This document shows, piece after piece, positions 1 through 64,000 of a DNA stretch of 64,000 bases. Numbering within the stretch: the stretch's first letter is position 1; the number at the start of each line of letters is the position of its first letter. The notes under the pieces are model-generated. The model made no database searches, had not been told where the DNA came from, and was given only the letters and a program-made list of their open reading frames with translations. The translations under genes were made by a program, and so were the position numbers. The stretch is from the sequence record PZ000613.1; one strand, 5' to 3'. This DNA is from a phage.

Positions 1-313
1 AGGCCGCCTTAGGATATACCAGATCTGCAACTTTTGATGCAGCCTTGAATCTAAGATCAGGTGGAATATTAGGATCTTCGTAAATTTGAATTAACACTTC
101 ATCAGGAGACAAATGACTTGCAGCAACACGGTCCAACATTAATTGTGTCAGTTTACCTCTACTACCTTTGGGTCGTCCGAATTTATTTCCCTTTTGAAAC
201 TTCCCATTGCTTGGGTTCATACCACGGCTTTCGAGTTCTTCCGTTACTCCGGGTAATCTTCCTGTAACCTCAGCTACCTGTGCAGGCGTGAGTTCTCCGT
301 TTTCTCCAAACAT
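1..313 (-). CDS. Partial CDS, start ATG at 313 and 3' end beyond window start; possible terminase small subunit-like or DNA-binding protein
   Basis: Open minus-strand frame from ATG(313) to window edge, missed by the ORF track; SD GGAGTA upstream; KGNKFGRPKGSRGK basic motif; last gene of a leftward operon. Confidence 0.5.
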   Translation of the reverse strand, partial: MFGENGELTPAQVAEVTGRLPGVTEELESRGMNPSNGKFQKGNKFGRPKGSRGKLTQLMLDRVAASHLSPDEVLIQIYEDPNIPPDLRFKAASKVADLVYPKAA

Positions 314-369
314 TTTATACTCCTTCTACATTATCAACAACACAAAAAGCCTCCCAAGGGAGGCAAACA

Positions 370-939
370 TTACTTACAATCACCAACGGACAGGTTGAAC
401 ATCTTACCTAGAGCAATCGTCTCACCTTCCCACGGAAGTTCTGCACCCTTCTCTTCCTCTAAAAGAATAGAGCCGTCGACCAAAAATTTTTCGTAGTCTC
501 GCAGTGCGTCGTCTACTAACTCACTCTTGTGAATCCACGTAATTGTTTCTGTACCATCCTCTTCGATTCGAACATCACGATGCCATTCATCTTTGGAGGT
601 AATGTAATCATGGAGCATTTCATATTCAGCTTCTTCAATCATCTCAATCATTGCACGAGCATAGTCAGGGAGGTGATCATGTTTAGTAGATTCGTATTCA
701 ACTACTTCCAGAGTAGATGGTGCTGATTTAGTTTTAGAATTAGGGCGAGTAGTATGAATCAAATCTAACATGTTTTTGTTCTCCGTAATATTTGGTTTAA
801 GAATACTTCCACTATATAGATCTTGTACAGCCAGTCCTGAAACATTTCCCATAGTCTCTAAATGCTGTAAGCTACAACCAGAGCGACACAGCTGTGAATT
901 GTATTCGTTAAGGTCCATCGCTTTGATTAAATTATTCAT
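370..939 (-). CDS. Hypothetical acidic protein (189 aa)
   Basis: ORF with SD GGGAGAG upstream of ATG; co-oriented with neighbouring minus-strand genes. Confidence 0.55.
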   Translation of the reverse strand: MNNLIKAMDLNEYNSQLCRSGCSLQHLETMGNVSGLAVQDLYSGSILKPNITENKNMLDLIHTTRPNSKTKSAPSTLEVVEYESTKHDHLPDYARAMIEMIEEAEYEMLHDYITSKDEWHRDVRIEEDGTETITWIHKSELVDDALRDYEKFLVDGSILLEEEKGAELPWEGETIALGKMFNLSVGDCK

Positions 940-1186
940 CTGTCTCTCCCTTGCTGTAGTCTTTGTATGTTTCTACTTTGTAAGTGCGGAATGCTCTGAA
1001 GAAGAGCCAACCTAAGCTACTCACATCAATTGTAATATCGAAATCTGTTTCATCATCTAAGTCAACAAGTCGACCTAGGCATGTAGCTTCCATCCCTTCT
1101 TCAGAGTCACTGTTGACCACGAAAGCGTATGTCTCCGTTCTGAACCGAGGCACAATCTCTGATAAAAAGTCTAATACTAAATTCAT
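932..1186 (-). CDS. Hypothetical protein (about 84 aa; start moved to internal ATG)
   Basis: Internal ATG (MNLVLDF...) preceded by strong SD GAGGAGAAG; the longer track start at 1237 has no SD. Confidence 0.45.
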   Translation of the reverse strand: MNLVLDFLSEIVPRFRTETYAFVVNSDSEEGMEATCLGRLVDLDDETDFDITIDVSSLGWLFFRAFRTYKVETYKDYSKGETDE

Positions 1187-1426
1187 AATTCTTCTCCTCT
1201 GAATAAGAGTATAAAGGGCTAGGCATATCGTCATCAAAGATGACTATCCAACCCGTAAAGGCCTCCTCATACCAACAACCCGTGATCGCTGAAGTAAAGG
1301 GGACTTCATGTTAAGGCACCCTCACGTTAAGGCCATGTCATTAGTCATACTTGATACATCTTGCTATAGAGAAGCAGATGAATAAACAGAAGACTATTAC
1401 TAACCAAAAGATTATTTCCATTAAGG

Positions 1427-1573
1427 CTACCCCATCTCCCGTAAAGCTTTAGTTAGCATTAATACTAAAGAGACTGCTTCTACCCGTTCATCGTCTGGAA
1501 GAGAGGGATTTGATACTTTCTTTAAATTGTTTTCTATTGCAATCTCAATGAACTTTTTAGTGTCCAGATTCAT
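1427..1573 (-). CDS. Small hypothetical protein (about 48 aa)
   Basis: Internal ATG with AAGGA SD; first gene of the leftward block after the divergent region. Confidence 0.3.
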   Translation of the reverse strand: MNLDTKKFIEIAIENNLKKVSNPSLPDDERVEAVSLVLMLTKALREMG

Positions 1574-1716
1574 ACTCATCCTTATATATAAGAGTTTAAA
1601 ATTCTGATTTGACCGAATGGGGCTAGCCGCTCCGCGACGAATTCCTAAAAAGGGGGAGTCCTCATTTAAAAAAGGGTTATTCAGGATGCCTTTAAGCCCA
1701 TTCCCACGTTCCAACC

Positions 1717-2176
1717 TTTCCCCGTGCCTACTCCCCGTAATTATTTCCCCGTGTATACCATCCTATTCATTAACTACCCGTTAAATTAGTTCCCCTTTAG
1801 AGAGTGAGAGAAAGGCCAGCACTGTACAGGCACTACCATAACAGGTCTAATAATACCCATAAGCAATAGCCCACATCCCCCATAGTTTGAATGTAAATAG
1901 TTTCAATAGTTGTTATTATGAGTGCAATAATGATATATGTATTAATTAAGTGGAAAGATTATGTTTGATGTTTATTATATTCTTTTTATTCTTTTCTTTT
2001 TCAGCGTTCTTTTATTCTTTTTCTTTTAACGTTTGATGCTTGAGTAATGCTATTAATAGTTAACTAATTATTTAAGTGGTATATTATTACCGCACTATCT
2101 GGCTATGTTTCCCCGTGGTCTGTTCTGCGGTTGTGTGTTCCCCGTTTGTCCTGGTATGTTGGTCTGCTACCCGTAG
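1717..2176. repeat. Iteron-like array: five T(T/C)CCCCGT copies plus two CTACCCGT, flanking an AT-rich pyrimidine-tract core
   Basis: Octamer copies near 1717, 1731, 1744, 2107 and 2138, and CTACCCGT at 1775 and 2166, all on one strand; AT-rich core 1860-2060 with ttcttttt repeats; no ORFs. Confidence 0.5.
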
Positions 2177-2291
2177 GATTAGTGTTATAAAGTAACAATA
2201 TCCAGTAAGCTGATGCTCTGAGTATGGGAAGTTTAGTAAATTAAATTTCTTTAGTTTTCAGTAAGATGCAAGAAAGTTAGAAAATAAATGG

Positions 2292-2319
2292 TTGACAGTC
2301 TTTTCCTTTATTATATAGT
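2292..2319 (+). promoter_or_regulatory. Sigma70-like early promoter (TTGACA-16-TATAGT)
   Basis: Consensus -35 with near-consensus -10, A/T-rich upstream, about 40 nt before first rightward gene. Confidence 0.55.
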
Positions 2320-2357
2320 CGGTGACAGTTGATTGAATTTATATAAGGGATAAAGAA

Positions 2358-2849
2358 ATGACTAAAACGATGCAGATAGTTAATCTGGCAAGTTATGCAA
2401 TCGTTGCAGCGATCGGTGTTAGTGCACTGGTAACATCTTTTTCTGATAAGGCTATCGCTGGCCCTACTCCTACAACTGATGCGGCTAGTGTCTTTATTAG
2501 TTCCATCAATAAGGGTTGGCTGATTTGTAACGGTGCAGATAGTGACACCAATAAGATCGTTTTAAAGGTTAAATTCAGCAACGTTTCCCGTGATGGTCTG
2601 GTCGTTAGTACCAAAACACTAGATAATCAGTCTAACAGTGATCTAGTTCTCAAGCGCACCGATAATGATGCGGATATGGTTACATTTGGCACTGTACAAC
2701 GTTACAACCATGCGAAAGCTGTTACAAATCTGGTTAGTTATGGTCCGGTTAATGAGTCGATGATCGCCACCACGGTTTACAATAACGCTGATAACGCTGT
2801 TTATACTGTTCACGTTAATTTAGCCAACTGTATTAAGGCTAGTAAATAA
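2358..2849 (+). CDS. Early secreted/membrane-anchored protein with N-terminal signal peptide
   Basis: ATG ORF 163 aa; hydrophobic N-terminus (LASYAIVAAIGVSALV); SD GGGATAAAG. Confidence 0.7.
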   Translation: MTKTMQIVNLASYAIVAAIGVSALVTSFSDKAIAGPTPTTDAASVFISSINKGWLICNGADSDTNKIVLKVKFSNVSRDGLVVSTKTLDNQSNSDLVLKRTDNDADMVTFGTVQRYNHAKAVTNLVSYGPVNESMIATTVYNNADNAVYTVHVNLANCIKASK

Positions 2850-2876
2850 ATAACCTATTTTCAGGAGTGTAAAAAC

Positions 2877-3143
2877 ATGACTATCAAAGAAGTTAAATTG
2901 TCTAGCGGCTTTTCTGTTTTTGTTGGCGATACCGCTATCACGTTCAATCTGCGTCATGGTCAGCTAATGTTGCCCGTTGTTACTTTCTGCGTCATGGATT
3001 TTAAAAAGGCTAAAAATTGGTTATCTGCTGTAGGGATTGATATTAACCGCGATGACTTCCGTTCAATTTATTTTGACGGTGGGTTGTCACTGGCAAATCT
3101 GCTAAATCATGGGCTTAATGGGGATGATACTAATGGGAAATGA
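2877..3143 (+). CDS. Hypothetical early protein
   Basis: ORF 88 aa, co-oriented, SD AGGAG upstream. Confidence 0.55.
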   Translation: MTIKEVKLSSGFSVFVGDTAITFNLRHGQLMLPVVTFCVMDFKKAKNWLSAVGIDINRDDFRSIYFDGGLSLANLLNHGLNGDDTNGK

Positions 3144-3396
3144 AACTATTGCGATAATTGATACGCATAATTACGGTGGCGTTACGTTGTCTTTCGATGA
3201 ACCTATCGACGCTGGTTATTTGTCTTTTCTTTCTAAGGGTGAGATACAAACTATCCGTTTTCCTATTGTCTGCTTAGTGCAAGATTATCTAACTATAGGT
3301 AAGTATCTTGCCCAACGTGGGATTTTGTTGTCGCTGGAAGAAGTGGAACATATCAGCGTAGCATTTTTTAGCGAGGGTAACAATGATGATTCATGA
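3133..3396 (+). CDS. Hypothetical early protein (start at internal ATG overlapping upstream stop)
   Basis: ATGA-type overlap with preceding gene suggests translational coupling. Confidence 0.5.
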   Translation: MGNETIAIIDTHNYGGVTLSFDEPIDAGYLSFLSKGEIQTIRFPIVCLVQDYLTIGKYLAQRGILLSLEEVEHISVAFFSEGNNDDS

Positions 3397-3490
3397 TTAT
3401 TTCTGGCGTTGCTTGTTCGTCGTTACAGTGGCGTTATTCGTCGCTGATATGCTTTATTCTTACATCCTTTAATTAAAGAGGTTTATATCT

Positions 3491-3856
3491 ATGCGGTTCA
3501 TTAGATTCGTCGTTAAAATGGTTGTGGGCTTTTTCCTTGTCGTTCTCTTATTGGGTGTTCTCCTATCGTCTATGGGTAGCGTTAAAGCTGCAACCTTTTC
3601 CCCTGATACGGTGGAAGGTTTACAGTGCACCTATTTGATAGAAAACTATTCGACCGGTAAAAAGTCACCTAAGGTTATTATTTTGCATTTAAATGATTTT
3701 GATCAAGTGCATTCATATGATAAAACCATTCAACTGGTAAATGAAACTACCGGTAAACAAATCACGGTCAATCACTTGATGCGCTCATCGTTGACGCTCT
3801 TTGATGAGTCCATGAATGAAATGGCATCCGGTAACGGTCAATGTGTAAATCCATAG
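3491..3856 (+). CDS. Early protein with signal peptide/TM anchor
   Basis: ORF 121 aa, SD AAAGAGG, strongly hydrophobic N-terminus. Confidence 0.65.
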   Translation: MRFIRFVVKMVVGFFLVVLLLGVLLSSMGSVKAATFSPDTVEGLQCTYLIENYSTGKKSPKVIILHLNDFDQVHSYDKTIQLVNETTGKQITVNHLMRSSLTLFDESMNEMASGNGQCVNP

Positions 3857-3931
3857 GCTTAATCTTTATCCTGTATTGTGCCGTAGTCATGCCTATGGTC
3901 ATAATCTATCTGATTCTCTAATCCTTCCTGT

Positions 3932-3959
3932 AAGCCTCCCAGTGAGGCTTTTCTCTTTT
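3932..3959 (+). terminator. Rho-independent terminator
   Basis: Hairpin AAGCCTC-ccagt-GAGGCTT followed by TTTCTCTTTT. Confidence 0.6.
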
Positions 3960-4117
3960 ATAAGGTGATTGTATTCCTTACTCCCCTTTAGCTCGTTGTG
4001 ATGCGTTATAGGCCGCTTATTATTGCTTTACAGGCTGTTTCCTATGATGTATCGCGTGCGCCCGTTCCTCTATCTCTCCCTACAGTGAAAAAGTTTAAAA
4101 TATTTTGCTTTACCCTA

Positions 4118-4145
4118 TTGCATAGCCATAAAACTGGCGTATACT
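4118..4145 (+). promoter_or_regulatory. Sigma70-like promoter (TTGCAT-16-TATACT)
   Basis: Near-consensus hexamers with A/T-rich UP-like sequence upstream. Confidence 0.55.
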
Positions 4146-4244
4146 GATTTCTATCGGGTACGATGTAAAACATACAAGGCAAGGAAACTTGCCCCGCTCT
4201 TTAAGAGTCAGGCTAGAAAGTGAAAAATATTCTTAAAAAGAGTA

Positions 4245-4273
4245 TTGACACCAGAAAAAGCCTGATATATAGT
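4245..4273 (+). promoter_or_regulatory. Sigma70-like promoter (TTGACA-17-TATAGT)
   Basis: Consensus -35, 17-nt spacer, same -10 variant as promoter at 2292; A-tract upstream. Confidence 0.55.
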
Positions 4274-4389
4274 GAGCATAGTCAGCGATGACGTGAAATA
4301 TCCCGCTCTTTAATAATTTATCATCTTGCCCTTTCGCAAAGATTCACGCGAGATAAGGGAAAAGAATAAAAGAAGATGATAAAAAAGGG

Positions 4390-4418
4390 TTGCAAACGTG
4401 GTTAAGGTAGTTCATACT
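4390..4418 (+). promoter_or_regulatory. Sigma70-like promoter (TTGCAA-17-CATACT)
   Basis: Hexamers with 17-nt spacer and A-tract upstream; weaker match. Confidence 0.45.
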
Positions 4419-4691
4419 AACCACAAGTTAGCAAAACATCGCTAACTAGTTCCCAAATCAACGTATCACGGGAAAGGTAGCACATAGTGCAGTGAGTAGT
4501 TCAGGTGTAGGCGGCCTGTTAATGAATAAGTAAGCCTTTAATGTGACAGTGATTAGCAGACACTCTAAAAGGCTAACGCTCTTTAACAATATGAATCATA
4601 AGTTAAGCCTCACCGCTTAATCTTCAATCAAATAAAGCTGATTGATATATCCTCCCAATAGCGGGAACGACGAAAAAGATTAAAAAAGCGG

Positions 4692-4720
4692 TTGACAGCT
4701 AAAACAACATGATTCATAAT
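4692..4720 (+). promoter_or_regulatory. Sigma70-like promoter (TTGACA-17-CATAAT)
   Basis: Consensus -35, 17-nt spacer, A-tract upstream. Confidence 0.55.
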
Positions 4721-5640
4721 GAGCACACTTAAGCAAATCACCGCTTAAGGAAAGCGTAACAACGGCTAACGGTTGCATAGTGTGAGAAAGCACACTGATA
4801 GATTTACCGCTCTTTAATAATTTAAACATTCTCCTATATCGGTTGAATATGTTAGATGATAATAACCATCGGATAACATACCAGATAAAACGGTGTAAGA
4901 CTCTCTAAACTATCAGAGAAAAACAGCCTTACAATCCCTTACTGGAAACGTCACCACTGATAAACGGATTCATTGAGTGCACGCAAAGACTTAAGCTAAT
5001 CGCCCACGGTTAAGGGTAGCGGCGGTCATCGCTAACAAGGCGCTACAGTGAAAGAAGTTAATCAGGGTAGGCAAGCCCGAAGAAATAACGCTCAATTGAG
5101 AGCGGCGGGGAGTGGTTAAAAAGTGGCAAATTGCTATTTAACAATGAGGTTTAGTGTGAACGTTTATGATGTGAACGGCTTGAGATTCATCTTATGATGA
5201 AAGTACATAGTCGGTTTATGTAGTAAACTTGCCGAAAGATATAAAACGTCGGAACATTAGACGGTCAATGACTCTTTCGCAATAGTATCCCGTAGTGGGC
5301 GATGACTGGCGATTGAGAGTTGATATAAAAGGATAGGCGAGAGCGAAAGCAAAGTAAACGATATTGCCGACGGTTACAATAACGTAACTAATTAGAGTCG
5401 GACGCACTGCCTTATTGTGATGATTGATCATCGCTATCAGGTCGGCTTCGTTTATAGCGGCTAATTAAAGATACCAGATGAAACATCACGGATAAGGGGG
5501 CGGCAAGGTTAACTCCTGATAAGACCGCCCCGCTTACCTATAACTACTTACAATGAGTGGTTATAGTTAAGTTAATAGTGACTTAAACAAGCTCATAGAG
5601 AGCGGGGCAATAGCGCCCTTACAATTGAAAGGTGAATATT

Positions 5641-6540
5641 ATGGCTAAAATCTTTAATCTGGTAAAAGAATCTGGCTTTAACGCACTGGCTAACAACATC
5701 CGTAGCAATAACGCGGCTATCAAACAAGATGTTTCTAATTTTCTGTTAGGGCACTTACAGCACTTTCGTAGCAACGGCAAGAAGTTAGATGTATTGCAAT
5801 CGGCGGTAGATTTTCTGTTAACCGAACGTTTCCGCGATATGGACGTGATCGCCACTGCAATCACTTTCTTAACACCTATCAAATATAACACCGAGGCGGC
5901 GAACGGTCGTAAAAAGTGGATTAATCTGGAAGGTGAGGCGAAAGCGAAAGAAGATGCGAAAGAAGCGCAGATCAAGGCGAAAATGGAACAAAACCGCGCT
6001 CGCTGGTCGAATGCTTTCGAGAATTTTGCTTTAGGTCGTGAAATTGAAGTGGATAACCCTAACTTCTTTAAAGGCTGCAATGACAACGTGGCGGCCCACC
6101 TTCAAATACCGGCGAAAAACAAGGAAGATTTTAATCAGGATATTTACGCTTTAGTTGAACGCTTGAATGCAATCCGTATCGAAGCCAAATTGCTGGCTGA
6201 TGAGCGCAACGGCGCTACCAGTGATAACACTATTGCCTTAAGTGAAGAAGTGGGCAAGGTTAAAAAATCTTTCGACACACTGATCAAGAAAGTCACGGCC
6301 TCAACGGTAGCGATCTCCGATGACTATCTGATGAACGCATCAAGCAAAGAACTGGAGTCACTTGATTCATACGCCGATGAAATGGAAAAGGCTGTTACAG
6401 CTATGCAAGAGAAGTTAGAAAGTCTGCGCGGTCGTATCTCCTCAACGGTTGCTACCCGTACCGAACAAGCGGCGAAAGCAGAAGAGGAAGAAGTATTGCG
6501 TAAAGCGGCTGAAATTATGGCGGCACGTCAGGCGGCATAA
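5641..6540 (+). CDS. Hypothetical coiled-coil protein (299 aa)
   Basis: ATG preceded by AAAGGTGA SD; Ala/Glu/Lys-rich predicted coiled coil; followed by terminator. Confidence 0.7.
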   Translation: MAKIFNLVKESGFNALANNIRSNNAAIKQDVSNFLLGHLQHFRSNGKKLDVLQSAVDFLLTERFRDMDVIATAITFLTPIKYNTEAANGRKKWINLEGEAKAKEDAKEAQIKAKMEQNRARWSNAFENFALGREIEVDNPNFFKGCNDNVAAHLQIPAKNKEDFNQDIYALVERLNAIRIEAKLLADERNGATSDNTIALSEEVGKVKKSFDTLIKKVTASTVAISDDYLMNASSKELESLDSYADEMEKAVTAMQEKLESLRGRISSTVATRTEQAAKAEEEEVLRKAAEIMAARQAA

Positions 6541-6564
6541 GTAAGACAATTCGAATAAACATAA

Positions 6565-6597
6565 GGCGCTATCTTAACGGGTAGCGCCTTTTCTTTT
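6565..6597 (+). terminator. Rho-independent terminator
   Basis: GGCGCTA...TAGCGCC stem followed by TTTTCTTTT. Confidence 0.7.
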
Positions 6598-6642
6598 ATC
6601 AGTGCATTGATTTAGTGCATTAATCAAAGAATCTAATCAAAG

Positions 6643-6870
6643 GTGACGATCATGTTAATTACACATACCACGATCTATAGGAATCTTGTCAACGGTCAAC
6701 ATTACCGCCTATCTAAAAAGTATGGCGTTGAATGTAAATGTGTTATTACCGGTGAATGGTATCCGTCGCCAATGAAAATTGAAACGTTGGAACGTGAAGC
6801 GATCAGTTATATTATCACGCAAGAAACAACGCTAGGCCGTATCTTAAGAAAGTTGGGATTAAGAAAATGA
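6643..6870 (+). CDS. Hypothetical early protein
   Basis: ORF 75 aa with SD AAAGGTGA. Confidence 0.55.
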   Translation: MTIMLITHTTIYRNLVNGQHYRLSKKYGVECKCVITGEWYPSPMKIETLEREAISYIITQETTLGRILRKLGLRK

Positions 6871-7091
6871 TATTCAGTAGTAATTTTGGCAAGTGTCCTA
6901 TTTGTGAGAAACATCGCAGCACGGGGAATCATCGCAAATGTAGTAAGATACTACAGCGCCAACGCGATAACAGTCATTGGGATACTGTACACACTAACCA
7001 GCGTAAAGAAGAAGTTAGAAAAATGGCTGTTAAAGCGTCGTTTGCTCAATCCACACGTATTGAACACATTCAAAGGTATCAAGCATTATGA
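6867..7091 (+). CDS. Hypothetical basic protein with CxxC
   Basis: ATGA overlap with upstream gene; CPICEK motif; alternative frame 6886-7098 judged less likely. Confidence 0.5.
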   Translation: MIFSSNFGKCPICEKHRSTGNHRKCSKILQRQRDNSHWDTVHTNQRKEEVRKMAVKASFAQSTRIEHIQRYQAL

Positions 7092-7297
7092 TCACTAATA
7101 TTTCAGAGTTTAAGAAAGCACCTTCCCGCTTGTTAGGCCGTCGTGTTGTATACCTTTACAGCAACAAAGGTAAATGTACAACCGGACGAATTACAACGGT
7201 AAGCAGTGCCAATAAGAAACTACTAAAATTATGCGTAGCTATGGATGACGGTACAATCCTTCTACGTAGTTGGAAATCATTTAGTTTACTTGATTAA
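7088..7297 (+). CDS. Hypothetical early protein
   Basis: ATGA overlap with upstream gene, 69 aa. Confidence 0.5.
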   Translation: MITNISEFKKAPSRLLGRRVVYLYSNKGKCTTGRITTVSSANKKLLKLCVAMDDGTILLRSWKSFSLLD

Positions 7298-7366
7298 GTT
7301 ATTTGTTCAAGCCTATCTCCTTGATGGGCTTGCCCGATATAACTTATCACTGAAAGGAATAAGATT

Positions 7367-7810
7367 GTGGCTAAATCTAAAATCAGCATGAAGGGCGGGC
7401 GTTGTTTTTCTATCTCTGAACTGGAGAAAGAGAAACCAAAGGCAACCAATCACGTTAGCAAGCGTAGTTTAAAACGTCGTGCTGTAAAGGCTGTGGCTGA
7501 ATCTCATATTCCTTCCAGTGTGGCAAAACGTGTAGGCCATCGTGTCCATCGTGCTGATGCGTTGTTGTTAGCTGATCATAAACGTTCTCTGTTAAAGAGC
7601 GGGGGAGCTAAAACAGAAGAAGAGAAGAAGTTAGAAATCTTCTGTAATGGTCGCACTCGAGGTAAACAGAAGTTTAAGGGGAGCACGAAAGACCCTCAGG
7701 CATTCCCTAAGACAAGCCAGTGTGCACCTGATGTTTTCTACGCAGATAGTAAACACAAGTGGGGCGTTGAGAAATACATTGACCCCATCAAAGAGGCAAG
7801 GGTTAAGTAG
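7367..7810 (+). CDS. Hypothetical highly basic protein (147 aa, GTG start)
   Basis: Lys/Arg-rich ORF with SD AAGGAA, followed by tandem terminators. Confidence 0.55.
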   Translation: MAKSKISMKGGRCFSISELEKEKPKATNHVSKRSLKRRAVKAVAESHIPSSVAKRVGHRVHRADALLLADHKRSLLKSGGAKTEEEKKLEIFCNGRTRGKQKFKGSTKDPQAFPKTSQCAPDVFYADSKHKWGVEKYIDPIKEARVK

Positions 7811-7892
7811 TAGGAATATAGCCCCCCCTCTTTTAGTACTATGACGCTCTTTCTGTAGCGTCGTGCCCTCTCCCCATTTGAAGCTTCCGCAT

Positions 7893-7915
7893 AGCCGCCT
7901 TTGAGCGGCTTTTTG
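7893..7915 (+). terminator. Rho-independent terminator
   Basis: AGCCGC-ctttga-GCGGCT hairpin plus TTTTT. Confidence 0.6.
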
Positions 7916-7977
7916 CGTTGCTGTAAGTGCATTTGCGAGTGTATTTATAGCAACGGTCATGTGTTGCTTTCAGGTTT

Positions 7978-8003
7978 GCCCCGGCTACGGCTGGGGCTTT
8001 TTT
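7978..8003 (+). terminator. Rho-independent terminator
   Basis: GCCCCGGC-tacg-GCTGGGGC hairpin plus TTTTTT. Confidence 0.65.
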
Positions 8004-8052
8004 ATGCCCGTAAAACAGGAGGTATCAAGTTCTGATAACAACGGCCCAGCTA

Positions 8053-8442
8053 ATGTTGACATTGACTATTTATTATGAGGCAGGGAATCAGCCAACCGCA
8101 TGTAAGGCTTTAGTTGCGGATACCGTAATAAATAGAATGGCACAACGAAAACTGACCGCTGAACAGGTGATAAGACAAAAGAACCAGTTTGAGTGGATTC
8201 CGGTACTATTAAAACAGGAGAAACCTTATAAACGTTATGTAAAGCTGATTCGTGATAAAAATCCGATGACTGAGCAAGCCATTGGAGAAAGCGAGCGACT
8301 TGCTAAACGTGCCCTTAAGAAGAATTATGTTCCTCTGTATAGTGGGACTTACTTTCAGAGTAAGAGCGAAGGGGTGCCAAAATGGTATGCCAATCCTATG
8401 TATTGTGGTGATTTAGTGTTCGATAATAGCTCTAGGGAATAA
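8053..8442 (+). CDS. SleB/CwlJ-like cell-wall hydrolase (Hydrolase_2-like)
   Basis: Motifs TIYYEAGNQ...ALVADTVINR...QFEW and C-terminal YFQSK...WYANP resemble the SleB/CwlJ family; ATG start. Confidence 0.6.
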   Translation: MLTLTIYYEAGNQPTACKALVADTVINRMAQRKLTAEQVIRQKNQFEWIPVLLKQEKPYKRYVKLIRDKNPMTEQAIGESERLAKRALKKNYVPLYSGTYFQSKSEGVPKWYANPMYCGDLVFDNSSRE

Positions 8443-8640
8443 TCACTAGTGCCAGATTTGACAAACTAAATTCCTTTATAAACCAACCACTTAGTAAATT
8501 TATTGAAAAAGATGGTAGTATTCTGGGACTATGGGTAATGCTCTGTATATAGACCCTTTGAAAATTTCTTAGAAAATAAGTTTACTAAATATAACTTACT
8601 TAAATAATATTACTTTTAATCTCTGATAAAGGTGAATAAT

Positions 8641-8937
8641 ATGACTTTAGAAGTATATAAATTCCTTTTTGTAAGCTGTTTAACTATCAGCGTTATAGGG
8701 TTTATTGTTCTCAGAAACAAAGCAGCAAGCTGGGAGAGAATGTATAAATCTCTAGTCCGAGTGGATGAGATGTATAATGAGAAAGTTAAAGTAACACTCA
8801 ACGATCTTATTATGCAAGTTGAAGACAGAAACAAACGTCTTCAGAACCTCAACCACGAGGTGTTACGCCTTGCTCGTGCTAATGAAGACTTGCGAGTGGC
8901 TATTGCTAAGCAGCAGGAGATTAACAGTGAAAGTTAA
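8641..8937 (+). CDS. Membrane-anchored coiled-coil protein
   Basis: N-terminal TM segment then heptad-rich region; SD AAAGGTGA 8 nt before ATG. Confidence 0.55.
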   Translation: MTLEVYKFLFVSCLTISVIGFIVLRNKAASWERMYKSLVRVDEMYNEKVKVTLNDLIMQVEDRNKRLQNLNHEVLRLARANEDLRVAIAKQQEINSES

Positions 8938-9163
8938 TATTAAATCCGATCGTACAATGCTTCGCTTAAACAACATGAAGCCGGGCGTTCTATTTGAGCG
9001 TAAAGATTCCCTTTACATTAGAACCGACACCCTGTACGCAGATAATTATGTCAACTGTGTTGATGTGGTAACTGGAAAGCTCATGCCTTTTAAACGGGAT
9101 GAAGTCTGCCAAGTACGTAACGATCTCCACATAACCAACATAGAGGCTAAAGATGAAGATTGA
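8927..9163 (+). CDS. Early small-protein paralog family A member (GTG start)
   Basis: SD AGGAGA 6 nt before GTG; shares LxLxxMKPGxxF...Y(I/M)R motif with the other family members. Confidence 0.55.
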   Translation: MKVNIKSDRTMLRLNNMKPGVLFERKDSLYIRTDTLYADNYVNCVDVVTGKLMPFKRDEVCQVRNDLHITNIEAKDED

Positions 9164-9404
9164 TCTTGAGTTGAAGAGTCCGGAGCTAAAAGTGGGTGAT
9201 TTGAAACTTGGAGATGTATTCCAAGTGAAGGCAACATGTATTGACCATTACATGATTGTTCAGCTATACACACCACATGTATCAGAGACTGATCTTCGGG
9301 ATGGTTGTGTGGTTCTTAGTTTACGTACTAATCAAGTGATGAAGCTAGACCCAAACTTACCTGTTTCAGTTATCCATGATGTAGTAATTACTAATCGGAA
9401 GTGA
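9153..9404 (+). CDS. Early small-protein paralog family A member
   Basis: KVGDLKLGDVFQV...YMIVQ motif; coupled to upstream gene. Confidence 0.6.
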   Translation: MKIDLELKSPELKVGDLKLGDVFQVKATCIDHYMIVQLYTPHVSETDLRDGCVVLSLRTNQVMKLDPNLPVSVIHDVVITNRK

Positions 9405-9712
9405 GTATGTCTGTTTCTTCTTTTGTAATATGCAAACCAACCGTAATAATTCGTGCTCAAATGAAACACTGTTCTGGTGTCACATATCTAGAGTTCGATC
9501 ATAGTGATAGCCGATATAATCCCGGATTTACAGTGGCGATTAAATCTCCGTGGTTTAATATGACATTGTTGCCGGAAGAAGTAGAGTCAGCGTGTCGTGG
9601 CATCAAGACGGGGAGTTTGAGTCTTCTGTCCTCTAACTTAGGGGACGAGTTTATGCCTTTGATTCAGAAAGGTGTGGCTAACGTTCGTAAGATGAAGGAA
9701 GCGGTTAAGTAA
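9401..9712 (+). CDS. Hypothetical protein (103 aa)
   Basis: ORF overlapping upstream stop; co-oriented. Confidence 0.55.
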   Translation: MSMSVSSFVICKPTVIIRAQMKHCSGVTYLEFDHSDSRYNPGFTVAIKSPWFNMTLLPEEVESACRGIKTGSLSLLSSNLGDEFMPLIQKGVANVRKMKEAVK

Positions 9713-9721
9713 CACCGACTT

Positions 9722-9749
9722 ATAGCCCTTGTGTCTATCAGAGGGCTAT
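9722..9749 (+). promoter_or_regulatory. Conserved intergenic hairpin (ATAGCCCT...AGGGCTAT), copy 1 of 2
   Basis: 8-bp inverted repeat with 12-nt loop then GTGAG; near-identical copy at 15754-15781; no T-tract. Confidence 0.5.
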
Positions 9750-10070
9750 GTGAGGGTGTTCCTCATTAACTTATTAATTCAGGCATATGCCACACCGCTA
9801 GGGAGAGCTTGCTCGAACATCCGGTGTTAGACTAAAACCTGTTAATTTTCGAAAGACTTTCTGATATGTAGGGGTACATATTGGTTTGGGATTCAGGAGA
9901 CTTCCTAGGGGTAGGGAGTCTTCACCAGTTGGAATAAGAGATAGCTCTAGAACCTGAACTCTTAGGCAGAGAAGGTCGGCAATGAGTACGCGGTCAGGAT
10001 TAGTCTACTGACTAGGGCTATCCCTTATATCAACTGGCAATAATGCCTCCACTAACAAAGAGAGATAGGT

Positions 10071-10211
10071 ATGAAAGTATCAACCAAACGTATGAACCGC
10101 CCTGAACGTATGGATGCAGTAGCTAACGGTGCTCTGAAACTGGAAGGCTTCTGGATTCATGCAATGTCAGCTGTTCGTAACAAGCAAGGCAATTGGACCT
10201 ATGCCGGTTAA
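10071..10211 (+). CDS. Small hypothetical protein (46 aa)
   Basis: ATG after GA-rich SD-like sequence; stop overlaps next gene start. Confidence 0.3.
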   Translation: MKVSTKRMNRPERMDAVANGALKLEGFWIHAMSAVRNKQGNWTYAG

Positions 10212-10410
10212 AACAGTTCATGTAATAGGTATGCGAGAAATCATTCGCATTGCCTTGATGGAACACACTGAACGTAACATGCAACTAACTCAAATCTCTA
10301 AGTGTCTTAATTGCTCAAGAGATGTGGCTAAGGAGTTGATGTTCGCATTCCTGTATAATGCAGAAGACGGGACGCTACAGAATCATCTGATTCGTGGTGT
10401 GAGTCAATAA
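10201..10410 (+). CDS. Hypothetical protein (69 aa)
   Basis: Internal ATG of track ORF 10159-10410; overlaps stop of upstream small ORF. Confidence 0.5.
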   Translation: MPVKTVHVIGMREIIRIALMEHTERNMQLTQISKCLNCSRDVAKELMFAFLYNAEDGTLQNHLIRGVSQ

Positions 10411-10414
10411 AGAG

Positions 10415-10444
10415 AGGCTGCCTTCGGGCGGCCTTTGTTGTTTT
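10415..10444 (+). terminator. Rho-independent terminator
   Basis: AGGCTGCC-ttcg-GGCGGCCT hairpin plus TTTGTTGTTTT. Confidence 0.7.
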
Positions 10445-10488
10445 AACTAAGGGACAACTCTTACTTAAACTAACAAGAGGAAGCTAAA

Positions 10489-10665
10489 ATGTCTAAGCAA
10501 ACAATCAAACATACGCAAGCTGGTTACTCTTATGTCAACTCTCCTTGCTGTGGTGCTCGTGTTAATCTGGTTAAGGAAGAGGTTCGTATCGTTCAGCGTG
10601 GAGCTACTGTTGTTCGTTCATGCTGTGTCTGTGGTAATGATATTTTCATTAAAGGTAAAGTATGA
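10489..10665 (+). CDS. Small Cys-rich zinc-ribbon-like protein (58 aa)
   Basis: SD GAGGAAG; paired cysteines PCCG...CCVCG; stop overlaps next ATG. Confidence 0.5.
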   Translation: MSKQTIKHTQAGYSYVNSPCCGARVNLVKEEVRIVQRGATVVRSCCVCGNDIFIKGKV

Positions 10666-10889
10666 ATATTGTTTTAGATTCAACTAAACCAAATCAAAAG
10701 ACTTTCCGAGATTTGAGTGTGGGTTCTGTTTTCTCACTTGATGATTGCCCTTGTGATAGAAAGAAATTCTACATGAAGATTGGGGGAGGTTTTTCTGTAA
10801 ATCTATCACACCCTGCTCATAAACTCTCATTCGCTGGTCAAGTACCAGTTACAGAATATAAAGCAACTCTTAAGTTAGAGGAAATGTAA
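10662..10889 (+). CDS. Early small-protein paralog family A member
   Basis: RDLSVGSVFSL...FYMKIG motif. Confidence 0.6.
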   Translation: MNIVLDSTKPNQKTFRDLSVGSVFSLDDCPCDRKKFYMKIGGGFSVNLSHPAHKLSFAGQVPVTEYKATLKLEEM

Positions 10890-11140
10890 TGAAAAACTTC
10901 CAAGCTGCACCAATAACTAAAGTGATTGAAGTTGACGGTGTAATGATGACTGTTCCTCTGAACACTCGTTACATTGCAATTGACAAGATGGGTTATGTAT
11001 GGGCTTGGAAGATTAAGCCTAGCTATAACGCATTATTTGATGAGTTTGTTTGTACTGGTACGTACAGTCCTACATTCTTAGGTTTGTTTGGAGAGTTTGA
11101 CGGTCAGTATAAAATCATCACTCTCCCTGCTTGTGCTTGA
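10889..11140 (+). CDS. Hypothetical protein (83 aa)
   Basis: ATG overlapping upstream stop. Confidence 0.55.
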   Translation: MKNFQAAPITKVIEVDGVMMTVPLNTRYIAIDKMGYVWAWKIKPSYNALFDEFVCTGTYSPTFLGLFGEFDGQYKIITLPACA

Positions 11141-11147
11141 GGTTAAT

Positions 11148-11324
11148 GTGAGAGTAAAGCAAATCCATAAAGACTACTGGAGAGTCGCTGATAGTGAAAA
11201 CCAAAGGCTTGCAGGAATCTCTCTTATAGGTCAATGGTTTGTTGTAACTTCTGCCGCAGGTCAGTATGTTGGACGGTTTCGTTCCCTAAATGAAGCTATA
11301 TCCTTTTCTATCAAAGGTTCTTGA
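11148..11324 (+). CDS. Hypothetical protein (GTG start, 58 aa)
   Basis: GAGG SD 7 nt before in-frame GTG; track start 11088 would overlap upstream gene. Confidence 0.4.
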   Translation: MRVKQIHKDYWRVADSENQRLAGISLIGQWFVVTSAAGQYVGRFRSLNEAISFSIKGS

Positions 11325-11325
11325 T

Positions 11326-11490
11326 ATGATCAAGTGGTTTAAACGTTTCTTCCATCTCCATGATTGGGAGACAATAAAAGAAATTCGTTTACACATATAC
11401 AATGAGATCGGTCAAATAGAAGACACAGGTACTCGTTATATACTTCGATGTAAAACATGTGGTCATATCACCAAGCGAGATATGATCTAA
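11326..11490 (+). CDS. Small hypothetical protein (54 aa)
   Basis: Internal ATG immediately after upstream stop; C-terminal CKTCGH. Confidence 0.45.
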   Translation: MIKWFKRFFHLHDWETIKEIRLHIYNEIGQIEDTGTRYILRCKTCGHITKRDMI

Positions 11491-11498
11491 ATAATTCT

Positions 11499-11574
11499 GC
11501 GCTCTTAGCTCAATGGATAGAGCAGTAGCCTTCTAAGCTATTGGTTACAGGTTCGAGTCCTGTAGGGCGCACCA
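11499..11574 (+). tRNA. tRNA-Arg (anticodon TCT), CCA encoded
   Basis: Cloverleaf: acceptor GCGCTCT/AGGGCGC, D-arm AGCTCAATGGATAGAGC, anticodon loop CTTCTAA, T-arm GGTTCGAGTCC, discriminator A plus CCA. Confidence 0.85.
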
Positions 11575-11580
11575 CATTTA

Positions 11581-11695
11581 GGGCTAGTATGGGTGCGGCA
11601 CCAGAGTTAGTGTATCCCTGTTGAGGCAAGTGCTTTTATAACAGTGGGAATTACTTTCTTAGTGAGCTTCTGGTTCGATTCCAGATAGTCCACCA
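11581..11695 (+). other. tRNA-like element of atypical length (115 nt)
   Basis: Canonical T-arm TCTGG-TTCGATT-CCAGA, 6-bp acceptor-like pairing 11581-86 with 11686-91, discriminator plus CCA; interior 82 nt has no clean D/anticodon arms. Confidence 0.3.
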
Positions 11696-11714
11696 AATCA
11701 AATAGGAGGTAGTT

Positions 11715-11996
11715 ATGAGTTGGGGTGGTGTAATATCCTTAATCTGTATCTTCCTTGTCTGCATAGCCCTTACAGGCTGCGTACAGAGCCGTCCTGATGG
11801 ATGGTGTGCAGTAGCAGTGGAAGGTATTTGTGTTTCTCGCTGGCACCAAGGCGAGAAGGTTCCTTCTGGTGAAATTGATATGCGTTACAGTGGTATCTCA
11901 TGTCTTAACGGTGCAGCAGTAGATGAGGAGACTAAAACCTTATCCAATGCTCAATGGTGTGGCGGTTCTGTAACAACAACCGGTAAGGAGTGGTAA
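11715..11996 (+). CDS. Predicted lipoprotein, Cys-rich (93 aa)
   Basis: Signal peptide ending in lipobox LTGC; SD AGGAGG 7 nt upstream. Confidence 0.65.
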   Translation: MSWGGVISLICIFLVCIALTGCVQSRPDGWCAVAVEGICVSRWHQGEKVPSGEIDMRYSGISCLNGAAVDEETKTLSNAQWCGGSVTTTGKEW

Positions 11997-11997
11997 T

Positions 11998-12246
11998 ATG
12001 ACAGCTCATTATTGGAATACAAAGAAGCTTCTTGAAGAGATGGCTGGAGGTAGTAGGGTACAGTTAATCTCTATGCTTCGAATGGATGCTCGCTCCTTAC
12101 GCTTCCAAGTAAAGATTGGTAACTTCAGTGACGGCCTTTATTACACGCTGAAGGAAAGGATTAAGAAGACTCACTTCATCATGTACGGAATCAAACCGAG
12201 AACGTACGTTAACTACATGTATTGGAATACATGCTACGATAATTGA
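11998..12246 (+). CDS. Hypothetical protein (82 aa)
   Basis: ATG overlapping upstream stop. Confidence 0.55.
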   Translation: MTAHYWNTKKLLEEMAGGSRVQLISMLRMDARSLRFQVKIGNFSDGLYYTLKERIKKTHFIMYGIKPRTYVNYMYWNTCYDN

Positions 12247-12253
12247 GGTTATT

Positions 12254-12475
12254 ATGAAACTAGACTCTAAGCAGTCACTTAAAACCGTTGAGCTGTCCAC
12301 TCTGCCAAACGGAAGTATTTTTGGTCATGATAAACACTTCTGGATTAAAACAGACATCATAAACGATGGATATATCACCTGTGTCAATCTTTGGAACGGC
12401 TCAGTGGATGGCTATCGCCCTAGCGCAAAGGTGGTGCCTCAGCCTGATGCAAAGGCTACAGGTTTGGTTTACTAA
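12254..12475 (+). CDS. Early small-protein paralog family A member
   Basis: VELSTLPNGSIFG...FWIKTD motif. Confidence 0.6.
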   Translation: MKLDSKQSLKTVELSTLPNGSIFGHDKHFWIKTDIINDGYITCVNLWNGSVDGYRPSAKVVPQPDAKATGLVY

Positions 12476-12489
12476 GGAGTTCAGTATAA

Positions 12490-12624
12490 ATGAAACTCAA
12501 ACGAATGCTTTTTCGAAATGGAATGTACACTCTCCGAGAATCCCCTAAAGGGGACACTACAAAGTGGAGTGTAGGGGATTGGATTTCATTCATAGATGAG
12601 AAGGGCAGCTGGATTCTCGAGTAA
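12490..12624 (+). CDS. Small hypothetical protein (44 aa)
   Basis: ATG ORF with AAGGAG 12 nt upstream; below track size cut-off. Confidence 0.3.
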   Translation: MKLKRMLFRNGMYTLRESPKGDTTKWSVGDWISFIDEKGSWILE

Positions 12625-12635
12625 CAGGAGCCTGT

Positions 12636-12809
12636 ATGAGTTGTTTTGGTGGCGGTGAAGTGGATGACGATGATGATATGGAATCTAACGGTACATGTCC
12701 TGATTGTGGATGTGAGACGTGGGATGGCGTGTCAGTGTATCCTGCCTGTAGTTACTCACCAGTGATCTGTAAAACATGTGGAGATCAACCTTGTGACCAG
12801 TCTTGTTAG
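12636..12809 (+). CDS. Small Cys-rich acidic protein (57 aa)
   Basis: SD CAGGAG 5 nt before ATG; 10 cysteines in CPDCGC...CKTCG...PCDQSC. Confidence 0.5.
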   Translation: MSCFGGGEVDDDDDMESNGTCPDCGCETWDGVSVYPACSYSPVICKTCGDQPCDQSC

Positions 12810-12810
12810 T

Positions 12811-13035
12811 GTGTTAATAGCCTATTTAATAGGGTCAGTAGTATCAGGTGTTCTAATTAAGATCATAGATGTTAAAGGTAATCAGTGTTTCAGAGGTTGG
12901 GATGGTGAACCAGATCTCGGAAAGATAGCAGCTATGGTTTTCTTATGGCCTATTATTGCTGTACTGTTTATAGCACTTGTAGCATGGGCTGCCCTTTGGG
13001 ATTTCATCCTTCCTAACAAAAAGTATGAGGACTAA
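12811..13035 (+). CDS. Small membrane protein, LWPI-motif paralog 1 (GTG start)
   Basis: Two hydrophobic segments; shares EPD...M...LWPI motif with 13178-13435. Confidence 0.5.
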   Translation: MLIAYLIGSVVSGVLIKIIDVKGNQCFRGWDGEPDLGKIAAMVFLWPIIAVLFIALVAWAALWDFILPNKKYED

Positions 13036-13166
13036 TGACTGAAGAATTTTTAAAGTGGTTTGGTGATACCTTCAAAGAGTATCTATTCTCTCCAGAAGAC
13101 TTTGAAGAACTGAAAACCTACACTTGGTTGGCTTGGAGAGATAGCCGACGAAAGTTGAACAAGTAA
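13035..13166 (+). CDS. Small hypothetical protein (43 aa)
   Basis: taATG overlap, SD GAGGA. Confidence 0.4.
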   Translation: MTEEFLKWFGDTFKEYLFSPEDFEELKTYTWLAWRDSRRKLNK

Positions 13167-13177
13167 GAGACGATTAA

Positions 13178-13435
13178 ATGGGTTTACTTGATATTTTTAT
13201 CTCAGTTTACTTTATTGGAGTATTCCTTTCTGTTTTAGTGCTGAAACTACTATACAAGAAAGGTCTACTAAAAGGGGTCATTACAACAGGGTCTACCAGC
13301 TCTGAACCTGATGAGATGATGGTTGTGATCTTAATTGTGTTATGGCCCATCTCAATACTGGCAGGAGTCTGTTATCCGATAGGTTGGCTTCTGTCTAAAG
13401 CATATGATGCAGTTATACGTTTTATATTTAAGTAA
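13178..13435 (+). CDS. Small membrane protein, LWPI-motif paralog 2
   Basis: ATG ORF 85 aa with two TM segments, paralogous to 12811-13035. Confidence 0.6.
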   Translation: MGLLDIFISVYFIGVFLSVLVLKLLYKKGLLKGVITTGSTSSEPDEMMVVILIVLWPISILAGVCYPIGWLLSKAYDAVIRFIFK

Positions 13436-13646
13436 TATCGTGAAGGATTCTTACGAGAGTCCTTTGAGATAGGACTTCAGATCTCCTATCAAACTAACAT
13501 TCATGTAACTAGCCCATAAGGGCGTTACCCTTTAATAACCCAGCCCACTAAGGGGGCGGGAGTTTAGTGCTGGATTGGCTTTACGCTTATTCCTACAAAG
13601 GCAACCGATTGTTAGATCTTACATGCAATATTAACTAATAGGGTAA

Positions 13647-13677
13647 GGGAGGATTCGTCCCCTCCCCCTATTTTATT
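13647..13677 (+). terminator. Probable Rho-independent terminator
   Basis: GGGAGG...CCTCCC stem followed by CTATTTTATT. Confidence 0.5.
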
Positions 13678-13725
13678 GAATCTTTATCTAAGCAAGTCTT
13701 ATATAAATGTTTAATTGGAGGATGT

Positions 13726-14037
13726 ATGAAAGCACGAAGAACTATATGGACTCCTATGCAGATTGAAAACCTTCGGAGACTAATCAAAGAGTACTCGGTT
13801 CAAGAAGTTGCTCAGATTATGAATGTAACGGAGAATGCTGTTAACACAGCTTGCACTAAATTCGGAATATCAAGAGCTTCAATCCGAGTTAAATGGTCTG
13901 AAGAAGAAGACCAGTTCCTTATCCGTAATGCTGGGTTCATGTCTATTCAGAGAATGGCTGACATGCTCGGTAGAAGTTATGCTGCTGTACAGAACAGGGC
14001 ATGTATGCACCTTAACATTAGCCTCAAACTTAAATAG
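13726..14037 (+). CDS. Putative DNA-binding protein with two Myb/SANT-like HTH repeats
   Basis: Two W-x(17-20)-helix repeats (WTPMQIENLRRL...; WSEEEDQFLIRN...); SD GGAGG. Confidence 0.55.
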   Translation: MKARRTIWTPMQIENLRRLIKEYSVQEVAQIMNVTENAVNTACTKFGISRASIRVKWSEEEDQFLIRNAGFMSIQRMADMLGRSYAAVQNRACMHLNISLKLK

Positions 14038-14045
14038 GAATCGAT

Positions 14046-14300
14046 ATGAAAGTTAACGAGTTGAACAAAACCATCAAGACTGTGAAACTCCACACTCTAA
14101 AGAATGGTGACACATTCCGTAAAGAGGAGAACGGCCCAATCCACATGGTGTGTACTGCGTCGTCTACCAATTGGGTGGAAGTTGCACGAGATCGAATTGT
14201 GTGCGTAAGACTGGAAGATGGCAGTCTGAGTGGTCCGGTTGACGGCATCTCTGTCATACCGGTCAAAGTTGAAGCTAACGTTATTAAGGGTTCTAAATGA
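14046..14300 (+). CDS. Early small-protein paralog family A member
   Basis: VKLHTLKNGDTFR...HMV...VIPV motif. Confidence 0.65.
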   Translation: MKVNELNKTIKTVKLHTLKNGDTFRKEENGPIHMVCTASSTNWVEVARDRIVCVRLEDGSLSGPVDGISVIPVKVEANVIKGSK

Positions 14301-14536
14301 AGATTACAAAGAGAGTGGATCGTGTCCCACTTGAGTCCTTAGAAAACGGGGCCGTGTTTAAGCATCCAGACAGTGACACACTCTATGTTAAAGGTTTTGT
14401 TCACGGCACACCTAATGTGTCCGTAAATAATGGACGTACTCTATCTCTTCGTCTACATGACGGGCTTGTAACAGCACCTGATTCTACGTGCCAAGTTATC
14501 CCTGTGTCAGCTGAACTTTTAGTGAGTGATTGCTAA
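14297..14536 (+). CDS. Early small-protein paralog family A member
   Basis: VPLESLENGAVFK...LYVKG...VIPV motif; ATGA coupling. Confidence 0.65.
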   Translation: MKITKRVDRVPLESLENGAVFKHPDSDTLYVKGFVHGTPNVSVNNGRTLSLRLHDGLVTAPDSTCQVIPVSAELLVSDC

Positions 14537-14781
14537 TGAAAATCATCCCAAAGAAAAAGGATAATACGGTTCGATTGGAAACAATCATTCCCGGAAACCC
14601 TTTCGTGGTTCAGAACGGAAGTGCTTCTCCTCAGTATTATATGAGGGTTGAAAATGCTTCTGGTAATATCCGTATAGCTAGTGGTTGGATTCCTGTAGTG
14701 AATCTATTCACAGGTGTGCTGTGTGTTAAAGGTGCTGACGAACAGGTTGAAATGATTCGTATGTCAGTTGTTCAGGAGTAA
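14536..14781 (+). CDS. Early small-protein paralog family A member
   Basis: VRLETIIPGNPFV...YYMRV...IPV motif; taATG overlap. Confidence 0.6.
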   Translation: MKIIPKKKDNTVRLETIIPGNPFVVQNGSASPQYYMRVENASGNIRIASGWIPVVNLFTGVLCVKGADEQVEMIRMSVVQE

Positions 14782-14783
14782 TC

Positions 14784-15044
14784 ATGAGCACTATTCATAT
14801 TAAAGTTAAGAGCAAAGAGGAAACAGTCCTCCGTGTTAAAGATCTAAATATGTCAGATGTGTTCACTCTCCAAGAGTGCCATCTTCAAAAGACTTACATG
14901 CTGACAGCCAAGAGTAGGGGCAGTCAACCTGCTGGAGCTGTTAACCTAGGCACTGGAGAACTACGTGTCATCTCTGGTGATATGGTTGTTGGTGAGAAGT
15001 TTAGTAAAGCTGAAATTATCTTAACTCCACAGGAAAACAAATGA
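14784..15044 (+). CDS. Early small-protein paralog family A member
   Basis: LRVKDLNMSDVFT...YMLT motif. Confidence 0.65.
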   Translation: MSTIHIKVKSKEETVLRVKDLNMSDVFTLQECHLQKTYMLTAKSRGSQPAGAVNLGTGELRVISGDMVVGEKFSKAEIILTPQENK

Positions 15045-15157
15045 GACGTAAAGCATATTCTTATGACGATATGATTAACCAGAAAGGTTTTGGTCAACGA
15101 CAGCCTGATGGTTCAATTATCTGGTTTGTAAACGGACAGAAAAAGGTAACTAAATAA
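15041..15157 (+). CDS. Small hypothetical protein (38 aa)
   Basis: ATG overlapping upstream TGA; below track size cut-off. Confidence 0.3.
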   Translation: MRRKAYSYDDMINQKGFGQRQPDGSIIWFVNGQKKVTK

Positions 15158-15263
15158 GCCCTCTTCTCTCCTCCTTTTAGTACTATGACGCCTCTTTTTA
15201 GACGGCCCAATTTGCGTAGGGAATTCCCTCTACGCAGCCATGACTTTTTAAGGAATTTCCCCT

Positions 15264-15497
15264 ATGTCTAAAGTAAGCGCAATCGATGCAATCCGTCAAC
15301 CGTTCCAGTTCCAATCCAAATCAACCCAAACCTTCAGTGAACCTAAGCAAATTCGCTTGGGCGGCACGGAGAAAACTGTGTTCGATCTGGCTAAAAACAA
15401 GAGCGTTACCGTAGTTGATGGTGGCACTCTGGTTAACGTTTCCCATCGCATCCGCACTGGCAAAACTGCCAAAGATCGTGCTAAGAAAGGTCTGTAA
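15264..15497 (+). CDS. Hypothetical protein (77 aa)
   Basis: ATG ORF with GGAA SD-like sequence. Confidence 0.55.
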   Translation: MSKVSAIDAIRQPFQFQSKSTQTFSEPKQIRLGGTEKTVFDLAKNKSVTVVDGGTLVNVSHRIRTGKTAKDRAKKGL

Positions 15498-15748
15498 TGC
15501 AAATTTCCAATAAAACACCTCCTGAGCCTACTGTTCAAGTAAAAGATATGACACCGGGAGATGTGTTTCGTTCGGTTGAATATCCGGGGGAATTCTTTAT
15601 CCGAATCCCTTCTGCCTCTGTTGATGGTGTCACTAAGCCGGTAACAGCAGTTCAGTTGAGCACAGGTCATCTCTTCCGTTTAGAGCTTGACATGGCAGCT
15701 ATTCCTGTTCCGACAGCAATCCTCCGCTTCGACGGAGACACAGAGTAA
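15497..15748 (+). CDS. Early small-protein paralog family A member
   Basis: VQVKDMTPGDVFR...FFIRIP...IPV motif; taATG coupling. Confidence 0.6.
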   Translation: MQISNKTPPEPTVQVKDMTPGDVFRSVEYPGEFFIRIPSASVDGVTKPVTAVQLSTGHLFRLELDMAAIPVPTAILRFDGDTE

Positions 15749-15753
15749 CATCT

Positions 15754-15781
15754 ATAGCCCTCGTAAGTATCAGAGGGCTAT
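15754..15781 (+). promoter_or_regulatory. Conserved intergenic hairpin (ATAGCCCT...AGGGCTAT), copy 2 of 2
   Basis: Near-identical to 9722-9749; downstream GTGTTCCTCA and ACATCCG blocks also shared. Confidence 0.5.
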
Positions 15782-15982
15782 GTGAGCTATTCTGGCTCAA
15801 CTAACCTAATCTTAATATATTTCCCGTATGGGGCCGATGCTAGGGCGAGGAGTGTTCCTCAAACATCCGTCGGATAGATATTTTAAGAGCAGGTTATCCA
15901 CAGATATTGGGTAATATCTTTTTTTGGATTTAAAGCTTGGCTCTTTTCGGAGAGTCCTTTTTTAAATTCAACGAGAGGAAAT

Positions 15983-16135
15983 ATGTCTAAATTAGATTTA
16001 AAACTGCTAGCAGCAGCGGTAGTGATTTGTGCACTAGCACTGGTAACGCAGAGAACATCTGGATTTATTCAGTGTTTCTTTTCTGGGCAATCCACTTATC
16101 AGTGGGTTATTGACGAGTGTAAACAACAGGAGTAA
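15983..16135 (+). CDS. Small membrane/secreted protein (50 aa)
   Basis: SD GAGAGGA then ATG; hydrophobic N-terminus; stop 2 nt before next ATG. Confidence 0.45.
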   Translation: MSKLDLKLLAAAVVICALALVTQRTSGFIQCFFSGQSTYQWVIDECKQQE

Positions 16136-16137
16136 GT

Positions 16138-16500
16138 ATGAATACACGTCCCATCAAGGGCAACGTTAATATTGAAACTCTGAACAAGGTTGCATCAAAC
16201 CTCGGTGGTATGTCCAACGAAGAACTTGAGCAAGAACTTGCTTGGATTGCAAATGGTATCACAATTGCTAAAGGTAAGATGGCTCGTGAGCAAAGTAATA
16301 TGAAAGCTCACAAGTATATCATCCGTCGTGCAAACATGTTACCGGATCGGGTTGTACATCTTGCCCGTAAGAACTACGAAAGTGCTAAAGAAGCCCTGCT
16401 TGAAGCAGAGTTTCAGAAGCATCAATTTATGAACAACTATCGAAACTTCCGAGATATTCTTTATATCCGTAAATCGATTGAGTTGATTAAAAACCAATAG
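16138..16500 (+). CDS. Hypothetical protein (120 aa)
   Basis: ATG ORF, first gene of the amidoligase-cluster operon. Confidence 0.6.
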   Translation: MNTRPIKGNVNIETLNKVASNLGGMSNEELEQELAWIANGITIAKGKMAREQSNMKAHKYIIRRANMLPDRVVHLARKNYESAKEALLEAEFQKHQFMNNYRNFRDILYIRKSIELIKNQ

Positions 16501-16511
16501 AGGTTGGTATA

Positions 16512-17708
16512 ATGTTTCCAGTAACATTAGAAGATACTGAAGGTAATGTTTTAACGGTCAACCCCCCTTGTTATGGGTTCCTTCAACTTCGAAACTATAA
16601 TGGCGGCGTTGATGAAAATGATGACGAAGATGATGACTACTTCGACCCTAACATGTATGAGGCAACTCATGGATGGAATATGCACGTTCGAGTGTGGCAT
16701 GAAGAAGCTAACGTTCGTAGTGCTGATGGGGAAGAGTTCCTGTTAAGCCGAGAGATGGATATGTGTAAAATCAAACATATCTGGAACTCCGGAACTCACA
16801 TGAAGATGTTAGGTTTTAGACGTTGGAGTGATGAAAAACCTGTATCCGCAGCTTTAGGTTGGGGTGCAATCGATCATGAAGGCGAGCTTAAAAATAACAT
16901 CGAACGTTGGAACGACAAAAACCCTGAACACCGAACCACACCTCGTGCTGTACTGGAAGCTATGGAAGCATTTGTGGACAAAGATCGTCCCTCCTGTTTA
17001 CGCTGGCACGATAAAGGTTTTATGGGGGTAGCAACTGAGAACATCCCTGCTGATCGTTGTCTGTTCTATTTGATGTTAGACCGAACCTTCTATTGTGAAG
17101 ATGAAGAAAGTCAAGTTGAAACCTTCCTCCATAAATGGTTGGTTGAAGGCTGGACAATCCTTCAGGCTTATGTTTACTCACGAATGGTTAGCACTTACAC
17201 TAACCTCTTGGGTGAAACGAAAGCAACTCTGGTTGGTAATGATTGGGATGCTTGTATCTTCCCAGCGTCGCTATTTACAGTTGGTATGGCTGATAAATAC
17301 GCTGAAGCATTTCAAGTGCCTTGGCGTCAACAGTCATACAGAGATGGATGCGGTCACTTCCGTGATGAAGACTTTAAGTGGATCCATTATGAGAATGATG
17401 AAACAGCAGAATTACGAGTTAACAACTCAATGTTCTTGCCAGTGATGCACCCCGATCTAGTAAAAGATGGTTCAGAGATACTTAAAGGTGATAATCTTTT
17501 GGTTAACTTTACCCGTCGCGTGTCTAAAAATGAGAGAACAGCTAACAAGCTAATCTACGGTATTCGTGCCGAGGCTAAAGACCTGTTCAACATCTACAAC
17601 ATCATTCAGCGATTTAGTAGTGGAACTCTGGACCAAAGTTCGGAGTATTCAGTGATTCCATCCTCTGAGTGGGATGGTATTATGAGCGGATTATTTTTAG
17701 GAAAATAA
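16512..17708 (+). CDS. Hypothetical protein (398 aa), amidoligase-cluster component
   Basis: Long ORF with acidic N-terminal tract and conserved Cys/His/Trp; no family recognised by eye. Confidence 0.7.
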   Translation: MFPVTLEDTEGNVLTVNPPCYGFLQLRNYNGGVDENDDEDDDYFDPNMYEATHGWNMHVRVWHEEANVRSADGEEFLLSREMDMCKIKHIWNSGTHMKMLGFRRWSDEKPVSAALGWGAIDHEGELKNNIERWNDKNPEHRTTPRAVLEAMEAFVDKDRPSCLRWHDKGFMGVATENIPADRCLFYLMLDRTFYCEDEESQVETFLHKWLVEGWTILQAYVYSRMVSTYTNLLGETKATLVGNDWDACIFPASLFTVGMADKYAEAFQVPWRQQSYRDGCGHFRDEDFKWIHYENDETAELRVNNSMFLPVMHPDLVKDGSEILKGDNLLVNFTRRVSKNERTANKLIYGIRAEAKDLFNIYNIIQRFSSGTLDQSSEYSVIPSSEWDGIMSGLFLGK

Positions 17709-17718
17709 AAGGTTAGTT

Positions 17719-26306: not shown

Positions 26307-28097
26307 ATGTCAAAGATCATTTTGGGAGACACAGGTTGTAAGGAATGTATCTCTCATGGTCGTGATAAAACCCACAACCACATGATTCTCTTCCGTAACG
26401 AAGAGACAGGTGAGGAGTGGGGAAGTTGTAACCGTTGTGGGAATTACGAAGTGTTCGAAAAGGGCACTACACCTACTCCAAACGAGAGAAAAGAGTTATC
26501 CCCTGAAGAGTTAAGAGAAGTCTTAGATGATTGCTTAGAGCTTCCTCAGGGAGAGCTTACTCGACGTTTAATCCCCAAAGCTGTATCAGAGCGTTTTGAG
26601 TGTCGCATCGGTCTAAGCCAGACTGATGGGCAGACTCCAGACAGCTACTTCTTTCCTCGTGAACGTGATGGAAACATTGTTGGTTACGAGGTTAAGCTGC
26701 TAGATAGTAAGAAGTTTTATTATGTCGGCAGTGTGAAAGAAGCAGATTTATTTGGTATGGCACAAGCTCAACGTGGAGACGTGTACAACAAGAAGCTATT
26801 CATTTTTGAAGACCCGCTATCTTGTATGTCTGGTTTCCATGTCCTTACAGCTTTTACAAATGCAACAAACATTAAACCAGCATGTGTTTCTTTACCGTTC
26901 GGTGCAGGTTCAATCTCTTCTGTGTTGTCTCGTAACCGAGACTTCGTAAATGGTTTTGAGGAGGTTGTGCTCTGCATGGACAACGATGATGCAGGTGAGA
27001 TAGCTTTAACAAAAGGTCGTTCTTTATTCCCTCATGTCAAGTTTGCTCGTATCCCTAAAGGAACCTTCCCATACAACGGTGTGGAGAAAGAGATTAAGGA
27101 TGCGAATGATATGCTTCTGTCTGGTCGTGGTCAAGAGTTATTCAACATTCTCAAGTACTCAGCAAAGCGGGAATCTCCTGCTGGGGCTGTAACAATCTTT
27201 GATTGCCTTGATGATGCTCTGAAGAAAGCGGAGTGGGGTATCCCATATCCGTGGAAGACTCTGAATGAGATGACCTTCGGTATTCGATGGGGGGAAGTGG
27301 TAGCAATTGGTGGTGGTGTTGGTAGTGGTAAAACACTTATCGCTCACGAGCTGGTTGCTCATCTGTGCTTAGAGCATGGTTTTAATGGAGGTGGCTTCTT
27401 CTTGGAAGAGAAGGTAGGCATGTCTGTTAAGAACATTGCCGGTAAGTCAGCATCAATTCCTTTCCACCGACCTGATGTTGAATATGATGAAGAGGATTTG
27501 CGTAATGAAGCACTTCGTTATGCAGACAAATTCTTCTTGTATGACAACTTCGGACAGAACGAGTGGGAAGATATTAAACAGTGTATCCGTTTCTGGGTAG
27601 TTGAAAACCAGTGTAAGTTCATCATCCTTGATAACATTACCGCTCTGGTATCTCATTTAACACCTTCAGAGATTAACACTGAAATCAGTAAGATTGCTTC
27701 CGAGCTTGCTGGTATGTGTAAAGAATTAGACTTTACCGCTTTCGTGCTATCTCACCTTAATGCTCCGGCAGGTGGTGCTCCTCATGAAGAAGGTGGACAG
27801 GTACGTGAAGTACAGTTCACTGGCTCTCGTTCTCTTATGCGTTGGTGTCAGTGTATCATTGGCTTTGAGCGTGACAAGCAAGCTGACGGCTTAGCTAAGA
27901 ACCTCTCAGTCATTCGATTGCTGAAAGAGCGTAACTATGGTCAGACTGGTGTCTGTTATACTAAGTATATCAGCGAAACCGGTAGGCTTGTAGAAAGGGA
28001 AGACTTTGAAGTTGATGAAGATAATCCATTCGTTTTAACTAACGGAGAGGACGCAGCTTCTCTTCTCAACCAAGCAGATGGAGCTTCACCGTGGTAA
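26307..28097 (+). CDS. DNA primase/helicase (T7 gp4-like)
   Basis: N-terminal Zn-binding CKEC...CNRC; [14 protein letters not shown]; Walker [10 protein letters not shown]; Walker [10 protein letters not shown]; SD AAGGAGG. Confidence 0.9.
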
Positions 28098-28645
28098 AGA
28101 AAAAGAAAGTATTTGCATTCGATATCGAGAGTAATGCACTATACGATGACATAACTAAAGTATGGTGTATTTATATTTTCGATGTTGAAACTGGTGAAAG
28201 GTGGGGCTATCGGCCTCACCAAATTGAAGACGGGATTCGTAAACTGACAGAAGCGGATGTGCTCGTTGGTCATAACATTATTGACTTCGACTTACCTGCT
28301 CTGAAGAAAATGTATCCCTCTTTGATTAAATACAATTTTAACGTCTTTGACACTTTATGTCTTAGTCGATATCTTAAACCTGACCGTATTGGTGACAGTC
28401 CTGAGTATCCGAAAGGCGACCCTAGACGTGGCCCAAGAGGTCATGGCTTAAAGCAATGGGGTGAGTTCTTAGAGGAACTTAAAGGTGACTACGGTGAGCA
28501 AGAGGAAGCATGGGATGCTTTCACTGAAGATATGTTCACTTATTGTGAACAGGACGTTAACTTAACTGTTAAGGTTTATCTTTTCTTGTGTGAACTCACG
28601 GGATTTGACCCTTACGACCCACCTTCATTATATTGGAAAATGTAA
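28091..28645 (+). CDS. DnaQ-like 3'-5' exonuclease, stand-alone (split from polymerase)
   Basis: Exo I FAFDIESN, Exo [12 protein letters not shown], Exo III YCEQDVN. Confidence 0.8.
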
Positions 28646-28646
28646 A

Positions 28647-29987
28647 ATGATTGTTATCCCGATTAACCAAATTGAAGATAAGGTTGCTCAACAACCTGAT
28701 ATCACTGTTGGTCGTCACTTCATTGAACAGTTGATTAACAACAACTTGATTCCAGACGGTATCTGTCCCATCATTACTGGTGGGGCTATTCGTGATGCTG
28801 TCCTTAACAACACAGCTCCACATGACATTGATATCTTTATTGTCAGAGGACAAACACCAAGAACTCAAAATACTTTCGTACCAACTGAGCAGTGGCAAAT
28901 GCTTGGGAGAGAGATTGAAAGTAATGTGAAGGAATGGCTAGAGTCACAAGATATCGAATATGCATCCCTTCTTGCTGAAGCTACAAACGAATCCTATGCT
29001 GGGAGTTCTCAATTAACATTCACTGATATTATTGAGTTTCAGTGGGATGGGGCTCGTATCCAATTCATGTTTAATTATCCTACTTCTATTGAAGAGGTAT
29101 TGGATAATTTTCCTATGATGTGTCGTGGTGCGATGACTCTTGACAACTTATTCATGACTTCTCACGGATATTTGGCTATGACCGCCCCTTGTCCAGTGGT
29201 TGTTTCTAGTCGTGAAATCAGATATGTTCACAAGAAGTGGCCTAACTCTCAAGTGTTGAGATTTTCCTCTCCAGCAGCTGCACATCAATACATGGCCCAA
29301 ACTCGATATCTTCCCACACCTCAACCAGTTAATCATCTGGTCAACGAACGAGGTCAGGTTGCTCTTATTGAGGATACAACAAGTGCTCAGTATTGTGTTA
29401 ATCGTGACATGAGTCGATTCTTTGGAATCCCTTATGAAGAGATTCAGTTAATGTCAAGCACACATGGCTCTAGCCAGATTCATGCGTATTGGTCTGAAGG
29501 GTTGACAAATTTAACGACTAACACGGGTGGTGATCTGCTTGGTCGAGAAGACGAACCTAACCGACACAATGCAATTGAAGGGGTGTTTGTAGCCCCTACA
29601 ATGCGTCGAGCACAAGAGTCACGAAGAGAAAGCCCTACTCGTAGAACATCTTTTGAAGAAGCTCTTGGTATCACAAGTGATTCTATGGAGAGATGGATGT
29701 CTAGTCCTTCTCGTGGTCGTCCAAATGGCTTCAACGTTAGTCGTCACCAGTTCTCTGGTCAGGGTTTTGCTGTTGGTGATATCAACACCCCTTCTCGTGT
29801 TATCTGGACTGATGAAGCTTCTGCTCAAGATGCGGTAGGTAGTCTTGATGTTCTTTCTCATGAGGAACTTGCTGAGACCGTCAGTCGCAATCTTGCTGAT
29901 CGATTTGTTGCCAATAGCCCTGAAGTGTTAGAGCCTCAGGTTGGTGGGGAATTAGACCAGTTGTTAAATTCACAAAACATTCGTTAA
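28647..29987 (+). CDS. Pol-beta-superfamily nucleotidyltransferase with CCA-adding/poly(A) polymerase-like head domain
   Basis: ITGGAIRDAVL...HDIDIF matches class-II tRNA nucleotidyltransferase head motif GGAVRD...D.D; C-terminal about 250 aa unrecognised. Confidence 0.6.
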   Translation: MIVIPINQIEDKVAQQPDITVGRHFIEQLINNNLIPDGICPIITGGAIRDAVLNNTAPHDIDIFIVRGQTPRTQNTFVPTEQWQMLGREIESNVKEWLESQDIEYASLLAEATNESYAGSSQLTFTDIIEFQWDGARIQFMFNYPTSIEEVLDNFPMMCRGAMTLDNLFMTSHGYLAMTAPCPVVVSSREIRYVHKKWPNSQVLRFSSPAAAHQYMAQTRYLPTPQPVNHLVNERGQVALIEDTTSAQYCVNRDMSRFFGIPYEEIQLMSSTHGSSQIHAYWSEGLTNLTTNTGGDLLGREDEPNRHNAIEGVFVAPTMRRAQESRRESPTRRTSFEEALGITSDSMERWMSSPSRGRPNGFNVSRHQFSGQGFAVGDINTPSRVIWTDEASAQDAVGSLDVLSHEELAETVSRNLADRFVANSPEVLEPQVGGELDQLLNSQNIR

Positions 29988-29999
29988 TAAGGAAAAAGA

Positions 30000-30533
30000 A
30001 TGGGTTTACTAGGAAGTATTGAACTGCACGATGTAATTGATAATGGCTATCTGGATGCGGAGCATAAGTATGTTAACGCTGCTAGTGTGGATATCCGTAT
30101 TGGTGATACTATCCTTGTTGAAGAACAGGCTGATGGTATCGTTGATATTGATGCGAAAGAGAATCTTCAGTGGAAGGAAGTAAAGATCCCTGAAGAGGGT
30201 TTGGTTATCACTCCGGGTCAGTTCTTCTTGGCTCACTCTATGGAGGAGTTTAACCTTCCAGATAACATCTCAAGTCTGTTTGTTCTGCGTTCGTCTATGG
30301 CTCGTTGTGGTTTGAACCACCTTCACGCCGGTTGGGCAGATGCAGGATTTAATAGCAGTAAGCTGACATTTGAATTCCATAACGTAACCAAGCACCACAG
30401 CTTACGAGTTCGTGCTGGTATGCGTGTTGGTCAGATGGTCATGTTTGAGCACTCTCATGCAGGGGAACACTCCTATGCAGTGAAAGGTCGTTATAATAAC
30501 TCTGAAGGTGTAGTTGCATCTAAGGGTGTGTAA
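30000..30533 (+). CDS. dcd: dCTP deaminase (dUTPase superfamily)
   Basis: Collinear motifs VDIRIG, ITPGQFFLAHSME, LRSSMARCGL, HAGWADAGF versus E. coli Dcd. Confidence 0.8.
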   Translation: MGLLGSIELHDVIDNGYLDAEHKYVNAASVDIRIGDTILVEEQADGIVDIDAKENLQWKEVKIPEEGLVITPGQFFLAHSMEEFNLPDNISSLFVLRSSMARCGLNHLHAGWADAGFNSSKLTFEFHNVTKHHSLRVRAGMRVGQMVMFEHSHAGEHSYAVKGRYNNSEGVVASKGV

Positions 30534-30740
30534 ATGAATAAAGAAGAGTTTCAAGAACTTAGATATTTAACTACCGATGCTCAGTTAAAAGCAATGGTAT
30601 TTGGTCGGGCGTGTCATCGATTTGATACTTGTGATGAAGGTGATAAAGAAGTCTGTAAGCGTTATATGGATAAGAAGCACCTTGAATGGGGTAAAGCTTC
30701 TAATGATCTTTATGACTACATGAAGGGTTTAGTAAAATGA
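30534..30740 (+). CDS. Hypothetical protein (68 aa)
   Basis: ATG 1 nt after upstream stop. Confidence 0.5.
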   Translation: MNKEEFQELRYLTTDAQLKAMVFGRACHRFDTCDEGDKEVCKRYMDKKHLEWGKASNDLYDYMKGLVK

Positions 30741-30934
30741 AAAAGTGGATTGTTCGTGTACATGACAACAAGACAGGTGACATAAACTCTGTAGATTTTG
30801 TTAATACTCGAGAGCACGCTCGTCGAATTAAGAAAACTTTTAAGGGGATAGGTCTGTCAGGTAAGATTACAATAGGAAAAGCTATTGTGAATAGCGAAGG
30901 TGCTTTTATGGCAAATAGTAAGGTTTATTACTAA
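30737..30934 (+). CDS. Tandem paralog family B member 1
   Basis: Shares W.VRV...TR..AR..KK...KV.YY pattern with the next two genes; ATGA coupling. Confidence 0.55.
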   Translation: MKKWIVRVHDNKTGDINSVDFVNTREHARRIKKTFKGIGLSGKITIGKAIVNSEGAFMANSKVYY

Positions 30935-31143
30935 TGAGACCAATCACCATGAGACAGTTCTGGTTAGCAAAGATTAAGTGGGCATCAGGTGGTATGACTA
31001 TGACTGCACTACCCACCCGTCAACAAGCTCGAGAGTTTAAAAAGTCTATGTTCAATGTGGACTTAACTAAGAGTATTAGCATACATAAGGCCAGAGAGTA
31101 TTCCTCTGGTCGTGTTTATATCAGCGGAAAGGTACATTACTAA
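30934..31143 (+). CDS. Tandem paralog family B member 2
   Basis: Same motif pattern, taATG coupling. Confidence 0.55.
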   Translation: MRPITMRQFWLAKIKWASGGMTMTALPTRQQAREFKKSMFNVDLTKSISIHKAREYSSGRVYISGKVHY

Positions 31144-31352
31144 TGAAAAAGATGTGGGCTGTTCGTGTTGTTTGGGAAGATGGACACCATCTAGGTAAAG
31201 ATAATATCAAATTATTTGACACCCGTAAAGATGCTCGTATTGCTAAGAAGAAGATGAAAACTTTAATTGGAACAGTTAAAAGTGCTGACATTCATCGCTG
31301 GTACGAAGACCCTAGCTCGGGTTCTTTTATGTCTAAAGTAATTTACTACTGA
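31143..31352 (+). CDS. Tandem paralog family B member 3
   Basis: Same motif pattern, taATG coupling. Confidence 0.55.
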   Translation: MKKMWAVRVVWEDGHHLGKDNIKLFDTRKDARIAKKKMKTLIGTVKSADIHRWYEDPSSGSFMSKVIYY

Positions 31353-31376
31353 TTGGTAGTAGATATGGTAACTCTC

Positions 31377-31385
31377 AAATGTATA
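31377..31385 (+). promoter_or_regulatory. AAATGTATA, one-mismatch copy of the TAATGTATA candidate phage-sigma promoter element
   Basis: About 40 nt upstream of ATG 31425. Confidence 0.35.
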
Positions 31386-31424
31386 TAGAGTACAATAAGA
31401 ATTTGTATTTTACAGGAGAGAGTT

Positions 31425-31754
31425 ATGTTAGATTTGAGTAAAGTGGCCCCGCCCACTGAAGAGATTACAAAATCCAAGGTGATGCAACAGTTTTATCATC
31501 GTGATATGCTTGGTCGCTTTATCAAGAATCGTGATGTTGTTGCTTGGTCTATCGGTAATCAGGGATATCTGTTGAAGGTTCTTCAGGTTACAGGTTCAAC
31601 TGCTAAGCGTGTTAAGGTGTATGACCCTGAAATGGGGCGTTCTAAGTCAGTAGACCCACAGAACTGCATCGTAATTACCCAGCAGGTAATGGATAATATT
31701 GCACGTAACGTTGCTAACTCAGTTGAACTTGATGGAGAAAACCCAAATGCATAA
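31425..31754 (+). CDS. Hypothetical protein (109 aa)
   Basis: SD GGAGAGAG upstream of ATG. Confidence 0.55.
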   Translation: MLDLSKVAPPTEEITKSKVMQQFYHRDMLGRFIKNRDVVAWSIGNQGYLLKVLQVTGSTAKRVKVYDPEMGRSKSVDPQNCIVITQQVMDNIARNVANSVELDGENPNA

Positions 31755-32310
31755 GAATGTTTTTGATTTACCTGAGATTGGTCGTGACAGCTATAGCATG
31801 TTAGACCGGTCCGACCTATCAATCTCTCGCCTTGAAACAATGCAAGGCATGATTAGTGGAAACAGCCTAGAACACATCCTGAGCTGCTTACAAGCTAACA
31901 TGGAACTCTTGCATATCAAAGCTAAAAACTACCACTGGAACGTCTCTGGTGCAGGATTTCAGGGTGTTCATGGTATGTTTGATGAGCTGGAAGATTACGC
32001 ACGACAAGTAGGAGATCGTATTGCTGAACGTATGCGTTACCACTGTGTTAAAGTGGATGCTACAGCAGCTAACTATCTTTCTCATGCTTGGTTCTCAGAG
32101 GGTAATGCTGATCTAGACATGGACGGTATGCTCTCTGATATGTGCATGACCTTGATGTGTATTATTGAGAAGATGGATGAGTTTGATGGCGATTTAGCCA
32201 CTTACCCTGTCGATCAGAGCATGCTTCAAGAAATTAATGAAGGTCTTGGCAAGTATTGCTACTTCGTCAAGAGCAACATGTCCCATTCAAGTGGTGATGT
32301 GTCTTACTAA
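31747..32310 (+). CDS. Dps-like ferritin-fold protein
   Basis: KNYHWNVSGAGFQGVHGMFDELEDY...DRIAERM matches Dps di-iron site helix pattern. Confidence 0.7.
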   Translation: MHKNVFDLPEIGRDSYSMLDRSDLSISRLETMQGMISGNSLEHILSCLQANMELLHIKAKNYHWNVSGAGFQGVHGMFDELEDYARQVGDRIAERMRYHCVKVDATAANYLSHAWFSEGNADLDMDGMLSDMCMTLMCIIEKMDEFDGDLATYPVDQSMLQEINEGLGKYCYFVKSNMSHSSGDVSY

Positions 32311-32370
32311 AACCTCCGCCCTGTCTCCTAACCCGAGGTGGGGCGAACTTATTTATAAGGATATAGATAT

Positions 32371-32550
32371 ATGTTATCAGCAATCGTATGGGGTATTTGG
32401 GCTATCTTTATCGGTGGTGGTATTTATTGGGCTTCTGGTAAGCTTATTGAAGAAACCCCTGATAAGAAAGGTGAGATTCAAACAGCATCAACTATCATGG
32501 TTATCGTAGCTGTTGTTATCCCATTCCTGCTTCACATCCTGATTGCATAA
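32371..32550 (+). CDS. Small two-TM membrane protein (59 aa)
   Basis: ATG with AAGGA SD; track ORF 32237-32509 in another frame judged less likely. Confidence 0.4.
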   Translation: MLSAIVWGIWAIFIGGGIYWASGKLIEETPDKKGEIQTASTIMVIVAVVIPFLLHILIA

Positions 32551-32559
32551 GGTTCTTAA

Positions 32560-32730
32560 ATGAAGGACGAATACAAAGCTCACACGGTGATTGTTTGTCA
32601 ATGTGTGATGGCATTGGGGGCTACTAAAAAGATAGCTGAGGATTTAGCCAAAGCTCAAGGGTATAAAGATTACATCGTAATCCCTACCACAGAACGCCAC
32701 CTTAAAGAATTTGTTAACGAGGATTGTTAA
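32560..32730 (+). CDS. Small hypothetical protein (56 aa)
   Basis: ATG ORF; stop overlaps thioredoxin start. Confidence 0.4.
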   Translation: MKDEYKAHTVIVCQCVMALGATKKIAEDLAKAQGYKDYIVIPTTERHLKEFVNEDC

Positions 32731-33002
32731 TGTCTAAAGTAATTAAGTTTTATAGTGATCAGTGTGCTCCATGTAAAGCAATGGCTCCTACCTTTGAGAA
32801 GGTTGTTAAGGAGTTTGATGTAGAAGTGGAAGAGATTAATATCCTTGAAGGTGATGGTCGTGAACAAGCTGTTAAGTATGGTGTACGAAGCATCCCTGCT
32901 TTCGTTGTGCCTGACCGTAACAGTGGCGCACACTACAGCCTCTCTGGTATGCAGACTGAAGCAAATCTGAAAGCATTTTTAGATACAGCACTCAGGGGGT
33001 AA
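32730..33002 (+). CDS. Thioredoxin-like protein
   Basis: Active-site CAPCK in FYSDQCAPCKAMAP; about 90 aa. Confidence 0.7.
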   Translation: MSKVIKFYSDQCAPCKAMAPTFEKVVKEFDVEVEEINILEGDGREQAVKYGVRSIPAFVVPDRNSGAHYSLSGMQTEANLKAFLDTALRG

Positions 33003-33008
33003 GTAAAC

Positions 33009-33236
33009 ATGAAGATTCTTAAGTCAGGCTCCACTTTGTTATGGGCAATTACTATATCAAACAAAAATCCTGAGTTAGATCAAAAACCGATTGTTTCTTT
33101 TTTCGAAACTAGACAGCGTGCACGAGATCGAGTAAAAGATCTGAGATCTGTAAGAGTCCATATGAACGTATCTATGCACAAATGCATCATCTCTAAAGTA
33201 GGGATTATCACTATTTTACATAAGAAAGAATATTAA
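33009..33236 (+). CDS. Hypothetical protein (75 aa)
   Basis: ATG ORF, co-oriented. Confidence 0.5.
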   Translation: MKILKSGSTLLWAITISNKNPELDQKPIVSFFETRQRARDRVKDLRSVRVHMNVSMHKCIISKVGIITILHKKEY

Positions 33237-33251
33237 TAAGGATATTCACGG

Positions 33252-33908
33252 ATGAATGAACAACTACAAGCAACATTAATCGAAGCTATGGGAAGTGATC
33301 GTAGCGTAGTCAACGCAGCTCGAGTTTCCTTTGGCGTAACCCGTGAAGGTGATTTAAATGAACGTGATGAACGTCTCATCAACTTCCTCGCAAGAGAGAA
33401 GCATGTTACCCCATTCCGACACCCGCAAGTCAGTTTCCGATGCAAAGCACCTATCGCAATTGCGAGACAGCTGGGCAAGCATCAGGTTGGATTCTCGTGG
33501 AACGAAATGTCCCGGCGGTATAAAGATGGAGCAGTTGAAGTCTTCATCCCTAAAGAGATTTTTGCGAGACCTTCGGACCTCCATGCAGGTTCAGGGGTTC
33601 AGCTCATCGACGGAGAGCGAGCTGAAGCATTAATGTTAATTAACGATGCATATGAAGCTTCTCTAGCAGCATATGACAAGTTGATTGAGTTTATTGCACC
33701 AGAGCAAGCCCGATTTGTACTCCCTCAGGGGATGATCACTGAGTGGGTGTGGACTGGTTCTTTGTATGGATGGTTTGAGTTGTGTCGTCAGCGACTCTCC
33801 TCTCACGCTCAATATGAAGTTCGAGTGTTTGCTCAATCTCTGGATGAAGAGATGGCTAAACTCTACCCAATCTCATGGGCAGCTCTGAAGAAAACTTTGG
33901 AGAGCTAA
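33252..33908 (+). CDS. thyX: FAD-dependent thymidylate synthase ThyX
   Basis: ThyX signature RHPQVSF...SRRY (RHRxxS...SxRY); SD AAGGA. Confidence 0.9.
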   Translation: MNEQLQATLIEAMGSDRSVVNAARVSFGVTREGDLNERDERLINFLAREKHVTPFRHPQVSFRCKAPIAIARQLGKHQVGFSWNEMSRRYKDGAVEVFIPKEIFARPSDLHAGSGVQLIDGERAEALMLINDAYEASLAAYDKLIEFIAPEQARFVLPQGMITEWVWTGSLYGWFELCRQRLSSHAQYEVRVFAQSLDEEMAKLYPISWAALKKTLES

Positions 33909-33909
33909 G

Positions 33910-34155
33910 ATGGTTAGGAAGGATATTTGGATTCTGAGGCGCGTTGAAGTCACGGACAGAGGTGAAGACATAGAAGTACTTTGCTCTTTCACTGACTACC
34001 CTACAAAACAACAGATTGAGGATGTTGGAGTAGAAGAGAGTGTTTCTCAATCTCTTTTTGATAAAAAAGTTTCCAAGTCAACAGCCCCATTCTTTGGTTA
34101 TTATTATACACTTGACAGCGTGGAATTACTGTCCAATGGTTCTTGTTTGGAGTGA
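33910..34155 (+). CDS. Hypothetical protein (81 aa)
   Basis: ATG 2 nt after thyX stop. Confidence 0.5.
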   Translation: MVRKDIWILRRVEVTDRGEDIEVLCSFTDYPTKQQIEDVGVEESVSQSLFDKKVSKSTAPFFGYYYTLDSVELLSNGSCLE

Positions 34156-34298
34156 TAATATTGGAAGAGGAAAATGATGATGATGTGTTCTGCACCAAGT
34201 GTGGGATGACAGTTGATGATGCATATGACCCAAGTGTAGAAATTTGCCCTTGTTGTGGAGTATGTGAATATTGCTGTTCCCACAACTCAGAGGATTAG
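34152..34298 (+). CDS. Small Cys-rich zinc-finger-like protein (48 aa, GTG start)
   Basis: CTKCG...CPCCGVCEYCCSH cysteine cluster; overlaps upstream stop. Confidence 0.3.
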   Translation: MIILEEENDDDVFCTKCGMTVDDAYDPSVEICPCCGVCEYCCSHNSED

Positions 34299-34310
34299 CA
34301 GGAATTTCTG

Positions 34311-34544
34311 ATGAAAATCAAACATATTACAGATATTCAGGAGGCATTTAGAATGCTTCCTCGAAGAGAGAAGGATAAGATTAAAAAGCTTATTCAAGTT
34401 TATGGTCATACATCTAAAAATGATGTAGACTATATGCCTTCTACTTTCGTAGAGTGTGGGATTGCTCGCGGTTTCACATTCGACCATAAAGTGTTTCAGC
34501 AATTTGTTGACCACTGGAGAAAAGATGGAAAAGAAAGTCTGTAG
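34311..34544 (+). CDS. Hypothetical protein (77 aa)
   Basis: SD AGCAGGAA upstream of ATG. Confidence 0.5.
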   Translation: MKIKHITDIQEAFRMLPRREKDKIKKLIQVYGHTSKNDVDYMPSTFVECGIARGFTFDHKVFQQFVDHWRKDGKESL

Positions 34545-34710
34545 CTTCTGTAAGAAAGAGAAGCCTGTCGCCAACTTTAAACCTAATCTTGTAACCGGTC
34601 TGACTCATGTCATGTGTCACTCTTGCAGGATATATCTTGAAACAAAGCACACTATCAATAGGTTGCATTATTATCACCCAACAACATTCAAATTTAAGGT
34701 TGTGAAATGA
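34525..34710 (+). CDS. Small Cys4 zinc-finger protein (61 aa)
   Basis: CSFCKK...CHSCR motif; internal ATG. Confidence 0.45.
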   Translation: MEKKVCSFCKKEKPVANFKPNLVTGLTHVMCHSCRIYLETKHTINRLHYYHPTTFKFKVVK

Positions 34711-34910
34711 AAACTTTGTGGACTCTTGACTGCCAAGATGATGACGGAGAGCGTTGGACTTGGAAATATTTCCTAGGGAAACCAACACCCGATAACCCTG
34801 CTTTGGATTGTGCTTCGTATGAAGATGCTAAGAAATTAGTAAATGGAGAAAAGGTTTGGTCTCCAGATAATGAAGTTCAATACTTTTTAACAGAACGGAA
34901 ATTTTCATAA
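34707..34910 (+). CDS. Hypothetical protein (67 aa)
   Basis: ATGA coupling. Confidence 0.5.
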   Translation: MKTLWTLDCQDDDGERWTWKYFLGKPTPDNPALDCASYEDAKKLVNGEKVWSPDNEVQYFLTERKFS

Positions 34911-35233
34911 TGATCGACGGTAATACATTTAGGACTTCAAATGGAAGTGAGATAAGTCCCGCTGAAGTAATCAATCGGCATAGAAGGCAATTGATCATCC
35001 ATTCCTATTTGTATTACTGGTTGGATGACCCTATCTGGTCTGATGATAAATGGCAACAAGTTGCTAACGATCTAGTGGAGCTGCAAGCTCTGTATCCAGA
35101 ACCTACCGGAGTCTTTGACAATGAATTCAGAGATTGGGATGGTTCTACAGGTATGCATCTCCCACATAACGAAGCTGTTGCTTGTATGGCGACAGCTGTT
35201 TACAGACTTCATAAAGAGGTTAACGTCGCATGA
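34910..35233 (+). CDS. Hypothetical protein (107 aa)
   Basis: taATG coupling. Confidence 0.55.
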   Translation: MIDGNTFRTSNGSEISPAEVINRHRRQLIIHSYLYYWLDDPIWSDDKWQQVANDLVELQALYPEPTGVFDNEFRDWDGSTGMHLPHNEAVACMATAVYRLHKEVNVA

Positions 35234-35430
35234 GCGTAGTTTATGTTCTAGAAAGATACGCTGAAGATCACAACAGTATTGTTGCCATATTTAAATATGC
35301 CCCGGATGTTGAGGACATTTTGAATGTGACTCACTTAACTGATGTTGATAAAATCAAAGACCTCATCAGGAATGACAATGCCCACATAGGTGACTCTCTG
35401 TGGTCTCTTACTGAATGGACATTGTGGTGA
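35230..35430 (+). CDS. Hypothetical protein (66 aa)
   Basis: ATGA coupling. Confidence 0.5.
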   Translation: MSVVYVLERYAEDHNSIVAIFKYAPDVEDILNVTHLTDVDKIKDLIRNDNAHIGDSLWSLTEWTLW

Positions 35431-35612
35431 AGTGCTCTAAATGTGAAGGAACCAACCTTCATTTAAGTAACAAGGTTATCAGAGAGCTTGCCAAAGGCTC
35501 TCCAACCAAAGGGAAGAACAAACGATTTACTAACGTCAGGGTTTATACAGCAATCTGTAAAGACTGCTTAACTACTGAGTGTCATTACGAAGAAATTGGA
35601 GAGCGTAAATGA
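35415..35612 (+). CDS. Small zinc-ribbon protein (GTG start)
   Basis: CSKCEG...CKDCLTTEC. Confidence 0.45.
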   Translation: MDIVVKCSKCEGTNLHLSNKVIRELAKGSPTKGKNKRFTNVRVYTAICKDCLTTECHYEEIGERK

Positions 35613-36346
35613 GTCGTCGTCAATCACGGAAAGAATCACGGAAAGACCTTCGTCGGGAAGCACTTGTTACTCGTAAAGGTAAGCGAGAGTATGAAGAGGT
35701 GGTTTTAGCAAAGCCTGTAGTCCCTCAGAACCAGTTTCAGTCTGAGCTACTCAATGCTATTAAGACTAAACAAGTTGTGTTCACAGACGCTCCTGCGGGC
35801 TGTGGTAAGACCTTTGTAATCACTTCCACAGTTATTGATGCACTGAAGAGCGGTAAGATTCAGAAGATCATCCTGAGTCGACCTTCAGTTGGCATGGGCA
35901 ATTCTCTTGGGTTACTTCCGGGAGGAATGCGTGAAAAGTTTGAACCGTACCTGATGCCTATTATTGATGTTATTACTCAGCGATACGGTAAGGGGTTCTA
36001 TGAATGCCAAATCGGAAATGGTAACATTGAATTCGTACCTCTGGAATACCTCCGTGGTCGTTCTTTCAATGATGCCATTGTTATCGTGGATGAGTTCCAG
36101 AACACCACTAAAGATGAAGCCTTCTCAATCATGACTCGATTGGGAGAAACCTCTCAGTTGTTCTGTATGGGTGATACAAACCAGCATGATATGCGTGGTC
36201 GTGAGAGTGGTCTTACTTGGGCTACGAACTTTATTGATGAACATGATTTGTATGAGTTCGCTGAGATTGTGGATGGTGAATCAGATGACATTGTTCGTTC
36301 TGGTTTCTGTAAAGCGATTGTTAAAGCGATGGAAAAGAAAGCTTAA
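35609..36346 (+). CDS. phoH: PhoH-like ATPase
   Basis: Walker A DAPAGCGKTF; Walker B IVIVDEFQN; PhoH-like GDTNQ block. Confidence 0.85.
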   Translation: MSRRQSRKESRKDLRREALVTRKGKREYEEVVLAKPVVPQNQFQSELLNAIKTKQVVFTDAPAGCGKTFVITSTVIDALKSGKIQKIILSRPSVGMGNSLGLLPGGMREKFEPYLMPIIDVITQRYGKGFYECQIGNGNIEFVPLEYLRGRSFNDAIVIVDEFQNTTKDEAFSIMTRLGETSQLFCMGDTNQHDMRGRESGLTWATNFIDEHDLYEFAEIVDGESDDIVRSGFCKAIVKAMEKKA

Positions 36347-36357
36347 ATAGTAACTTA

Positions 36358-36366
36358 TAATGTATA
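36358..36366 (+). promoter_or_regulatory. TAATGTATA, candidate phage-sigma-dependent promoter element
   Basis: Exact 9-mer 36 nt upstream of ATG 36403; recurs upstream of other genes on both strands. Confidence 0.4.
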
Positions 36367-36402
36367 CTCCTTAGTGTACACTGATATATTAAGGAGTTCT
36401 AA

Positions 36403-36720
36403 ATGGCAGACCATGTAGGAAAGAGAGATTATGCACAAGAAAGACGTACCGCAATTGCCCGTGGTGAAACAGGCGTTGGGAGCAAGAGCGGAGATGCTCA
36501 GCGCCACCGTGCACGTCGCATCGTTGAAAAGCGCGATGGAAAAGCTGCTATCAGAGGTAAGGACGTTGGACACAAACGAGCTGTCAAGTCTGGAGGCTCT
36601 AATGCGTCAAGCAACTTACGTGTTGAATCAGTCAGCTCAAACCGTTCAAACGGCGGCAAAAGTGGTGATCGAGCTGGAAAAGCAAACGGAGCTAGGAAGG
36701 GGGCGTTGAGTGGTTCTTGA
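36403..36720 (+). CDS. Hypothetical basic Gly/Ser/Arg-rich protein (105 aa)
   Basis: Strong SD TAAGGAG 6 nt before ATG; alternative frame 36431-36709 lacks SD. Confidence 0.45.
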   Translation: MADHVGKRDYAQERRTAIARGETGVGSKSGDAQRHRARRIVEKRDGKAAIRGKDVGHKRAVKSGGSNASSNLRVESVSSNRSNGGKSGDRAGKANGARKGALSGS

Positions 36721-37201
36721 TGACACCCTATCTTACGATGCGGTCACAGGTAACCTATACTACACAAGATCTCCAAGCAAAGGAGCGATGTGGAACAAAA
36801 GCCATCCCGGAAAGATAGCTGGGTGTAGGATATCGAAAGGTTATATAGGTGTGTATTTCCAAGGAAGACAATGGAGAGCGCACCGACTTATAGCTACACA
36901 CTTTATACCAAACCCTAACAATTATCCAGAAGTCAACCACATTAATGGGGTAAAAGACGATAATCGACTGGAGAATCTTGAATGGGTATCCGCTTCTGAA
37001 AACATACAACATTCCTTTGATATAGGATTGAATAAAGGACATATTCGTGACAATAACGGAATGACCAAGCTATCCTCTGGAGATGTTGTAAAGATCAAAC
37101 AGATGTATGTGAAGGGTTCTAGGGATTTTGGCTCTAGAGGTCTTGGTAAGCTGTTTGGCGTGAGCCATACAGCTATACTCCATGCTTTAAAGGAGCTTTA
37201 A
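36710..37201 (+). CDS. HNH homing endonuclease
   Basis: AHRLIATHF...VNHINGVKDDNRLENLEW HNH motif. Confidence 0.7.
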   Translation: MVLDDTLSYDAVTGNLYYTRSPSKGAMWNKSHPGKIAGCRISKGYIGVYFQGRQWRAHRLIATHFIPNPNNYPEVNHINGVKDDNRLENLEWVSASENIQHSFDIGLNKGHIRDNNGMTKLSSGDVVKIKQMYVKGSRDFGSRGLGKLFGVSHTAILHALKEL

Positions 37202-37219
37202 GCTCATAAAGAGGTTATA

Positions 37220-37513
37220 GTGTCAGCAGAAACAAAAAGATGTACAATTCACACTTACTGTAAATTCTGTAAAGCAGAGGGTGTAAAAAGAGTTGCAACT
37301 TTAATGACCAAGTATTCTCCAATTAGGGGGTACAGGGACAACTATAAGCACTACTCTTGCAGTGATCACTCCCATCTGTTAGAAGATACAGATCCGAATA
37401 GAACAAGGAGAGAGCATAACATCAACCTGAGAGCTACTCTCAAGGAGATGAAAAACAGCTCTCGGAACAACCATTACACTGAAGCTGACTATCAAACTTG
37501 GCTTCGTCTCTAG
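37220..37513 (+). CDS. Hypothetical Cys/His-rich protein (GTG start)
   Basis: ORF 97 aa with CTIHTYCKFC...CSDHSH. Confidence 0.45.
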   Translation: MSAETKRCTIHTYCKFCKAEGVKRVATLMTKYSPIRGYRDNYKHYSCSDHSHLLEDTDPNRTRREHNINLRATLKEMKNSSRNNHYTEADYQTWLRL

Positions 37514-37516
37514 AAC

Positions 37517-37549
37517 AAAGGCTGCCTAATCGGGTGGCCTTTTCTTTTA
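37517..37549 (+). terminator. Rho-independent terminator
   Basis: AAAGGCTGCC...GGTGGCCTTT hairpin plus TTTCTTTT. Confidence 0.6.
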
Positions 37550-37582
37550 TATAAACTAAATTAAACTTCTTAGGTAATAACT

Positions 37583-37831
37583 ATGTCTATTGTAAAAACT
37601 GTAACTATTATTGATGTAATGCCTATCCGTCTTGTTAAGTGGAAATTCACTAATAATCACGGCATTGCTGATATCATTGCAAACCAGATTAGCCACAACC
37701 CAAAAACAGCTCGTACTAACGTAATCCTCCGTGGTGCTGACGGGAAGTTCATTTCTTATAAGAATAAAGATGTAGAGAAAGATTTTCGTGTTGCAGTAGA
37801 AAACCTCATCCCATTCCCTAAAGGAGTTTAA
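37583..37831 (+). CDS. Tandem paralog family C member 1
   Basis: Shares KTARTNV.LRGADGKFISY...PFPKG with next gene. Confidence 0.6.
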   Translation: MSIVKTVTIIDVMPIRLVKWKFTNNHGIADIIANQISHNPKTARTNVILRGADGKFISYKNKDVEKDFRVAVENLIPFPKGV

Positions 37832-37832
37832 T

Positions 37833-38117
37833 ATGAATAAGTTAGCTATGGTTCAAATTCGGGACACATACCCTAACCGCCCGGAGCAGAAACCGCGTAC
37901 TTGGTCTTATCTGTTGGCTGAAAGTAAGACTATTGACAAATACGCTGTAGGAATTGATGCTATCCCAACTAGTATCACATTGCTCCCTCACAAAACAGCC
38001 AGAACCCATGTGATGTTACGTGATAGTAAAGGTAAGTTTATCTCTTATCGTGATTCACGAATCAATAATGAAATTAAATCTGCTATGGAATTTTTGATGC
38101 CATTCCCGAAAGGTTGA
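37833..38117 (+). CDS. Tandem paralog family C member 2
   Basis: KTARTHVMLRDSKGKFISY...PFPKG. Confidence 0.6.
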   Translation: MNKLAMVQIRDTYPNRPEQKPRTWSYLLAESKTIDKYAVGIDAIPTSITLLPHKTARTHVMLRDSKGKFISYRDSRINNEIKSAMEFLMPFPKG

Positions 38118-38120
38118 GTG

Positions 38121-38279
38121 ATGAAAGAATACATTTACGTAGGACAGCGCTGGTTCGGTGATGAATGGGAAGGTGGATACAGCGTTGTGAAAGCTTTTAA
38201 GTCTGAAGAAGATGCCAAGTCATGGGTCTTAAAAGACGACGTTGGCGAGAGAACTTACATTGAAGTAGAGGTGGAGTAG
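38121..38279 (+). CDS. Small hypothetical protein (52 aa)
   Basis: ATG with AGGTTGAG upstream; stop 2 nt before next ATG. Confidence 0.4.
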   Translation: MKEYIYVGQRWFGDEWEGGYSVVKAFKSEEDAKSWVLKDDVGERTYIEVEVE

Positions 38280-38280
38280 G

Positions 38281-38703
38281 ATGCCATTACCAGCTAGACA
38301 CCAAAACCGTTTCTTAGTTCTAAAGTGGGATGATATCGAAATGAATCTCACTGAACATGAACTAGATTTGTTCCATGAACTATTATCAGAGATTCGCTCT
38401 GGTATTCCTGAACGTCAGTATGTGGTTATCAGCGATAAACACCCTCAAGAGTTTGAAGAAGCTTGGGGTATGAAGCTAGCTTACATTCAAAGAGCTATTC
38501 GAGAAAGGGAAGAGGTTGCTAATCAGAGAGTTGTGGCTCATCTGGTACGAGAACAACCTCGTGAAGCCAGAGCTACACATACACCTCCTCCGCCCCCTCC
38601 TTGGACAGTTGTCAACGGGACGGTTAGGGCTTATAGTGATGAAGCAACTATGCTGAATGTAGTAGAAGATAACCAAGCATTTACAGATTTACTTTACCAA
38701 TAA
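38281..38703 (+). CDS. Hypothetical protein with poly-Pro tract (140 aa)
   Basis: ATG ORF; THTPPPPPPW. Confidence 0.55.
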   Translation: MPLPARHQNRFLVLKWDDIEMNLTEHELDLFHELLSEIRSGIPERQYVVISDKHPQEFEEAWGMKLAYIQRAIREREEVANQRVVAHLVREQPREARATHTPPPPPPWTVVNGTVRAYSDEATMLNVVEDNQAFTDLLYQ

Positions 38704-38719
38704 TTTAAAGGAGTATAAA

Positions 38720-40564
38720 GTGAGCAACCCGGACGCTCTTCCATTTTTGACAGAGATGACTGTCGCTGATATAATCTCTAAGCAAGCAAAGCACGGAGTG
38801 AGTTTCAACCGAAGAAATGCTCGGTGGTATGTTCACCTCCTTAAAGAGATTATTGTTAATATTGACAGAGAGTTGATTCCTCTCTTACCTAAGATGAGAT
38901 TAGACGGCTCTACTTATATGAAGCCGTTTAAGAAGTCTGGAGCTTTACAGAAGTGGCCTCAAGCCTATTGTGATAGGGTTGGGCTGAAGAGAGAAGATAT
39001 TGGTGGAGCTTTCACCTGTGTCGAATACGTAGACTTTGACCCATCGAAAGATGCACGAGTTAAAGAAGCTCTTATGGATGAGGGCTTTCTTCCTCCAGAG
39101 TTTAACGTATCTAAGAAGCCTTGGAATACTTTCGAAATTAAGAAAGATATGAGAAAGTATGGAACATATCAAGCATGGTATACTGCTTGGATGCGAGGCA
39201 ATGCTAAGCAGAAGCAGACAGCCGAGATGGTTGACGCTGATATTAAGAAGTTCTTAGAAAAGCATTTCAGGTTTAAGACTAAGAACTATATGAAGGCTTA
39301 CGTATTTGGTTTAGGATTAAACCCTAATCGCCGTAACCCTGTAACGTTTGATGAGATTAAGAAAGCACTAGCCACATCAAACAAGTGGCCTACAGCTCCT
39401 ACAAACCTCGAGGAGACTCTTGAAGAAGGGTTAGGGGGTGAGCTAGGGAGTGTTGGAAGTTTGCTTAAGAGACGCGTTGTAGCGGCTCACAGGCTAGGTC
39501 TTATCAGTGGACTCATAGCAAAGGAACGCGAAGATGGTAAACTTTCGGCAGAAGCTAACAGCTGCGCTACGCCAACTTTTCGATTCAAACATCGTATCGT
39601 GGTTAATATTCCCTCCCGTGGTTTGTTTGGTCACGAGTGTCGCAGTTTGTTTGAGTCTGACTATAACTCAGACAGTGATCACTCTCGTCCTTTCGTTATT
39701 ACTAACGTTGTTCCTGATGGTTGTTATATACGAAAAGGTACTAACGTAATTTATGAGAAAGGTAAGCCGGGGAAGAAAGATAAACCTATAGGTGCTTACA
39801 AATATTACATACCCGCTGGTAAAGAAGTATTCTTAGGGTATGATGGTTCTGGACTTGAACTTCGTATGCTCGCTCACTACCTCATTAAAGAGTGTAGAGA
39901 TATGCTTGCTGAGGCAATTGAAGAGAACAATCCAGCTAAGAAAGCTCTGGCAGAACGTGGTTTAGCTTCTGCTATTATGTATCGTGATATCCTTCTTGAA
40001 GGTGATATCCACTCCCACAACCAGAAACTTGCTGGCCTTCCTACTCGTGACAACGCTAAAACGTTTATCTATGCATTCAACTATGGTGCTGGCGACGCTA
40101 AGCTTGGCTCAATTGTAGGTGGTGGGGCTGACGAAGGTTCAGTGATGCGAGCACGTTTCTTAGCAGAGAACCCATGTATTGCAATCCTCATTGATCGTAT
40201 GACAGAGAAAGCTGCTCAGGGATACTTGATTGGTGTTGATGGTCGTAAGATTACAATGAGAAGAGATGCCACTGGTAAAGTTATGGTTCATAAAGCCCTT
40301 AACACACTTCTGCAATGTGCTGGTGCTGTTGTTATGAAATACGCTATGATGTTCCTTAACAAGTGGATTGAGAAGGATGGGGTTCGTTGTGCTAAGGTAA
40401 TTGATATGCACGATGAGGGCCAATTCTCAGTGAACCGTAATGATGTACAGAAACTCAAAGAACACACTGAGCTTTGTGTTAAGAAAGCTGGTGAGTACTT
40501 GAACATGGAATGTCCTCTGGCTTCTGATTGTCAGATTGGATTAAATTGGATGCATACGCACTAA
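38720..40564 (+). CDS. Family-A DNA polymerase, polymerase domain only (GTG start)
   Basis: Motif A DGSGLELRMLAHY, motif B RDNAKTFIYAFNYGAG, motif C VIDMHDEGQF; SD AAGGAG 6 nt upstream; no exonuclease domain in this ORF. Confidence 0.85.
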   Translation: MSNPDALPFLTEMTVADIISKQAKHGVSFNRRNARWYVHLLKEIIVNIDRELIPLLPKMRLDGSTYMKPFKKSGALQKWPQAYCDRVGLKREDIGGAFTCVEYVDFDPSKDARVKEALMDEGFLPPEFNVSKKPWNTFEIKKDMRKYGTYQAWYTAWMRGNAKQKQTAEMVDADIKKFLEKHFRFKTKNYMKAYVFGLGLNPNRRNPVTFDEIKKALATSNKWPTAPTNLEETLEEGLGGELGSVGSLLKRRVVAAHRLGLISGLIAKEREDGKLSAEANSCATPTFRFKHRIVVNIPSRGLFGHECRSLFESDYNSDSDHSRPFVITNVVPDGCYIRKGTNVIYEKGKPGKKDKPIGAYKYYIPAGKEVFLGYDGSGLELRMLAHYLIKECRDMLAEAIEENNPAKKALAERGLASAIMYRDILLEGDIHSHNQKLAGLPTRDNAKTFIYAFNYGAGDAKLGSIVGGGADEGSVMRARFLAENPCIAILIDRMTEKAAQGYLIGVDGRKITMRRDATGKVMVHKALNTLLQCAGAVVMKYAMMFLNKWIEKDGVRCAKVIDMHDEGQFSVNRNDVQKLKEHTELCVKKAGEYLNMECPLASDCQIGLNWMHTH

Positions 40565-40761
40565 AGCCAGAACTGAAAGACAGGAACACAAATGAACTAG
40601 TATTATTGATTAGTTCATCATAAGGAGATTGAAGTGGAAGAGATGCCATCGGATTGGTGTTATCGTCAAAGCGCCATCTGTAATGAACAAGGACGTCCTG
40701 ATGAGGCTGAGTTCTATCTAGAGCTGGCTGAGTTGTGGAAAGAACGAGAGGAGAAAGAGTG

Positions 40762-40926
40762 ATGGAAGGTATTTACCGTAAACCACCTCCTAAGTACAAC
40801 ATCCTATATACTACATCGGGTGGTGTATTTGAGAGTGTGCTAGTGTATACAGATTTAGAACGAGATGAGAAGATTGCCGAAATTGAACTAGCCGGTGGTA
40901 CAATCATGCGAATTTATACAATGTAA
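40762..40926 (+). CDS. Small hypothetical protein (54 aa)
   Basis: Internal ATG overlapping stop of a possible 42-aa upstream ORF (40634-40762). Confidence 0.45.
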   Translation: MEGIYRKPPPKYNILYTTSGGVFESVLVYTDLERDEKIAEIELAGGTIMRIYTM

Positions 40927-40940
40927 AATAAGGAATATCA

Positions 40941-41117
40941 ATGACTGCTTCTGAATTAAAAGAAACCCTATCCACGGAAGAAGGTAAAGCTTTCTTCTTA
41001 TCTCAAGTACACTCTATGGGTAAAGATGCCCTTCGCCAAGCAGTCGTTGAGCTTACTGGTGTAGTGATTGACTTGAGTATTGAAAATGAAACACTTGAAG
41101 CTAAAGTGAACGGTTAA
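40941..41117 (+). CDS. Small hypothetical protein (58 aa)
   Basis: SD AAGGAA upstream of ATG; terminator downstream. Confidence 0.45.
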   Translation: MTASELKETLSTEEGKAFFLSQVHSMGKDALRQAVVELTGVVIDLSIENETLEAKVNG

Positions 41118-41123
41118 ATAAGA

Positions 41124-41147
41124 AGCTGCCTTAGGGCGGCTTTTCTT
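41124..41147 (+). terminator. Rho-independent terminator
   Basis: AGCTGCC-ttag-GGCGGCT hairpin plus TTTTCTT. Confidence 0.65.
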
Positions 41148-41163
41148 GTCTAAAGGATTTGAC

Positions 41164-41556
41164 ATGAATATTGGTTTAGATTACGATGATACTTACACCT
41201 CAGATAAGAAGCTGTGGCGCTCTGTGGTGGCATTAATGCAAGCCAAAGGTTATGATGTACGATTTGTAACTTATCGCTTTGCAGAGCCTAATGGATATGA
41301 TAATCACGACATTAAGATTGATGCAGAATGTTTGCAGATTCCTATCATCTTTTGTAATGGTGTGCAGAAGGATGAGGTCTGTCGACAGTTAGGCTTCTTC
41401 GTTGATATCTGGATTGACGACTTCCCTGTTGGAATCCCCAAAAAGGACCACCTAGACGGTATGCTGAAGGGCGTAAGACTTAATGACCTTAGGGCAGCAC
41501 CTCCTGTAGAAATAGCCGCTCCTGTGTACTCTGAAGAGCCTTTGGTGATTCGATGA
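41164..41556 (+). CDS. Possible HAD-like phosphatase/nucleotidase
   Basis: N-terminal IGLDYDDTYT fits HAD motif I DxDxT; rest unassigned. Confidence 0.4.
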   Translation: MNIGLDYDDTYTSDKKLWRSVVALMQAKGYDVRFVTYRFAEPNGYDNHDIKIDAECLQIPIIFCNGVQKDEVCRQLGFFVDIWIDDFPVGIPKKDHLDGMLKGVRLNDLRAAPPVEIAAPVYSEEPLVIR

Positions 41557-41729
41557 AGAAGATAATTCTTTGGGCTTTAGGTATAGCTCTATTCCTGTAT
41601 CTTATCGATATCGGAGGGGATGCCAGTAGAGAAGACTGTGAAGTGAGATTGTCTCAGGAATTTAAGTCAGAGACAAAGTGGGTTAACGGTCGATGCTATG
41701 TAAAAGATTGGGGAAGAACTTCTCGATGA
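41553..41729 (+). CDS. Small membrane/secreted protein (58 aa)
   Basis: ATGA coupling; hydrophobic N-terminus. Confidence 0.4.
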   Translation: MKKIILWALGIALFLYLIDIGGDASREDCEVRLSQEFKSETKWVNGRCYVKDWGRTSR

Positions 41730-41893
41730 AAAAGTATAGTGTATGGTTTAACGAAGTAGAAGAAGGTTTTGATGAAGTTGGAGGATGGGTAAATATCCTA
41801 AACACTGACGACATAGAAGAGGCCGAGAAGTGCGCCCTAAACTATAACTCTGGATATTATGAAAGAAATTGGGAATATAAGGAAGAAGTATGA
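41726..41893 (+). CDS. Small hypothetical protein (55 aa)
   Basis: ATGA coupling. Confidence 0.4.
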   Translation: MKKYSVWFNEVEEGFDEVGGWVNILNTDDIEEAEKCALNYNSGYYERNWEYKEEV

Positions 41894-42033
41894 TTTGGAT
41901 TCACACTTACAGAATTGGAAAGAAAGAGATCACCGTTGTACATCACTCTGAGGAAAGTGCAATTGCTTCTCAGGAAGTCTTGAAAGGTGAAGTTAAAACA
42001 TACGTCGAAGTAAAAGCTAAATCTTGGTCATAA
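41890..42033 (+). CDS. Small hypothetical protein (47 aa)
   Basis: ATGA coupling. Confidence 0.35.
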   Translation: MIWIHTYRIGKKEITVVHHSEESAIASQEVLKGEVKTYVEVKAKSWS

Positions 42034-42048
42034 TTAATAGGAGTAAAA

Positions 42049-42264
42049 ATGGAATACATTGATAAATACTCAAGTGAAGATTCAACAAACGCTGAAGTTT
42101 TATTTATACTAAAAACAGACTGTCTTGAACATGGTCAACTTATCAATTTCATTGAGTTGGCAAAACTTAAAGAAGAGATAGATCAACTGTATAGCGATGA
42201 GCAGTCTCGTTTGTTGTCACTGTCCCTTCTCGGAGATCTTACCTGTGATGGATGTACTATCTAA
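42049..42264 (+). CDS. Hypothetical acidic protein (71 aa)
   Basis: Strong SD AGGAG upstream of ATG. Confidence 0.5.
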   Translation: MEYIDKYSSEDSTNAEVLFILKTDCLEHGQLINFIELAKLKEEIDQLYSDEQSRLLSLSLLGDLTCDGCTI

Positions 42265-42424
42265 CTCTGAGAAAAAGAAGATCTCAGTATTTAAAGAACC
42301 TGTAGTTTATAAAGACTCTATCAGAGATCAATATAATGAGATGTTAAAGAAACAAGCTGATTCTAATCTTCGTTATCAGAGGATATTAGAACAAACTAAC
42401 TTTAAAGGTTTACTTGAATGGTAA
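42248..42424 (+). CDS. Small hypothetical protein (58 aa)
   Basis: Internal ATG overlapping upstream gene end. Confidence 0.4.
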   Translation: MDVLSNSEKKKISVFKEPVVYKDSIRDQYNEMLKKQADSNLRYQRILEQTNFKGLLEW

Positions 42425-42772
42425 CTTATATCCTTTACTTTTTAGCTTTCTTAGGAATAATCTTTTTATCTATTATTCTTGAATTTGGTTTAAGTAAGTT
42501 AGTTAATTATTTAGGTAATAAGTAATTAATATTCTTTTAAATAGAGAATCAAAGTCCCTAGGAGTCCCTACAACCTAAATCAAGGATTCCTTAATTCTCT
42601 ATTTTTATCTCGCAGGTGGCTCCTGCCCTTCGGTACTTGCAAGGGATTCTGTGAATTGCCCAATATACAAGCCTGCAATAACTTTATCAGCTATACAATA
42701 TATACATTACTAGTGTGTTATATCTACTACCAAAGATACTTATATTATATAGTACTCTTATCGGTATAAGCG

Positions 42773-42781
42773 TAATGTATA
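42773..42781 (+). promoter_or_regulatory. TAATGTATA candidate phage-sigma promoter element upstream of ssb
   Basis: Exact 9-mer 60 nt before ATG 42841; inverted copy (TATACATTA) at 42701-42709. Confidence 0.4.
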
Positions 42782-42840
42782 CTATACATAACCGCTCAAA
42801 GAGAGCAACAATCTTTCAAATTAAATAAGGAAATTAAAAT

Positions 42841-43587
42841 ATGTCTATGATTCCAACTATCGCAACTGCTTCCCGTAAATCCAACTACGATGTAATCCCT
42901 GATGGTGAATACGAAGCACGTATCGTTCGTGTGGTAGGTTTAGGTGTTCACAATCGTGACCCTTGGATTGACCCGAAGACCAAAGCAGTAACTCCTAAGA
43001 ATCCGGCTTTCCGTATGGATTTGGCTTTCGAGCTGATTGGTGTTGATGCTACTGGTAAAGATTCCGATGGTAAGGCATTAGAACCACGTCCTGCTTGCCA
43101 GTTCAAGAGCTATGATGTAAACCCACGAGCTAAGAACTCTGGTATTCTTGATCTTTGCAAGATGATTGACCCAAGTATTCAAGCACTGAAAGGTGATCTG
43201 TCTTGGTTCAAGGATGTTCTGTTAGGCCAGCCTGTTAACATTCTGGTTAACTCTTACACTAACAAAGCTGGTGAAGTTAAAAACTCCATCAAAACCATTT
43301 CTCCAATCCCAACCAAATATCGTGCAGCAGTTGGTGAAGCTCGTAGTCCTCTGGTATTCTTCGAACCGTATGCTGAAACCGATGAGAACGTAGCATCCTA
43401 TCAACTGATGTTCCCGTTCCAGCGCAACCTGCTTACTCAAGCTAATGACGCTAAGAACATGCCTCTGGCTGGTCGTGAAATTACTCGTGCTTCTGAAACA
43501 GAGCAGAAAGAAGCTACTCCTTCAATCCCTACGATTGATAAAGAGCCTGCTTCTACTTACGAAGACGACAACGATAGCCCATTCTAA
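42841..43587 (+). CDS. ssb: Single-stranded DNA-binding protein
   Basis: Acidic C-terminal tail ending DDNDSPF (compare E. coli SSB DDDIPF); long AT-rich leader; strong terminator downstream. Confidence 0.65.
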   Translation: MSMIPTIATASRKSNYDVIPDGEYEARIVRVVGLGVHNRDPWIDPKTKAVTPKNPAFRMDLAFELIGVDATGKDSDGKALEPRPACQFKSYDVNPRAKNSGILDLCKMIDPSIQALKGDLSWFKDVLLGQPVNILVNSYTNKAGEVKNSIKTISPIPTKYRAAVGEARSPLVFFEPYAETDENVASYQLMFPFQRNLLTQANDAKNMPLAGREITRASETEQKEATPSIPTIDKEPASTYEDDNDSPF

Positions 43588-43608
43588 TAACTCTCCTTGT
43601 TATAGCTT

Positions 43609-43632
43609 AGCCACCTCCGGGTGGCTTTTTTC
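43609..43632 (+). terminator. Rho-independent terminator
   Basis: AGCCACC-tccg-GGTGGCT hairpin plus TTTTTT. Confidence 0.7.
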
Positions 43633-43879
43633 GTTGGAGACAACATGCAAAACACATTAAGTGATAACTTAGGGTTTATCGTTTTCTCAGCTCTTGTATT
43701 CTTTGGTGGTATGAAGTTTAACGAGTACCAAACAGACAGCAGTAATCTGGACAAAGAGAAGCACCAGCAAGAGTTAGAGATTGAAAGAAGTAGGGCAGCT
43801 GATGAAGTTGCTCAGAGGGTTCTTACCGGTTTATCTAACTGGAAGAAGAACACGGAAACCGTTTATAAAGAGATGCATT

Positions 43880-45163
<1,284 letters not shown>

Positions 45164-45173
<10 letters not shown>

Positions 45174-45700
45174 CCGAGTTTGAATCCAAAAAAGCAGAAG
45201 TTATTGTACTAACAGAGAAGTTAAAAGCGAAGACTAAGACAATCTCTATGTTACGTGCAATTATTGACAGTTATCGTAAATCCATTGAAGAGGTTTCATC
45301 CGGTTCTGCTGATACAGAGATACGGTATGCAATGAGAAAATTGACAGTAAAACCACCAGTAGGTGAAGAATACCCAATCTATTCTTCTGTTCCTGTGGTT
45401 AGTTTTAAGAATATAGCTGAACAAACCAGCAAAAGAAGTCCAGCTTTAGACACTATGGTTGGGGGTGCACACTATAACCCTGAATCTAAAGTTATTCAGC
45501 CTATTGAATTTTACCATGCAAACCCACAGTTGAACTTCCAACAAACCAACATGATCAAATATGCTTATCGACACAAAGATAAGAACAAGACTCAAGATTT
45601 GTTGAAGGTTGTTCACTATGCACTACTTGAGTGTGGGTTTGAGTATCCTGAAGAGTACGATAATTTCCGCAATGAAATACGTAAGCTGTTAGGAGAATAA
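45164..45700 (+). CDS. Hypothetical protein (178 aa)
   Basis: Overlaps upstream stop. Confidence 0.55.
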
Positions 45701-45701
45701 T

Positions 45702-46520
45702 ATGGAAGACGTTAAGCTCCCTGAAGTAGCTATAGTGGATGCTGACGTTCTTCGATATGAAGTGGGTGCTCTTACTCAGGAGCATCCCTTCCTTGACACA
45801 GGACGTGTTCCAGTTGATTACAATTTCATGATTGAACGACTTCAGTATAAGATTGATACGATCATAGCTAGATCGGGTTGCAGTAAAGTTGTGTTCTACT
45901 TCAGCGAAGGTGGTAATTTCCGTTTCGATGTTGCCAAGCAACAAGGTTACAAAGCAAATAGACCTCCTGGAGAAAGACCTTTCCACTGGCAAAACGTTGG
46001 TGATTACATCAAAGACAAGTACGAATACATTGATGTATTTGGAAGAGAGGCTGATGATGCGCTAGCTGAGAGACAGCGTAGGGATAAGAACACTATCATC
46101 TGTACCAGAGACAAAGATTTATTAATAACCCCCGGATGGCACTATCGTTGGGCCTGTGGAGAGAAACAAAGAGAAGTACCTCCTCATTATGTATCTGACT
46201 TGGTATCATGGCAAAATTTCTTCTATCAAATGTTGATTGGGGATGGTACAGATAACATTCCCGGATGTGGTGAACGTAAAGAAGTTATGTGGGGCGGTAA
46301 GCTCCAGCTACGACGTCAAGGTGTCGGGAAGAAAGCAGCAGCTAGTCTGTTGGCTGGTGTTACAGATAAGTGGACCATGTATCATATAGTACGAATGGAA
46401 TATTATAAGAAGTTCGATACTGAAGATGAAGAGAAGATGCTTGAGAATGCTCGGCTGCTCTTTGTTGGTCAGACTCCGGAAGACCTGTTCGACTGGACAT
46501 GGTTAGATAAATCTTGGTAA
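45702..46520 (+). CDS. 5'-3' exonuclease / flap endonuclease (FEN; T4 RNase H/T7 gp6-like)
   Basis: IVDADVLRY, YKANR, GREADDALA, TRDKDLL and H3TH IGDGTDNIPG motifs. Confidence 0.8.
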   Translation: MEDVKLPEVAIVDADVLRYEVGALTQEHPFLDTGRVPVDYNFMIERLQYKIDTIIARSGCSKVVFYFSEGGNFRFDVAKQQGYKANRPPGERPFHWQNVGDYIKDKYEYIDVFGREADDALAERQRRDKNTIICTRDKDLLITPGWHYRWACGEKQREVPPHYVSDLVSWQNFFYQMLIGDGTDNIPGCGERKEVMWGGKLQLRRQGVGKKAAASLLAGVTDKWTMYHIVRMEYYKKFDTEDEEKMLENARLLFVGQTPEDLFDWTWLDKSW

Positions 46521-46533
46521 TAAGGATATTGTA

Positions 46534-46713
46534 ATGGGTAAATTTGATTATCGTTCATATGATGAAAACTCCTCCAATCGTGAATCTCGTAAAGACCAAA
46601 AGATTAAACATCAACTGTTTGATCAGCGGACTGGTCGTATTCCTCGTGAGGGCAAAGTGAGCCATCGTGTAAACAAACGAGTTTGGGAAGAAGCTGATTA
46701 TGGCGAAGTCTGA
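46534..46713 (+). CDS. Small hypothetical protein (59 aa)
   Basis: SD AAGGA upstream of ATG. Confidence 0.4.
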   Translation: MGKFDYRSYDENSSNRESRKDQKIKHQLFDQRTGRIPREGKVSHRVNKRVWEEADYGEV

Positions 46714-47101
46714 GAAGACTCGCTGTAGTGGAATGTGGACTGAAGCTCGTTACAACTCTTTCATCAAGTCAGGGATTCGTTCTCTGACTAGAAAGTGGAA
46801 GCCCATGTTCGATGCACTAGCAGACGCCAAGACAGAGCAGAAGATTAATCCGAAGACAGGAAGACTGGCAATGCACTTTAAGTGTGCCATGTGCGGTTCT
46901 GACCACCCTGTAAAGGATATGGCTATTGACCATATAGAACCTATAGTCCCTCTTGACCACGAAGCAACTTGGGATGAGATCATCTCTCGTGCTCTGTGTG
47001 AGAAAGAGGGTTTTCAGGTTCTATGTAAAGACCCTTGTCATAAGATTAAAACAAAAGAAGAGAATGATGCAAGAAAACAATTCAAAAAAGGAAATGAGTG
47101 A
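46700..47101 (+). CDS. HNH endonuclease (McrA-like)
   Basis: CAMCG...DHIEPI...H...LCKDPCHKIK HNH/Zn motif; at end of the rightward block. Confidence 0.65.
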   Translation: MAKSEKTRCSGMWTEARYNSFIKSGIRSLTRKWKPMFDALADAKTEQKINPKTGRLAMHFKCAMCGSDHPVKDMAIDHIEPIVPLDHEATWDEIISRALCEKEGFQVLCKDPCHKIKTKEENDARKQFKKGNE

Positions 47102-47321
47102 TGATCAAAAATCTACGCAACAAGTGCTTCGCTTTCGCTATCGCAATTGGAGAGGCGAGGTTGCTGACCGGTCCGTTATTCCACTCCGAACCTCCGTTGC
47201 TAGCTCCCGTTTTCATAACGATGGCAAACCTTGTTGGATTATGACAGCGATAGATGTAGAGAAAGATGAGATTCGAGAGTTCAAACTCTCTGACATTATT
47301 CAGTATTACAATTTAATCTAG
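47094..47321 (+). CDS. Small hypothetical protein (about 75 aa; start uncertain)
   Basis: Frame overlapping HNH gene end; candidate starts at 47064 or 47094. Confidence 0.35.
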   Translation: MSDDQKSTQQVLRFRYRNWRGEVADRSVIPLRTSVASSRFHNDGKPCWIMTAIDVEKDEIREFKLSDIIQYYNLI

Positions 47322-47329
47322 GAACTGAC

Positions 47330-47491
47330 ATGATCACACAAGCAGATAAAAATAAACTCTTCGACTTAATCCACGATCTATTAGAAGCTCAGAGTTTTAT
47401 TGACAATGCCGATACTTGGGAGATGGAAGCAGCTGGAAAAGCTTTTGATGAAAGTGAAGAGAAACTTACTAATTTTATAAACACAATCTAG
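47330..47491 (+). CDS. Small hypothetical acidic protein (53 aa)
   Basis: SD AGGAAC upstream of ATG. Confidence 0.4.
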   Translation: MITQADKNKLFDLIHDLLEAQSFIDNADTWEMEAAGKAFDESEEKLTNFINTI

Positions 47492-47647
47492 GGGGAGTTA
47501 TATGAATGAAGAAGTTGTTATTCTTGGAAGTAAATCAGATTGGTTCTACGGAGGCATCTCAGGATGCTTTGAAGATGAACATCCAGACTTCTGAAGAGAA
47601 TTGGAATGTATGACGAATTTGATGGTTTTTAAAACTTAGAAACAAAT

Positions 47648-47681
47648 AAAGCCCCTTCCTTTCGGTTGGGGCTTTTCTTTT
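47648..47681. terminator. Bidirectional Rho-independent terminator at convergence of the two blocks
   Basis: AAAGCCCC...GGGGCTTT hairpin flanked by A-tract upstream and TTCTTTT downstream. Confidence 0.65.
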
Positions 47682-47682
47682 A

Positions 47683-50600
47683 TCACTCCTTAGGTCGAAC
47701 TCTTACACGGAGTCTCGATTGACGCTTACTGCGTTCAAGCTTCTCTGACAATGAGCCACGTTTAATCTTCGGCTTCCCTTCGTCATTAAACTTCTCCAAG
47801 AACTGCAAGTACTCAGTACGATTGGTTGTCTTGTAAGAAGGAATCTTAATATCAGGGTTCTCTTCAATTACACGTCTCATCTTCGCTACATCATCCCTAC
47901 CAAGCAATTTACTCTTAGCCTGTTCAGCTGTAGAACCAAAGATCTTCTCCAGTGCTCTGGATTTGTTACCACCTGCGGAAGAAGCACCAAGTTTAGCAAT
48001 GGCAGAGTAATCATCAGCACTAAACCAAGCTACTGGATTATCACCATACTTCTTCTTGTTTTCAGCAGCGGTCTGCAATGCACGTACAAAGCGACGGTTG
48101 TTACCAGCCTTATCTGCACCATGAACCCTGTCTAAAACTTCAGCCACACTGGCTAACTCATCCAAACTCTTCCCATTCAAGAAAGCTTTCTCTGCTTTAT
48201 CAGCAAAGGCTTCTTCCTGCTGTTTAATACTTTCCAAGATATCAGAACTTGCTTGAGATCTTTCATCATCAGGCAGAGCAGAACGAATCTTCTCCATCTC
48301 CATCTCTTCCTCTTGCAGTTTCTTAATATCAGAGTCAACCTTCTGAGCCTCCTCAATAGCCTTCCTAGTATCCGCATCCAAGTTATCAAGCTTACCTTCA
48401 GTATCTCCAGTAACCTTAGCAATCTCCTTCTCGATAGGAGTCATTGATTCATACTTCTTAGCGAACTTCTCAACATCAGCTTCGATACGAGAACGAGCAT
48501 TCTGATGTTCAGTAGGAGTCATAGGCTTCTCAAGAAGTGCATAACGGTTATCCATATAGGAACCAGCAAACGCTTCAGCATCCTCTCTAGATATGCCCTT
48601 ATCTTCCATAGTACGCATCAGGCGGCGATGAATGTCATCACGTTGACGTTGTACTGCCATAAGGTCATTCTCACGTTCTTGGGCCGCTTTAAGCTCTTCG
48701 CTGCGCTTAACTCTCTTGTCCACATCAAACTTACGGTTCATTTCTTCCGCTTGCTCATACATCTTATTCCACTTAGCCTGACGAGCATCTTCCTCTGCAT
48801 CAGTTAAACGACGCTGACGATCAAGGTAGTCTGACTCGGCGTTATGGATACGTTCAATGTAACTACGGAACTTCTCTGGAGGAACTGGAGAGTTCTTATC
48901 GTGGTGAGCAGCCAACTGTTTCAATGTACGAGATTCCTGAGCCTCACGAACAGGTTTAGGTAAACCTTCCATCATCTTCTCAATCTCACTCTTCTGAGCT
49001 GCAATAGCCTCTAGAGTTTTACGTTCATTCTCAACAGCAGCCTTAGCATCTGAACGAGCCTGAGCCTTTTTCCTGAGGGTAGCAAGACGTTCTTCACGAG
49101 CCTGTAAGTGCTTAGCAGCAGCTTCGTACTGAGAGTTCTTGTTAGCTTTGTTGAAGGCATTCACTTCTCTGTTGTAGGTGTTAATAAACCCATCCCAAAT
49201 ATCCTTCATCTGACCAACTTCCAAAGCCTCTTCCCTACCAGCCTTCTCTGAAGATTTAAACTTCCCATCTACAAAGTCATTCATCAGCTTACGCATAGCA
49301 TCTTTCTGAGCAGGACGTAAAGGTTCTGAATCAATCAAAGTATCAATCTCAGACTGAAGCTCTTTCTTCTGGTCAACCAGTTTAGGAGCATTCTTGTTGT
49401 CGAAAGCTTTGTTCTCTTCTAGAGCTTGTTGATACAATCTATCAAACTCATCCTCACGCTGCTTCTGATATAACCTTTCAGCACGACGTTTTAAACTATC
49501 CAAGTTAGTTACGTTCCCACCTAAACCCTTCTCTTCAGCACGTAATGCCTTAGTAGCAATGTCTTCTGGCAGACCACGTTCCTTAACCCATTCAGCAAAA
49601 TTAGTTCGTACAGTGTTGTTCTTAGCAGTAGCAATACCTTGCTGAGAAGCTAGCTGGTTACGAGCCATCTCTTCATGACGTTCAGTGTTGATAGCATTAT
49701 CTTCCTGACGAATACGACGCATCAATTCCTTAGGATCACCCTTATAAGCCAAGAAGTTTTCAGCAGTAGCTTTAGCCTTAGCAGCCTTAGAGTACAGAGA
49801 ACGAGCAAAACGTTCTGCACGATCTTTAGTAGCCTGACGAGCAGCACTAGACATAGCAGCTAAACGTTCTACACCACTTGCCGGTTTAACGTCCTGTACA
49901 GCTTCCTTAGGAGCTTTAGGGGCACGGGCAGGTAATGGCTCAGCTTTGACTGTTGGTTCCTCTACGGTTGGTTCTGGAGCCTGTGCGGCCTCTTCTTGAG
50001 CACGTTGCTGCTCCATTGCACGACGCTCCTCTAAAGGATTGCGAGCAGGGAGAGGTTCAGCCTGTGGAGCTTGTTCGACCGGAGCTTCTTGAGCAGCCAA
50101 TGCCTCTTCTTCAGCGCGACGCTGTTCAGCCTGACGGATAGCACGTCTTTGCGCAACTAAATCACGAGCTGTAAGAGGGGTTTCTTGAGGAGCAGAAGAA
50201 GGAGGATTTTCTTCCGTCACAGTACTAGAAGAAGGCTCCCGAACCGGTTCGGTTTCCACGTCATTTTGCGTCTTAAATTTAATGTCATCAACAACTGGTT
50301 CTTCTTCCATCTTAGCACGAGCTTCAGCAGCAGTAGACTTAGCACGAGCAACTTCCAAATCACCACGAGCAAGAGAGCGGATAGCTTCGCTGTTAGCTTC
50401 TTGTTGCTTAACACGTTGAGAACGAGCACGCTGAGAAGAGAAGCGATTCAGGGCATACTTAGCAGCACCGAGGGTGTTCATTACTAGACTAGGTGAAGAA
50501 GCCTCACGGAAGCCATCATCAGTCAGGGAAGTCCAACCACGATCTTGGTTACTCATGAACTTAGCTGTATTGTTCAGAGTGTAAGCATCTTGAATAGGAT

Positions 50601-52104
50601 TAAAACCTTCAGGCATACCTTTCAGTTTCTTCAACCCACCGATAGCTTTCTTCATCTCTGGAGAAACATTATCAGCCATCTTCTGTAGTTCAGCAGCTTT
50701 CTCTACAAAGTTATTAAAGTCTTCACCATCACGAGCTTTGAATCGATTTGCTTCATTGTAGAAAGTCTTGTAAGCATCAATGAAATCACGGTCAGCTTGT
50801 GTACGATTCTTAATATCAATCGGACTACCAGTAAAATCACCAGAAGCTCGGAGAGAAGTTAATTCACGATCTAGGTTATCTAGAACATCTGTAAGAGCTT
50901 TCGTGTTATCTTTGGTGTAGTCAGCCATTGCATCCTTCATAGCAACAGCCTGCTTCTGGTTGTGCTCGTTGTCAGCGAATGCTTTACCGCGAGTCTTAGC
51001 AGGAGAAGCTAAAGGATTGAGGCCCGGAATGTTGGAATGTTCTTTCTGAACGGAAGCAGCTTTCTCAGCACGAGCTTGGTCAGTATTAAGAATACGCTGA
51101 GCAGCAGGAGAATCTACAGCAACAGCATCTGTAATACGGAATCCATTCTCATCCAGAAGGTTCAGAGCAGAAGCAGCGTTAGCAGTTTCAGCTTTAGAAT
51201 AAGCCTCTTTCAGTTCATCAATATTCTTAGCACTACGAATCAGTTCGTCATCAGCAGCAATATCAGTCTTCGCATACTCTGGAGTGTTCTTGAAGACGGC
51301 AGAATCTGGACGGCTAATCAAACCATGAACCCCACCAACTGCGCCACCAAATGCAGCACCCATAGCCCCTTCTTCGATAACACCTTCCAATGTTTTAGCT
51401 AGATCGTTGTCATCACCATACTTGTTCTGAACTTCAGCAGCACCAACAAGAGCACCACCTTTAGCACCAGCCACTGCGTTACTAGCAACGTTCTGACCGA
51501 TACGTCCAAGTGTGGATTCAGCTGTACCAACAGCACCCGGAAGGATTCTCTGAGCCGCATAGTTAGCACCACCAACTAAGGCTGCATCTAGAATAGACTT
51601 ATCTTCTCCCTCTTCAGGGGTTTGGTCTGCATATGCACGACCTGTCTCACGACCTGCGATGATAGCAGCAGCAGCCAATGGATTAGCAACAGTCATACCA
51701 ATATCACCAGCAACTCCAGCATACTGACCAACAGTTTTACCAATCCCATCCTCAATCTTATCCATACGTTCTTTCAGGAGGTTCTGAGAGTTCTCTTGGA
51801 TACGCTTACCATAACTAGTTTGTGTTCCAGCTAGATTCTCACCAATCTCAACTAAACCACCAATACCTTTAGCAGCACTAGCTGCAATATTTGCACCACC
51901 AGATTGAAGAGCATTTGACACACCTTGAGCAAACTCGCCTATAGCACCACGTTCTTCTTGTTGTGATTGTGCTACTGGTTGTTCCTCAGGAATAGAGCCA
52001 CCTGCTGCCTTATATTGTTCTCTCATTTGAGCTTGTTGCTCCGGAGAGGCATTCAGATACGCAGGAGCTTTGGAAGCTTCTTCCCACGGTTTAATGTTAG
52101 CCAT
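47683..52104 (-). CDS. Large internal virion/ejection or tape-measure-like protein (1473 aa), coiled-coil rich
   Basis: Start moved to internal ATG with SD GGAGA (MANIKPW...); Gly/Ala-rich N-terminal region then long Ala/Glu/Lys/Gln-rich region; structural block. Confidence 0.75.
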   Translation of the reverse strand: MANIKPWEEASKAPAYLNASPEQQAQMREQYKAAGGSIPEEQPVAQSQQEERGAIGEFAQGVSNALQSGGANIAASAAKGIGGLVEIGENLAGTQTSYGKRIQENSQNLLKERMDKIEDGIGKTVGQYAGVAGDIGMTVANPLAAAAIIAGRETGRAYADQTPEEGEDKSILDAALVGGANYAAQRILPGAVGTAESTLGRIGQNVASNAVAGAKGGALVGAAEVQNKYGDDNDLAKTLEGVIEEGAMGAAFGGAVGGVHGLISRPDSAVFKNTPEYAKTDIAADDELIRSAKNIDELKEAYSKAETANAASALNLLDENGFRITDAVAVDSPAAQRILNTDQARAEKAASVQKEHSNIPGLNPLASPAKTRGKAFADNEHNQKQAVAMKDAMADYTKDNTKALTDVLDNLDRELTSLRASGDFTGSPIDIKNRTQADRDFIDAYKTFYNEANRFKARDGEDFNNFVEKAAELQKMADNVSPEMKKAIGGLKKLKGMPEGFNPIQDAYTLNNTAKFMSNQDRGWTSLTDDGFREASSPSLVMNTLGAAKYALNRFSSQRARSQRVKQQEANSEAIRSLARGDLEVARAKSTAAEARAKMEEEPVVDDIKFKTQNDVETEPVREPSSSTVTEENPPSSAPQETPLTARDLVAQRRAIRQAEQRRAEEEALAAQEAPVEQAPQAEPLPARNPLEERRAMEQQRAQEEAAQAPEPTVEEPTVKAEPLPARAPKAPKEAVQDVKPASGVERLAAMSSAARQATKDRAERFARSLYSKAAKAKATAENFLAYKGDPKELMRRIRQEDNAINTERHEEMARNQLASQQGIATAKNNTVRTNFAEWVKERGLPEDIATKALRAEEKGLGGNVTNLDSLKRRAERLYQKQREDEFDRLYQQALEENKAFDNKNAPKLVDQKKELQSEIDTLIDSEPLRPAQKDAMRKLMNDFVDGKFKSSEKAGREEALEVGQMKDIWDGFINTYNREVNAFNKANKNSQYEAAAKHLQAREERLATLRKKAQARSDAKAAVENERKTLEAIAAQKSEIEKMMEGLPKPVREAQESRTLKQLAAHHDKNSPVPPEKFRSYIERIHNAESDYLDRQRRLTDAEEDARQAKWNKMYEQAEEMNRKFDVDKRVKRSEELKAAQERENDLMAVQRQRDDIHRRLMRTMEDKGISREDAEAFAGSYMDNRYALLEKPMTPTEHQNARSRIEADVEKFAKKYESMTPIEKEIAKVTGDTEGKLDNLDADTRKAIEEAQKVDSDIKKLQEEEMEMEKIRSALPDDERSQASSDILESIKQQEEAFADKAEKAFLNGKSLDELASVAEVLDRVHGADKAGNNRRFVRALQTAAENKKKYGDNPVAWFSADDYSAIAKLGASSAGGNKSRALEKIFGSTAEQAKSKLLGRDDVAKMRRVIEENPDIKIPSYKTTNRTEYLQFLEKFNDEGKPKIKRGSLSEKLERSKRQSRLRVRVRPKE

Positions 52105-52142
52105 AACGTCTCCTTTTATAAATAAAAATGTCCTACCCCCTA

Positions 52143-52151
52143 TATACATTA
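52143..52151 (-). promoter_or_regulatory. TAATGTATA (minus strand) candidate phage-sigma promoter upstream of large virion protein gene
   Basis: Reverse complement of TATACATTA, 39 nt upstream of ATG at 52104. Confidence 0.4.
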
Positions 52152-52171
52152 TAGAAGGCAGGACTTAGGTC

Positions 52172-53827
52172 TTATTGAGTGAACCAGCTAGTGTCTTCGA
52201 CAGCTGATAAAGCACCGTTAAGCTTAGGATTGGTTGCTGCACCACCAACTGCTTCTTCCGCTTGTTCAGAGAAAACACCTAGAGGGTCGTAGAAACCGCC
52301 AGAAGGGATTGCACGGTTAACCAATGCAGTAGCTCTCTTCTTATCCATACCAGAACCGATGTAAGCTTCAATCGTAGCTCTCTTAGCATCAGCAACACCT
52401 TTCATTGCAGAGGTGTGACCAACGTTAGCCTGCTTACGAGCATAAGCAAGAGCAGAATCAGTAGGACGCCATCCAGATTTAAGTGCAAACTTGTTGCCAA
52501 CACGAATGAAGATTGATGGGTCTTCTGCAAAGTGCCCCAAATCTTCTTCGGTAAGAGAACGAGTAGCACCGATTTCAGCCCTTGCGGAGTTCATAATAGC
52601 CTGCATGTAAGCAGAACGAGCTGTCTGATAGTCTTTATCTTTAACTGCTTTGTCAGCCAAATCCAAGTCTTTGTTGGACTGGTTAAATAGACCACCTTTC
52701 TCTGCCCATTGCTTAGCAACTGTACCTTCAGCTGTGTTCTGAGCAAGACGAACTTCTTTCGGGTTGAAGTTAAAACTCTGAGCAGCTTGTTCAGCACGTT
52801 CAGCCTTGACTTGATCACGATACCCAATCAACTCTTTCTGACGTTCAAAGTTCATATTAGCCCTTTCTTCAGCAGCACGACGAGTTTCCTCAGCACGCTC
52901 ACGCATAGTCTGCTCTTGAATCTGTTGACGTCTATCCCATTCAGCATTCTGTCGTTCTTCACGAGCAGCATACAATGCTTCTTTCTGAGCAGGATCTACA
53001 GCCTTCATCTTCAGCAGAGAAGGGTCTCCGTTAGCAATAGCAGCTGCAATTGAGTCTTGAGAGAAGCCTTGTTCAATCAGAGCATCACGGTTAGCTTCCA
53101 GTTGCTTCTTAGTCTCATCTTGATTAGCCATTCCCTGACCAATCTGGAAAGCTTCAATAGGAGACTTACCTGACATAATGGAAAGACCTACACCCATCAA
53201 ACCTGTATAGAAACTAGAGTTCTGATAGAATGGTTCTTTCTGTAGTTTGTTCCAAGCTTCTGAAGGGTCTTTAGCTTTCGCAACTTGCAAGATATCATTG
53301 TTAACACGTTCCTGATCTTTAGCACGAGTAGCAGCAGTCATCCCATCACCTGTGTCTTGTCCTTGAGCAAGAGTGTTAATCACACCTTGTGCCTGTTCCA
53401 CCTGAGAAGGAGTAAACTCCATAGGACCAGCTTCTAGTGGTTTAGGAGGAGGTGTTACCGGAAGAGGGTCACTAGGCATAAGCCCAGCATCCTGTAAACC
53501 TTGATCAGTGGATAGGTTAGGATTAGCCGCTACAGGAGCTGGTGCTCCAACATCAATACCCTGAAGACTGGTAGGGGTTCCTTGATTCTGATGTTCCATG
53601 AGACGTTGCTGGAATCCCGGATTAATCATAGCATTCTGATCTTCTTCTGCCTGAGAGACAAGACCTGCAAGAGATGAAGGTATAGCAGGACGTTGATACA
53701 TAGAAATATCTGCTGTCTGAGTTGGTCTAGCCATATAAGGAGAGGCCGAAGCCGCTCCCGGATTAACACCATAGAAAGTATTTCTCGGGTCACGACTTCT
53801 GACCTGAGCGTAAGTTGTCTGTTGCAT
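52172..53827 (-). CDS. Virion structural protein (551 aa), function unknown
   Basis: ORF with SD AGGAGA; Gln/Ala-rich. Confidence 0.7.
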   Translation of the reverse strand: MQQTTYAQVRSRDPRNTFYGVNPGAASASPYMARPTQTADISMYQRPAIPSSLAGLVSQAEEDQNAMINPGFQQRLMEHQNQGTPTSLQGIDVGAPAPVAANPNLSTDQGLQDAGLMPSDPLPVTPPPKPLEAGPMEFTPSQVEQAQGVINTLAQGQDTGDGMTAATRAKDQERVNNDILQVAKAKDPSEAWNKLQKEPFYQNSSFYTGLMGVGLSIMSGKSPIEAFQIGQGMANQDETKKQLEANRDALIEQGFSQDSIAAAIANGDPSLLKMKAVDPAQKEALYAAREERQNAEWDRRQQIQEQTMRERAEETRRAAEERANMNFERQKELIGYRDQVKAERAEQAAQSFNFNPKEVRLAQNTAEGTVAKQWAEKGGLFNQSNKDLDLADKAVKDKDYQTARSAYMQAIMNSARAEIGATRSLTEEDLGHFAEDPSIFIRVGNKFALKSGWRPTDSALAYARKQANVGHTSAMKGVADAKRATIEAYIGSGMDKKRATALVNRAIPSGGFYDPLGVFSEQAEEAVGGAATNPKLNGALSAVEDTSWFTQ

Positions 53828-53840
53828 ATTTGTCTCCTAA

Positions 53841-54809
53841 TTAAGTACTAGCCAACCCACCGATTACACCCCCAGCTAATGCACCCCAAGGCCCAAACGC
53901 AGAGCCTGCTGCTGCACCGCTCATGGCCCCACCTAAGAAGCCACCACTACCACCAGATTGTTTTGTAGTTGTAGTTTGTCCGAGAGCACCGTTAAGTACA
54001 CCTGCTGCACCGAGTTGGTTATTGATGTCTTGCCATCCCCAATTAGCTGCGTTCTGAGCGTTCTGGTAGGCATTATCATATTCATTCTGTTGTTGCTGTT
54101 GTTGCTGCAAACCTGCATTCCACTGATTCATGATTTGCTGTTGAGACAAATTAGCACTCTGCTGACCTAGGTTAGAAAGGTTAGAACCAATATTAGAAAG
54201 ACCTGAGAGAGCAGCTGCCTGATTCTGTCTATTACCAGAGAGGATACTTTCAGCTTGGCTAATAGCCGAGTTATAGGCACTATTGGTAATATCTGTTGCT
54301 TGATTTTGCATCTGATTTAGAGCGTCACCTTGAGCGAAAGACTTAGCCATACGAGCACCCGAACCCTGTTGACCAGCAAATTGTTGAGCTAACTGAGGAA
54401 GAGCATTACGTGCTAAGTTCTGTTGAACCTGTTCGTTATTAGCTGTAATGGCTGCTTGCACAGCGTCATCATCATACAATTGACCAGCGAGAGCACCAAT
54501 TTGTTCTCCAGTAATCCCACCTTGTCCAGAGAGGCTTTGATAGCCTTTATAGGCATTATCTAGATAACCCAAGCCTTGACTTGCTGCATCCATGTATTGC
54601 TGTGAGAGAGTGCCTAGAGCGCCAGATTGTGCTAGGTTATTAAGTGCCTCTGTCTGATTATTATTAAACACTACATTATCTCGATAAACATAATCCCCTG
54701 AACTAGTATTACCAATCTGCTTATTAAGCTGGTCAATATACTGTTGAATGTATTCAGGGCGAATCATTTGGGAAGTAGTTTTACTACCTCCGCCTCCGAA
54801 TAAAGCCAT
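53841..54809 (-). CDS. Q/N/Gly-rich low-complexity virion protein, paralog 1
   Basis: MALFGGGGSKTTSQ N-terminus, poly-Q tract, Gly-rich hydrophobic C-terminus; SD AGGAGA. Confidence 0.7.
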   Translation of the reverse strand: MALFGGGGSKTTSQMIRPEYIQQYIDQLNKQIGNTSSGDYVYRDNVVFNNNQTEALNNLAQSGALGTLSQQYMDAASQGLGYLDNAYKGYQSLSGQGGITGEQIGALAGQLYDDDAVQAAITANNEQVQQNLARNALPQLAQQFAGQQGSGARMAKSFAQGDALNQMQNQATDITNSAYNSAISQAESILSGNRQNQAAALSGLSNIGSNLSNLGQQSANLSQQQIMNQWNAGLQQQQQQQNEYDNAYQNAQNAANWGWQDINNQLGAAGVLNGALGQTTTTKQSGGSGGFLGGAMSGAAAGSAFGPWGALAGGVIGGLAST

Positions 54810-54821
54810 ATTAAATCTCCT

Positions 54822-55874
54822 TTAGTTTGCTCCGAATGCCCCTAAGACCCCACCTAAGATATTACTACCTGCTGTGGATAACCAGTTAGACTGACCTCTC
54901 TGTTGAGAAAGATTAGAACCTCCAATCATAGGACCAGCCATGCCAGATTGCCCACCTGAATTATTATAGGAACTCCAAGCATTCTGAGTCTGTTGGTTAG
55001 GAGAGAAAGCGCCCATACGACCTGCAATACCTAATCCAGTAATACCAGCACCGAGAATCTGCTGTCCTGTGTTAACACCCGGAGCGGCATTCTTAATTGT
55101 ATATCCAGCCATTGGACTTACACTGTTTAATACATTAAGTTGGTTGTTAAGCTGATTCCATCCATACTGCTGAGAGCCAATAGCGTTCTGCCAATTAATA
55201 TCAGCTTGAGCCTGAGCTTGCTGCTGTTGTAGATTACCAGCCATGAGTTGATTCTGGATGGCTTGTTGAGTTGCTTGAACACCCTGAGCACCAAGATTGA
55301 GATTCTGTCCAGCCAACCCTGACTGAGCACCAAGTAAGCCTCTCTGGAAGTTTTGGTCTTGTTGAAGAGCACTGATTCCCATGTTCTTACCACTGATAGT
55401 ACGAGCTAAGTTTGTATTAGCACCGTTCAGGGCAGCACCTTGAGCAGCAGCTCTACGAAGAGAGCCAGAGTCGGAGCCATTTCCGAGAGATACATTGGAA
55501 GCTGCCTTACTAGTAGCTTGAGCAAGAGCTGAGTTATTCAACCCTTTACTAAAGTTATTAACACCATCAGCAGTTAGACCACCACCATTGACAATATTCT
55601 GATACTGTTGAGCAAGAGCGTTTAGTTGGTCCAGTCCTTGCTGTGTACGAGGTGTGTACATATCAGCCAATTGCTTCTGAGTTGTAGAAGCTGCTAAGTT
55701 ATTCAGAGCACCCTGTTGGTTGCCATTAAACCCAGCCAGCTGTTGGGAGATGAATCCCGGATCGTTGTTCTGCATATTCTGAGCATTAGCAACAATCTGC
55801 TTCAGCAGGGCATCAACCTGAGAGGAAGGGGCCACTGTGGTTTTGCTAGAAGCTGATTTTCCAAATAAAGACAT
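54822..55874 (-). CDS. Q/N/Gly-rich low-complexity virion protein, paralog 2
   Basis: MSLFGKSASSKTT N-terminus, Q/N/G-rich, Gly-rich C-terminus; SD AAGGAGG. Confidence 0.7.
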   Translation of the reverse strand: MSLFGKSASSKTTVAPSSQVDALLKQIVANAQNMQNNDPGFISQQLAGFNGNQQGALNNLAASTTQKQLADMYTPRTQQGLDQLNALAQQYQNIVNGGGLTADGVNNFSKGLNNSALAQATSKAASNVSLGNGSDSGSLRRAAAQGAALNGANTNLARTISGKNMGISALQQDQNFQRGLLGAQSGLAGQNLNLGAQGVQATQQAIQNQLMAGNLQQQQAQAQADINWQNAIGSQQYGWNQLNNQLNVLNSVSPMAGYTIKNAAPGVNTGQQILGAGITGLGIAGRMGAFSPNQQTQNAWSSYNNSGGQSGMAGPMIGGSNLSQQRGQSNWLSTAGSNILGGVLGAFGAN

Positions 55875-55893
55875 AAGTCCTCCTTAAAGATTA

Positions 55894-56676
55894 TTACTTT
55901 ACACCAATGCTAGCCAAACGCCTGAGCACTGCTTGTGTTTGTGGACTGTACTGAGAACCTGCTGCATGTGGTGCACTTGCCCTCTGAACTGTTTGAGAAG
56001 TAGGTGGTTTACCAGCAAGCATAGCAGCTACCCCTAATACTGCATTACCAAAGTTCTGTTGAGGCTTCTGGTCTTCTCCTTCCTGCACTTCATCAGAGTA
56101 AAACTCTACCGGGTTACCTCCTAAAGCCCCTGTCTTAGAAGCAGCAATCTCTGCCTGAGTTGGAGCTTGTGCAGTCTTATCTCTGTCTAGCAAGTCAGGA
56201 CTAAACTGATTGACTGGTTGAACAGCTTGTAAAGCCCCTATAGGATTAGCAATCTGAGAAGCTGCATCACCATAGAAAGGAAGGAAGTGTTTATTGTTCA
56301 TAGAGTCAAGAGCCTGAGGAGTAAATCCTCTTTTACCAGCGAACATCTGCTTAGCTCCACCAATACCTTCTGAATAGCCAACCATTGCTTTCTTAACATC
56401 ACCATTAAAGGCTTTAAGGTTATCTCTGATATAGCGAGCACCCATGTCGATATTCTTGGCTGGGTCAAGCCTGTCTTCTAGTTTATAACCATAATCTTTA
56501 GCTAACCCTTTACTGATCTGCATCAAACCAACAGGCCCAGTTCCGGAAGCCACCTTAGGACGACCACTAGACTCCCTTTGGATTACAGCATGAATCAAAG
56601 CAGCTGGTATACCATACTTCTTTGAAGCCTGTTGAACCATCGGGTCTAGTTCTTCTATACCCATTCTAATTGCCAT
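55894..56676 (-). CDS. Lytic transglycosylase (SLT domain) virion protein
   Basis: SLT catalytic region ...VIQRESSGRP...GLMQIS...; SD AAGGAGAG. Confidence 0.8.
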   Translation of the reverse strand: MAIRMGIEELDPMVQQASKKYGIPAALIHAVIQRESSGRPKVASGTGPVGLMQISKGLAKDYGYKLEDRLDPAKNIDMGARYIRDNLKAFNGDVKKAMVGYSEGIGGAKQMFAGKRGFTPQALDSMNNKHFLPFYGDAASQIANPIGALQAVQPVNQFSPDLLDRDKTAQAPTQAEIAASKTGALGGNPVEFYSDEVQEGEDQKPQQNFGNAVLGVAAMLAGKPPTSQTVQRASAPHAAGSQYSPQTQAVLRRLASIGVK

Positions 56677-56685
56677 AAGCTCTCC

Positions 56686-57720
56686 TTATTGTATGCTTCT
56701 AAAAATCTTTCTAGCGTCAAGTACGGGGATGTTTATACCAATAGCTCCTCCACCGCCTAAGTCATATTGGTTGGACCAAGAATAAATCATCCTACCATAG
56801 CCCGTGCCAAAGGAAGAACCACTCATTGTATGAGATCTTGCGTGTTGGAAGTACCACCCACTTGCACTACCTCTTATAGCTCCAGCTCCATAAGAAAGAG
56901 GGATCATGGGATACGACAGTGTAGTGTTACCTCCACTCATAGGCATAAACCTGTCAACCATGAATGGTGTTCTATATGTAGAAAATACACATTGAGATCC
57001 ATTAGGGGAGTATATATTCAGTCCGCCATTGTGGGTGGGAACTCCTGCCCCATCACAGAATACTGCAATCCTAACCCCGTTAATAGAGCCTGTTTGGTTT
57101 GTGTTCCCGTTGTCGTGAGACCTATTCTGATAGACATACACCGTTCTATTAGAAGGGTTGTATAGTAGTCCAGCACTTCCGCTATTCCAGTTAGCAAAAA
57201 CAGATGCCCTGTTCATGTCGAAACCGCTGATAGCTGGGATTTGCATTGAACTGTTTATATTACCTTCCCAAGCCCAAATACATTGACCAACAACACCTGA
57301 ATCAGAGATAGAGAAATAGTCTGCTGAATTGGAAAAAGTTATGCCGTAGTTTCTATTAGCTCTAGGCCAGATTTGATACACGTTAAAAGCCATATCAAAT
57401 ATCCAACCGTTAACGTTGTAGTCCATTGTGACCCTGAAGGTGGAGTTATTAACAACAGATATGTTGGTTAGCCAGTAAACATCTGATGTTACGTTGGGAG
57501 GTATGTACCGTTCCCAAACCACAGAACCTGTAGGTACTATAACTATTTGACCACTTCCATCCCACCCACTGATAGGTAGATCACACGTATTACCATTAAA
57601 TGTGAAGTTACCACTAACCCTATTCCTTAATTGAGGAAAGGTGGTACCACTATCAATAAAAAGCTCAGCCGGAGAAGCTGGTCCCGGTCCGACTGGCGTT
57701 GTCCATATTCCATATGCCAT
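56686..57720 (-). CDS. Virion structural protein (344 aa), beta-rich, possible distal tail/receptor-binding protein
   Basis: Asn/Ser/Gly/Trp-rich ORF in tail-fibre neighbourhood. Confidence 0.6.
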   Translation of the reverse strand: MAYGIWTTPVGPGPASPAELFIDSGTTFPQLRNRVSGNFTFNGNTCDLPISGWDGSGQIVIVPTGSVVWERYIPPNVTSDVYWLTNISVVNNSTFRVTMDYNVNGWIFDMAFNVYQIWPRANRNYGITFSNSADYFSISDSGVVGQCIWAWEGNINSSMQIPAISGFDMNRASVFANWNSGSAGLLYNPSNRTVYVYQNRSHDNGNTNQTGSINGVRIAVFCDGAGVPTHNGGLNIYSPNGSQCVFSTYRTPFMVDRFMPMSGGNTTLSYPMIPLSYGAGAIRGSASGWYFQHARSHTMSGSSFGTGYGRMIYSWSNQYDLGGGGAIGINIPVLDARKIFRSIQ

Positions 57721-57721
57721 A

Positions 57722-58735
57722 TTACCAAGTCCCTATTCTAATACGAAGCGTACCATTTGCATCATAGAAGTCGATACGGCTACCATTCATCCACAACCGG
57801 TTACTACCAGAGCCAGCACCTAATTGGAAATCCCCACCAACAGTAAGTCTCCAGTTCGTACCACTCATAGCCCCAGCTGTAATTTTATTGGCTGCCAAGT
57901 TTTGAATCTGAGCATTACTTACTGAAACGTTATCAATCTGTGCCCATTGAATCCTAGCATTAGCTATCATAGCAGTTGTGATGTTGACGTTCTTTATATC
58001 AGCGAACTCCATCCTAGCTCTTCCGTTCTCAAACACAAAAGGTGTATTCCCTGTCGTGCCATTACCAACGATAAACTTGTTAGCTGTTACTTGGAATTGG
58101 CTGTTTGTTCCATTGTTAGTTAGCTTAACTCCAGCATACTGACCGTTAACAGAAGAGTTAACACCCCAAGTTGCTTCATATGAAGAAAGCTTCATATACT
58201 GAGAAAGGGAGTTCTGTACGTTAGTGACCTTCCCATCAACGTCAGTAATTTGCTGCCCTTGAGAGGTAAGTTCTGTCTGGACTAAAGCAATCTCTTCTCC
58301 TTGCTGGTTAACAATACCTTGAACAGTCTGTATCTTAAGATCATTACCTTCAATACTCGTTTTAATACCAGAGATAGAACTTTCTAGTTTAACCGGAGGT
58401 TGTACTGAGTTATCCCAAATATCATCAGTGGACAAGTTGCCCATCTGTGTTATGATGTCTGCAATAGCTGTTTCAATCTCTGTAGTAATCCTATTCTCAA
58501 GCTCATCGAATTGTAAGTTCATCGCATTAAGAGCTTTGATACGAACATCAATCTCATCGTGAATCTCGTCAATAGCTTGGAACATTTGGTTAGTGGCTGT
58601 GCTGACTTTCTGTAATTCATCATACACGGCTACGTTATAAGTTTCTGTGTCCTGTACATTATTGAGAAACCCAACGTTGTACGGGAGTGTGGTGTTATTG
58701 CGACCAGTGTTCTTACGAAAACCACCTGCACCCAT
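57722..58735 (-). CDS. Tail fibre protein (337 aa)
   Basis: Start moved to internal ATG with SD GGAGGA; N-terminal coiled-coil then Gly/Asn-rich beta region. Confidence 0.6.
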   Translation of the reverse strand: MGAGGFRKNTGRNNTTLPYNVGFLNNVQDTETYNVAVYDELQKVSTATNQMFQAIDEIHDEIDVRIKALNAMNLQFDELENRITTEIETAIADIITQMGNLSTDDIWDNSVQPPVKLESSISGIKTSIEGNDLKIQTVQGIVNQQGEEIALVQTELTSQGQQITDVDGKVTNVQNSLSQYMKLSSYEATWGVNSSVNGQYAGVKLTNNGTNSQFQVTANKFIVGNGTTGNTPFVFENGRARMEFADIKNVNITTAMIANARIQWAQIDNVSVSNAQIQNLAANKITAGAMSGTNWRLTVGGDFQLGAGSGSNRLWMNGSRIDFYDANGTLRIRIGTW

Positions 58736-58747
58736 AAGTTCCTCCAA

Positions 58748-58774
58748 AACAATAAAAGGGGCACGAAGCCCCTT
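58748..58774 (-). terminator. Probable intrinsic terminator/attenuator between tail-fibre genes
   Basis: Minus-strand hairpin AAGGGGC-ttcgt-GCCCCTT followed by TTTATTGTTTT. Confidence 0.5.
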
Positions 58775-58778
58775 GTTG

Positions 58779-61778
58779 TTATCTCCGCCCGCCAACAGCA
58801 AACTCTATCGTTAAACCATTGATAGCAGCATTACTGTTAACATCATTATCTATAACATTATAGAAAAGGTATGGATGGTTCAGTCTCACTGAGACGTGCC
58901 TATCAACACCAATCGTATACGTCTTGGATGTATGTGGATGACCATATTCGTTTGAGAATTGACTACCACCCGCCTCGAAAGTATACGTACCAGAGCCTGT
59001 TGTTTGAGGTCTGAACCTATTGATATGCTTCTGATTCCATTCATTAGTGACGTTATCAAAATCAATACCAGTTCTTTCTAACCTCATCTCCAGCGGTTTT
59101 TCTATAACCTTATCATTAAGCCTATCATAGAAGTAATCTAAAGCACCAACATCCACTTGATAGAAGCCTCGTAGGAACGAACCTACTATCGTAACCCTCT
59201 GACGGAAGTTAGTTGCATCCTTTCTCCAAACAAGCTCTTTGATCGATGGGTCATCCCAAGTGATCTCTTGGAAGTCAGCCCAAATCGGACCCCTTTCAAG
59301 GACAGGAGGATCAACCAAACCAATACACTGAGCGTATGGGATAGTGCGGAAAGACCAAGTATCAAACTCGTAGTTCCATACAGCAGCTTTAGTGCAAGCG
59401 AAGCTTTCTTTTGGTTCTCCCGGACCTACATAAAGAACCCAAACTTCTTTCTTGTCCTGATGCAAATGTACTCTAGTTGCTAAAGGGTTAACTAAACATA
59501 TCTCGTTAATCAGCATGTTCTTAACACGGTTAGAAGCGATTGACTTCTTGGTTGCACCATTGTGTAAGATCACGTCGTTCTGAGTAACTACAAAGTGACT
59601 ACCTTCAACTTCGACCACGCACTCAGGGGCAAGGATGCCTGAATCGTTAAAGAGTTTCTTGAACATCAGAGGTTGGTATGTGTTATTAGTTGGAGAACCA
59701 ATATACGTTTCAAACTCTGTATAAACGAACAAGTAGTCTTTAAGAGGTAGGATATCAATCAAGCTTCCGTTGGAGTCTGCTAAATCAATGTAACCAGCAT
59801 ACCCATTTTCTAACGCTTGAGTCTGACCTACGATGTTAGAAGCCAAATCTGAAGACACAGCTCGATCGTAAGCGAAGTCATCCCATAACGTAGGAGCTTT
59901 GTTCTCATTAGCAAAGTTAGACCAACGAAGACGAAGCGGGTAGTTAGTGGTAACACCAGATGCATTAGACTCCCTCATATTCAGAGCAAACAACCTGTTG
60001 TTGAAAGATCTTACTCTTTCACACTTCCAGTTAAATTTCTTAACCGAAGGGTTTCCATCACTATCTACTACTGTTTGTTCACCCCATCCCGGAAGATCTA
60101 CGAAGTATTCAGATTCAAACTCCTTAACCTGAGGGGTTTCGTAGTGAGTGGTTGCTACTGCACAGTTAGAGATTACTGCATGATACCAAGGATAGTCATC
60201 AAATGCATCGTAGTCTCTCTGAGTCATCTGACTTACTGTACAGGTCACGTTAATCTCCCCCTTACGAAGAGCGGTAAGTTTAAGTGTTTTCCCTGTTACC
60301 GATGTAGTAGAAACATATCCAGTTTTATCAACAGACCAAAGATATGAATACTCTCCTTCAGGGGAAGCGGTAGCTGTTATAACTATCTCTTCTCCAACAT
60401 CAAGAGAAGCACTAACAACATCCAACGTTACAGAATCAAGAGGGGTAGCAAAGAGAGAAGCTCTTGCAAAACCTTCCATATCGTTTACGTTAGAATAGTC
60501 GTAGAAATTGTTACCTTCAGCCATCCCTGTCGTATCAATTCCAGATGTAGGTGCTGCAAAGTAAACAACATCCTCTGATTCAGGGACTACAACTTCTTCA
60601 GAAACTGGCTCTGGTTCTGGTGCTGCCATAAAGGAAGATCTTAACATTCTACCAGCAAGCTCAACACGAACGGTACAAACAGCAGTTCTACTACCTTCTT
60701 GAGTTGTAGCAGTAATCTCTGTAAACCCAGCTGTGATTGCAGTGATGGTAGCTTCTGTTCCTGTACCAGATACCGTAGCAATGTTCGGATTAGAAGAAGT
60801 CCAAGTGATGTTCTTATTAGGAGCATTAGCTGGAGATACAGTAGCTGTGAGAATATACTGAGTACCTCTGTTAACAGTTACATCAGTCTGACTTAAAGAA
60901 ACGCTATCAATCTGAGGTATTGCATTAACAGTACAAGTAGCAGTCTTCGTTCCGTTATCTGCTGTGATAGTTGCAGTGCCTACTCCATTAGCAGTGATAA
61001 CAGCAGTTAAGGTGTTTGTGTTAGGAACAACTGATACAATGGCTCCGTTGTTAGTAGACCACGTTACAGGTGTTTTTCCAGTAACAGCTGTGATCGTAGT
61101 GTTACTCTCTTTACGAACAGTCACTGTGTCTTGGCTTAAGAAGATACCTGAATCACCATCAATGATATTAACAGCAATCTGAGCAGATACAGTTTCATCT
61201 TTAGTTTTTACGGTAACAACTAAATTACCTTCCTTACTCAGAGATGTTAGAGAAGCTTTCTTAGAATCAGTTGGGTCTACTGTTATCTGACCGTATGAAG
61301 AGTTACTTAAACTCCAAACTAACTCGGCATTGTTAGCATCCTCTGGAAGAACCGAAACCTCAAGAGCTTTGGTCTGGTTGAAGTTCATAGAGATGGTCGT
61401 TTCTTTAGGAACAATTCTAGAAACAACTGGATAAATCTTAATAGAGGCAGAAGCCCTCTTAGTGACTGTAGCAACCTTACGGCTTATATCAGTCAAGCTT
61501 TCATCTGTCAGCTTATATAACTTCTTATTAGTTCCCACAACAAGAAAGCTATTGCCTGCGCTATAGTAATCAAAAGGCATAGATACAAAAGACAGAGGTG
61601 TTAAATCTTTATCTTCATCTACGTAAGAAAGAGGGGCATTGCCCCCCGTCTTAAAAACCCTCTGCTCAACAAAGCGAGCGTTTATAGCATTAGTGAAAGC
61701 ATTAGGAGCTAAGTCTGTTGGAGCCTGATCAGCGATTACGCCTACAGCACCTAAAGACTTGATTGGATACAGCGCCAT
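58779..61778 (-). CDS. Large tail fibre / host-specificity protein with Ig-like (Big_2-type) repeats (999 aa)
   Basis: Central repeated Thr/Val/Ser-rich beta-sandwich-like segments; SD AAGGAGG. Confidence 0.7.
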   Translation of the reverse strand: MALYPIKSLGAVGVIADQAPTDLAPNAFTNAINARFVEQRVFKTGGNAPLSYVDEDKDLTPLSFVSMPFDYYSAGNSFLVVGTNKKLYKLTDESLTDISRKVATVTKRASASIKIYPVVSRIVPKETTISMNFNQTKALEVSVLPEDANNAELVWSLSNSSYGQITVDPTDSKKASLTSLSKEGNLVVTVKTKDETVSAQIAVNIIDGDSGIFLSQDTVTVRKESNTTITAVTGKTPVTWSTNNGAIVSVVPNTNTLTAVITANGVGTATITADNGTKTATCTVNAIPQIDSVSLSQTDVTVNRGTQYILTATVSPANAPNKNITWTSSNPNIATVSGTGTEATITAITAGFTEITATTQEGSRTAVCTVRVELAGRMLRSSFMAAPEPEPVSEEVVVPESEDVVYFAAPTSGIDTTGMAEGNNFYDYSNVNDMEGFARASLFATPLDSVTLDVVSASLDVGEEIVITATASPEGEYSYLWSVDKTGYVSTTSVTGKTLKLTALRKGEINVTCTVSQMTQRDYDAFDDYPWYHAVISNCAVATTHYETPQVKEFESEYFVDLPGWGEQTVVDSDGNPSVKKFNWKCERVRSFNNRLFALNMRESNASGVTTNYPLRLRWSNFANENKAPTLWDDFAYDRAVSSDLASNIVGQTQALENGYAGYIDLADSNGSLIDILPLKDYLFVYTEFETYIGSPTNNTYQPLMFKKLFNDSGILAPECVVEVEGSHFVVTQNDVILHNGATKKSIASNRVKNMLINEICLVNPLATRVHLHQDKKEVWVLYVGPGEPKESFACTKAAVWNYEFDTWSFRTIPYAQCIGLVDPPVLERGPIWADFQEITWDDPSIKELVWRKDATNFRQRVTIVGSFLRGFYQVDVGALDYFYDRLNDKVIEKPLEMRLERTGIDFDNVTNEWNQKHINRFRPQTTGSGTYTFEAGGSQFSNEYGHPHTSKTYTIGVDRHVSVRLNHPYLFYNVIDNDVNSNAAINGLTIEFAVGGRR

Positions 61779-61787
61779 AATTCCTCC

Positions 61788-62591
61788 TTAGCTAATACGT
61801 CTCCAAATGTGAGCCGCTCTGAATGGTGGCAAAGTGTTAATAGGTTGACGTGAAATGTCATCACGACCAAAGCTAACAGAACCAGAGATGGTGTGAGTGT
61901 GGGTTTCTGCCTCAGTTCTCTTACTGTATCCAGTTCCTGGGTTGTACCAGTTTGGAGAGCTGTTGTGTCCGCTTGCATCACCACGACCAAAGATCATGTT
62001 ATGTGAGTGAGTATTGCTTGACACCTTAAAACTAGAACCGTTGATTGTCATCAGTGGTACGTTCTCAGTACGGATAGTGTTAAACACACGACCACCTGTA
62101 CCGCCTGCTTGGAACTCAACACGCTGAGCGTTAGGAACAGAGCCGTCAGGGTTAACTACACCAGTACCCATGATAACACCAGTGACTTTAGCCCAAGAGC
62201 CAAACCCCAAGGAAATAGAATCGCCCGGATTAATATCTTCTTCAGTGATATAGTAAGCACCAATACGGAATACCTTGTTTTCCATCCAGTTCTTCATGAA
62301 TGCTTCCATCTGACCTTTAGTGACAACATCCTTATCACCAGTCCCCGGAGCAGCATTCTTAATCATAAGGCCACCAACATCCATTGTATCACCAGTGAAC
62401 TTAAGTTTTTCTGACATAACCTTAAAAGTGTCAGAATCTATATCAACTGGTTCTGTAATGTTGGGGAATGTGTTTTGTAGTGTTTGTTTGATGAGGCGGA
62501 TTTGAGCCGCCCCTTCATAAATGTAATCCCTATCGCGAGGATAGAGTGGATTCAAGTCGGTAACTACTACCGCATTAGTTTCGATAGCCAA
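61788..62591 (-). CDS. Tail fibre-like protein (267 aa)
   Basis: Gly-rich beta-strand-type sequence; SD GGAGGTG. Confidence 0.6.
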   Translation of the reverse strand: MAIETNAVVVTDLNPLYPRDRDYIYEGAAQIRLIKQTLQNTFPNITEPVDIDSDTFKVMSEKLKFTGDTMDVGGLMIKNAAPGTGDKDVVTKGQMEAFMKNWMENKVFRIGAYYITEEDINPGDSISLGFGSWAKVTGVIMGTGVVNPDGSVPNAQRVEFQAGGTGGRVFNTIRTENVPLMTINGSSFKVSSNTHSHNMIFGRGDASGHNSSPNWYNPGTGYSKRTEAETHTHTISGSVSFGRDDISRQPINTLPPFRAAHIWRRIS

Positions 62592-62603
62592 AAGGCACCT
62601 CCA

Positions 62604-63095
62604 TTAATATTTACCTTCGGTATAAAGATCAGCTTCTGCAACCCTTCTGTTATGAAGACCCTGACTTCTCTGCTTCTTTCCTTTCACCGTAATCTTATCC
62701 CAACGAAGAAACTCTGAGTATACATCACCTTTGACTTCTCCATTGATAACCTTCCTCAGCTTAGATGTGCTCAGTGCACCACTGCCAACATTGAAGTTGA
62801 AAGAGGTGAGTGCATCGAACTCATGAATAAGCAAAGGAACCTTTATGTTTTTCTGAGTAGCACGAACAGAGTCTTGTGTGTCTCTATCTAGCAGAGCTAG
62901 ACAATCCTCTATAGAATATGTTAATCCTTGCCTAACCGGATAACCATTCATATCGCGCGTAGCCCCTACACATATCGTCCAGATACCTGCGGAATCTTTA
63001 TAAGCCTTAGTTCTCATACCCTCATGCTTCATGATGAATTCCATTCCAGCTGGGCTTAAGTTTAAATGTACAGGTGGCAATGCGACGTTATCCAT
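62604..63095 (-). CDS. GH24 lysozyme (endolysin, T4 e/lambda R type)
   Basis: Catalytic-region motifs HEGMRTKAYKDSAGIWTICVG and FNFNVGSGAL; SD AAGGAGG. Confidence 0.85.
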   Translation of the reverse strand: MDNVALPPVHLNLSPAGMEFIMKHEGMRTKAYKDSAGIWTICVGATRDMNGYPVRQGLTYSIEDCLALLDRDTQDSVRATQKNIKVPLLIHEFDALTSFNFNVGSGALSTSKLRKVINGEVKGDVYSEFLRWDKITVKGKKQRSQGLHNRRVAEADLYTEGKY

Positions 63096-63124
63096 TTCTA
63101 ACCTCCTTTTATGTTCCCTTTAAA

Positions 63125-63343
63125 TTAAGGTAGTATCTTTCTCAGAGCGTTAGATTCAGCATCAGGACAAATAACAACCAAGTTATTTTGAATAGTTCGC
63201 TGTTTGCATTGAGAACTAAGTTTCTCAACAGGAGCTGGTGCTGTGACTAATGGATGGACTGCGTTAACAGGAACTGCTGTAGAGACTACAACTCCTGCAC
63301 CTAAACAGACTAAACCGTAAACAGCTTGTTTCATCATTTTCAT
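63125..63343 (-). CDS. Small membrane/secreted protein upstream of endolysin (possible holin or lysis accessory)
   Basis: Single N-terminal hydrophobic segment, 72 aa, SD AGGAGA; function inferred from position only. Confidence 0.45.
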   Translation of the reverse strand: MKMMKQAVYGLVCLGAGVVVSTAVPVNAVHPLVTAPAPVEKLSSQCKQRTIQNNLVVICPDAESNALRKILP

Positions 63344-63403
63344 TTACGTATCTCCTATGTATTAACCTCTTGGGATATATTAGTTTCATTACCTACTAGC
63401 TCT

Positions 63404-63430
63404 AGTTACTACTAAAGCCCCCGAAGGGGC
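63404..63430 (-). terminator. Rho-independent terminator (minus strand)
   Basis: Minus-strand hairpin GCCCC-ttcg-GGGGC followed by TTTAGTAGT. Confidence 0.55.
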
Positions 63431-63436
63431 AATAGT

Positions 63437-64000
63437 TTATTTACTAGATTTTAACTCAGCCAGTTCTGCTTTTAGCTGCTCAACTTCATCACGGAGATAG
63501 TGAACAGCGCCAATTAAATCCATGACAATAGGATTAACATCAACTCTCGGATGATCACGAGTGATCACCTCACCGTCGACTTCTACCGTCTCCTCACCGT
63601 GCTTGATGTACTGCGGCGCAATCTTCTCTGCATCCTCCGCGATAATACCGAAACGAACGCGCTCCTGTTCATCATCCTTGTAGATAAACGTGACAAGATC
63701 TTGTGAAGCAATCCGGTCAAATGCTTCTTTCGGATCTGCTGGGGTTATGTCGCGCTTAAAGTCACGTCCAGAAGTTCCCTGCGCCTGCATTACGGACCAT
63801 GCGGACCAAGTTGTAGTGGTGGCACCACGAACTCTCAACAAACCTGTGGGACTAATCTGAAGCTGGGCGCGCTGCGAGGAGTCTTTATAGCGAGACATGT
63901 GCAGCAATGCCGCATACGCGTCCCCCCAGTTAACCCCATTAGCCCCAGCACCTGCATAAATGCCGTTAGTAGTAAAGTCGTTTGCATTTAGGCTGACACC
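63437..64000 (-). CDS. Partial CDS: C-terminal part of tail fibre/tailspike with S74-type intramolecular chaperone domain; N-terminus beyond window end
   Basis: Minus-strand frame open to the window edge; ...SGRDFKRDI...FGIIAEDAEKIAPQYI... resembles S74 chaperone motifs; C-terminal coiled coil. Confidence 0.7.
   Translation of the reverse strand, partial: GVSLNANDFTTNGIYAGAGANGVNWGDAYAALLHMSRYKDSSQRAQLQISPTGLLRVRGATTTTWSAWSVMQAQGTSGRDFKRDITPADPKEAFDRIASQDLVTFIYKDDEQERVRFGIIAEDAEKIAPQYIKHGEETVEVDGEVITRDHPRVDVNPIVMDLIGAVHYLRDEVEQLKAELAELKSSK

Follow-up and report, generated by a model that had tools for sequence, protein, structure and literature searches.

A Kuravirus early-region lipoprotein belongs to the Rtp45 family and is probably an LptDE-binding superinfection-exclusion factor

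The early region of the Kuravirus DNA analyzed here (a stretch of 64,000 nucleotides, referred to as the window throughout) encodes a small lipoprotein that is a clear homologue of Rtp45 and a member of its family, PF24052, in every sequence and structure feature that could be tested. The structure of Rtp45 from coliphage Rtp, determined in complex with the LPS translocon LptDE, shows it on the periplasmic side, where it displaces a loop needed by the phage receptor-binding protein (RBP; PMC12685063). We put the probability that the Kuravirus protein is an LptDE-binding superinfection-exclusion lipoprotein of the Rtp45 type at roughly 0.7. The chances that the excluded phages include the Kuravirus itself, i.e. 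that LptD is its terminal receptor, appear evenly balanced. Binding of the lipoprotein to LptDE, exclusion and the use of LptD by Kuraviruses are all proposed on the strength of homology and context. What is new is a podovirus early-operon variant of the Rtp45 family with an extra, presumably disulfide-stapled insert, as well as the use of LptDE that this variant would imply. A structure-backed function can thereby be proposed for a gene that has been annotated merely as 'putative lipoprotein' since 2008.

The gene, its immediate surroundings and the two parts of its product are located as follows.

11499..11574, plus strand: tRNA-Arg(UCU), upstream neighbour of the lipoprotein gene in the same early transcription unit
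11704..11709, plus strand: Shine-Dalgarno sequence AGGAGG, read directly from the sequence, 5 nt 5' of the ATG
11715..11996, plus strand: lipoprotein precursor gene with ATG start, 93 aa plus stop (PF24052, Rtp45 family)
11715..11777, plus strand: signal peptide (residues 1-21) with the lipobox residues L19-T20-G21 at its end, just before C22, and a predicted helix over residues 3-20
11778..11993, plus strand: mature lipoprotein, 72 aa, with C22 as the predicted acylation site and V23 at +2

The earlier note on this DNA had described an ORF of 93 aa located among early genes beside a tRNA, and both points hold. The product of the ORF (MSWGGVISLICIFLVCIALTGCVQSRPDGWCAVAVEGICVSRWHQGEKVPSGEIDMRYSGISCLNGAAVDEETKTLSNAQWCGGSVTTTGKEW) starts at an ATG with AGGAGG 5 nt upstream, and the gene exhibits a dN/dS of 0.05-0.16 against the phiEco32 and SU10 orthologues (0.08 in comparison with phiEco32, 0.16 with SU10), which identifies it as a real translated gene under purifying selection. 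The region around it shares 98% of its nucleotides with Escherichia phage PGN6866, 97% with SU10 and some 93% with phiEco32, and the window can therefore be assigned to a Kuravirus (Gordonclarkvirinae; a prolate C3 podophage similar to phiEco32 and SU10). The orthologues of the gene are phi32_106 of phiEco32 ('putative phage lipoprotein') and gp104 of SU10 ('putative lipoprotein'). The assignment to the early class is based on the papers on SU10 and on phage 7-11: CDS 69-125 constitute the early class of SU10, with sigma-70 promoters near CDS 125 and CDS 120/121 (PMC4281155), and phiEco32 relies on the sigma-70 holoenzyme of its host to transcribe its early genes (PMC8948821). A promoter/terminator scan revealed no enrichment and no promoter-like site directly upstream of the lipoprotein ORF, which fits a polycistronic early transcript. 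Since an Rfam scan of positions 11300-12100 matched tRNA-Arg alone, no riboswitch or leader is assigned to the ORF. An origin as a prophage moron was ruled out, since a DNA-level search of 5,426 complete E. coli genomes gave no match.

The tRNA-Arg(UCU) and the lipoprotein gene are separated by 140 nt. Most of this spacer (11575-11700, plus strand) resembles a decayed or interrupted second tRNA with acceptor-like pairing (GGGCUAG.../...AUAGUCCACCA) and a T-arm (GGUUCGAUUCC). It was called by ARAGORN at lowered thresholds only, found no match in Rfam and gave a fold z-score of -2.2. The corresponding spacer of phiEco32 comprises only 22 nt, and in some relatives the site is occupied by an HNH endonuclease. 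In the SU10 RefSeq record (NC_027395; L002, locus 3090-3312) no tRNA is annotated upstream of gp104; SU10 is 97% identical to the window over positions 11400-12300, tRNA-Arg(UCU) included, and the missing tRNA looks like an annotation gap.

The signal peptide ending in the lipobox LTGC that had been proposed for the precursor is confirmed by the hydropathy of residues 6-19 (VISLICIFLVCIAL), which have a mean Kyte-Doolittle value of 3.3 and are directly followed by L-T-G-C22. The n-region (MSWGG) is devoid of Lys and Arg, in contrast to the MKK... of the siphovirus homologues, and the type II assignment is a prediction. Since the residue at +2 is V23 and not Asp, sorting to the outer membrane is expected. 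When all six frames of the 64-kb window were passed through a simple signal-peptide-plus-lipobox filter, this gene was the sole ORF bearing a lipobox. The seven cysteines that had been attributed to the mature part are those of the entire precursor (positions 11, 16, 22, 31, 39, 63 and 82), while the mature part contains five. C11 and C16 would be lost when the signal peptide is cleaved off and C22 would be acylated, which leaves four cysteines free for disulfides (C31/C39 and C63/C82).

Residues 61-93 represent a Kuravirus-type extension that carries the C63/C82 pair as well as the C-terminal KEW common to Rtp45. What sets Kuravirus-type proteins apart from Rtp45 is an inserted segment of variable length that is bracketed by this second cysteine pair and precedes the shared C-terminal G-K-E-W, the proteins being 93, 99 or 108 aa long. 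An AF2 model of the lipoprotein (pLDDT 85) shows a long hairpin made up of residues 52-69 and 76-92. Judging from the strand boundaries in this model, positions 63 and 82 would lie opposite each other across the hairpin, which makes a stapling disulfide between C63 and C82 plausible.

Kinship with Rtp45 was apparent in profile, pairwise and structural comparisons. In Pfam the protein matched all 80 positions of the PF24052 profile ('Phage lipoprotein family') with an E-value of 6e-36 and a score of 122.7 bits, far above the cut-off of 27, and Rtp45 itself is a member of this family with 128 bits. A phmmer search of all PDB chains retrieved 9rps_D (Rtp45, 'Phage lipoprotein') with an E-value of 7.9e-16 over residues 6-74, and BLASTP against Rtp45 translated from AM156909 gave 43% identity over 70 aa (E 7e-20). 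Within the core, residues 26-60 (RPDGWCAVAVEGICVSRWHQGEKVPSGEIDMRYSGI), 21 of 35 residues (60%) are identical to Rtp45, including the C31/C39 pair. These two cysteines align with the Cys30-Cys38 disulfide of Rtp45 and are invariant among the 22 sequences of the family alignment, a property shared only with C22, G29 and G60. The family is small: a set of 1.84 billion representatives contains 16 clusters of it at the 50% identity level. The PHROGs match of the lipoprotein is phrog_4281, annotated as function unknown. When the AF2 model, whose underlying alignment left out Rtp45, was compared with the PDB by Foldseek, 9rps_D was again the best match (prob 1.00, TM 0.76 normalised to Rtp45) at an E-value of 1.8e-3, which is modest because the chain is short; the runner-up had an E-value of 0.44. 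The suggestion of the earlier note that the gene encodes an early receptor-masking or exclusion factor is supported by this homology (PF24052; 9RPS_D at E 8e-16; disulfide; fold) and by its genomic context, above all the RBP homologue described below.

According to the published report (PMC12685063), Rtp45 sits between LptE and LptM, where it contacts the LptD barrel at its periplasmic rim close to strands 5-8 and buries an interface of roughly 1,000 Å². Rtp45 residues 30-35 are beta-strand-paired with LptD residues 318-323, a Cys30-Cys38 disulfide is described, and a long hairpin extends up the LptD lumen. Rtp45 shifts extracellular loop 4 of LptD outward by up to 20 Å and keeps it from moving into the open state, and with Rtp45 bound the binding of the LptD-specific RBP is prevented. 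In the sections of this report that were covered, binding and loop displacement are demonstrated structurally, and no in vivo exclusion assay for Rtp45 was found.

For the Kuravirus lipoprotein we propose a corresponding course of events. The gene, one of many in a long early operon, would be read by the sigma-70 RNA polymerase of the host early in infection, and the precursor would be exported by Sec, lipidated at C22 and cleaved. With Val at +2 the lipoprotein would be sorted to the outer membrane by Lol, while DsbA would introduce the C31-C39 disulfide and probably the one between C63 and C82 too. It would then dock on the periplasmic rim of LptDE as Rtp45 does, with beta-strand pairing next to the disulfide equivalent to C31-C39, and its beta-hairpin would be pushed up the LptD lumen, which would displace extracellular loop 4. 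LptD with a displaced loop 4 would refuse RBPs of the DUF6453 type. Superinfection would thus be blocked, and infected cells, as well as the debris they later leave, would neither take up nor inactivate LptD-using phages. The phages excluded would most likely be the Kuravirus itself, through a gp19-like RBP at its needle tip, and LptD-dependent siphoviruses. The contacts to LptDE could differ from those of Rtp45, considering the Kuravirus extension (17-32 aa) with its second cysteine pair and the mere 43% identity between the two proteins.

The parallels between the Kuravirus lipoprotein and Rtp45 (9RPS chain D) include PF24052, an overall identity of 43% that rises to about 60% in the core, a lipobox-containing type II signal peptide (predicted here), the lack of Asp at +2, the C-terminal KEW, the beta-hairpin fold, the invariant disulfide pair (C30-C38 in Rtp45, C31/C39 here) and a co-occurring DUF6453 RBP. 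In contrast, Rtp is a siphovirus and the Kuravirus a podovirus, and the rtp45 gene is located directly upstream of the RBP gene, whereas the Kuravirus gene lies about 45 kb away in the early operon. Furthermore, the mature part comprises 57 aa in Rtp45 and 72 aa here, where the insert is closed by C63/C82, the Kuravirus n-region has no positive charge, and LptDE binding is predicted for the Kuravirus protein. The position downstream of gpJ and beside the RBP gene that is common for such lipoprotein genes was thus not found in the window; it is a non-defining feature, since the Webervirus homologues are also unlinked. The superinfection-exclusion lipoprotein of Dhillonvirus Oekolampad (bas18_0026) and gp32 of Webervirus KingDDD belong to the same family by tblastn, with 37-49% identity over the core. 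The genes of the Webervirus homologues are, as in the Kuravirus, unlinked from the RBP gene, while the Oekolampad and Webervirus lipoproteins differ from the Kuravirus type in being shorter, in mostly lacking the second cysteine pair and in residing in siphovirus genomes.

Two further exclusion systems were considered. The earlier note had drawn an analogy to Llp of phage T5. This analogy stands as far as the proposed function is concerned, i.e. a small early outer-membrane lipoprotein that binds the phage's terminal receptor from the periplasmic side and alters its extracellular loops. It does not extend to the sequence, in which no relationship is detectable, or to the target, which for Llp is a TonB-dependent transporter (FhuA) and here is likely LptDE. 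Membership in the Llp family was rejected, since phmmer against the PDB (E<=10) returned Rtp45 and one chance match and there was no Llp-type Pfam match, with the proviso that the sequence negative presupposes a chain of Llp in the PDB set, which the published work on FhuA and Llp leads one to expect. Llp acts via long-range allostery, whereas Rtp45 displaces the loop sterically (PMC12685063). Cor of phi80, N15 and T1-like phages is likewise a small exclusion lipoprotein encoded with host-recognition genes; it acts on FhuA, unlike the protein proposed here, and membership was rejected in the absence of any meaningful Pfam match besides PF24052. Rtp45 was reportedly likened to Cor originally, by Wietzorrek and colleagues in 2006.

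The DUF6453-type siphovirus locus is the one tied to LptD, and the window contains a counterpart of its RBP together with a tail needle gene.

56686..57720, minus strand: DUF6453 protein, 344 aa, orthologue of SU10 gp19 and homologue of Rtp44 and RBP-Oekolampad; putative cognate partner of the lipoprotein
57722..58801, minus strand: tail needle, orthologue of SU10 gp18, its gene directly upstream of gp19, with a C-terminal lambda-J-type tip domain

The first of these was located by tblastn of the window with Rtp44, the LptD-type RBP encoded beside rtp45 (E 2e-13); phmmer with Rtp44 against six-frame translations missed it, and tblastn, Pfam and the PDB search detected it. Both the window gp19 (E 1.5e-25) and Rtp44 (E 1e-113) belong to PF20051 (DUF6453). 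Among PDB chains, gp19 matched 9rpt_C, the Oekolampad RBP bound to open LptDE, with an E-value of 2.8e-12 over residues 49-334. For the AF2 model of gp19 (pLDDT 81, pTM 0.82) the same chain was the only significant PDB match in Foldseek (E 1.1e-11, TM 0.78, rmsd 4.3 Å). Database entries label gp19 as 'membrane protein' (SU10) or 'moron/host takeover' (PHROG 1265). Despite these labels gp19 is a full-length homologue of the LptD-binding Oekolampad RBP (9RPT_C). Among 20 homologues residues 1-29 are nearly invariant and residues 30-113 hypervariable, which from the alignment appears to be the usual pattern of a conserved virion anchor and a variable receptor-binding body.

The needle contains a PF09327 'tail tip fiber' domain (aa 196-341, E 4.6e-25) and aligned to the very C-terminus of the lambda-J-like Rtp43 (last ~230 residues, E 9e-7). 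From this alignment, the tip of a siphovirus central fibre has apparently been fused to the coiled-coil part of the needle. In small siphoviruses dedicated RBPs are thought to be non-covalently attached to the J-like tip and are encoded with cognate exclusion proteins (PMC8594841), and the J-type tip of the needle is presumed to serve as the RBP dock. With a J-type tip, an RBP and an exclusion lipoprotein all present, the Kuravirus genome holds a whole LptD host-recognition module. A podovirus precedent for the use of LptD is provided by Pseudomonas phage DEV.

The distribution of these genes was examined against a reference set of 99 records in the phage collection that carry a Gordonclarkvirinae short tail fibre. 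At 60% identity or more the lipoprotein was present in 98 records of the collection and gp19 in at least 92, and an alternative gp19 type of about 44% identity occurred in further records such as Bas92. A distant SU10-like phage (metagenomic contig ENA ERZ1305919 NODE_71, 100,570 bp) encodes a lipoprotein with 47% identity, whose gene opens the early region, and a 46%-identical DUF6453 gene directly after the PF09327 needle and before the SLT ejection protein. In Salmonella phage 7-11, which shares the virion genes of the phiEco32 type, none of the three parts was found by family HMM or tblastn (best E 0.6). The lipoprotein and RBP families are encoded side by side in Rtp, in Dhillonvirus and in the lambdoid phage mEp515 and are unlinked in Webervirus. 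Therefore, an unlinked lipoprotein gene is not unique to the Kuravirus. In the Webervirus Klebsiella phage KingDDD (L006 locus 2995-3222) the Rtp45-family gene is located between helicase and Dam methylase genes, and in the related Kpn01BRG the lipoprotein and RBP genes are about 10 kb apart. Compared with PGN6866, the lipoprotein region is 98% identical and gp19 only 63%, i.e. the alleles of the two genes reassort and do not co-vary. Such reassortment would be expected if the lipoprotein reads the conserved periplasmic face of LptD and the RBP its variable outer loops.

How these parts would work together in the Kuravirus can be outlined, with about equal odds for and against, as follows: a single gp19 docks on the J-type needle tip, binds LptD and triggers the release of the needle, and the early lipoprotein closes this door from the periplasm; a podovirus needle would in this case have acquired a complete siphovirus host-recognition module, with the exclusion gene moved to the early operon. 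Our literature search returned no paper linking Kuravirus, phiEco32 or SU10 with LptD, DUF6453 or PF24052. Self-use of LptD has to be weighed against a reading in which the lipoprotein blocks LptD exclusively against competing siphoviruses (Rtp-like phages, Dhillonvirus), while the Kuravirus enters via glycans and gp19 has another role. In SU10, gp19 was not detected by virion mass spectrometry, in which gp16-18 and gp20-24 were, and it is not mentioned in the SU10 cryo-EM paper or its supplement, both of which count against the use of LptD by Kuraviruses themselves. The BASEL extension paper describes a strict O-antigen dependence of Kuraviruses and presumes that the LPS core, bound by the short fibres, is their terminal receptor, which together with the independent reassortment of lipoprotein and gp19 alleles also favours purely heterotypic exclusion. 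The needle tip of SU10 is flexible and was reconstructed at 15 Å with C3 symmetry, RBP-Oekolampad engages LptDE as a monomer, and a single-copy monomeric gp19 at such a tip could have escaped detection. Exclusion of competitors alone is opposed by the full-length homology of gp19 to an LptD-bound RBP and its RBP-typical conserved N-terminus and hypervariable body, by the position of its gene directly after a needle with a J-type tip, and by the fact that all three parts persist in a distant lineage and are jointly missing in 7-11. We regard it as an unlikely alternative.

Less likely again is a role in host takeover, in which the hairpin would plug LptD and stop the insertion of new LPS and O-antigen, exclusion being a side effect of an envelope change that serves, e.g., lysis or a reduced adsorption to O-antigen. 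The course of the Rtp45 hairpin up the LptD lumen (PMC12685063) is in line with such a plug, as is early expression among host-takeover genes. On the other hand, Rtp45 was co-expressed with LptDE for purification and toxicity is not mentioned in the accessible part of its report, copies of LptDE outnumber active Lpt bridges, and the siphovirus lipoprotein gene travels with the RBP gene, which indicates a role in adsorption. This renders interference with LPS export as the primary function improbable.

Small superinfection-exclusion lipoproteins evolve fast, and the Kuravirus protein might have retained the Rtp45 fold and diverged in specificity towards another outer-membrane protein or another periplasmic target. 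An identity to Rtp45 of only 43%, the extra extension with its putative disulfide staple and the fast evolution of this type of protein would agree with such a shift. Conservation is highest in the core, which contains the beta-strand and the hairpin of Rtp45 (21/35 identical), and a homologue of LptD-type RBPs co-occurs; both argue against a change of target, which we consider very improbable. An o-spanin or other lysis lipoprotein, which might be suspected from the sole lipobox ORF in the 64-kb window and from the lack of an annotated spanin beside the SU10 holin and endolysin, is scarcely credible and Rz1-like membership was rejected, as the gene is early and about 50 kb from holin/endolysin (62.6-63.3 kb), its neighbours in the early operon are a tRNA and a soluble-looking protein (by eye), no i-spanin is adjacent or embedded (the downstream 82-aa protein has no hydrophobic membrane-spanning segment by eye), the mature part is not Pro-rich with 2 Pro among 72 residues, and the homology to LptDE-binding Rtp45 is strong. 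The lysis genes (holin/endolysin) of the window are found at 62604-63343 on the minus strand, and since the six frames of the 64 kb contain no other ORF with signal peptide plus lipobox, this part of the genome offers no o-spanin candidate near them.

The Rtp45-type reading brings to light an LptD module that had been overlooked in phages that are well studied and in therapeutic use. The lipoprotein and the overlooked gp19 both bear on the terminal receptor of Kuraviruses, which are popular in therapy, and on the trigger that releases their needle. LptD is essential and conserved, and a second, unrelated virion type that targets it would therefore matter for the design of phage cocktails. If the reading is true, cross-exclusion would operate between Kuraviruses and LptD-dependent siphoviruses, and both would select for the same resistance, with relevance for phage steering and for the movement of receptor modules between phage morphotypes.

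Several other early genes encoded downstream of the lipoprotein gene were noted. A 57-aa early protein (12636-12809, plus strand) is very acidic with a DDDDD run, contains 10 Cys in CxxC-like spacing and matches phrog_13157, annotated as function unknown; a small host-takeover factor that binds zinc is one possibility. ORFs 12778-13035 and 13178-13435 (plus strand) encode two early proteins of 85 aa, each with two hydrophobic segments by eye and no PHROG match, which are weakly similar to each other around 'EPD...LWPI' and could be inner-membrane factors, possibly a further layer of exclusion or takeover.

Follow-up and report, generated by a model that had tools for sequence, protein, structure and literature searches.

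Multi-copy families of small genes are common in virulent phages, and large coliphages have multi-copy early-gene families whose short, packed and coupled members undergo local duplication and divergence and vary in number between relatives. Old side-by-side duplicates of small genes are accordingly a common and modest kind of finding in phages. We describe here two such sets, families A and B, in a 64,000-nucleotide stretch of DNA (the window) from a Kuravirus-like E. coli podophage, a relative of phiEco32 with 93–95% DNA identity to phiEco32, SU10 and WFI101126. Four multi-member PHROG families take in 13 of the 94 small genes of the window. The closest described counterparts of families A and B are phrog_4939, which is of the same length class and phage group as A1–A4, and phrog_6814, both of them without a recorded function in PHROGs. 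In phiEco32, phi32_71, 70, 69, 57 and 56 are annotated as hypothetical proteins and correspond to A1–A3 and B1–B2 as orthologues in both position and sequence (Table 1). phiEco32 and the window agree in flanking genes and in promoter positions, although phiEco32 has no family A copy between thioredoxin and thyX, and an HNH endonuclease and one further gene are inserted before B1 in the window.

The two sets differ from the large-coliphage arrays in that the duplications appear to be old and the orthologue groups stable across genera, and in that family A is tied to the dcd and thyX positions across two phage families. That one small-gene family always adjoins nucleotide-metabolism genes is the main interest of the locus. 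The two-slot layout, orthologue groups and copy-number variation of family A go beyond the phrog_4939 record, and we found no paper discussing them; to phrog_6814 the window adds a tandem pair evolving at unequal rates, with the second copy lost in some relatives. We favor the explanation, with a probability of roughly 0.6, that A and B are lineage-restricted families whose copies were duplicated long ago within phiEco32-like phages and have since been maintained as distinct genes.

Table 1. Positions in the window of family A and B genes, the small membrane-protein genes, and putative regulatory elements.
Feature	Coordinates	Strand	Description	Evidence
A1	30737..30934	+	65 aa, phrog_4939 member, phiEco32 gp71 (phi32_71) orthologue	phrog_4939 E 2.2e-26, family HMM E 7e-31
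A2	30934..31143	+	69 aa, phrog_4939 member, phiEco32 gp70 (phi32_70) orthologue	phrog_4939 E 2.8e-27
A3	31143..31352	+	69 aa, phrog_4939 member, phiEco32 gp69 (phi32_69) orthologue	phrog_4939 E 6.6e-27
A4	33009..33236	+	75 aa, diverged fourth phrog_4939 member, thioredoxin-thyX slot	phrog_4939 E 4.1e-7, family HMM E 1e-21
B1	37583..37831	+	82 aa, phrog_6814 member, phiEco32 gp57 (phi32_57) orthologue	phrog_6814 E 2.4e-37
B2	37833..38117	+	94 aa, phrog_6814 member, phiEco32 gp56 (phi32_56) orthologue	phrog_6814 E 4.8e-37
AAATGTATA	31377..31385	+	gp36-sigma promoter element match, P68 position, right after A3	motif search, sequence
TAATGTATA	36358..36366	+	gp36-sigma promoter element match, P58 position	exact motif match
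Hairpin	37517..37542	+	intrinsic-terminator-like hairpin then T run, immediately upstream of B1	11-bp stem, 4-nt loop
C1	12793..13035	+	about 80 aa, two hydrophobic segments	hydropathy peaks at residues 4-22, 45-63
C2	13178..13435	+	85 aa, two hydrophobic segments, possible distant C1 relative	

The original prediction held that three coupled genes share a sequence pattern and that the two adjacent genes near 38 kb are likewise related, and both claims are borne out by BLASTP, phmmer, shuffle tests and PHROG profiles. The family A members match phrog_4939 end to end (profile positions 1–4 to 67 of 67), and pairwise BLASTP gives E values of 6e-8 for A1/A2, 1e-4 for A1/A3 and 1.5e-7 for A2/A3, with Smith-Waterman z scores for A1–A3 of 6–11 against full shuffles and 3.8–10 against shuffles keeping local composition. 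In an alignment of 70 sequences the W, T-R, A-R and K of the pattern never vary; the C-terminal Y is fixed in all four copies of the window and almost so in the alignment as a whole. The stop and start codons of A1, A2 and A3 overlap as TAATG, and the A1 start overlaps the preceding gene as ATGA, although A2 may instead begin at the ATG at 30949 (64 aa), as annotated in WFI101126. On these sequence comparisons A1, A2 and A3 are confirmed as true paralogs. A4, which the original prediction did not include and which matches A1 and A2 by BLASTP at E of about 2e-5, lies outside the tandem block, such that the term tandem paralog sets describes the trio and the B pair but not the whole of family A.

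B1 and B2 align with the 86-position phrog_6814 profile from its first position to position 85 or 86, both at E of about 1e-37, and are 49% identical over 53 residues (E 3e-15 pairwise, 3e-13 against the 491 window ORFs; shuffle-test z of 17–22). Their homology spans the whole length with an insertion of about 11 residues in B2, the residues T, R, T, R, G, F, S and Y are invariant in the family alignment, and the sequence evidence confirms them as paralogs. The two genes lie in tandem within the middle transcription unit, ahead of the DNA polymerase gene. B1 is the faster-evolving copy, with orthologues 55–89% identical to that of the window, and B2 is conserved. Relatives have one or two family B copies; a B2-type match (at least 80% of the query) is missing in 7 of 99 phage records, and KarlSchell_Bas89 is the only one in which the absence is HMM-verified.

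Median dN/dS values among orthologue pairs are 0.33 for A1, 0.29 for A2, 0.27 for A3, 0.40 for B1 and 0.12 for B2, determined over many pairs with dS of 0.5–1.1, and the A and B genes are under purifying selection. This bears on the alternative that these small ORFs are not genes and that the repeated pattern comes from non-coding or over-annotated sequence. The ORFs are short, the B1 ribosome-binding site is weak, and the A and B products are absent from the 34 proteins found by mass spectrometry of SU10 preparations, an absence that only says that they are not abundant virion components. However, in addition to the dN/dS of 0.1–0.4, the frames are intact in every relative examined, stop-start coupling is tight, conservation is in the protein and not the DNA, and AlphaFold2 predicts folds with good confidence for family A (pLDDT 88 for A3, modeled as strand-strand-helix-strand-strand) and moderate confidence for family B (78.6 for B2). 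The non-coding alternative is effectively refuted.

Family A genes occupy two slots, slot 1 directly after the dCTP deaminase gene (dcd) in all genomes and contigs compared, and slot 2 directly upstream of thyX. The comparison of copy number with related phages that the original prediction called for reveals variation, with 0–3 copies in slot 1 and 0–2 in slot 2. The combination is 3+1 in the window, WFI101126, NJ01 and KBNP1711, 3+0 in phiEco32 and Bas89, 2+0 in SU7, 2+2 in EK010 and a related metagenomic contig, 1+0 and 3+0 in two more distant metagenomic contigs, and 0+1 in Salmonella phage PKM.Hi.22.6 (Grimontviridae). A2, A3 and B1 are present in every Gordonclarkvirinae genome scanned by HMM. 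In a neighbor-joining tree of 39 family A copies from 13 genomes and contigs (about 66 columns, no bootstrap), A1, A2 and A3 form separate orthologue groups that cluster by position and not by genome, and those of A2 and A3 extend over three genera, Kuravirus, Nieuwekanaalvirus and Suseptimavirus. Despite belonging to different genera, KBNP1711 and phiEco32 have almost identical A3 copies. No phage record searched contains a close relative of the slot-2 allele of the window: A4 has a 99% identical counterpart in the metagenomic protein P0001 alone, and the best of its matches in 50,697 phage records reaches 36% identity.

The genome had been described as unusually rich in locally duplicated small genes, but for A and B a recent tandem duplication leaving a segmental repeat is rejected because the copies are only 23–49% identical in protein and lack extended DNA identity. 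Within 30500–33300 the A copies share only stretches of 18–20 nt, at gene starts and junctions, and no direct repeat was found within 37500–38200. The A2/A3 and B1/B2 splits, as judged from the sequences, appear to be older than the divergence of the three Gordonclarkvirinae genera. The ancestral family A position is probably the single copy upstream of thyX, which is shared with PKM.Hi.22.6, and the tandem block after dcd would have expanded within Gordonclarkvirinae, first to two copies and later to three. The number of copies is still changing, probably both by unequal recombination, at the 18-nt junctions conserved between genes, and by exchange of whole alleles between phages. We hold the paralogy and evolutionary history of both sets with high confidence.

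The constancy of the two slots raises the possibility that the products of family A assist or regulate the flanking ThyX and dCTP deaminase as partner proteins, for example by helping to assemble a dNTP-synthesising complex. A family A gene precedes thyX by 14–15 nt not only in the window but also in Suseptimavirus-like and distant metagenomic contigs and in the Grimontviridae Salmonella phage, even though these slot-2 proteins are only about 36% identical to each other, and slot 1 is always directly after dcd. However, phiEco32, SU7 and Bas89 keep thyX without a slot-2 copy, and PKM.Hi.22.6 has dcd without slot-1 copies. The adjacency itself carries little weight because gene order is conserved through the whole module, and nearness to dcd and thyX may reflect that order and not a functional link. 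We regard such a partnership as improbable.

The regulatory context is similar to that described for phiEco32, in which promoters recognised by the gp36 sigma factor, with the consensus tAATGTAtA, precede genes 58 and 68 (PMC8948821). A3 is the last gene before a predicted middle promoter, and from its sequence AAATGTATA appears to mark the end of the transcription unit holding A1–A3. TAATGTATA is situated upstream of the phi32_58 orthologue (36403–36720) and heads the predicted middle unit toward the B genes. The putative terminator upstream of B1 has five G-C pairs in its stem and the tail TCTTTTATAT, and the WFI101126 annotation places a terminator at the same position. In SU10, CDS 69–125 are classed as early and 25–68 as middle (PMC4281155), and slot 1 of family A would close the early sigma-70 transcription unit.

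The A and B products are soluble proteins of 65–94 residues and strongly basic, with a pI of 9.9–10.6 (10.2 for A1) and net charge of +6 to +9. Pfam-A searches with 70 A- and 62 B-family members gave no match better than E 0.013 and none near cut-off, and neither family has a sequence match in NCBIfam or PDB even at E ≤ 10. In pattern and size family A superficially resembles small beta-beta-alpha 'W-x-V ... T-[KR]-x-x-A' domains such as DUF2188 and the N-terminal domain of HicB/UPF0150, in which two strands, the first opening with W or Y, are followed by a helix that begins T/S-x-x-E/D-A; membership of A or B in these families is rejected, with no Pfam-A match near the gathering score. A profile search of 1.84 billion representatives recovered 27 family A proteins, all of 65–79 residues, word-index searches matched only contigs of Kuravirus size, and A2 and B2 were each matched by tblastn in 99 phage records. 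Both families thus appear from these searches to be confined to phiEco32-like phages, save for the family A copy in PKM.Hi.22.6.

Alignment and model together place the invariant basic surface of family A on one face of its single helix (R28, A31, R32 and K35, with T27 just before), and that of family B in the KTARTxVxLRxxxGKFISY hairpin region; outside these surfaces the proteins vary from copy to copy. This combination leads us to propose that the paralogs would all recognise one kind of acidic partner, with nucleic acid the likeliest, and would divide the work among them, possibly as hetero-oligomers formed from translationally coupled genes. A high pI is a frequent property of small phage proteins and counts only weakly as a sign of nucleic-acid binding, and we offer this binding mechanism tentatively, as one that is rather unlikely to be correct as it stands. 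Our best guess is that each A or B protein would be a small binding protein of the replication/nucleotide module, with nucleic acid or an acidic partner as its target.

A quite different role is that of host-takeover or anti-defence inhibitors, in which each paralog blocks a different host protein or variant of one system, with arms-race turnover of copies and alleles. Such inhibitors would be small, expressed early or in the middle phase and without known relatives, as A and B are, and the dN/dS of the A and B copies (0.1–0.4, compared with 0.06–0.07 for dcd and thyX), four to six times that of the neighbouring enzymes, also fits proteins tracking a changing host target. Copy number differs among close relatives, and the alleles are mosaic, including the rare slot-2 allele in the window. 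Nonetheless, positions are fixed and A2, A3 and B1 are universal among the scanned Gordonclarkvirinae, A2-like and B-family sequences are as widespread as noted above, and the family A slot is kept in a different phage family, all more typical of core functions than of sporadic counter-defence. Moreover, dN/dS is well below 1 in every copy, and the proteins are basic, unlike the classic DNA-mimic inhibitors, which are acidic. We consider the inhibitor role unlikely, and favor old, lineage-restricted families retained as separate genes.

A third set had been suggested, of two small membrane proteins sharing an EPD...LWPI motif. The motif is indeed shared, but homology is not demonstrable, and the coordinates of C2 stand whereas C1 more likely begins at the GTG at 12793 than at 12811, because GGAG is situated 9 nt upstream and the longer product matches the homologues' N-terminus. 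Both proteins have the order Y-x-IG in the first hydrophobic segment, a K-K-G loop, EPD before the second segment and LWPI inside it, with the same topology and near-equal lengths. Formal alignment is equivocal, with a Smith-Waterman z of 5.1 against full shuffles (0 of 2000 reaching the score) but 3.6 against local-composition shuffles (12 of 2000), and an hhalign P of 8.5e-4 but a probability of only 24%, from profiles built on five homologue clusters, two for C1 and three for C2. At E ≤ 1 phmmer finds no match between them, and a default BLASTP search of the window ORFs finds none either; the two share no PHROG family, and no direct repeat was found within 12600–13500. Support from sequence for C1/C2 homology is marginal, and it is quite possible, if somewhat short of an even chance, that the likeness is convergence between unrelated two-helix membrane proteins with similar hydrophobic composition and a few chance identities. 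The EPD and WP residues are not driven by composition, which argues against this; the presence of C2 in few relatives and the replacement of the C1 gene body in WFI101126 by unrelated sequence with an unrelated soluble ORF are consistent with it. C2 looks acquired and not locally duplicated because the 263-bp indel that holds it in the comparison with WFI101126 occurs in few relatives, and C1 and C2 probably both belong to a sporadically occurring cassette family of small membrane proteins. The stretch holding both is contiguous only in phage MN05 (2 of 109 matching records).

Families A and B, two sets of small genes in the middle of the window, are paralogs derived from old duplications. Genes A1, A2 and A3, proposed in the original prediction as three coupled paralogs at 30737-31352, follow one another closely, each stop codon overlapping the next start as TAATG, and their relationship is borne out by pairwise BLASTP (E values of 6e-8 for A1/A2, 1e-4 for A1/A3 and 1.5e-7 for A2/A3), by Smith-Waterman scores that exceed full shuffles by 6-11 standard deviations and shuffles preserving local composition by 3.8-10, and by matches of all three to phrog_4939 over their whole length (E ~1e-26 to 1e-27). 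The set as first drawn was nonetheless incomplete, and a fourth member that had been left out, A4, matches phrog_4939 (E 4e-7), A1 and A2 (E ~2e-5) and a family A HMM (E 1e-21). All four window copies have the W, the T-R and A-R pairs, one K and the C-terminal Y, residues that are also invariant or nearly so in a 70-member alignment. The two adjacent genes at 37583-38117 proved to be paralogs as well, with pairwise and all-ORF E values of 3e-15 and 3e-13 (the latter against all 491 window ORFs), a shuffle z of 17-22, and matches of both to phrog_6814. B1 and B2 are 49% identical across the C-terminal 53 residues and can be aligned from residue 1, with an insertion of about 11 residues in B2.

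Coordinates of the small paralogous genes and associated features in the window
Feature	Coordinates	Strand	Remarks
A1	30737-30934	+	65 aa; phrog_4939 full length
A2	30934-31143	+	69 aa; phrog_4939 full length
A3	31143-31352	+	69 aa; phrog_4939 full length
A4	33009-33236	+	75 aa; between thioredoxin and thyX; phrog_4939
B1	37583-37831	+	82 aa; phrog_6814, E ~1e-37
B2	37833-38117	+	94 aa; phrog_6814, E ~1e-37
C1	12793-13035		small membrane protein
C2	13178-13435		small membrane protein
Early-region superfamily	8819-9163	+	
Early-region superfamily	12254-12475	+	
Early-region superfamily	14046-14300	+	
Early-region superfamily	14297-14536	+	
Early-region superfamily	14530-14781	+	
Early-region superfamily	14784-15044	+	
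Early-region superfamily	15497-15748	+	
HNH-type endonuclease	36710-37201		
Cys-rich ORF	37220-37513		97 aa
Terminator-like hairpin	37517-37542		strong; directly before B1
Structural paralog	53841-54809	-	WFI101126 orthologue similar to putative DNA injection protein
Structural paralog	54822-55874	-	WFI101126 orthologue a hypothetical protein

The observation holds up in sets A and B. In set C, the pair of small membrane proteins C1 and C2, it is marginal. The EPD...LWPI motif noted in the original prediction is present, and each protein has two hydrophobic segments at equivalent positions and the same succession of motifs, Y-x-IG, K-K-G, EPD and LWPI, but the similarity itself is poorly supported: z is 5.1 over full shuffles and 3.6 over local shuffles (12 of 2000 attain the score), phmmer gives no match at E <= 1, and hhalign returns P 8.5e-4 with a probability of 24% from profiles limited by few homologues, which number only five clusters among 5.8 billion in a word-index search. 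Compared with WFI101126, C2 sits on a clean 263-bp insertion (window 13167-13428) whose flanks are 90-98% identical to that phage and abut each other there, and the body of C1 is replaced in WFI101126 by an unrelated ORF. Contiguous coverage of both genes is found only in phage MN05 (two of 109 matching records). We regard C1 and C2 as cassette genes that are possibly related, and not as a demonstrated local duplication. The start of C1 appears better placed at the GTG at 12793, given a GGAG 9 nt upstream and agreement with the N-terminus of its homologues.

Small paralogs are clearly abundant in this genome. Comparison of 94 small window genes with the PHROGs yields four families with more than one member, phrog_4939 and phrog_7832 with four each, phrog_6570 with three and phrog_6814 with two. 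The early-region families phrog_7832 and phrog_6570 cross-match each other and several further PHROGs, and form a superfamily of at least six genes at 8.8-15.7 kb that is presumably what the original prediction had called family A. Its members are ~73-86 aa long, one being the C-terminal part of a 114-aa ORF, and the cross-matches are to phrog_7832, 6570, 16423, 8365, 12612 and 7431. Two adjacent structural genes are also paralogs, with 32% identity over 274 residues (BLASTP E 6e-9, phmmer E 6e-12).

Families A and B are nearly universal among the relatives of this phage. The segment 30000-39000 matches 99 of 50,697 phage records by megablast at 80-99% identity, nearly all of Escherichia phages together with three Shigella phages, and including phiEco32, SU10, NJ01 and WFI101126; these are the Gordonclarkvirinae (genera Kuravirus, Nieuwekanaalvirus and Suseptimavirus). 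The window shares their gene order, with early genes followed by a replication and nucleotide-metabolism module on the plus strand and by structural genes on the minus strand from ~47.7 kb. At least one family B copy is present in 99 of the 99 records, and a B2-type match is missing from seven; in Bas89 a family HMM scan finds B1 but no B2, and B2 identity between genera is only 36-40%. Word-index searching of 5.8 billion clusters recovers 93 clusters for A and 83 for B, on contigs that, where long, measure about 70-80 kb, as Kuravirus genomes do. When 1.84 billion representatives were searched exhaustively with a profile of the A alignment, 27 proteins were recovered, all of 65-79 aa, and no longer or multi-domain protein with the A domain. 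The distant A representatives that were looked up have a common order of DnaB, exonuclease, nucleotidyltransferase, Dcd, A copies, Dps-like, thioredoxin, A copies and ThyX. P0204, a distant family A representative, has no close match in any isolated phage by tblastn. The two families were already clustered as PHROGs, both annotated as of unknown function; none of their members is matched by a Pfam or NCBIfam model, profile searches of the PDB give no sequence match, and we found no paper on these genes or on Kuravirus paralog families.

Family HMMs run on the genomes of nine isolates and on four different metagenomic contigs, duplicates not counted, place family A in two slots, one directly after the dCTP deaminase gene dcd and the other directly upstream of thyX. 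The adjacency is all that suggests a role for family A as an accessory to ThyX or Dcd, which we consider very unlikely. Copy number varies among related phages, a check that the original prediction had proposed, from zero to three in slot 1 and from zero to two in slot 2.

Family A copies directly after dcd (slot 1) and directly upstream of thyX (slot 2)
Genome or contig	Slot 1	Slot 2
Window, WFI101126, NJ01, KBNP1711	3	1
phiEco32, KarlSchell_Bas89	3	0
SU7	2	0
pEC-N1203-2Af.1 (circular record starts in locus; slot 1 incompletely covered)	2	0
EK010 and related metagenomic contig	2	2
Distant metagenomic contig	3	0
Another distant metagenomic contig	1	0
Metagenomic contig L009	not covered	1
Salmonella phage PKM.Hi.22.6 (Grimontviridae)	0	1

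The thioredoxin-thyX interval (window 33003-33251; L002, L004, L005 and L007) is a variable slot, empty in phiEco32 and holding one A-family gene in the window. SU7, pEC-N1203-2Af.1 and EK010 have there a 155-163 aa ORF annotated as 'baseplate wedge subunit' or hypothetical, and in EK010 two A-family genes lie besides it.

A recent duplication is ruled out by the lack of extended DNA identity between the copies; the window A copies have in common only 18-20 nt of DNA at gene starts and junctions (AAGGTTTATTACTAATGA and AAGGTACATTACTAATGA, 209 nt apart). In a short, unbootstrapped neighbour-joining tree of 39 copies, A1, A2 and A3 form separate orthologue groups, with Suseptimavirus, Nieuwekanaalvirus and Kuravirus sequences in the A2 and A3 groups and no Suseptimavirus in the A1 group. 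The simplest history that we infer is that an ancestral copy before thyX gave rise to a duplicate in the dcd slot, which would then have expanded to two and three copies. There are also signs of allele exchange: A3 of KBNP1711 and phiEco32 are nearly identical despite different genera, and the window A4 allele is 99% identical to one metagenomic protein but only 36% to its best match in phage records.

Median dN/dS values (Nei-Gojobori, orthologues from up to nine genomes) are 0.33 for A1, 0.29 for A2, 0.27 for A3, 0.40 for B1 and 0.12 for B2, at median dS of 0.5-1.1, and are 0.06-0.07 for dcd and thyX. These medians indicate that the five genes are translated and constrained, and that they evolve several-fold faster than the neighbouring enzymes. 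The main rival to the model that we favor below is that the A and B proteins inhibit host proteins or act in anti-defence; this faster evolution and the turnover in copy number fit such a role, although it is less easily reconciled with the fixed positions and with presence in nearly all relatives, and we think it possible but improbable. The C-terminal K-V-x-Y codons of family A (AAGGT...TAATG; 30920-30937 and 31129-31146) and the P-K-G codons of family B just before the next start (AAAGGAG or AAAGG; 37818-37832 and 38104-38120) double as the Shine-Dalgarno of the next gene, so that C-terminal conservation in both families may partly reflect nucleotide-level constraint. The ribosome-binding site of B1 itself is weak.

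The A and B proteins are all strongly basic, with pI values of 9.9-10.6 and net charges of +6 to +9. AlphaFold2 models from the family alignments are confident for A3 (pLDDT 88) and moderate for B2 (pLDDT 78.6). A3 is modelled with strands at 2-11 and 22-25, a helix at 28-39, and strands at 45-56 and 60-63, and helix periodicity on the family alignment together with this model would place the conserved R28, A31, R32 and K35 on the same face of the only helix in the model, which the conserved T27 immediately precedes. The A paralogs differ from one another in the C-terminal hairpin and in the hairpin of strands 1 and 2. The central strands of family B carry its invariant block, T-A-R-T-x-V-x-L-R-x-x-x-G-K-F-I-S-Y, and its N-terminal half is variable. 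Foldseek against BFVD returns only family members and uncharacterised relatives, among them proteins of Aeromonas phage LAh_8, Salmonella phage SE131 and Cronobacter phage vB_CsaP_009. The name of LAh_8 suggests the genus Lahexavirus (listed under Grimontviridae), which, if so, agrees with the wider family distribution.

An invariant basic surface in variable surroundings, tight translational coupling and group-wide conservation lead us to favor a model, at a probability of roughly 0.3, in which the A and B copies would bind a shared acidic partner, most probably nucleic acid, with the task divided among the paralogs and assembly together possible. A bolder proposal, which we regard as decidedly unlikely, is that phrog_4939 is an unrecognised class of small basic binders, an ancient and integral part of the nucleotide-metabolism and replication module of phiEco32-like and 7-11-like podophages, anchored upstream of thyX, and that its lineage-specific expansion to three or four copies would form a hetero-oligomeric factor. 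Such a factor might regulate ThyX or Dcd, or might organise replication or act as a chromatin-like protein of the phage.

Kuraviruses are being collected and serve as model coliphages and in therapy, yet about half of their genes lack a function. Here, at least six of these small genes are reduced to two old, conserved families, each at set places in the genome, leaving fewer unknowns, and family A is a tractable target, with ~70 residues, a confident predicted fold and retention beside thyX in two phage families; the natural copy-number series in sequenced relatives offers a ready-made knock-out set. It is otherwise a routine example of phage accessory genes duplicating and diverging, a better-described and modestly interesting case of a common phenomenon.

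In SU10, CDS 69-125 are early and 25-68 middle (PMC4281155), and since A1-A3 correspond by position to CDS 69-71 they would be the last genes of the early unit, with B1 and B2 probably within the middle unit. The SU10 proteome table, with 34 proteins detected in preparations of that phage, contains none of the A and B products. The phiEco32 gp36-sigma promoter element tAATGTAtA, found upstream of genes 68 and 58 (PMC8948821), is matched by AAATGTATA at 31377, 25 nt past A3, and by TAATGTATA at 36358, the P58 position expected from phiEco32. At one mismatch the motif shows no excess over chance (20 observed, 19.9 expected); exact copies of TAATGTATA lie at 36358 and 42773 (+) and at 42701 and 52143 (-). 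Between the phi32_58 orthologue and B1 the window carries an HNH-type endonuclease gene and an inserted 97-aa Cys-rich ORF, the latter separated from B1 by the terminator-like hairpin, whereas phiEco32 has neither gene at this position. HNH genes occupy many different sites of the replication and nucleotide module in the relatives.

What the first reader, a model, noticed from the sequence alone, without database searches (positions are those of the whole stretch)
31747..32310. Phage-encoded Dps-like ferritin
A clear Dps-type ferroxidase helix pattern (HWNV.G..F...H...DE) in a lytic phage is uncommon. It could protect replicating DNA from oxidative damage, sequester iron, or act as a DNA-compacting mimic.
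Basis: partly seen in the sequence, partly recalled or inferred. Interest (0 to 1): 0.5.

Follow-up and report, generated by a model that had tools for sequence, protein, structure and literature searches.

The report
Phage Dps mini-ferritin, already annotated
The gene is a real Dps-type iron-oxidising mini-ferritin with a complete catalytic site, but it is identical to gp67 of coliphage phiEco32, labelled a Dps family member since 2008, so it is untested rather than new.

Summary
Window 31747-32310 (+) is a 187-aa ORF. It passes the Pfam Ferritin threshold, matches only Dps proteins among solved structures, and folds in AlphaFold2 into a Dps-type four-helix bundle with the short BC helix. A formal alignment with Listeria innocua and E. 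coli Dps places all five ferroxidase ligands and the adjacent Trp (H63, W64, H75, D79, D90, E94). These are invariant in every phage homologue examined, and dN/dS is about 0.03-0.05.

The window is a Kuravirus (phiEco32-like E. coli podophage). The protein is 100% identical to phiEco32 gp67, annotated "member of the Dps family". Homologues occur across the whole prolate C3 podophage lineage. So it is rare among phages overall but already known.

What I add:
- The protein is strongly acidic and lacks a basic tail, so the "DNA-binding" label is unsupported for Kuravirus.
- It is the second gene of the middle-gene region, overlapping a conserved unknown partner, gp68, by 8 nt.
- Many database records mislabel it "integrase".

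Most likely it forms a dodecameric cage that oxidises Fe2+ with H2O2 and stores the iron while phage DNA replicates. Interest is low to moderate.

The parts
31377..31389 (+). AAATGTATATAGA, a one-mismatch copy of the phage-sigma promoter motif tAATGTATAtA. It lies in the 72-nt gap upstream of gp68 and is the likely first middle promoter driving gp68 and Dps.
   Evidence: Motif search. The sequence is conserved in SU7, where a promoter is annotated at this place, and in phiEco32. The SU10 paper places a promoter upstream of CDS68 and defines CDS25-68 as the middle genes.
31425..31754 (+). gp68 homologue: 109 aa, phrog_10984, function unknown, pI 8.8. Its last 8 nt overlap the Dps start (ATGCATAA).
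   Evidence: Homologues lie immediately upstream of the Dps gene in Proteus phage 3H10_20 and Aeromonas phage LAh_6, and hit coordinates place the two genes 50-100 nt apart in Cronobacter GAP52, Proteus P59 and Aeromonas LAh_9. In Salmonella 7-11 the gene is in the same module but 1.3 kb away. It is found in 131 phage records with the same host distribution as Dps. dN/dS is about 0.05.
31734..31737 (+). Shine-Dalgarno GGAG, 9 nt before the Dps ATG and inside the end of gp68.
   Evidence: Read from the sequence. A ribosome-binding site is annotated at the same place in SU7.
31747..32310 (+). Dps-family mini-ferritin gene: 187 aa, 21.2 kDa, pI 4.7, 100% identical to phiEco32 gp67 (ABY52868.1).
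31747..31878 (+). N-terminal extension, residues 1-44. It is acidic and largely low-confidence in the model. It carries a conserved MH(N/K)NxFDLP peptide and an S-x-x-R-L-(E/D)-x-M motif with invariant R28, in a possible helix at residues 24-37. It is absent from the Salmonella, Proteus and Aeromonas phage homologues.
   Evidence: Alignments; model; charge counts. It evolves faster than the core (dN 0.33 against 0.06).
31933..32028 (+). Ferroxidase-centre segment on helices A and B: H63, W64, H75, D79 and, contributed by the partner subunit in solved Dps, D90 and E94.
   Evidence: These residues are invariant in MAFFT alignments with L. innocua and E. coli Dps and with all phage homologues.
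32317..32345 (+). 11-bp GC-rich hairpin 7 nt after the Dps stop codon, with a weak T tail. It may be a partial terminator or an RNA-stabilising hairpin closing the gp68-Dps unit.
   Evidence: The stem dominates the centroid fold, but the z-score is only -1.6, so this part is weak.

Best explanation
The gene encodes a true member of the Dps (DNA protection during starvation) mini-ferritin family. It is made as one of the first middle-class proteins of a lytic phiEco32-like phage, alongside the phage's nucleotide-metabolism and replication enzymes.

By analogy with solved Dps proteins (inferred), twelve subunits form a hollow cage. At each two-fold interface, H63, H75 and D79 of one subunit and D90 and E94 of the other bind two Fe2+ ions. 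H2O2 oxidises these ions (2 Fe2+ + H2O2 -> ferric oxyhydroxide), and the iron is stored as mineral inside the cage. This removes both Fenton reagents while phage DNA is replicating.

The phage inhibits host sigma-70 transcription, so the host can no longer induce its own OxyR-dependent dps. A flavin-dependent ThyX sits in the same module and is a possible H2O2 source (both are inference from general knowledge). The Kuravirus version probably does not bind DNA directly.

Shown here: family membership, fold, an intact catalytic site, purifying selection, and gene context. Shown in the literature: expression. Inferred: dodecamer assembly, ferroxidase chemistry and physiological role.
For: - **Family and fold.** Pfam Ferritin is above threshold. 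PDB sequence hits are Dps or Dps-like ferritins, apart from one chance match at E 0.61. The AF2 model has helices A 41-65, B 72-98, BC 107-112, C 125-150 and D 154-176, and all listed fold hits are Dps or Dps-like chains at probability 1.0.
- **Catalytic site.** H63, W64, H75, D79, D90 and E94 align with the published ferroxidase residues of L. innocua and E. coli Dps. They are invariant down to about 29% identity among phage homologues.
- **Selection.** dN/dS is 0.03 for the core against phage SU7; synonymous sites are saturated, so this is approximate.
- **Conservation.** About 98 of 99 Kuravirus-like records carry it, as do the Grimontviridae and Lahexavirus relatives.
- **Context.** It lies next to dCTP deaminase, thioredoxin, ThyX, PhoH and DNA polymerases here, and next to anaerobic ribonucleotide reductase genes in Aeromonas phage LAh_6.
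- **Expression.** Six peptides and 35.8% coverage in SU10 preparations. It belongs to the middle class, downstream of the CDS68 promoter.
- **No direct DNA binding.** pI 4.7, net charge -15, acidic tails.
Against: - No biochemical or genetic test of any phage Dps turned up in the library searched.
- Dodecamer assembly could not be modelled.
- The aspartates that line the iron-entry three-fold pore in canonical Dps (L. innocua D126, D130) align with P154 and S158, or Asn in relatives. Iron uptake may therefore be slower or routed differently, though the alignment is least certain in this region.
- The tight conserved pairing with gp68, the conserved N-terminal peptide, and detection of the Privateer homologue in CsCl-purified virions are not explained by a simple cytoplasmic antioxidant role.
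- The ThyX/H2O2 and host shut-off arguments are inference only.
Confidence: 0.7

Rival explanations
1. It is mainly a DNA-binding and DNA-compacting protein, as the GenBank label "DNA-binding protein" implies. It would coat or condense replicating or packaged phage DNA like E. coli Dps in stationary phase.
For: It carries this family annotation. The short N-terminal tails of the Salmonella 7-11 and Proteus homologues are basic (K+R 3-5 against D+E 1-2). gp68, its conserved neighbour, is mildly basic (pI 8.8) and could bridge to DNA.
Against: The Kuravirus protein has net charge -15. Its 44-residue N-terminal tail has one Lys and seven acidic residues, its C-terminal tail has no basic residue, and E. 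coli K5, K8, K10 and R18 have no counterparts. From general knowledge, Dps proteins without basic tails, such as L. innocua Dps, do not bind DNA.
Confidence: 0.12
2. It is a virion-associated or packaged component. The cage would be recruited to capsids through the N-terminal peptide or gp68, to protect packaged or incoming DNA or to help organise DNA in the very long prolate head.
For: The Privateer Dps homologue was detected by mass spectrometry in particles purified by CsCl step plus equilibrium gradients. SU10 gp67 and gp68 were both detected in PEG-concentrated phage. The lineage restriction coincides with the C3 prolate morphotype.
Against: The SU10 preparation was not CsCl-purified, and DNA polymerase, PhoH and thioredoxin were detected in it too. 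The SU10 cryo-EM and mass-spectrometry study of purified virions lists gp20-24 as internal ejection proteins and never mentions Dps, although only major bands were analysed. The gene is a middle gene in the replication module, not in the structural module. By inference, iron-loaded mini-ferritin cages are dense and could simply co-band with phage in CsCl.
Confidence: 0.08
3. It works as an iron depot or donor rather than a detoxifier. It would buffer iron for phage or host metallo-enzymes needed for dNTP synthesis, such as ribonucleotide reductases and the Fe-S activase NrdG.
For: It is adjacent to anaerobic ribonucleotide reductase genes or small RNR-like ATP-cone proteins in the Aeromonas and Proteus relatives. 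It always sits in the nucleotide-metabolism module.
Against: I found no RNR gene in this Kuravirus neighbourhood or among the ten large early/middle ORFs I scanned; this was not an exhaustive survey of the window. From general knowledge, Dps proteins are chiefly peroxide-consuming iron sinks. This model overlaps largely with the main explanation and cannot be separated from it by sequence.
Confidence: 0.08

Closest known systems
phiEco32 gp67 (phi32_67, ABY52868.1) and its orthologues in Kuravirus and Suseptimavirus, e.g. SU10 CDS67
   Same: 100% amino-acid identity to gp67 over all 187 residues, with the same neighbours: gp68 upstream, then gp66, thioredoxin and ThyX downstream. It was annotated "member of the Dps family" in 2008 and described in SU10 as containing a DPS domain, conserved in all C3 phages and detected by mass spectrometry.
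   Different: Nothing in the protein. The window phage has two extra small ORFs nearby (32560-32730 and 33009-33236) that are absent from phiEco32 at this place.
Cellular Dps mini-ferritins with solved structures: M. smegmatis Dps2 (2z90), B. anthracis Dlp-2 (1jig), B. subtilis MrgA (2chp), L. innocua Dps (1qgh), E. coli Dps (1dps/1f30)
   Same: The same four-helix bundle with a BC helix (TM 0.85-0.92), the same five inter-subunit ferroxidase ligands, and the same neighbouring Trp.
   Different: - Only about 19-27% identity.
- A 44-residue acidic N-terminal extension with its own conserved motifs.
- No Lys-rich tail.
- Unusually rich in Met and Cys (15 Met, 5 Cys, including an invariant D-M-C-M-T-L stretch on helix C), against 4 Met and 0 Cys in E. 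coli Dps.
- The canonical three-fold pore aspartates are not conserved.
Dps homologues of related prolate podophages: Salmonella 7-11, Proteus Privateer/3H10_20, Cronobacter GAP52, Aeromonas LAh_6
   Same: 31-45% identity, the same catalytic residues, the same replication and nucleotide module, and usually the same gp68-like gene directly upstream.
   Different: They are shorter (146-156 aa), lack the Kuravirus N-terminal extension, and have short, more basic N-tails. They are followed by a small ATP-cone/RNR-like gene that is not seen here.
Dps-like genes reported in other phages: Lactobacillus plantarum myophages and gut "Gratiaviridae" and other Bacteroides phages
   Same: Phage-borne Dps genes placed near DNA-metabolism genes and proposed, without experiments, to limit oxidative damage during infection.
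   Different: They come from unrelated phage lineages and hosts, which are anaerobes or aerotolerant Gram-positives. They were not recovered by tblastn with this query at E 1e-5, so they represent separate Dps lineages or acquisitions.

Membership tests
Dps (mini-ferritin) family within the ferritin-like superfamily | Significant profile match to the ferritin/Dps domain | tested here: met
   PF00210 scores 31.1 bits against a gathering score of 24.5. The best NCBIfam partial matches are Dps equivalogs, though below their full-length cut-offs. All but one of the 59 PDB sequence hits are Dps or Dps-like ferritins.
Dps (mini-ferritin) family within the ferritin-like superfamily | Four-helix bundle with a short BC helix in the long crossover loop and no fifth C-terminal E helix of 24-mer ferritins | tested here: met
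   The AF2 model has helices at 41-65, 72-98, 107-112 (BC), 125-150 and 154-176. All listed Foldseek PDB hits are Dps or Dps-like chains; the better ones reach TMt 0.85-0.92 and rmsd 1.2-1.7 A.
Dps (mini-ferritin) family within the ferritin-like superfamily | Inter-subunit ferroxidase centre: His, His, Asp from one subunit and Asp, Glu from the two-fold partner, plus the adjacent Trp | tested here: met
   H63, H75, D79, D90, E94 and W64 align with L. innocua H31, H43, D47, D58, E62, W32 and E. coli H51, H63, D67, D78, E82, W52. They are invariant in all 11 aligned sequences.
Dps (mini-ferritin) family within the ferritin-like superfamily | Assembly into a hollow dodecamer with 23 symmetry | not testable with these tools
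   Only monomer prediction was available. Assembly is inferred from fold and family.
Dps (mini-ferritin) family within the ferritin-like superfamily | Acidic "ferritin-like" three-fold pores for iron entry (L. innocua D121, D126, D130) | tested here: inconclusive
   D121 aligns with D149, but D126 aligns with P154 and D130 with S158 (Asn in relatives). Kuravirus has D156 nearby. The alignment is at about 20% identity in the CD loop, so the register is uncertain.
Dps (mini-ferritin) family within the ferritin-like superfamily | Ferroxidase activity with H2O2 and iron-core formation | not testable with these tools
   This needs biochemistry. No published assay of a phage Dps was found.
DNA-binding subset of Dps (E. 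coli Dps type) | Flexible Lys/Arg-rich N- or C-terminal tail, or a positively charged cage surface | tested here: not met
   The N-tail (44 aa) has K+R 4 and D+E 7 with a single Lys. The C-tail has no basic residue. The whole protein has net charge -15 and pI 4.71.
Tyrosine or serine integrases (the label given to this gene in many Kuravirus records) | Integrase catalytic domain | tested here: not met
   Ferritin is the only Pfam hit up to E = 1. The orthologue labelled "integrase" in NC_070993.1 occupies exactly the Dps ORF, and the IME267 "integrase" carries PF00210.

The most novel reading that the evidence does not exclude
gp68 and Dps form a conserved two-gene module at the head of the middle-gene region of all prolate C3 podophages. 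In Kuravirus the Dps cage has given up direct DNA binding. Instead it carries a conserved N-terminal docking peptide (MHNNxFDLP) and/or uses gp68 as an adaptor that brings the cage to replicating or packaging phage DNA, or into virions, as the Privateer virion proteomics hints. That would make it a targeted or virion-associated mini-ferritin rather than a free cytoplasmic antioxidant.
Probability: 0.1. Interest if true: 0.55.

Novelty: already known. Interest (0 to 1): 0.25.

Why it matters
No phage-encoded Dps appears to have been tested experimentally in the literature searched. This one is a core, strongly conserved and abundantly expressed gene of a phage group now used in therapy and in the BASEL collection. 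Showing that a lytic phage brings its own peroxide and iron defence because it silences the host's would be a tidy, testable piece of phage physiology. The acidic, Met- and Cys-rich cage could also interest nanocage engineers.

There is a practical point as well. The gene is widely mislabelled "integrase", which could wrongly flag strictly lytic therapeutic phages as temperate. As a discovery, though, the Dps identity has been in GenBank since 2008.

Tried and rejected
- **gp68 structure.** The AlphaFold2 model gave mean pLDDT 47, too poor for a fold search, so none was run.
- **gp68 homology.** A profile search of gp68 against PDB sequences gave only spurious hits. Pfam at E up to 10 gave nothing credible for gp68 or its distant homologues.
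- **Defence systems.** PADLOC gave no meaningful hit for Dps or gp68.
- **Primary papers.** The phiEco32 genome and temporal-regulation papers (PMC2587145, PMC3275717) are not held, so the gene-class assignment rests on the SU10 paper's summary. The Privateer supplements hold no spectral counts for Dps.
- **Nearest neighbours.** The nearest metagenomic Dps clusters carry no names, so I could not tell whether the closest non-C3 relatives are viral or cellular.
- **Other reading frames and starts.** The TTG start at 31699 (203 aa) lies inside gp68. The ATG at 31747 has a GGAG 9 nt upstream, and the N-terminal peptide from M1 is conserved at protein level, so the longer ORF was rejected.
- **24-mer ferritin or bacterioferritin.** Rejected, because all structural and sequence neighbours are Dps and the BC helix is present.
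- **Recent capture from the host.** Rejected, because identity to E. coli Dps is only about 19-20%.
- **Beta-clamp-binding motif.** The N-terminal peptide does not fit the consensus as I recall it, so I dropped the idea.

Full report
**1. The observation.**
The window carries a 187-codon ORF from the ATG at 31747 to the TAA at 32308-32310 on the + strand. A GGAG lies 9 nt upstream. The ATG overlaps the last codons of the preceding gene (ATGCATAA). A longer TTG-initiated version starting at 31699 lies inside that upstream gene and is not supported.

**2. Identity.**
- Pfam gives one hit, PF00210 Ferritin-like domain (E 2.6e-7, 31.1 bits, gathering score 24.5).
- PHROGs gives phrog_3636, "DNA binding protein" (E 2.6e-55).
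- NCBIfam gives only partial matches, below cut-off, to Dps equivalogs.
- Against all PDB sequences, the 59 hits up to E = 1 are Dps or Dps-like ferritins apart from one chance match at E 0.61. The best are M. smegmatis Dps2, B. subtilis MrgA and B. anthracis Dlp-2, at E about 3e-9 to 1e-8.
- An AlphaFold2 model built from 14 homologues (mean pLDDT 79.8, with 81-97 over most of the core) has helices at 41-65, 72-98, 107-112, 125-150 and 154-176. This is the Dps four-helix bundle with its diagnostic short BC helix. There is also a low-confidence extra helix at 24-37.
- All listed Foldseek PDB hits are Dps or Dps-like chains at probability 1.0. The better matches reach target TM 0.85-0.92 and rmsd 1.2-1.7 A over about 140 residues.

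**3.
I wrote the L. innocua and E. coli Dps sequences from memory. I then confirmed them residue for residue against PDB 1qgh_A and 1f30_A. In MAFFT alignments, H63, W64, H75, D79, D90 and E94 fall in the same columns as L. innocua H31, W32, H43, D47, D58, E62 and as E. coli H51, W52, H63, D67, D78, E82. These columns are invariant across all phage homologues included, down to about 29% identity. The numbering of the published ferroxidase ligands is from established knowledge of these two proteins. The ferroxidase site is therefore intact and the refutation condition is not met.

Against phage SU7 (84% amino-acid identity) dN/dS is 0.045 overall and 0.03 for the core. Synonymous sites are saturated, so the value is approximate, but purifying selection is clear.

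**4. Where it comes from, and whether it is known.**
The surrounding 2 kb matches 99 phage records, all phiEco32-like E. coli or Shigella podophages (Gordonclarkvirinae, mostly Kuravirus) at up to 96-98% identity. The protein is 100% identical to phiEco32 gp67 (ABY52868.1), whose 2008 GenBank record reads "DNA-binding protein; member of the Dps family".

The SU10 paper (PMC4281155) describes CDS67 as containing a DPS domain and as one of the few middle genes shared by all five C3 phages then sequenced. It also reports detection by mass spectrometry with 6 peptides and 35.8% coverage. The Privateer paper (PMC7881722) notes a Dps-family protein detected with CsCl-purified virions and says its function is unverified. 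Other phage Dps genes have been noted in Lactobacillus myophages and in gut Bacteroides phages.

So the identification is already in the record. What is missing is any experiment: none turned up in four literature searches.

**5. Distribution.**
A tblastn search finds the protein in 137 of 50,697 phage records (0.27%). By first word of the organism name these are 93 Escherichia, 3 Shigella, 11 Aeromonas, 8 Proteus, 7 Salmonella, 6 Cronobacter, 2 Streptomyces, 2 Synechococcus and 5 unnamed or other records. It is therefore rare among phages but a core gene of the prolate (C3) podophage lineage.

An exhaustive phmmer scan of 1.84 billion cluster representatives gives 618 hits at E below 1e-3 but only 13 below 1e-10. 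Identity to host E. coli Dps is only about 19-20%. This is an old, diverged phage clade and not a recent capture from the host.

**6. Anatomy beyond the family assignment.**
(a) *Charge.* The protein has pI 4.71 and net charge -15. The 44-residue N-terminal extension has one Lys, three Arg and seven acidic residues. The C-terminal tail has no basic residue. E. coli K5, K8, K10 and R18 have no counterparts. From established knowledge, DNA binding by Dps depends on such basic tails, and tail-less Dps such as the L. innocua protein do not bind DNA. The "DNA-binding" label is therefore an inherited family name and is unsupported for Kuravirus. The shorter homologues of 7-11 and Proteus phages have small basic N-tails and might differ.

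(b) *N-terminal extension.* It is lineage-specific and evolves faster than the core (dN 0.33 against 0.06). Even so, it keeps two motifs in homologues down to about 50% identity: MH(N/K)NxFDLP at the extreme N-terminus, and S-x-x-R-L-(E/D)-x-M with invariant R28. I cannot explain these.

(c) *Met and Cys content.* The protein has 15 Met and 5 Cys, including an invariant D-M-C-M-T-L stretch on helix C. E. coli Dps has 4 Met and no Cys.

(d) *Pore residues.* The aspartates lining the iron-entry pore in L. innocua (D126, D130, from memory of that literature) align with P154 and S158, or Asn in relatives. The alignment is weakest here, so I rate this inconclusive.

**7. Context.**
The gene sits in the nucleotide-metabolism and replication block: primase/helicase, polymerase exonuclease domain, dCTP deaminase, three small paralogues, gp68, Dps, gp66, thioredoxin, ThyX, ligase-like gene, PhoH and DNA polymerase. 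The module is similar in Salmonella 7-11, Proteus 3H10_20 and Aeromonas LAh_6. In LAh_6, anaerobic ribonucleotide reductase genes are close by.

In the 72-nt gap upstream of gp68 lies AAATGTATATAGA (31377-31389). This is a one-mismatch copy of the phage-sigma promoter motif tAATGTATAtA. It is conserved in phiEco32 and in SU7, where a promoter is annotated at this place. The SU10 paper places a promoter upstream of CDS68 and defines CDS25-68 as the middle genes. gp68 and Dps are thus the first two middle genes. An 11-bp GC-rich hairpin follows the Dps stop at 32317-32345, but its T tail is weak and its fold z-score is only -1.6.

**8. The gp68 partner.**
gp68 (31425-31754, 109 aa, phrog_10984, pI 8.8) overlaps the Dps start by 8 nt. 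Homologues at 31-37% identity sit directly upstream of the Dps gene in Proteus 3H10_20 and Aeromonas LAh_6. From hit coordinates, the two genes are 50-100 nt apart in Cronobacter GAP52, Proteus P59 and Aeromonas LAh_9. In Salmonella 7-11 the gene is 1.3 kb away in the same module. In a few E. coli phages about 490 nt separate the two genes, and in ManiMatter_Bas94 an HNH endonuclease is annotated in that region.

gp68 occurs in 131 phage records with the same host distribution as Dps, and it is absent from the Streptomyces and Synechococcus phages that carry a Dps. It was also detected in SU10 proteomics. Shared ancestry confounds the co-occurrence, but adjacency retained at this level of divergence suggests a functional pair.

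Its function stayed opaque. There was no Pfam, PDB or PADLOC signal, and the AF2 model was unusable at pLDDT 47.

**9. Mechanism.**
The best-supported reading is a canonical Dps cage that uses H2O2 to oxidise Fe2+ at twelve inter-subunit di-iron sites and stores the ferric mineral. This suppresses Fenton chemistry while phage DNA is being made.

Two inferences explain why a lytic phage would carry one. First, phiEco32-type phages inhibit host sigma-70 transcription (summarised). From general knowledge, the host's OxyR/sigma-S-dependent dps therefore cannot be induced during infection. Second, the flavin-dependent ThyX in the same module has a known oxidase side reaction that yields H2O2 (general knowledge, not tested here).

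The rival readings are a DNA compactor, a virion component and an iron donor. Each is scored separately in this report. The virion idea rests on the Privateer CsCl data. It is weakened by the SU10 virion study, which lists gp20-24 as the internal proteins and does not mention Dps. It is also weakened by the non-CsCl SU10 proteomics, which picked up several replication enzymes as well.

**10. Verdict.**
The DNA-mimic idea is not supported. Novelty is "already known", with identical protein and annotation since 2008. The residual interest lies in the untested function, the conserved gp68-Dps pair, the odd acidic N-terminal extension, and the widespread "integrase" mislabel. Interest is 0.25.

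Noticed in passing
window 31747-32310; L006 401-964 (NC_070993.1): The Dps orthologue is labelled "integrase" in many Kuravirus GenBank and RefSeq records, for example YP_010674514.1 of IMEP8, IME267, ES17 and EcoN5. It has no integrase domain. This propagated misannotation could wrongly flag lytic therapy phages as temperate.
   Followed up: yes
window 30737-31352 and 33009-33236: Three tandem paralogues of a 65-69-aa protein (phrog_4939, unknown function, each ending in Y or YY) lie just upstream of gp68. A fourth, diverged copy lies between thioredoxin and ThyX, and phiEco32 lacks it at that position.
   Followed up: partly
window 32560-32730: A 56-aa ORF (phrog_19504, unknown function) lies between gp66 and thioredoxin and is absent from phiEco32 at this place. 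It is one of the small indels that distinguish this phage from its relatives.
   Followed up: no
window 36358, 42773 (+); 42701, 52143 (-): There are four exact copies of TAATGTATA, the core of the phage-sigma (gp36) promoter motif, on the strands expected for middle (+) and late (-) transcription. Two face each other at about 42.7 kb, at the switch between divergent gene blocks. The total count of matches at one mismatch or fewer is no higher than chance, so only position supports them.
   Followed up: partly
window 18683-23326: A cluster encodes a phiEco32-type COOH-NH2 ligase, an amidoligase and a glutamine amidotransferase-domain protein. It looks like a peptide or amino-group ligation system of unknown target in the early region.
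   Followed up: no
window 11499-11574: A single tRNA-Arg (anticodon TCT) gene.
   Followed up: no
window 36710-37201; also between gp68 and Dps in some relatives (e.g. ManiMatter_Bas94): An HNH homing-endonuclease gene lies in the replication module. In a few related E. coli phages about 490 nt separate gp68 from Dps, and an HNH endonuclease is annotated there in Bas94, breaking the otherwise overlapping pair.
   Followed up: partly
L004 4398-4694; L005 4429-4701; L002 4411-4710: In the Proteus, Aeromonas and Salmonella relatives the Dps gene is followed by a roughly 90-100-aa gene. It is annotated as an RNR, ATP-cone or Zn-ribbon regulator in the first two and as hypothetical in 7-11. I did not check whether the three are homologous. 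No such gene follows Dps in this window.
   Followed up: no

What the first reader, a model, noticed from the sequence alone, without database searches (positions are those of the whole stretch)
53841..55874. Paired Q/N/Gly-rich low-complexity virion proteins
Two adjacent paralogs (322 and 350 aa) begin with M-(A/S)-L-F-G...SKTT, are dominated by Gln, Asn, Gly, Ala and Ser with poly-Q runs, and end in Gly-rich hydrophobic tails. They sit between the SLT transglycosylase and the large internal protein, so they are probably ejected virion proteins. The composition suggests flexible or self-associating material, perhaps a trans-envelope channel.
Basis: partly seen in the sequence, partly recalled or inferred. 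Interest (0 to 1): 0.5.

Follow-up and report, generated by a model that had tools for sequence, protein, structure and literature searches.

The report
Duplicated phage DNA-ejection proteins, glycine-zipper tails
These two neighbouring genes are the known "ejection proteins" gp21 and gp22 of phiEco32/SU10-like E. coli phages, which travel inside the virus head and are shot into the cell ahead of the DNA; the finding is real but already published, and only their exact role in the DNA channel is still open.

Summary
Two minus-strand genes (53841-54809, 322 aa; 54822-55874, 350 aa) encode true paralogs with about 62% Gln/Asn/Gly/Ala/Ser, against a window mean of 31%.

The window is a Kuravirus (phiEco32/SU10-like podophage). 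The two proteins are 97% identical to SU10 gp22 and gp21. Published SDS-PAGE and mass spectrometry found both in SU10 virions and missing from particles that had released their genome.

New here:
- They are not disordered low-complexity filler. They belong to a large, position-specifically conserved, all-helical family (PHROG 4287; 3,530 cluster representatives) with no Pfam model for its body.
- The best-conserved part is a C-terminal glycine zipper that is significantly similar to the C-terminus of P22 ejection protein gp7.
- Related podophages carry one copy. Some fuse it to a self-cleaving Peptidase_S74 domain and a cell-wall hydrolase.

Most likely the pair forms the membrane-inserting, virion-proximal part of the trans-envelope DNA conduit. 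That mechanism is inferred, not shown.

Already known; modest interest.

The parts
54822..55874 (-). Paralog B, 350 aa. Orthologue of SU10 gp21 and phiEco32 gp23, and the diverged copy of the ejection-protein pair.
   Evidence: ORF. 97.4% identical to SU10 gp21, 98.6% to phiEco32 gp23, 100% to phage Paul gp021. PHROG 4287 'DNA ejection protein', E = 2e-117.
53841..54809 (-). Paralog A, 322 aa. Orthologue of SU10 gp22 and phiEco32 gp24 ('DNA injection/ejection protein'). This copy is closer to the single-copy ancestral form.
   Evidence: ORF. 97.2% identical to SU10 gp22, 98.1% to phiEco32 gp24. PHROG 4287, E = 1.5e-107. It scores higher than B against the broad family HMM: 258 vs 158 bits.
53844..53939 (-). 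C-terminal glycine zipper of A (residues 291-322, FLGGAMSGAAAGSAFGPWGALAGGVIGGLAST). G294-x3-G298-x3-G302-x3-G306, then G309-x3-G313-x3-G317. Putative membrane-inserting, tightly packing helix.
   Evidence: Holds 9 of the 11 invariant columns of the A-family alignment; the other two are M1 and P18. Aligns to the P22 gp7 C-terminus: hhalign 95.7%, E = 1e-8. 8 of 36 family members hit Pfam Gly-zipper_YMGG.
55005..55061 (-). Internal Gly-rich hydrophobic segment of B (residues 272-290, QILGAGITGLGIAGRMGAF). Corresponds to the first half of A's zipper.
   Evidence: Conserved block in the B-family alignment, with Q272, G275, L281, G285 and F290 invariant. Highest hydropathy window of B. Aligned to A's zipper in the joint alignment.
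54825..54869 (-). Terminal Gly-rich tail of B (residues 336-350, GSNILGGVLGAFGAN), separated from the first segment by a variable insert of about 45 residues.
54756..54809 (-). Conserved N-terminal motif of A (M-x-L-F-G-G-G-x-x-T-T-S...P18). B carries the same motif at 55827-55874. Function unknown; possibly an incorporation or processing signal.
   Evidence: M1 and P18 invariant, T12 and S13 nearly invariant. The family consensus begins MG...TTT....P.
55894..56676 (-). Upstream neighbour: 260-aa SLT lytic transglycosylase (SU10 gp20), first gene of the five-gene ejection cassette.
   Evidence: Pfam SLT, E = 7e-24. PHROG 12507. SU10 gp20 is lost on genome release.
52172..53827 (-). Downstream neighbour: 551-aa protein (SU10 gp23). 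By position and size, a candidate periplasmic-tunnel subunit.
   Evidence: PHROG 12130. SU10 gp23 is an ejection protein. A weak motif links it to the C-terminal part of fused homologues: hhalign 53%, E = 1.3e-4.
47683..52104 (-). Large internal/ejection protein (SU10 gp24, 1473 aa). The likely true start is the ATG at 52104, not the upstream ATG at 52149.
   Evidence: The PHROG 14629 profile aligns to residues 16-1488. Relatives are annotated at 1473 aa. RBS AAGGAG lies before the ATG at 52104.

Best explanation
The two genes encode the Kuravirus ejection (internal virion) proteins gp21 and gp22, using SU10 numbering.

Shown for 97%-identical orthologues: the proteins are packaged in the head and leave the particle when the genome is released.

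Inferred: they are the functional counterpart of P22 gp7, the small, nearly uncharged, polar helical ejection protein that leaves first and builds the virion-proximal, membrane-embedded start of the DNA conduit. After the tail needle is lost, they would pass through the tail channel and refold as long alpha-helical hairpins of about 60 residues per arm. They would then oligomerise, and the C-terminal glycine-zipper helix would insert into the membrane, probably the outer membrane, and pack tightly.

The SLT enzyme (gp20) cuts the peptidoglycan. The 551-aa gp23 and 1473-aa gp24 would extend the channel across the periplasm and inner membrane.

The duplication is specific to Gordonclarkvirinae-like phages. 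Copy A keeps the ancestral zipper and copy B has a split zipper. This suggests a hetero-oligomer or two stacked rings.
For: Identity and synteny with SU10 and phiEco32.

SU10 experiment: gp20-24 are present in virions by mass spectrometry and absent from genome-release intermediates.

PHROG 4287 'DNA ejection protein' matches over the full length.

The family is large and conserved: 3,530 representatives at E <= 1e-3 and 674 at E <= 1e-10. In five related phage or prophage-like loci examined, the gene sits at the end of the tail block, followed by one or two small genes in some loci and then by larger ones.

The C-terminal zipper is the best conserved part. It is significantly similar to the C-terminus of P22 gp7: hhalign 95.7%, E = 1e-8, 38 columns; 92% against the single sequence. 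Some family members end in ...GLLGSLF exactly as gp7 does. Family members hit the Pfam Gly-zipper and P22_gp7 models weakly.

Composition matches P22 gp7: QNGAS 58% and KRDE 10% in gp7, against family means of 55% and 12%.

AlphaFold2 predicts an all-helical protein with a confident 100-190 region and a 150-211/216-275 hairpin.

Fusions tie the module to envelope breaching. P0167 is module + Peptidase_S74 + Hydrolase_2 cell-wall hydrolase + a long tail, and sits in an SU10-like tail module.

From the literature: P22 gp7 partitions into nanodiscs and is modelled as the outer-membrane pore or tail-proximal conduit.
Against: Neither protein reaches the Pfam P22_gp7 model at E <= 0.1. Outside the last ~38 columns, the alignment to gp7 has no statistical support.

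There is no detectable similarity to T7 gp14: hhalign 0.1%.

The Gly-rich tails are only weakly hydrophobic, about 1.1 on the Kyte-Doolittle scale. They would not be called classical transmembrane helices.

No solved structure matches by sequence or fold.

The monomer model is only moderately confident, with mean pLDDT 63.

The SU10 reconstructions show no resolved density for these proteins, so neither their location before ejection nor their place in any channel is known. Which membrane they enter, if any, is untested.
Confidence: 0.55

Rival explanations
1. They form the periplasmic tunnel itself, in the role of T7 gp15, P22 gp20 or DEV gp72, rather than the membrane pore. The long helical hairpins would build the tube and the zipper would merely anchor it.
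For: The predicted ~60-residue helices, about 9 nm long, are tube-like. Known tunnel proteins are all-helical.
Against: The 551-aa gp23 occupies the size class and gene position of the tunnel protein. The only significant similarity to a characterised ejection protein is to gp7, the small membrane-associated one. No fold match to solved tunnel proteins was found in the PDB.
Confidence: 0.15
2. Their real job is inside the capsid, for example as a core or spool around the portal, a plug, or help with DNA packing. On this view they leave the head passively and have no channel role.
For: SU10 calls them 'putative core proteins' and sees no ordered density. Ejection proteins of other podophages also have a distinct pre-ejection state around the portal.
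Against: A conserved terminal glycine zipper and fusions to a cell-wall hydrolase point to action in the host envelope. [quoted passage not shown]
Confidence: 0.12
3. The glycine zipper targets the inner membrane rather than the outer membrane, so the pair forms or primes the cytoplasmic-membrane pore.
For: Glycine-zipper motifs occur in both inner- and outer-membrane-associated small proteins (Pfam Gly-zipper families hit). No localisation data exist.
Against: By analogy, the largest ejection protein (gp24 here; gp16 in T7 and P22) is assigned the inner-membrane role. The SieA study proposes, without direct evidence, that gp7 sits next to the tail.
Confidence: 0.1
4. They are intrinsically disordered, prion-like Q/N-rich material that aggregates or forms a gel.
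For: 25-27% Q+N and poly-Q runs. The first, shallow-alignment AlphaFold2 run gave pLDDT 38.
Against: Conservation is position-specific across thousands of homologues. With a deeper alignment, helices are predicted with pLDDT up to 93. More distant homologues keep the scaffold at lower Q/N content, 12-19%. The predicted helices are amphipathic beyond shuffles, with a whole-protein z of 2.7.
Confidence: 0.05

Closest known systems
Escherichia phage SU10 gp21 and gp22 (= phiEco32 gp23 and gp24), Kuravirus ejection proteins; PHROG 4287
   Same: 97-98% identical, same lengths (350 and 322 aa), and the same five-gene cassette SLT-gp21-gp22-gp23-gp24. The SU10 proteins are experimentally in the virion and lost on genome release.
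   Different: Nothing of substance; this is a strain-level variant. No structure, stoichiometry or individual function is known for these proteins in any Kuravirus.
Salmonella phage P22 gp7 (Pfam PF25688 P22_gp7), the smallest of the three E-proteins
   Same: A small ejection protein encoded at the head of the ejection genes after the tail needle. Similar composition: QNGAS 58%, KRDE 10%. The C-terminal glycine zipper with the ...PWGAxIGG... motif is significantly similar.
   Different: P22 gp7 is 229 aa, against 322 and 350 aa here. The Pfam model does not hit the window proteins. The body of the protein is not detectably homologous. P22 has one copy and no separate SLT gene; its gp16 matches a PHROG family labelled transglycosylase. 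Cleavage of the first 20 residues of gp7 by host OpdA has no known equivalent here.
T7 gp14 and DEV gp73 (N4 gp52), outer-membrane pore-forming ejection proteins
   Same: Proposed functional class: the small helical ejection protein encoded next to the tunnel and large ejection genes, forming a helical pore.
   Different: No sequence similarity to T7 gp14. T7 gp14-like proteins are described as having 4-5 predicted transmembrane helices. The proteins here have only one or two weak Gly-rich segments. DEV gp73 is strongly positively charged, whereas these are nearly uncharged.
Glycine-zipper small membrane proteins (Pfam Gly-zipper_YMGG, Gly-zipper_Omp, Rick_17kDa_Anti)
   Same: Repeated GxxxG pattern in a short Gly/Ala-rich segment. 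8 of 36 family members hit Gly-zipper_YMGG, best E = 1.1e-5.
   Different: Those are short bacterial envelope proteins. Here the zipper is the terminal ~30 residues of a 300-aa helical phage protein. The window proteins themselves do not reach these models.

Membership tests
Kuravirus ejection proteins gp21/gp22 (PHROG 4287 'DNA ejection protein') | Full-length match to the family profile | tested here: met
   E = 1.5e-107 (residues 1-310) and E = 2e-117 (residues 1-350).
Kuravirus ejection proteins gp21/gp22 (PHROG 4287 'DNA ejection protein') | Orthology and synteny with SU10 gp21/gp22: SLT upstream, 551-aa and ~1473-aa genes downstream | tested here: met
   97.4% and 97.2% identity. Identical gene order.
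Kuravirus ejection proteins gp21/gp22 (PHROG 4287 'DNA ejection protein') | Present in purified virions and released with the genome | not testable with these tools
   Shown for the SU10 orthologues by SDS-PAGE and mass spectrometry (PMC9509320).
P22 gp7 family (Pfam PF25688) | Match to the Pfam model above its gathering score of 28 bits | tested here: not met
   No hit at E <= 0.1 for either protein. Only 2 of 36 wider-family members hit weakly, best E = 0.0027.
P22 gp7 family (Pfam PF25688) | C-terminal Gly-rich segment with the PWGAxIGG motif at the extreme C-terminus | tested here: met
   hhalign family vs gp7 family: 95.7%, E = 1e-8, 38 columns. Met for paralog A. Paralog B has a split, diverged version.
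P22 gp7 family (Pfam PF25688) | Homology over the body of the protein | tested here: inconclusive
   The greedy and global alignments are co-linear but have about zero per-column confidence outside the C-terminus.
P22 gp7 family (Pfam PF25688) | Partitions into lipid; required for DNA delivery | not testable with these tools
   Reported for P22 gp7 in the literature. No data exist for the Kuravirus proteins.
T7 gp14-class outer-membrane pore proteins | Sequence similarity to T7 gp14 | tested here: not met
   hhalign probability 0.1%, E = 0.43.
T7 gp14-class outer-membrane pore proteins | Four to five predicted transmembrane helices (per review PMC8954989) | tested here: not met
   Only one (A) or two (B) weakly hydrophobic Gly-rich segments, with a maximum Kyte-Doolittle 19-residue window of 1.07-1.20. 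No dedicated transmembrane predictor was available.
T7 gp14-class outer-membrane pore proteins | Small ejection gene adjacent to the tunnel gene and the large ejection gene | tested here: met
   Order is SLT, B, A, 551 aa, 1473 aa. Compare T7 genes 14, 15, 16 and P22 genes 7, 20, 16.
Glycine-zipper motif proteins | Tandem GxxxG repeats in a short apolar segment | tested here: met
   A has G294, G298, G302, G306 and G309, G313, G317. Six of these seven glycines are invariant across the A family and G309 is nearly invariant.
Glycine-zipper motif proteins | Match to the Pfam Gly-zipper models above threshold | tested here: not met
   No hit for the window proteins. 8 of 36 relatives hit Gly-zipper_YMGG.
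Prion-like / intrinsically disordered Q/N-rich proteins | Composition-driven sequence without position-specific conservation or stable predicted structure | tested here: not met
   Conserved columns across the family. 674 homologue clusters at E <= 1e-10. Helices predicted with pLDDT up to 93.

The most novel reading that the evidence does not exclude
Kuravirus gp21/gp22 and the roughly 3,500-cluster PHROG 4287 family would form, together with P22 gp7, one ancient superfamily of 'first-out' ejection proteins in P22/SU10/LUZ24-type podophages.

The defining part would be a free C-terminal glycine-zipper helix that forms the membrane pore of the DNA conduit. The need for a free C-terminus would explain why many relatives place a self-cleaving Peptidase_S74 (or Hint) domain directly after the zipper when the module is fused to a cell-wall hydrolase and tunnel-like domains in a single ejection polyprotein.

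In Kuraviruses the module would have been duplicated to give a hetero-oligomeric pore.
Probability: 0.35. Interest if true: 0.5.

Novelty: already known. Interest (0 to 1): 0.3.

Why it matters
How short-tailed phages build a DNA conduit across the Gram-negative envelope is resolved structurally only for parts of the T7 and N4-like (DEV) systems. A 2026 preprint on P22 exists but I could not read it.

For Kuraviruses, which are used in E. coli phage-therapy and biocontrol work, the five ejection proteins are identified but structurally invisible. Showing that gp21 and gp22 carry a gp7-like glycine zipper, and belong to a very large family that Pfam does not cover, gives three things:
- a concrete, testable assignment (membrane pore subunit);
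- a target motif for mutagenesis;
- a handle for annotating thousands of 'hypothetical' podophage genes.

As a discovery about this window, however, it is ordinary: the genes and their ejection-protein nature are published.

Tried and rejected
- **Sequence search of the PDB.** Single sequences and the family profile gave nothing below E = 0.7.
- **Foldseek of the AlphaFold2 model against the PDB.** Best E = 0.66. Only generic long helical hairpins came up (colicin, BAR domains, Tc toxin), so this was uninformative.
- **BFVD fold search.** It returned only uncharacterised phage homologues, some with auto-processing or Hint domains.
- **First AlphaFold2 run with the shallow alignment.** pLDDT was 38, unusable. 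The deeper alignment gave 63.
- **Pfam.** No family covers the body of either protein.
- **T7 gp14 homology.** Rejected.
- **Link between the 551-aa neighbour and the C-terminal half of fused homologues.** phmmer found nothing and an HMM of those regions found nothing. hhalign gave only a 43-column motif match at 53% probability. I treat this as a lead, not a result.
- **Papers I could not read.** These were the 2026 bioRxiv preprint on in situ P22 channel structures and the 2008 phiEco32 proteomics paper.
- **The prion-like or disordered reading.** Considered and rejected.
- **Small overlapping ORFs inside the two genes.** The ORFs at 53933-54118, 53958-54170 and 55127-55393 lie within strongly supported genes and have no independent support.
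Full report
**What is there**

The finding's coordinates coincide exactly with two adjacent minus-strand ORFs: 53841-54809 (322 aa, here A) and 54822-55874 (350 aa, here B). Each is preceded by an AGGAG-type ribosome-binding site and separated from its neighbours by 12-19 nt.

Both start M-(A/S)-L-F-G...(S)KTT. Both have about 62% Q+N+G+A+S and only 7-9% charged residues. The 52 long ORFs of the window average 31 +/- 9% and 25 +/- 6%. A carries a Q7 run and B a Q4 run. Both end in Gly-rich, weakly hydrophobic tails.

They are genuine paralogs. Composition-corrected BLASTP gives E = 4e-11. Profile-profile comparison gives 99.7% probability, E = 3e-26 over 260 columns.

**Where the window comes from**

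The region is 95-97% identical in DNA to 70-odd E. coli and Shigella podophages of the genus Kuravirus (phiEco32, SU10, Paul, IMEP8). A and B are phiEco32 gp24 and gp23, and SU10 gp22 and gp21. Protein identities are 97-99%, and B is 100% identical to phage Paul gp021. RefSeq and several GenBank records already call them 'DNA ejection/injection protein', and both match PHROG 4287 over their full length.

The local gene order on the minus strand is:
- nozzle/Ig-like protein;
- tail needle;
- a DUF6453 protein;
- SLT transglycosylase (55894-56676);
- B;
- A;
- a 551-aa protein (52172-53827);
- a ~1473-aa protein (47683-52104).

**What is already known**

The SU10 cryo-EM study (PMC9509320) compared virions with in vitro genome-release intermediates by SDS-PAGE and mass spectrometry. 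It reported that gp20-24 are present in virions and absent after genome release, and it named them ejection proteins. Its Supplementary Table 1 lists gp21 (350 aa, 'hypothetical') and gp22 (322 aa, 'DNA injection protein') as confirmed virion proteins.

No density could be assigned to them. The authors propose that the ejection proteins extend the nozzle into a channel across the periplasm, while gp20 digests peptidoglycan.

The experiment it proposed (virion proteomics) has been done on 97%-identical proteins.

**What they are not**

They are not unstructured low-complexity filler.
- Word-indexed searches found about 50 clusters for each paralog.
- An exhaustive profile search with a joint alignment found 3,530 cluster representatives at E <= 1e-3 and 674 at E <= 1e-10. 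Most are 270-430 aa and cover the whole profile.
- Alignments show a common architecture. It begins with an N-terminal M-G...T-T-T...P motif. A long helical body follows, carrying a G-A-F-G-G-S-R-like motif that is degenerate in the Kuravirus copies. Then comes a T-rich linker and a C-terminal glycine zipper.
- With the deeper alignment, AlphaFold2 predicts an all-helical protein (mean pLDDT 63, and 80-93 for residues 100-190), with a long hairpin at 150-211/216-275.
- The predicted helices are more amphipathic than shuffled sequence, though the effect is modest.
- The composition bias is a family trait: mean QNGAS 55% and KRDE 12%. It is somewhat exaggerated in the Kuravirus lineage.

**The informative part: the C-terminus**

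In the A family, 9 of the 11 invariant columns lie in the last 30 residues, LGGAMSGAAAGSAFGPWGALAGGVIGG. This is a textbook tandem GxxxG glycine zipper.

P22 gp7, the smallest of the three P22 E-proteins, ends in a strikingly similar segment (...GASGAIAGAGLAKLIGSSTPWGAAIGGGIGLLGSLF) and has the same composition. Profile-profile comparison of the wide family against a gp7 family alignment gives 95.7% probability, E = 1e-8, but only over those 38 C-terminal columns (92% against the single sequence). Some family members end in ...GLLGSLF exactly as gp7 does. Family members also weakly hit Pfam Gly-zipper_YMGG (8 of 36) and P22_gp7 (2 of 36).

The limits of the link are clear. Neither window protein reaches the Pfam P22_gp7 model. 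The rest of the alignment to gp7 is co-linear but statistically unsupported. There is no similarity to T7 gp14.

I therefore do not file the proteins as members of the gp7 family. I do conclude that they share a homologous terminal module and very probably work like gp7.

**Copy number and fusions**

Two copies occur in the two Gordonclarkvirinae genera examined, Kuravirus and Suseptimavirus, and in a related element on an E. coli chromosomal contig. One copy occurs in Grimontviridae and in metagenomic podophages that have SU10-type capsid and adaptor genes.

In those single-copy loci the gene sits at the end of the tail block. One or two small genes follow in some loci, then larger genes. A scores closer to the single-copy form and keeps the canonical zipper. 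B has the zipper split by an insert of about 45 residues.

About 40 of the 150 best representatives are proteins of 685-1,591 aa with the module at the N-terminus. One of them is module + Peptidase_S74 + Hydrolase_2 cell-wall hydrolase + a long tail, and lies in an SU10-like tail gene block.

Four of the 36 aligned relatives hit Peptidase_S74, best E = 7.8e-8. The four that carry a C-terminal extension right after the zipper are P0121, P0124, P0131 and P0147. Self-cleavage there would regenerate a free C-terminus just past the zipper. That last step is my inference.

These fusions tie the module functionally to envelope breaching.

**Most likely mechanism**

Shown in orthologues: the proteins are packaged in the head and expelled at genome release.

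Inferred:
- After needle loss, A and B exit through the tail.
- They refold into long helical hairpins and oligomerise.
- They use the glycine-zipper helices to insert into the outer membrane and pack there. This would form the virion-proximal start of the conduit, the role assigned to P22 gp7, T7 gp14 and DEV gp73 in the literature.
- gp20 cuts the murein, and gp23 and gp24 complete the tunnel.
- The duplication suggests a hetero-oligomer or stacked rings.

I put about 0.9 on 'ejection proteins' and about 0.55 on the membrane-pore role. The rivals cannot be excluded with sequence tools. They are periplasmic tunnel subunits, a capsid-internal role only, and inner-membrane targeting. The disordered or prion-like reading is unlikely.

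**Verdict**

The feature is real and was correctly interpreted, but it is already known at the level claimed.

The added value here has three parts:
- the large family that Pfam does not model;
- the gp7-like glycine zipper as its conserved core;
- the S74/hydrolase fusions.

Together these turn 'putative core proteins' into a testable pore-subunit hypothesis.

Noticed in passing
window 52120-52164 (- strand), between the 551-aa gene and the large-protein gene: A strong hairpin of 15 pairs (-22.8 kcal/mol, z = -4.3 against shuffles) followed by a U-run, then RBS AAGGAG and the ATG at 52104. It looks like an intrinsic terminator or attenuator inside the ejection operon, and could lower expression of the 1473-aa protein. 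The upstream ATG at 52149, which gives the 1488-aa ORF, lies in the hairpin loop and is probably not the real start. The SU7 record annotates a promoter in the equivalent spacer.
   Followed up: partly
L008 (E. coli assembly GCA_023211535.1, contig DAHCAP010000002.1, 389 kb), 945-15875: A chromosomal contig carries SU10-type capsid, terminase and portal genes plus the same five-gene cassette: SLT (291 aa), B-like (334 aa), A-like (322 aa), 498 aa and 1113 aa. Identity to the window proteins is 35-43%. This could be a prophage-like relative of a phage group regarded as strictly lytic, or a mis-assembled contig.
   Followed up: partly
L010 9001-12462 (protein P0167) and about 40 of the top 150 representatives: The ejection-protein module occurs as the N-terminal ~300 aa of proteins of 685-1,591 aa. 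P0167 has Peptidase_S74 directly after the zipper, then a Hydrolase_2 cell-wall hydrolase and a long tail. It looks like a single-chain 'ejection polyprotein'.
   Followed up: partly
window 53120-53230 (residues ~202-240 of the 551-aa protein, 52172-53827, - strand): The motif GLMGVGLSIMSGKSPIEAFQIGQG resembles the AGLGMMAGTSPYAGVNIGQGG motif found in the C-terminal half of 21 of 40 fused homologues (hhalign 53%, E = 1.3e-4). This hints that the gp22-like and gp23-like parts are one protein in other phages.
   Followed up: partly
window 56686-57720 (- strand): A 344-aa Gly/Ser/Asn-rich, Trp-rich protein (Pfam DUF6453; PHROG 1265 'membrane protein') sits between the tail needle gene and the SLT gene. 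Its SU10 orthologue, gp19, is not among the proteins reported as lost on genome release, and its role is unclear.
   Followed up: no
L006, L007, L011 (Grimontviridae: Aeromonas BUCT695, Proteus P59, Cronobacter A24): These phages have a single ~400-aa homologue. It is followed by genes of about 160-290 aa, about 175 aa, about 560 aa and over 1,100 aa. No SLT gene is annotated just upstream, so this is a differently organised ejection cassette.
   Followed up: no
window 11499-11574 (+ strand): One tRNA-Arg (anticodon TCT) gene lies in the plus-strand early/middle region.
   Followed up: no
window ~47,600: The GC skew changes sign here. This is where the plus-strand gene block meets the end of the minus-strand structural/ejection block. 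Phage Paul annotates a bidirectional terminator at the equivalent point.
   Followed up: no
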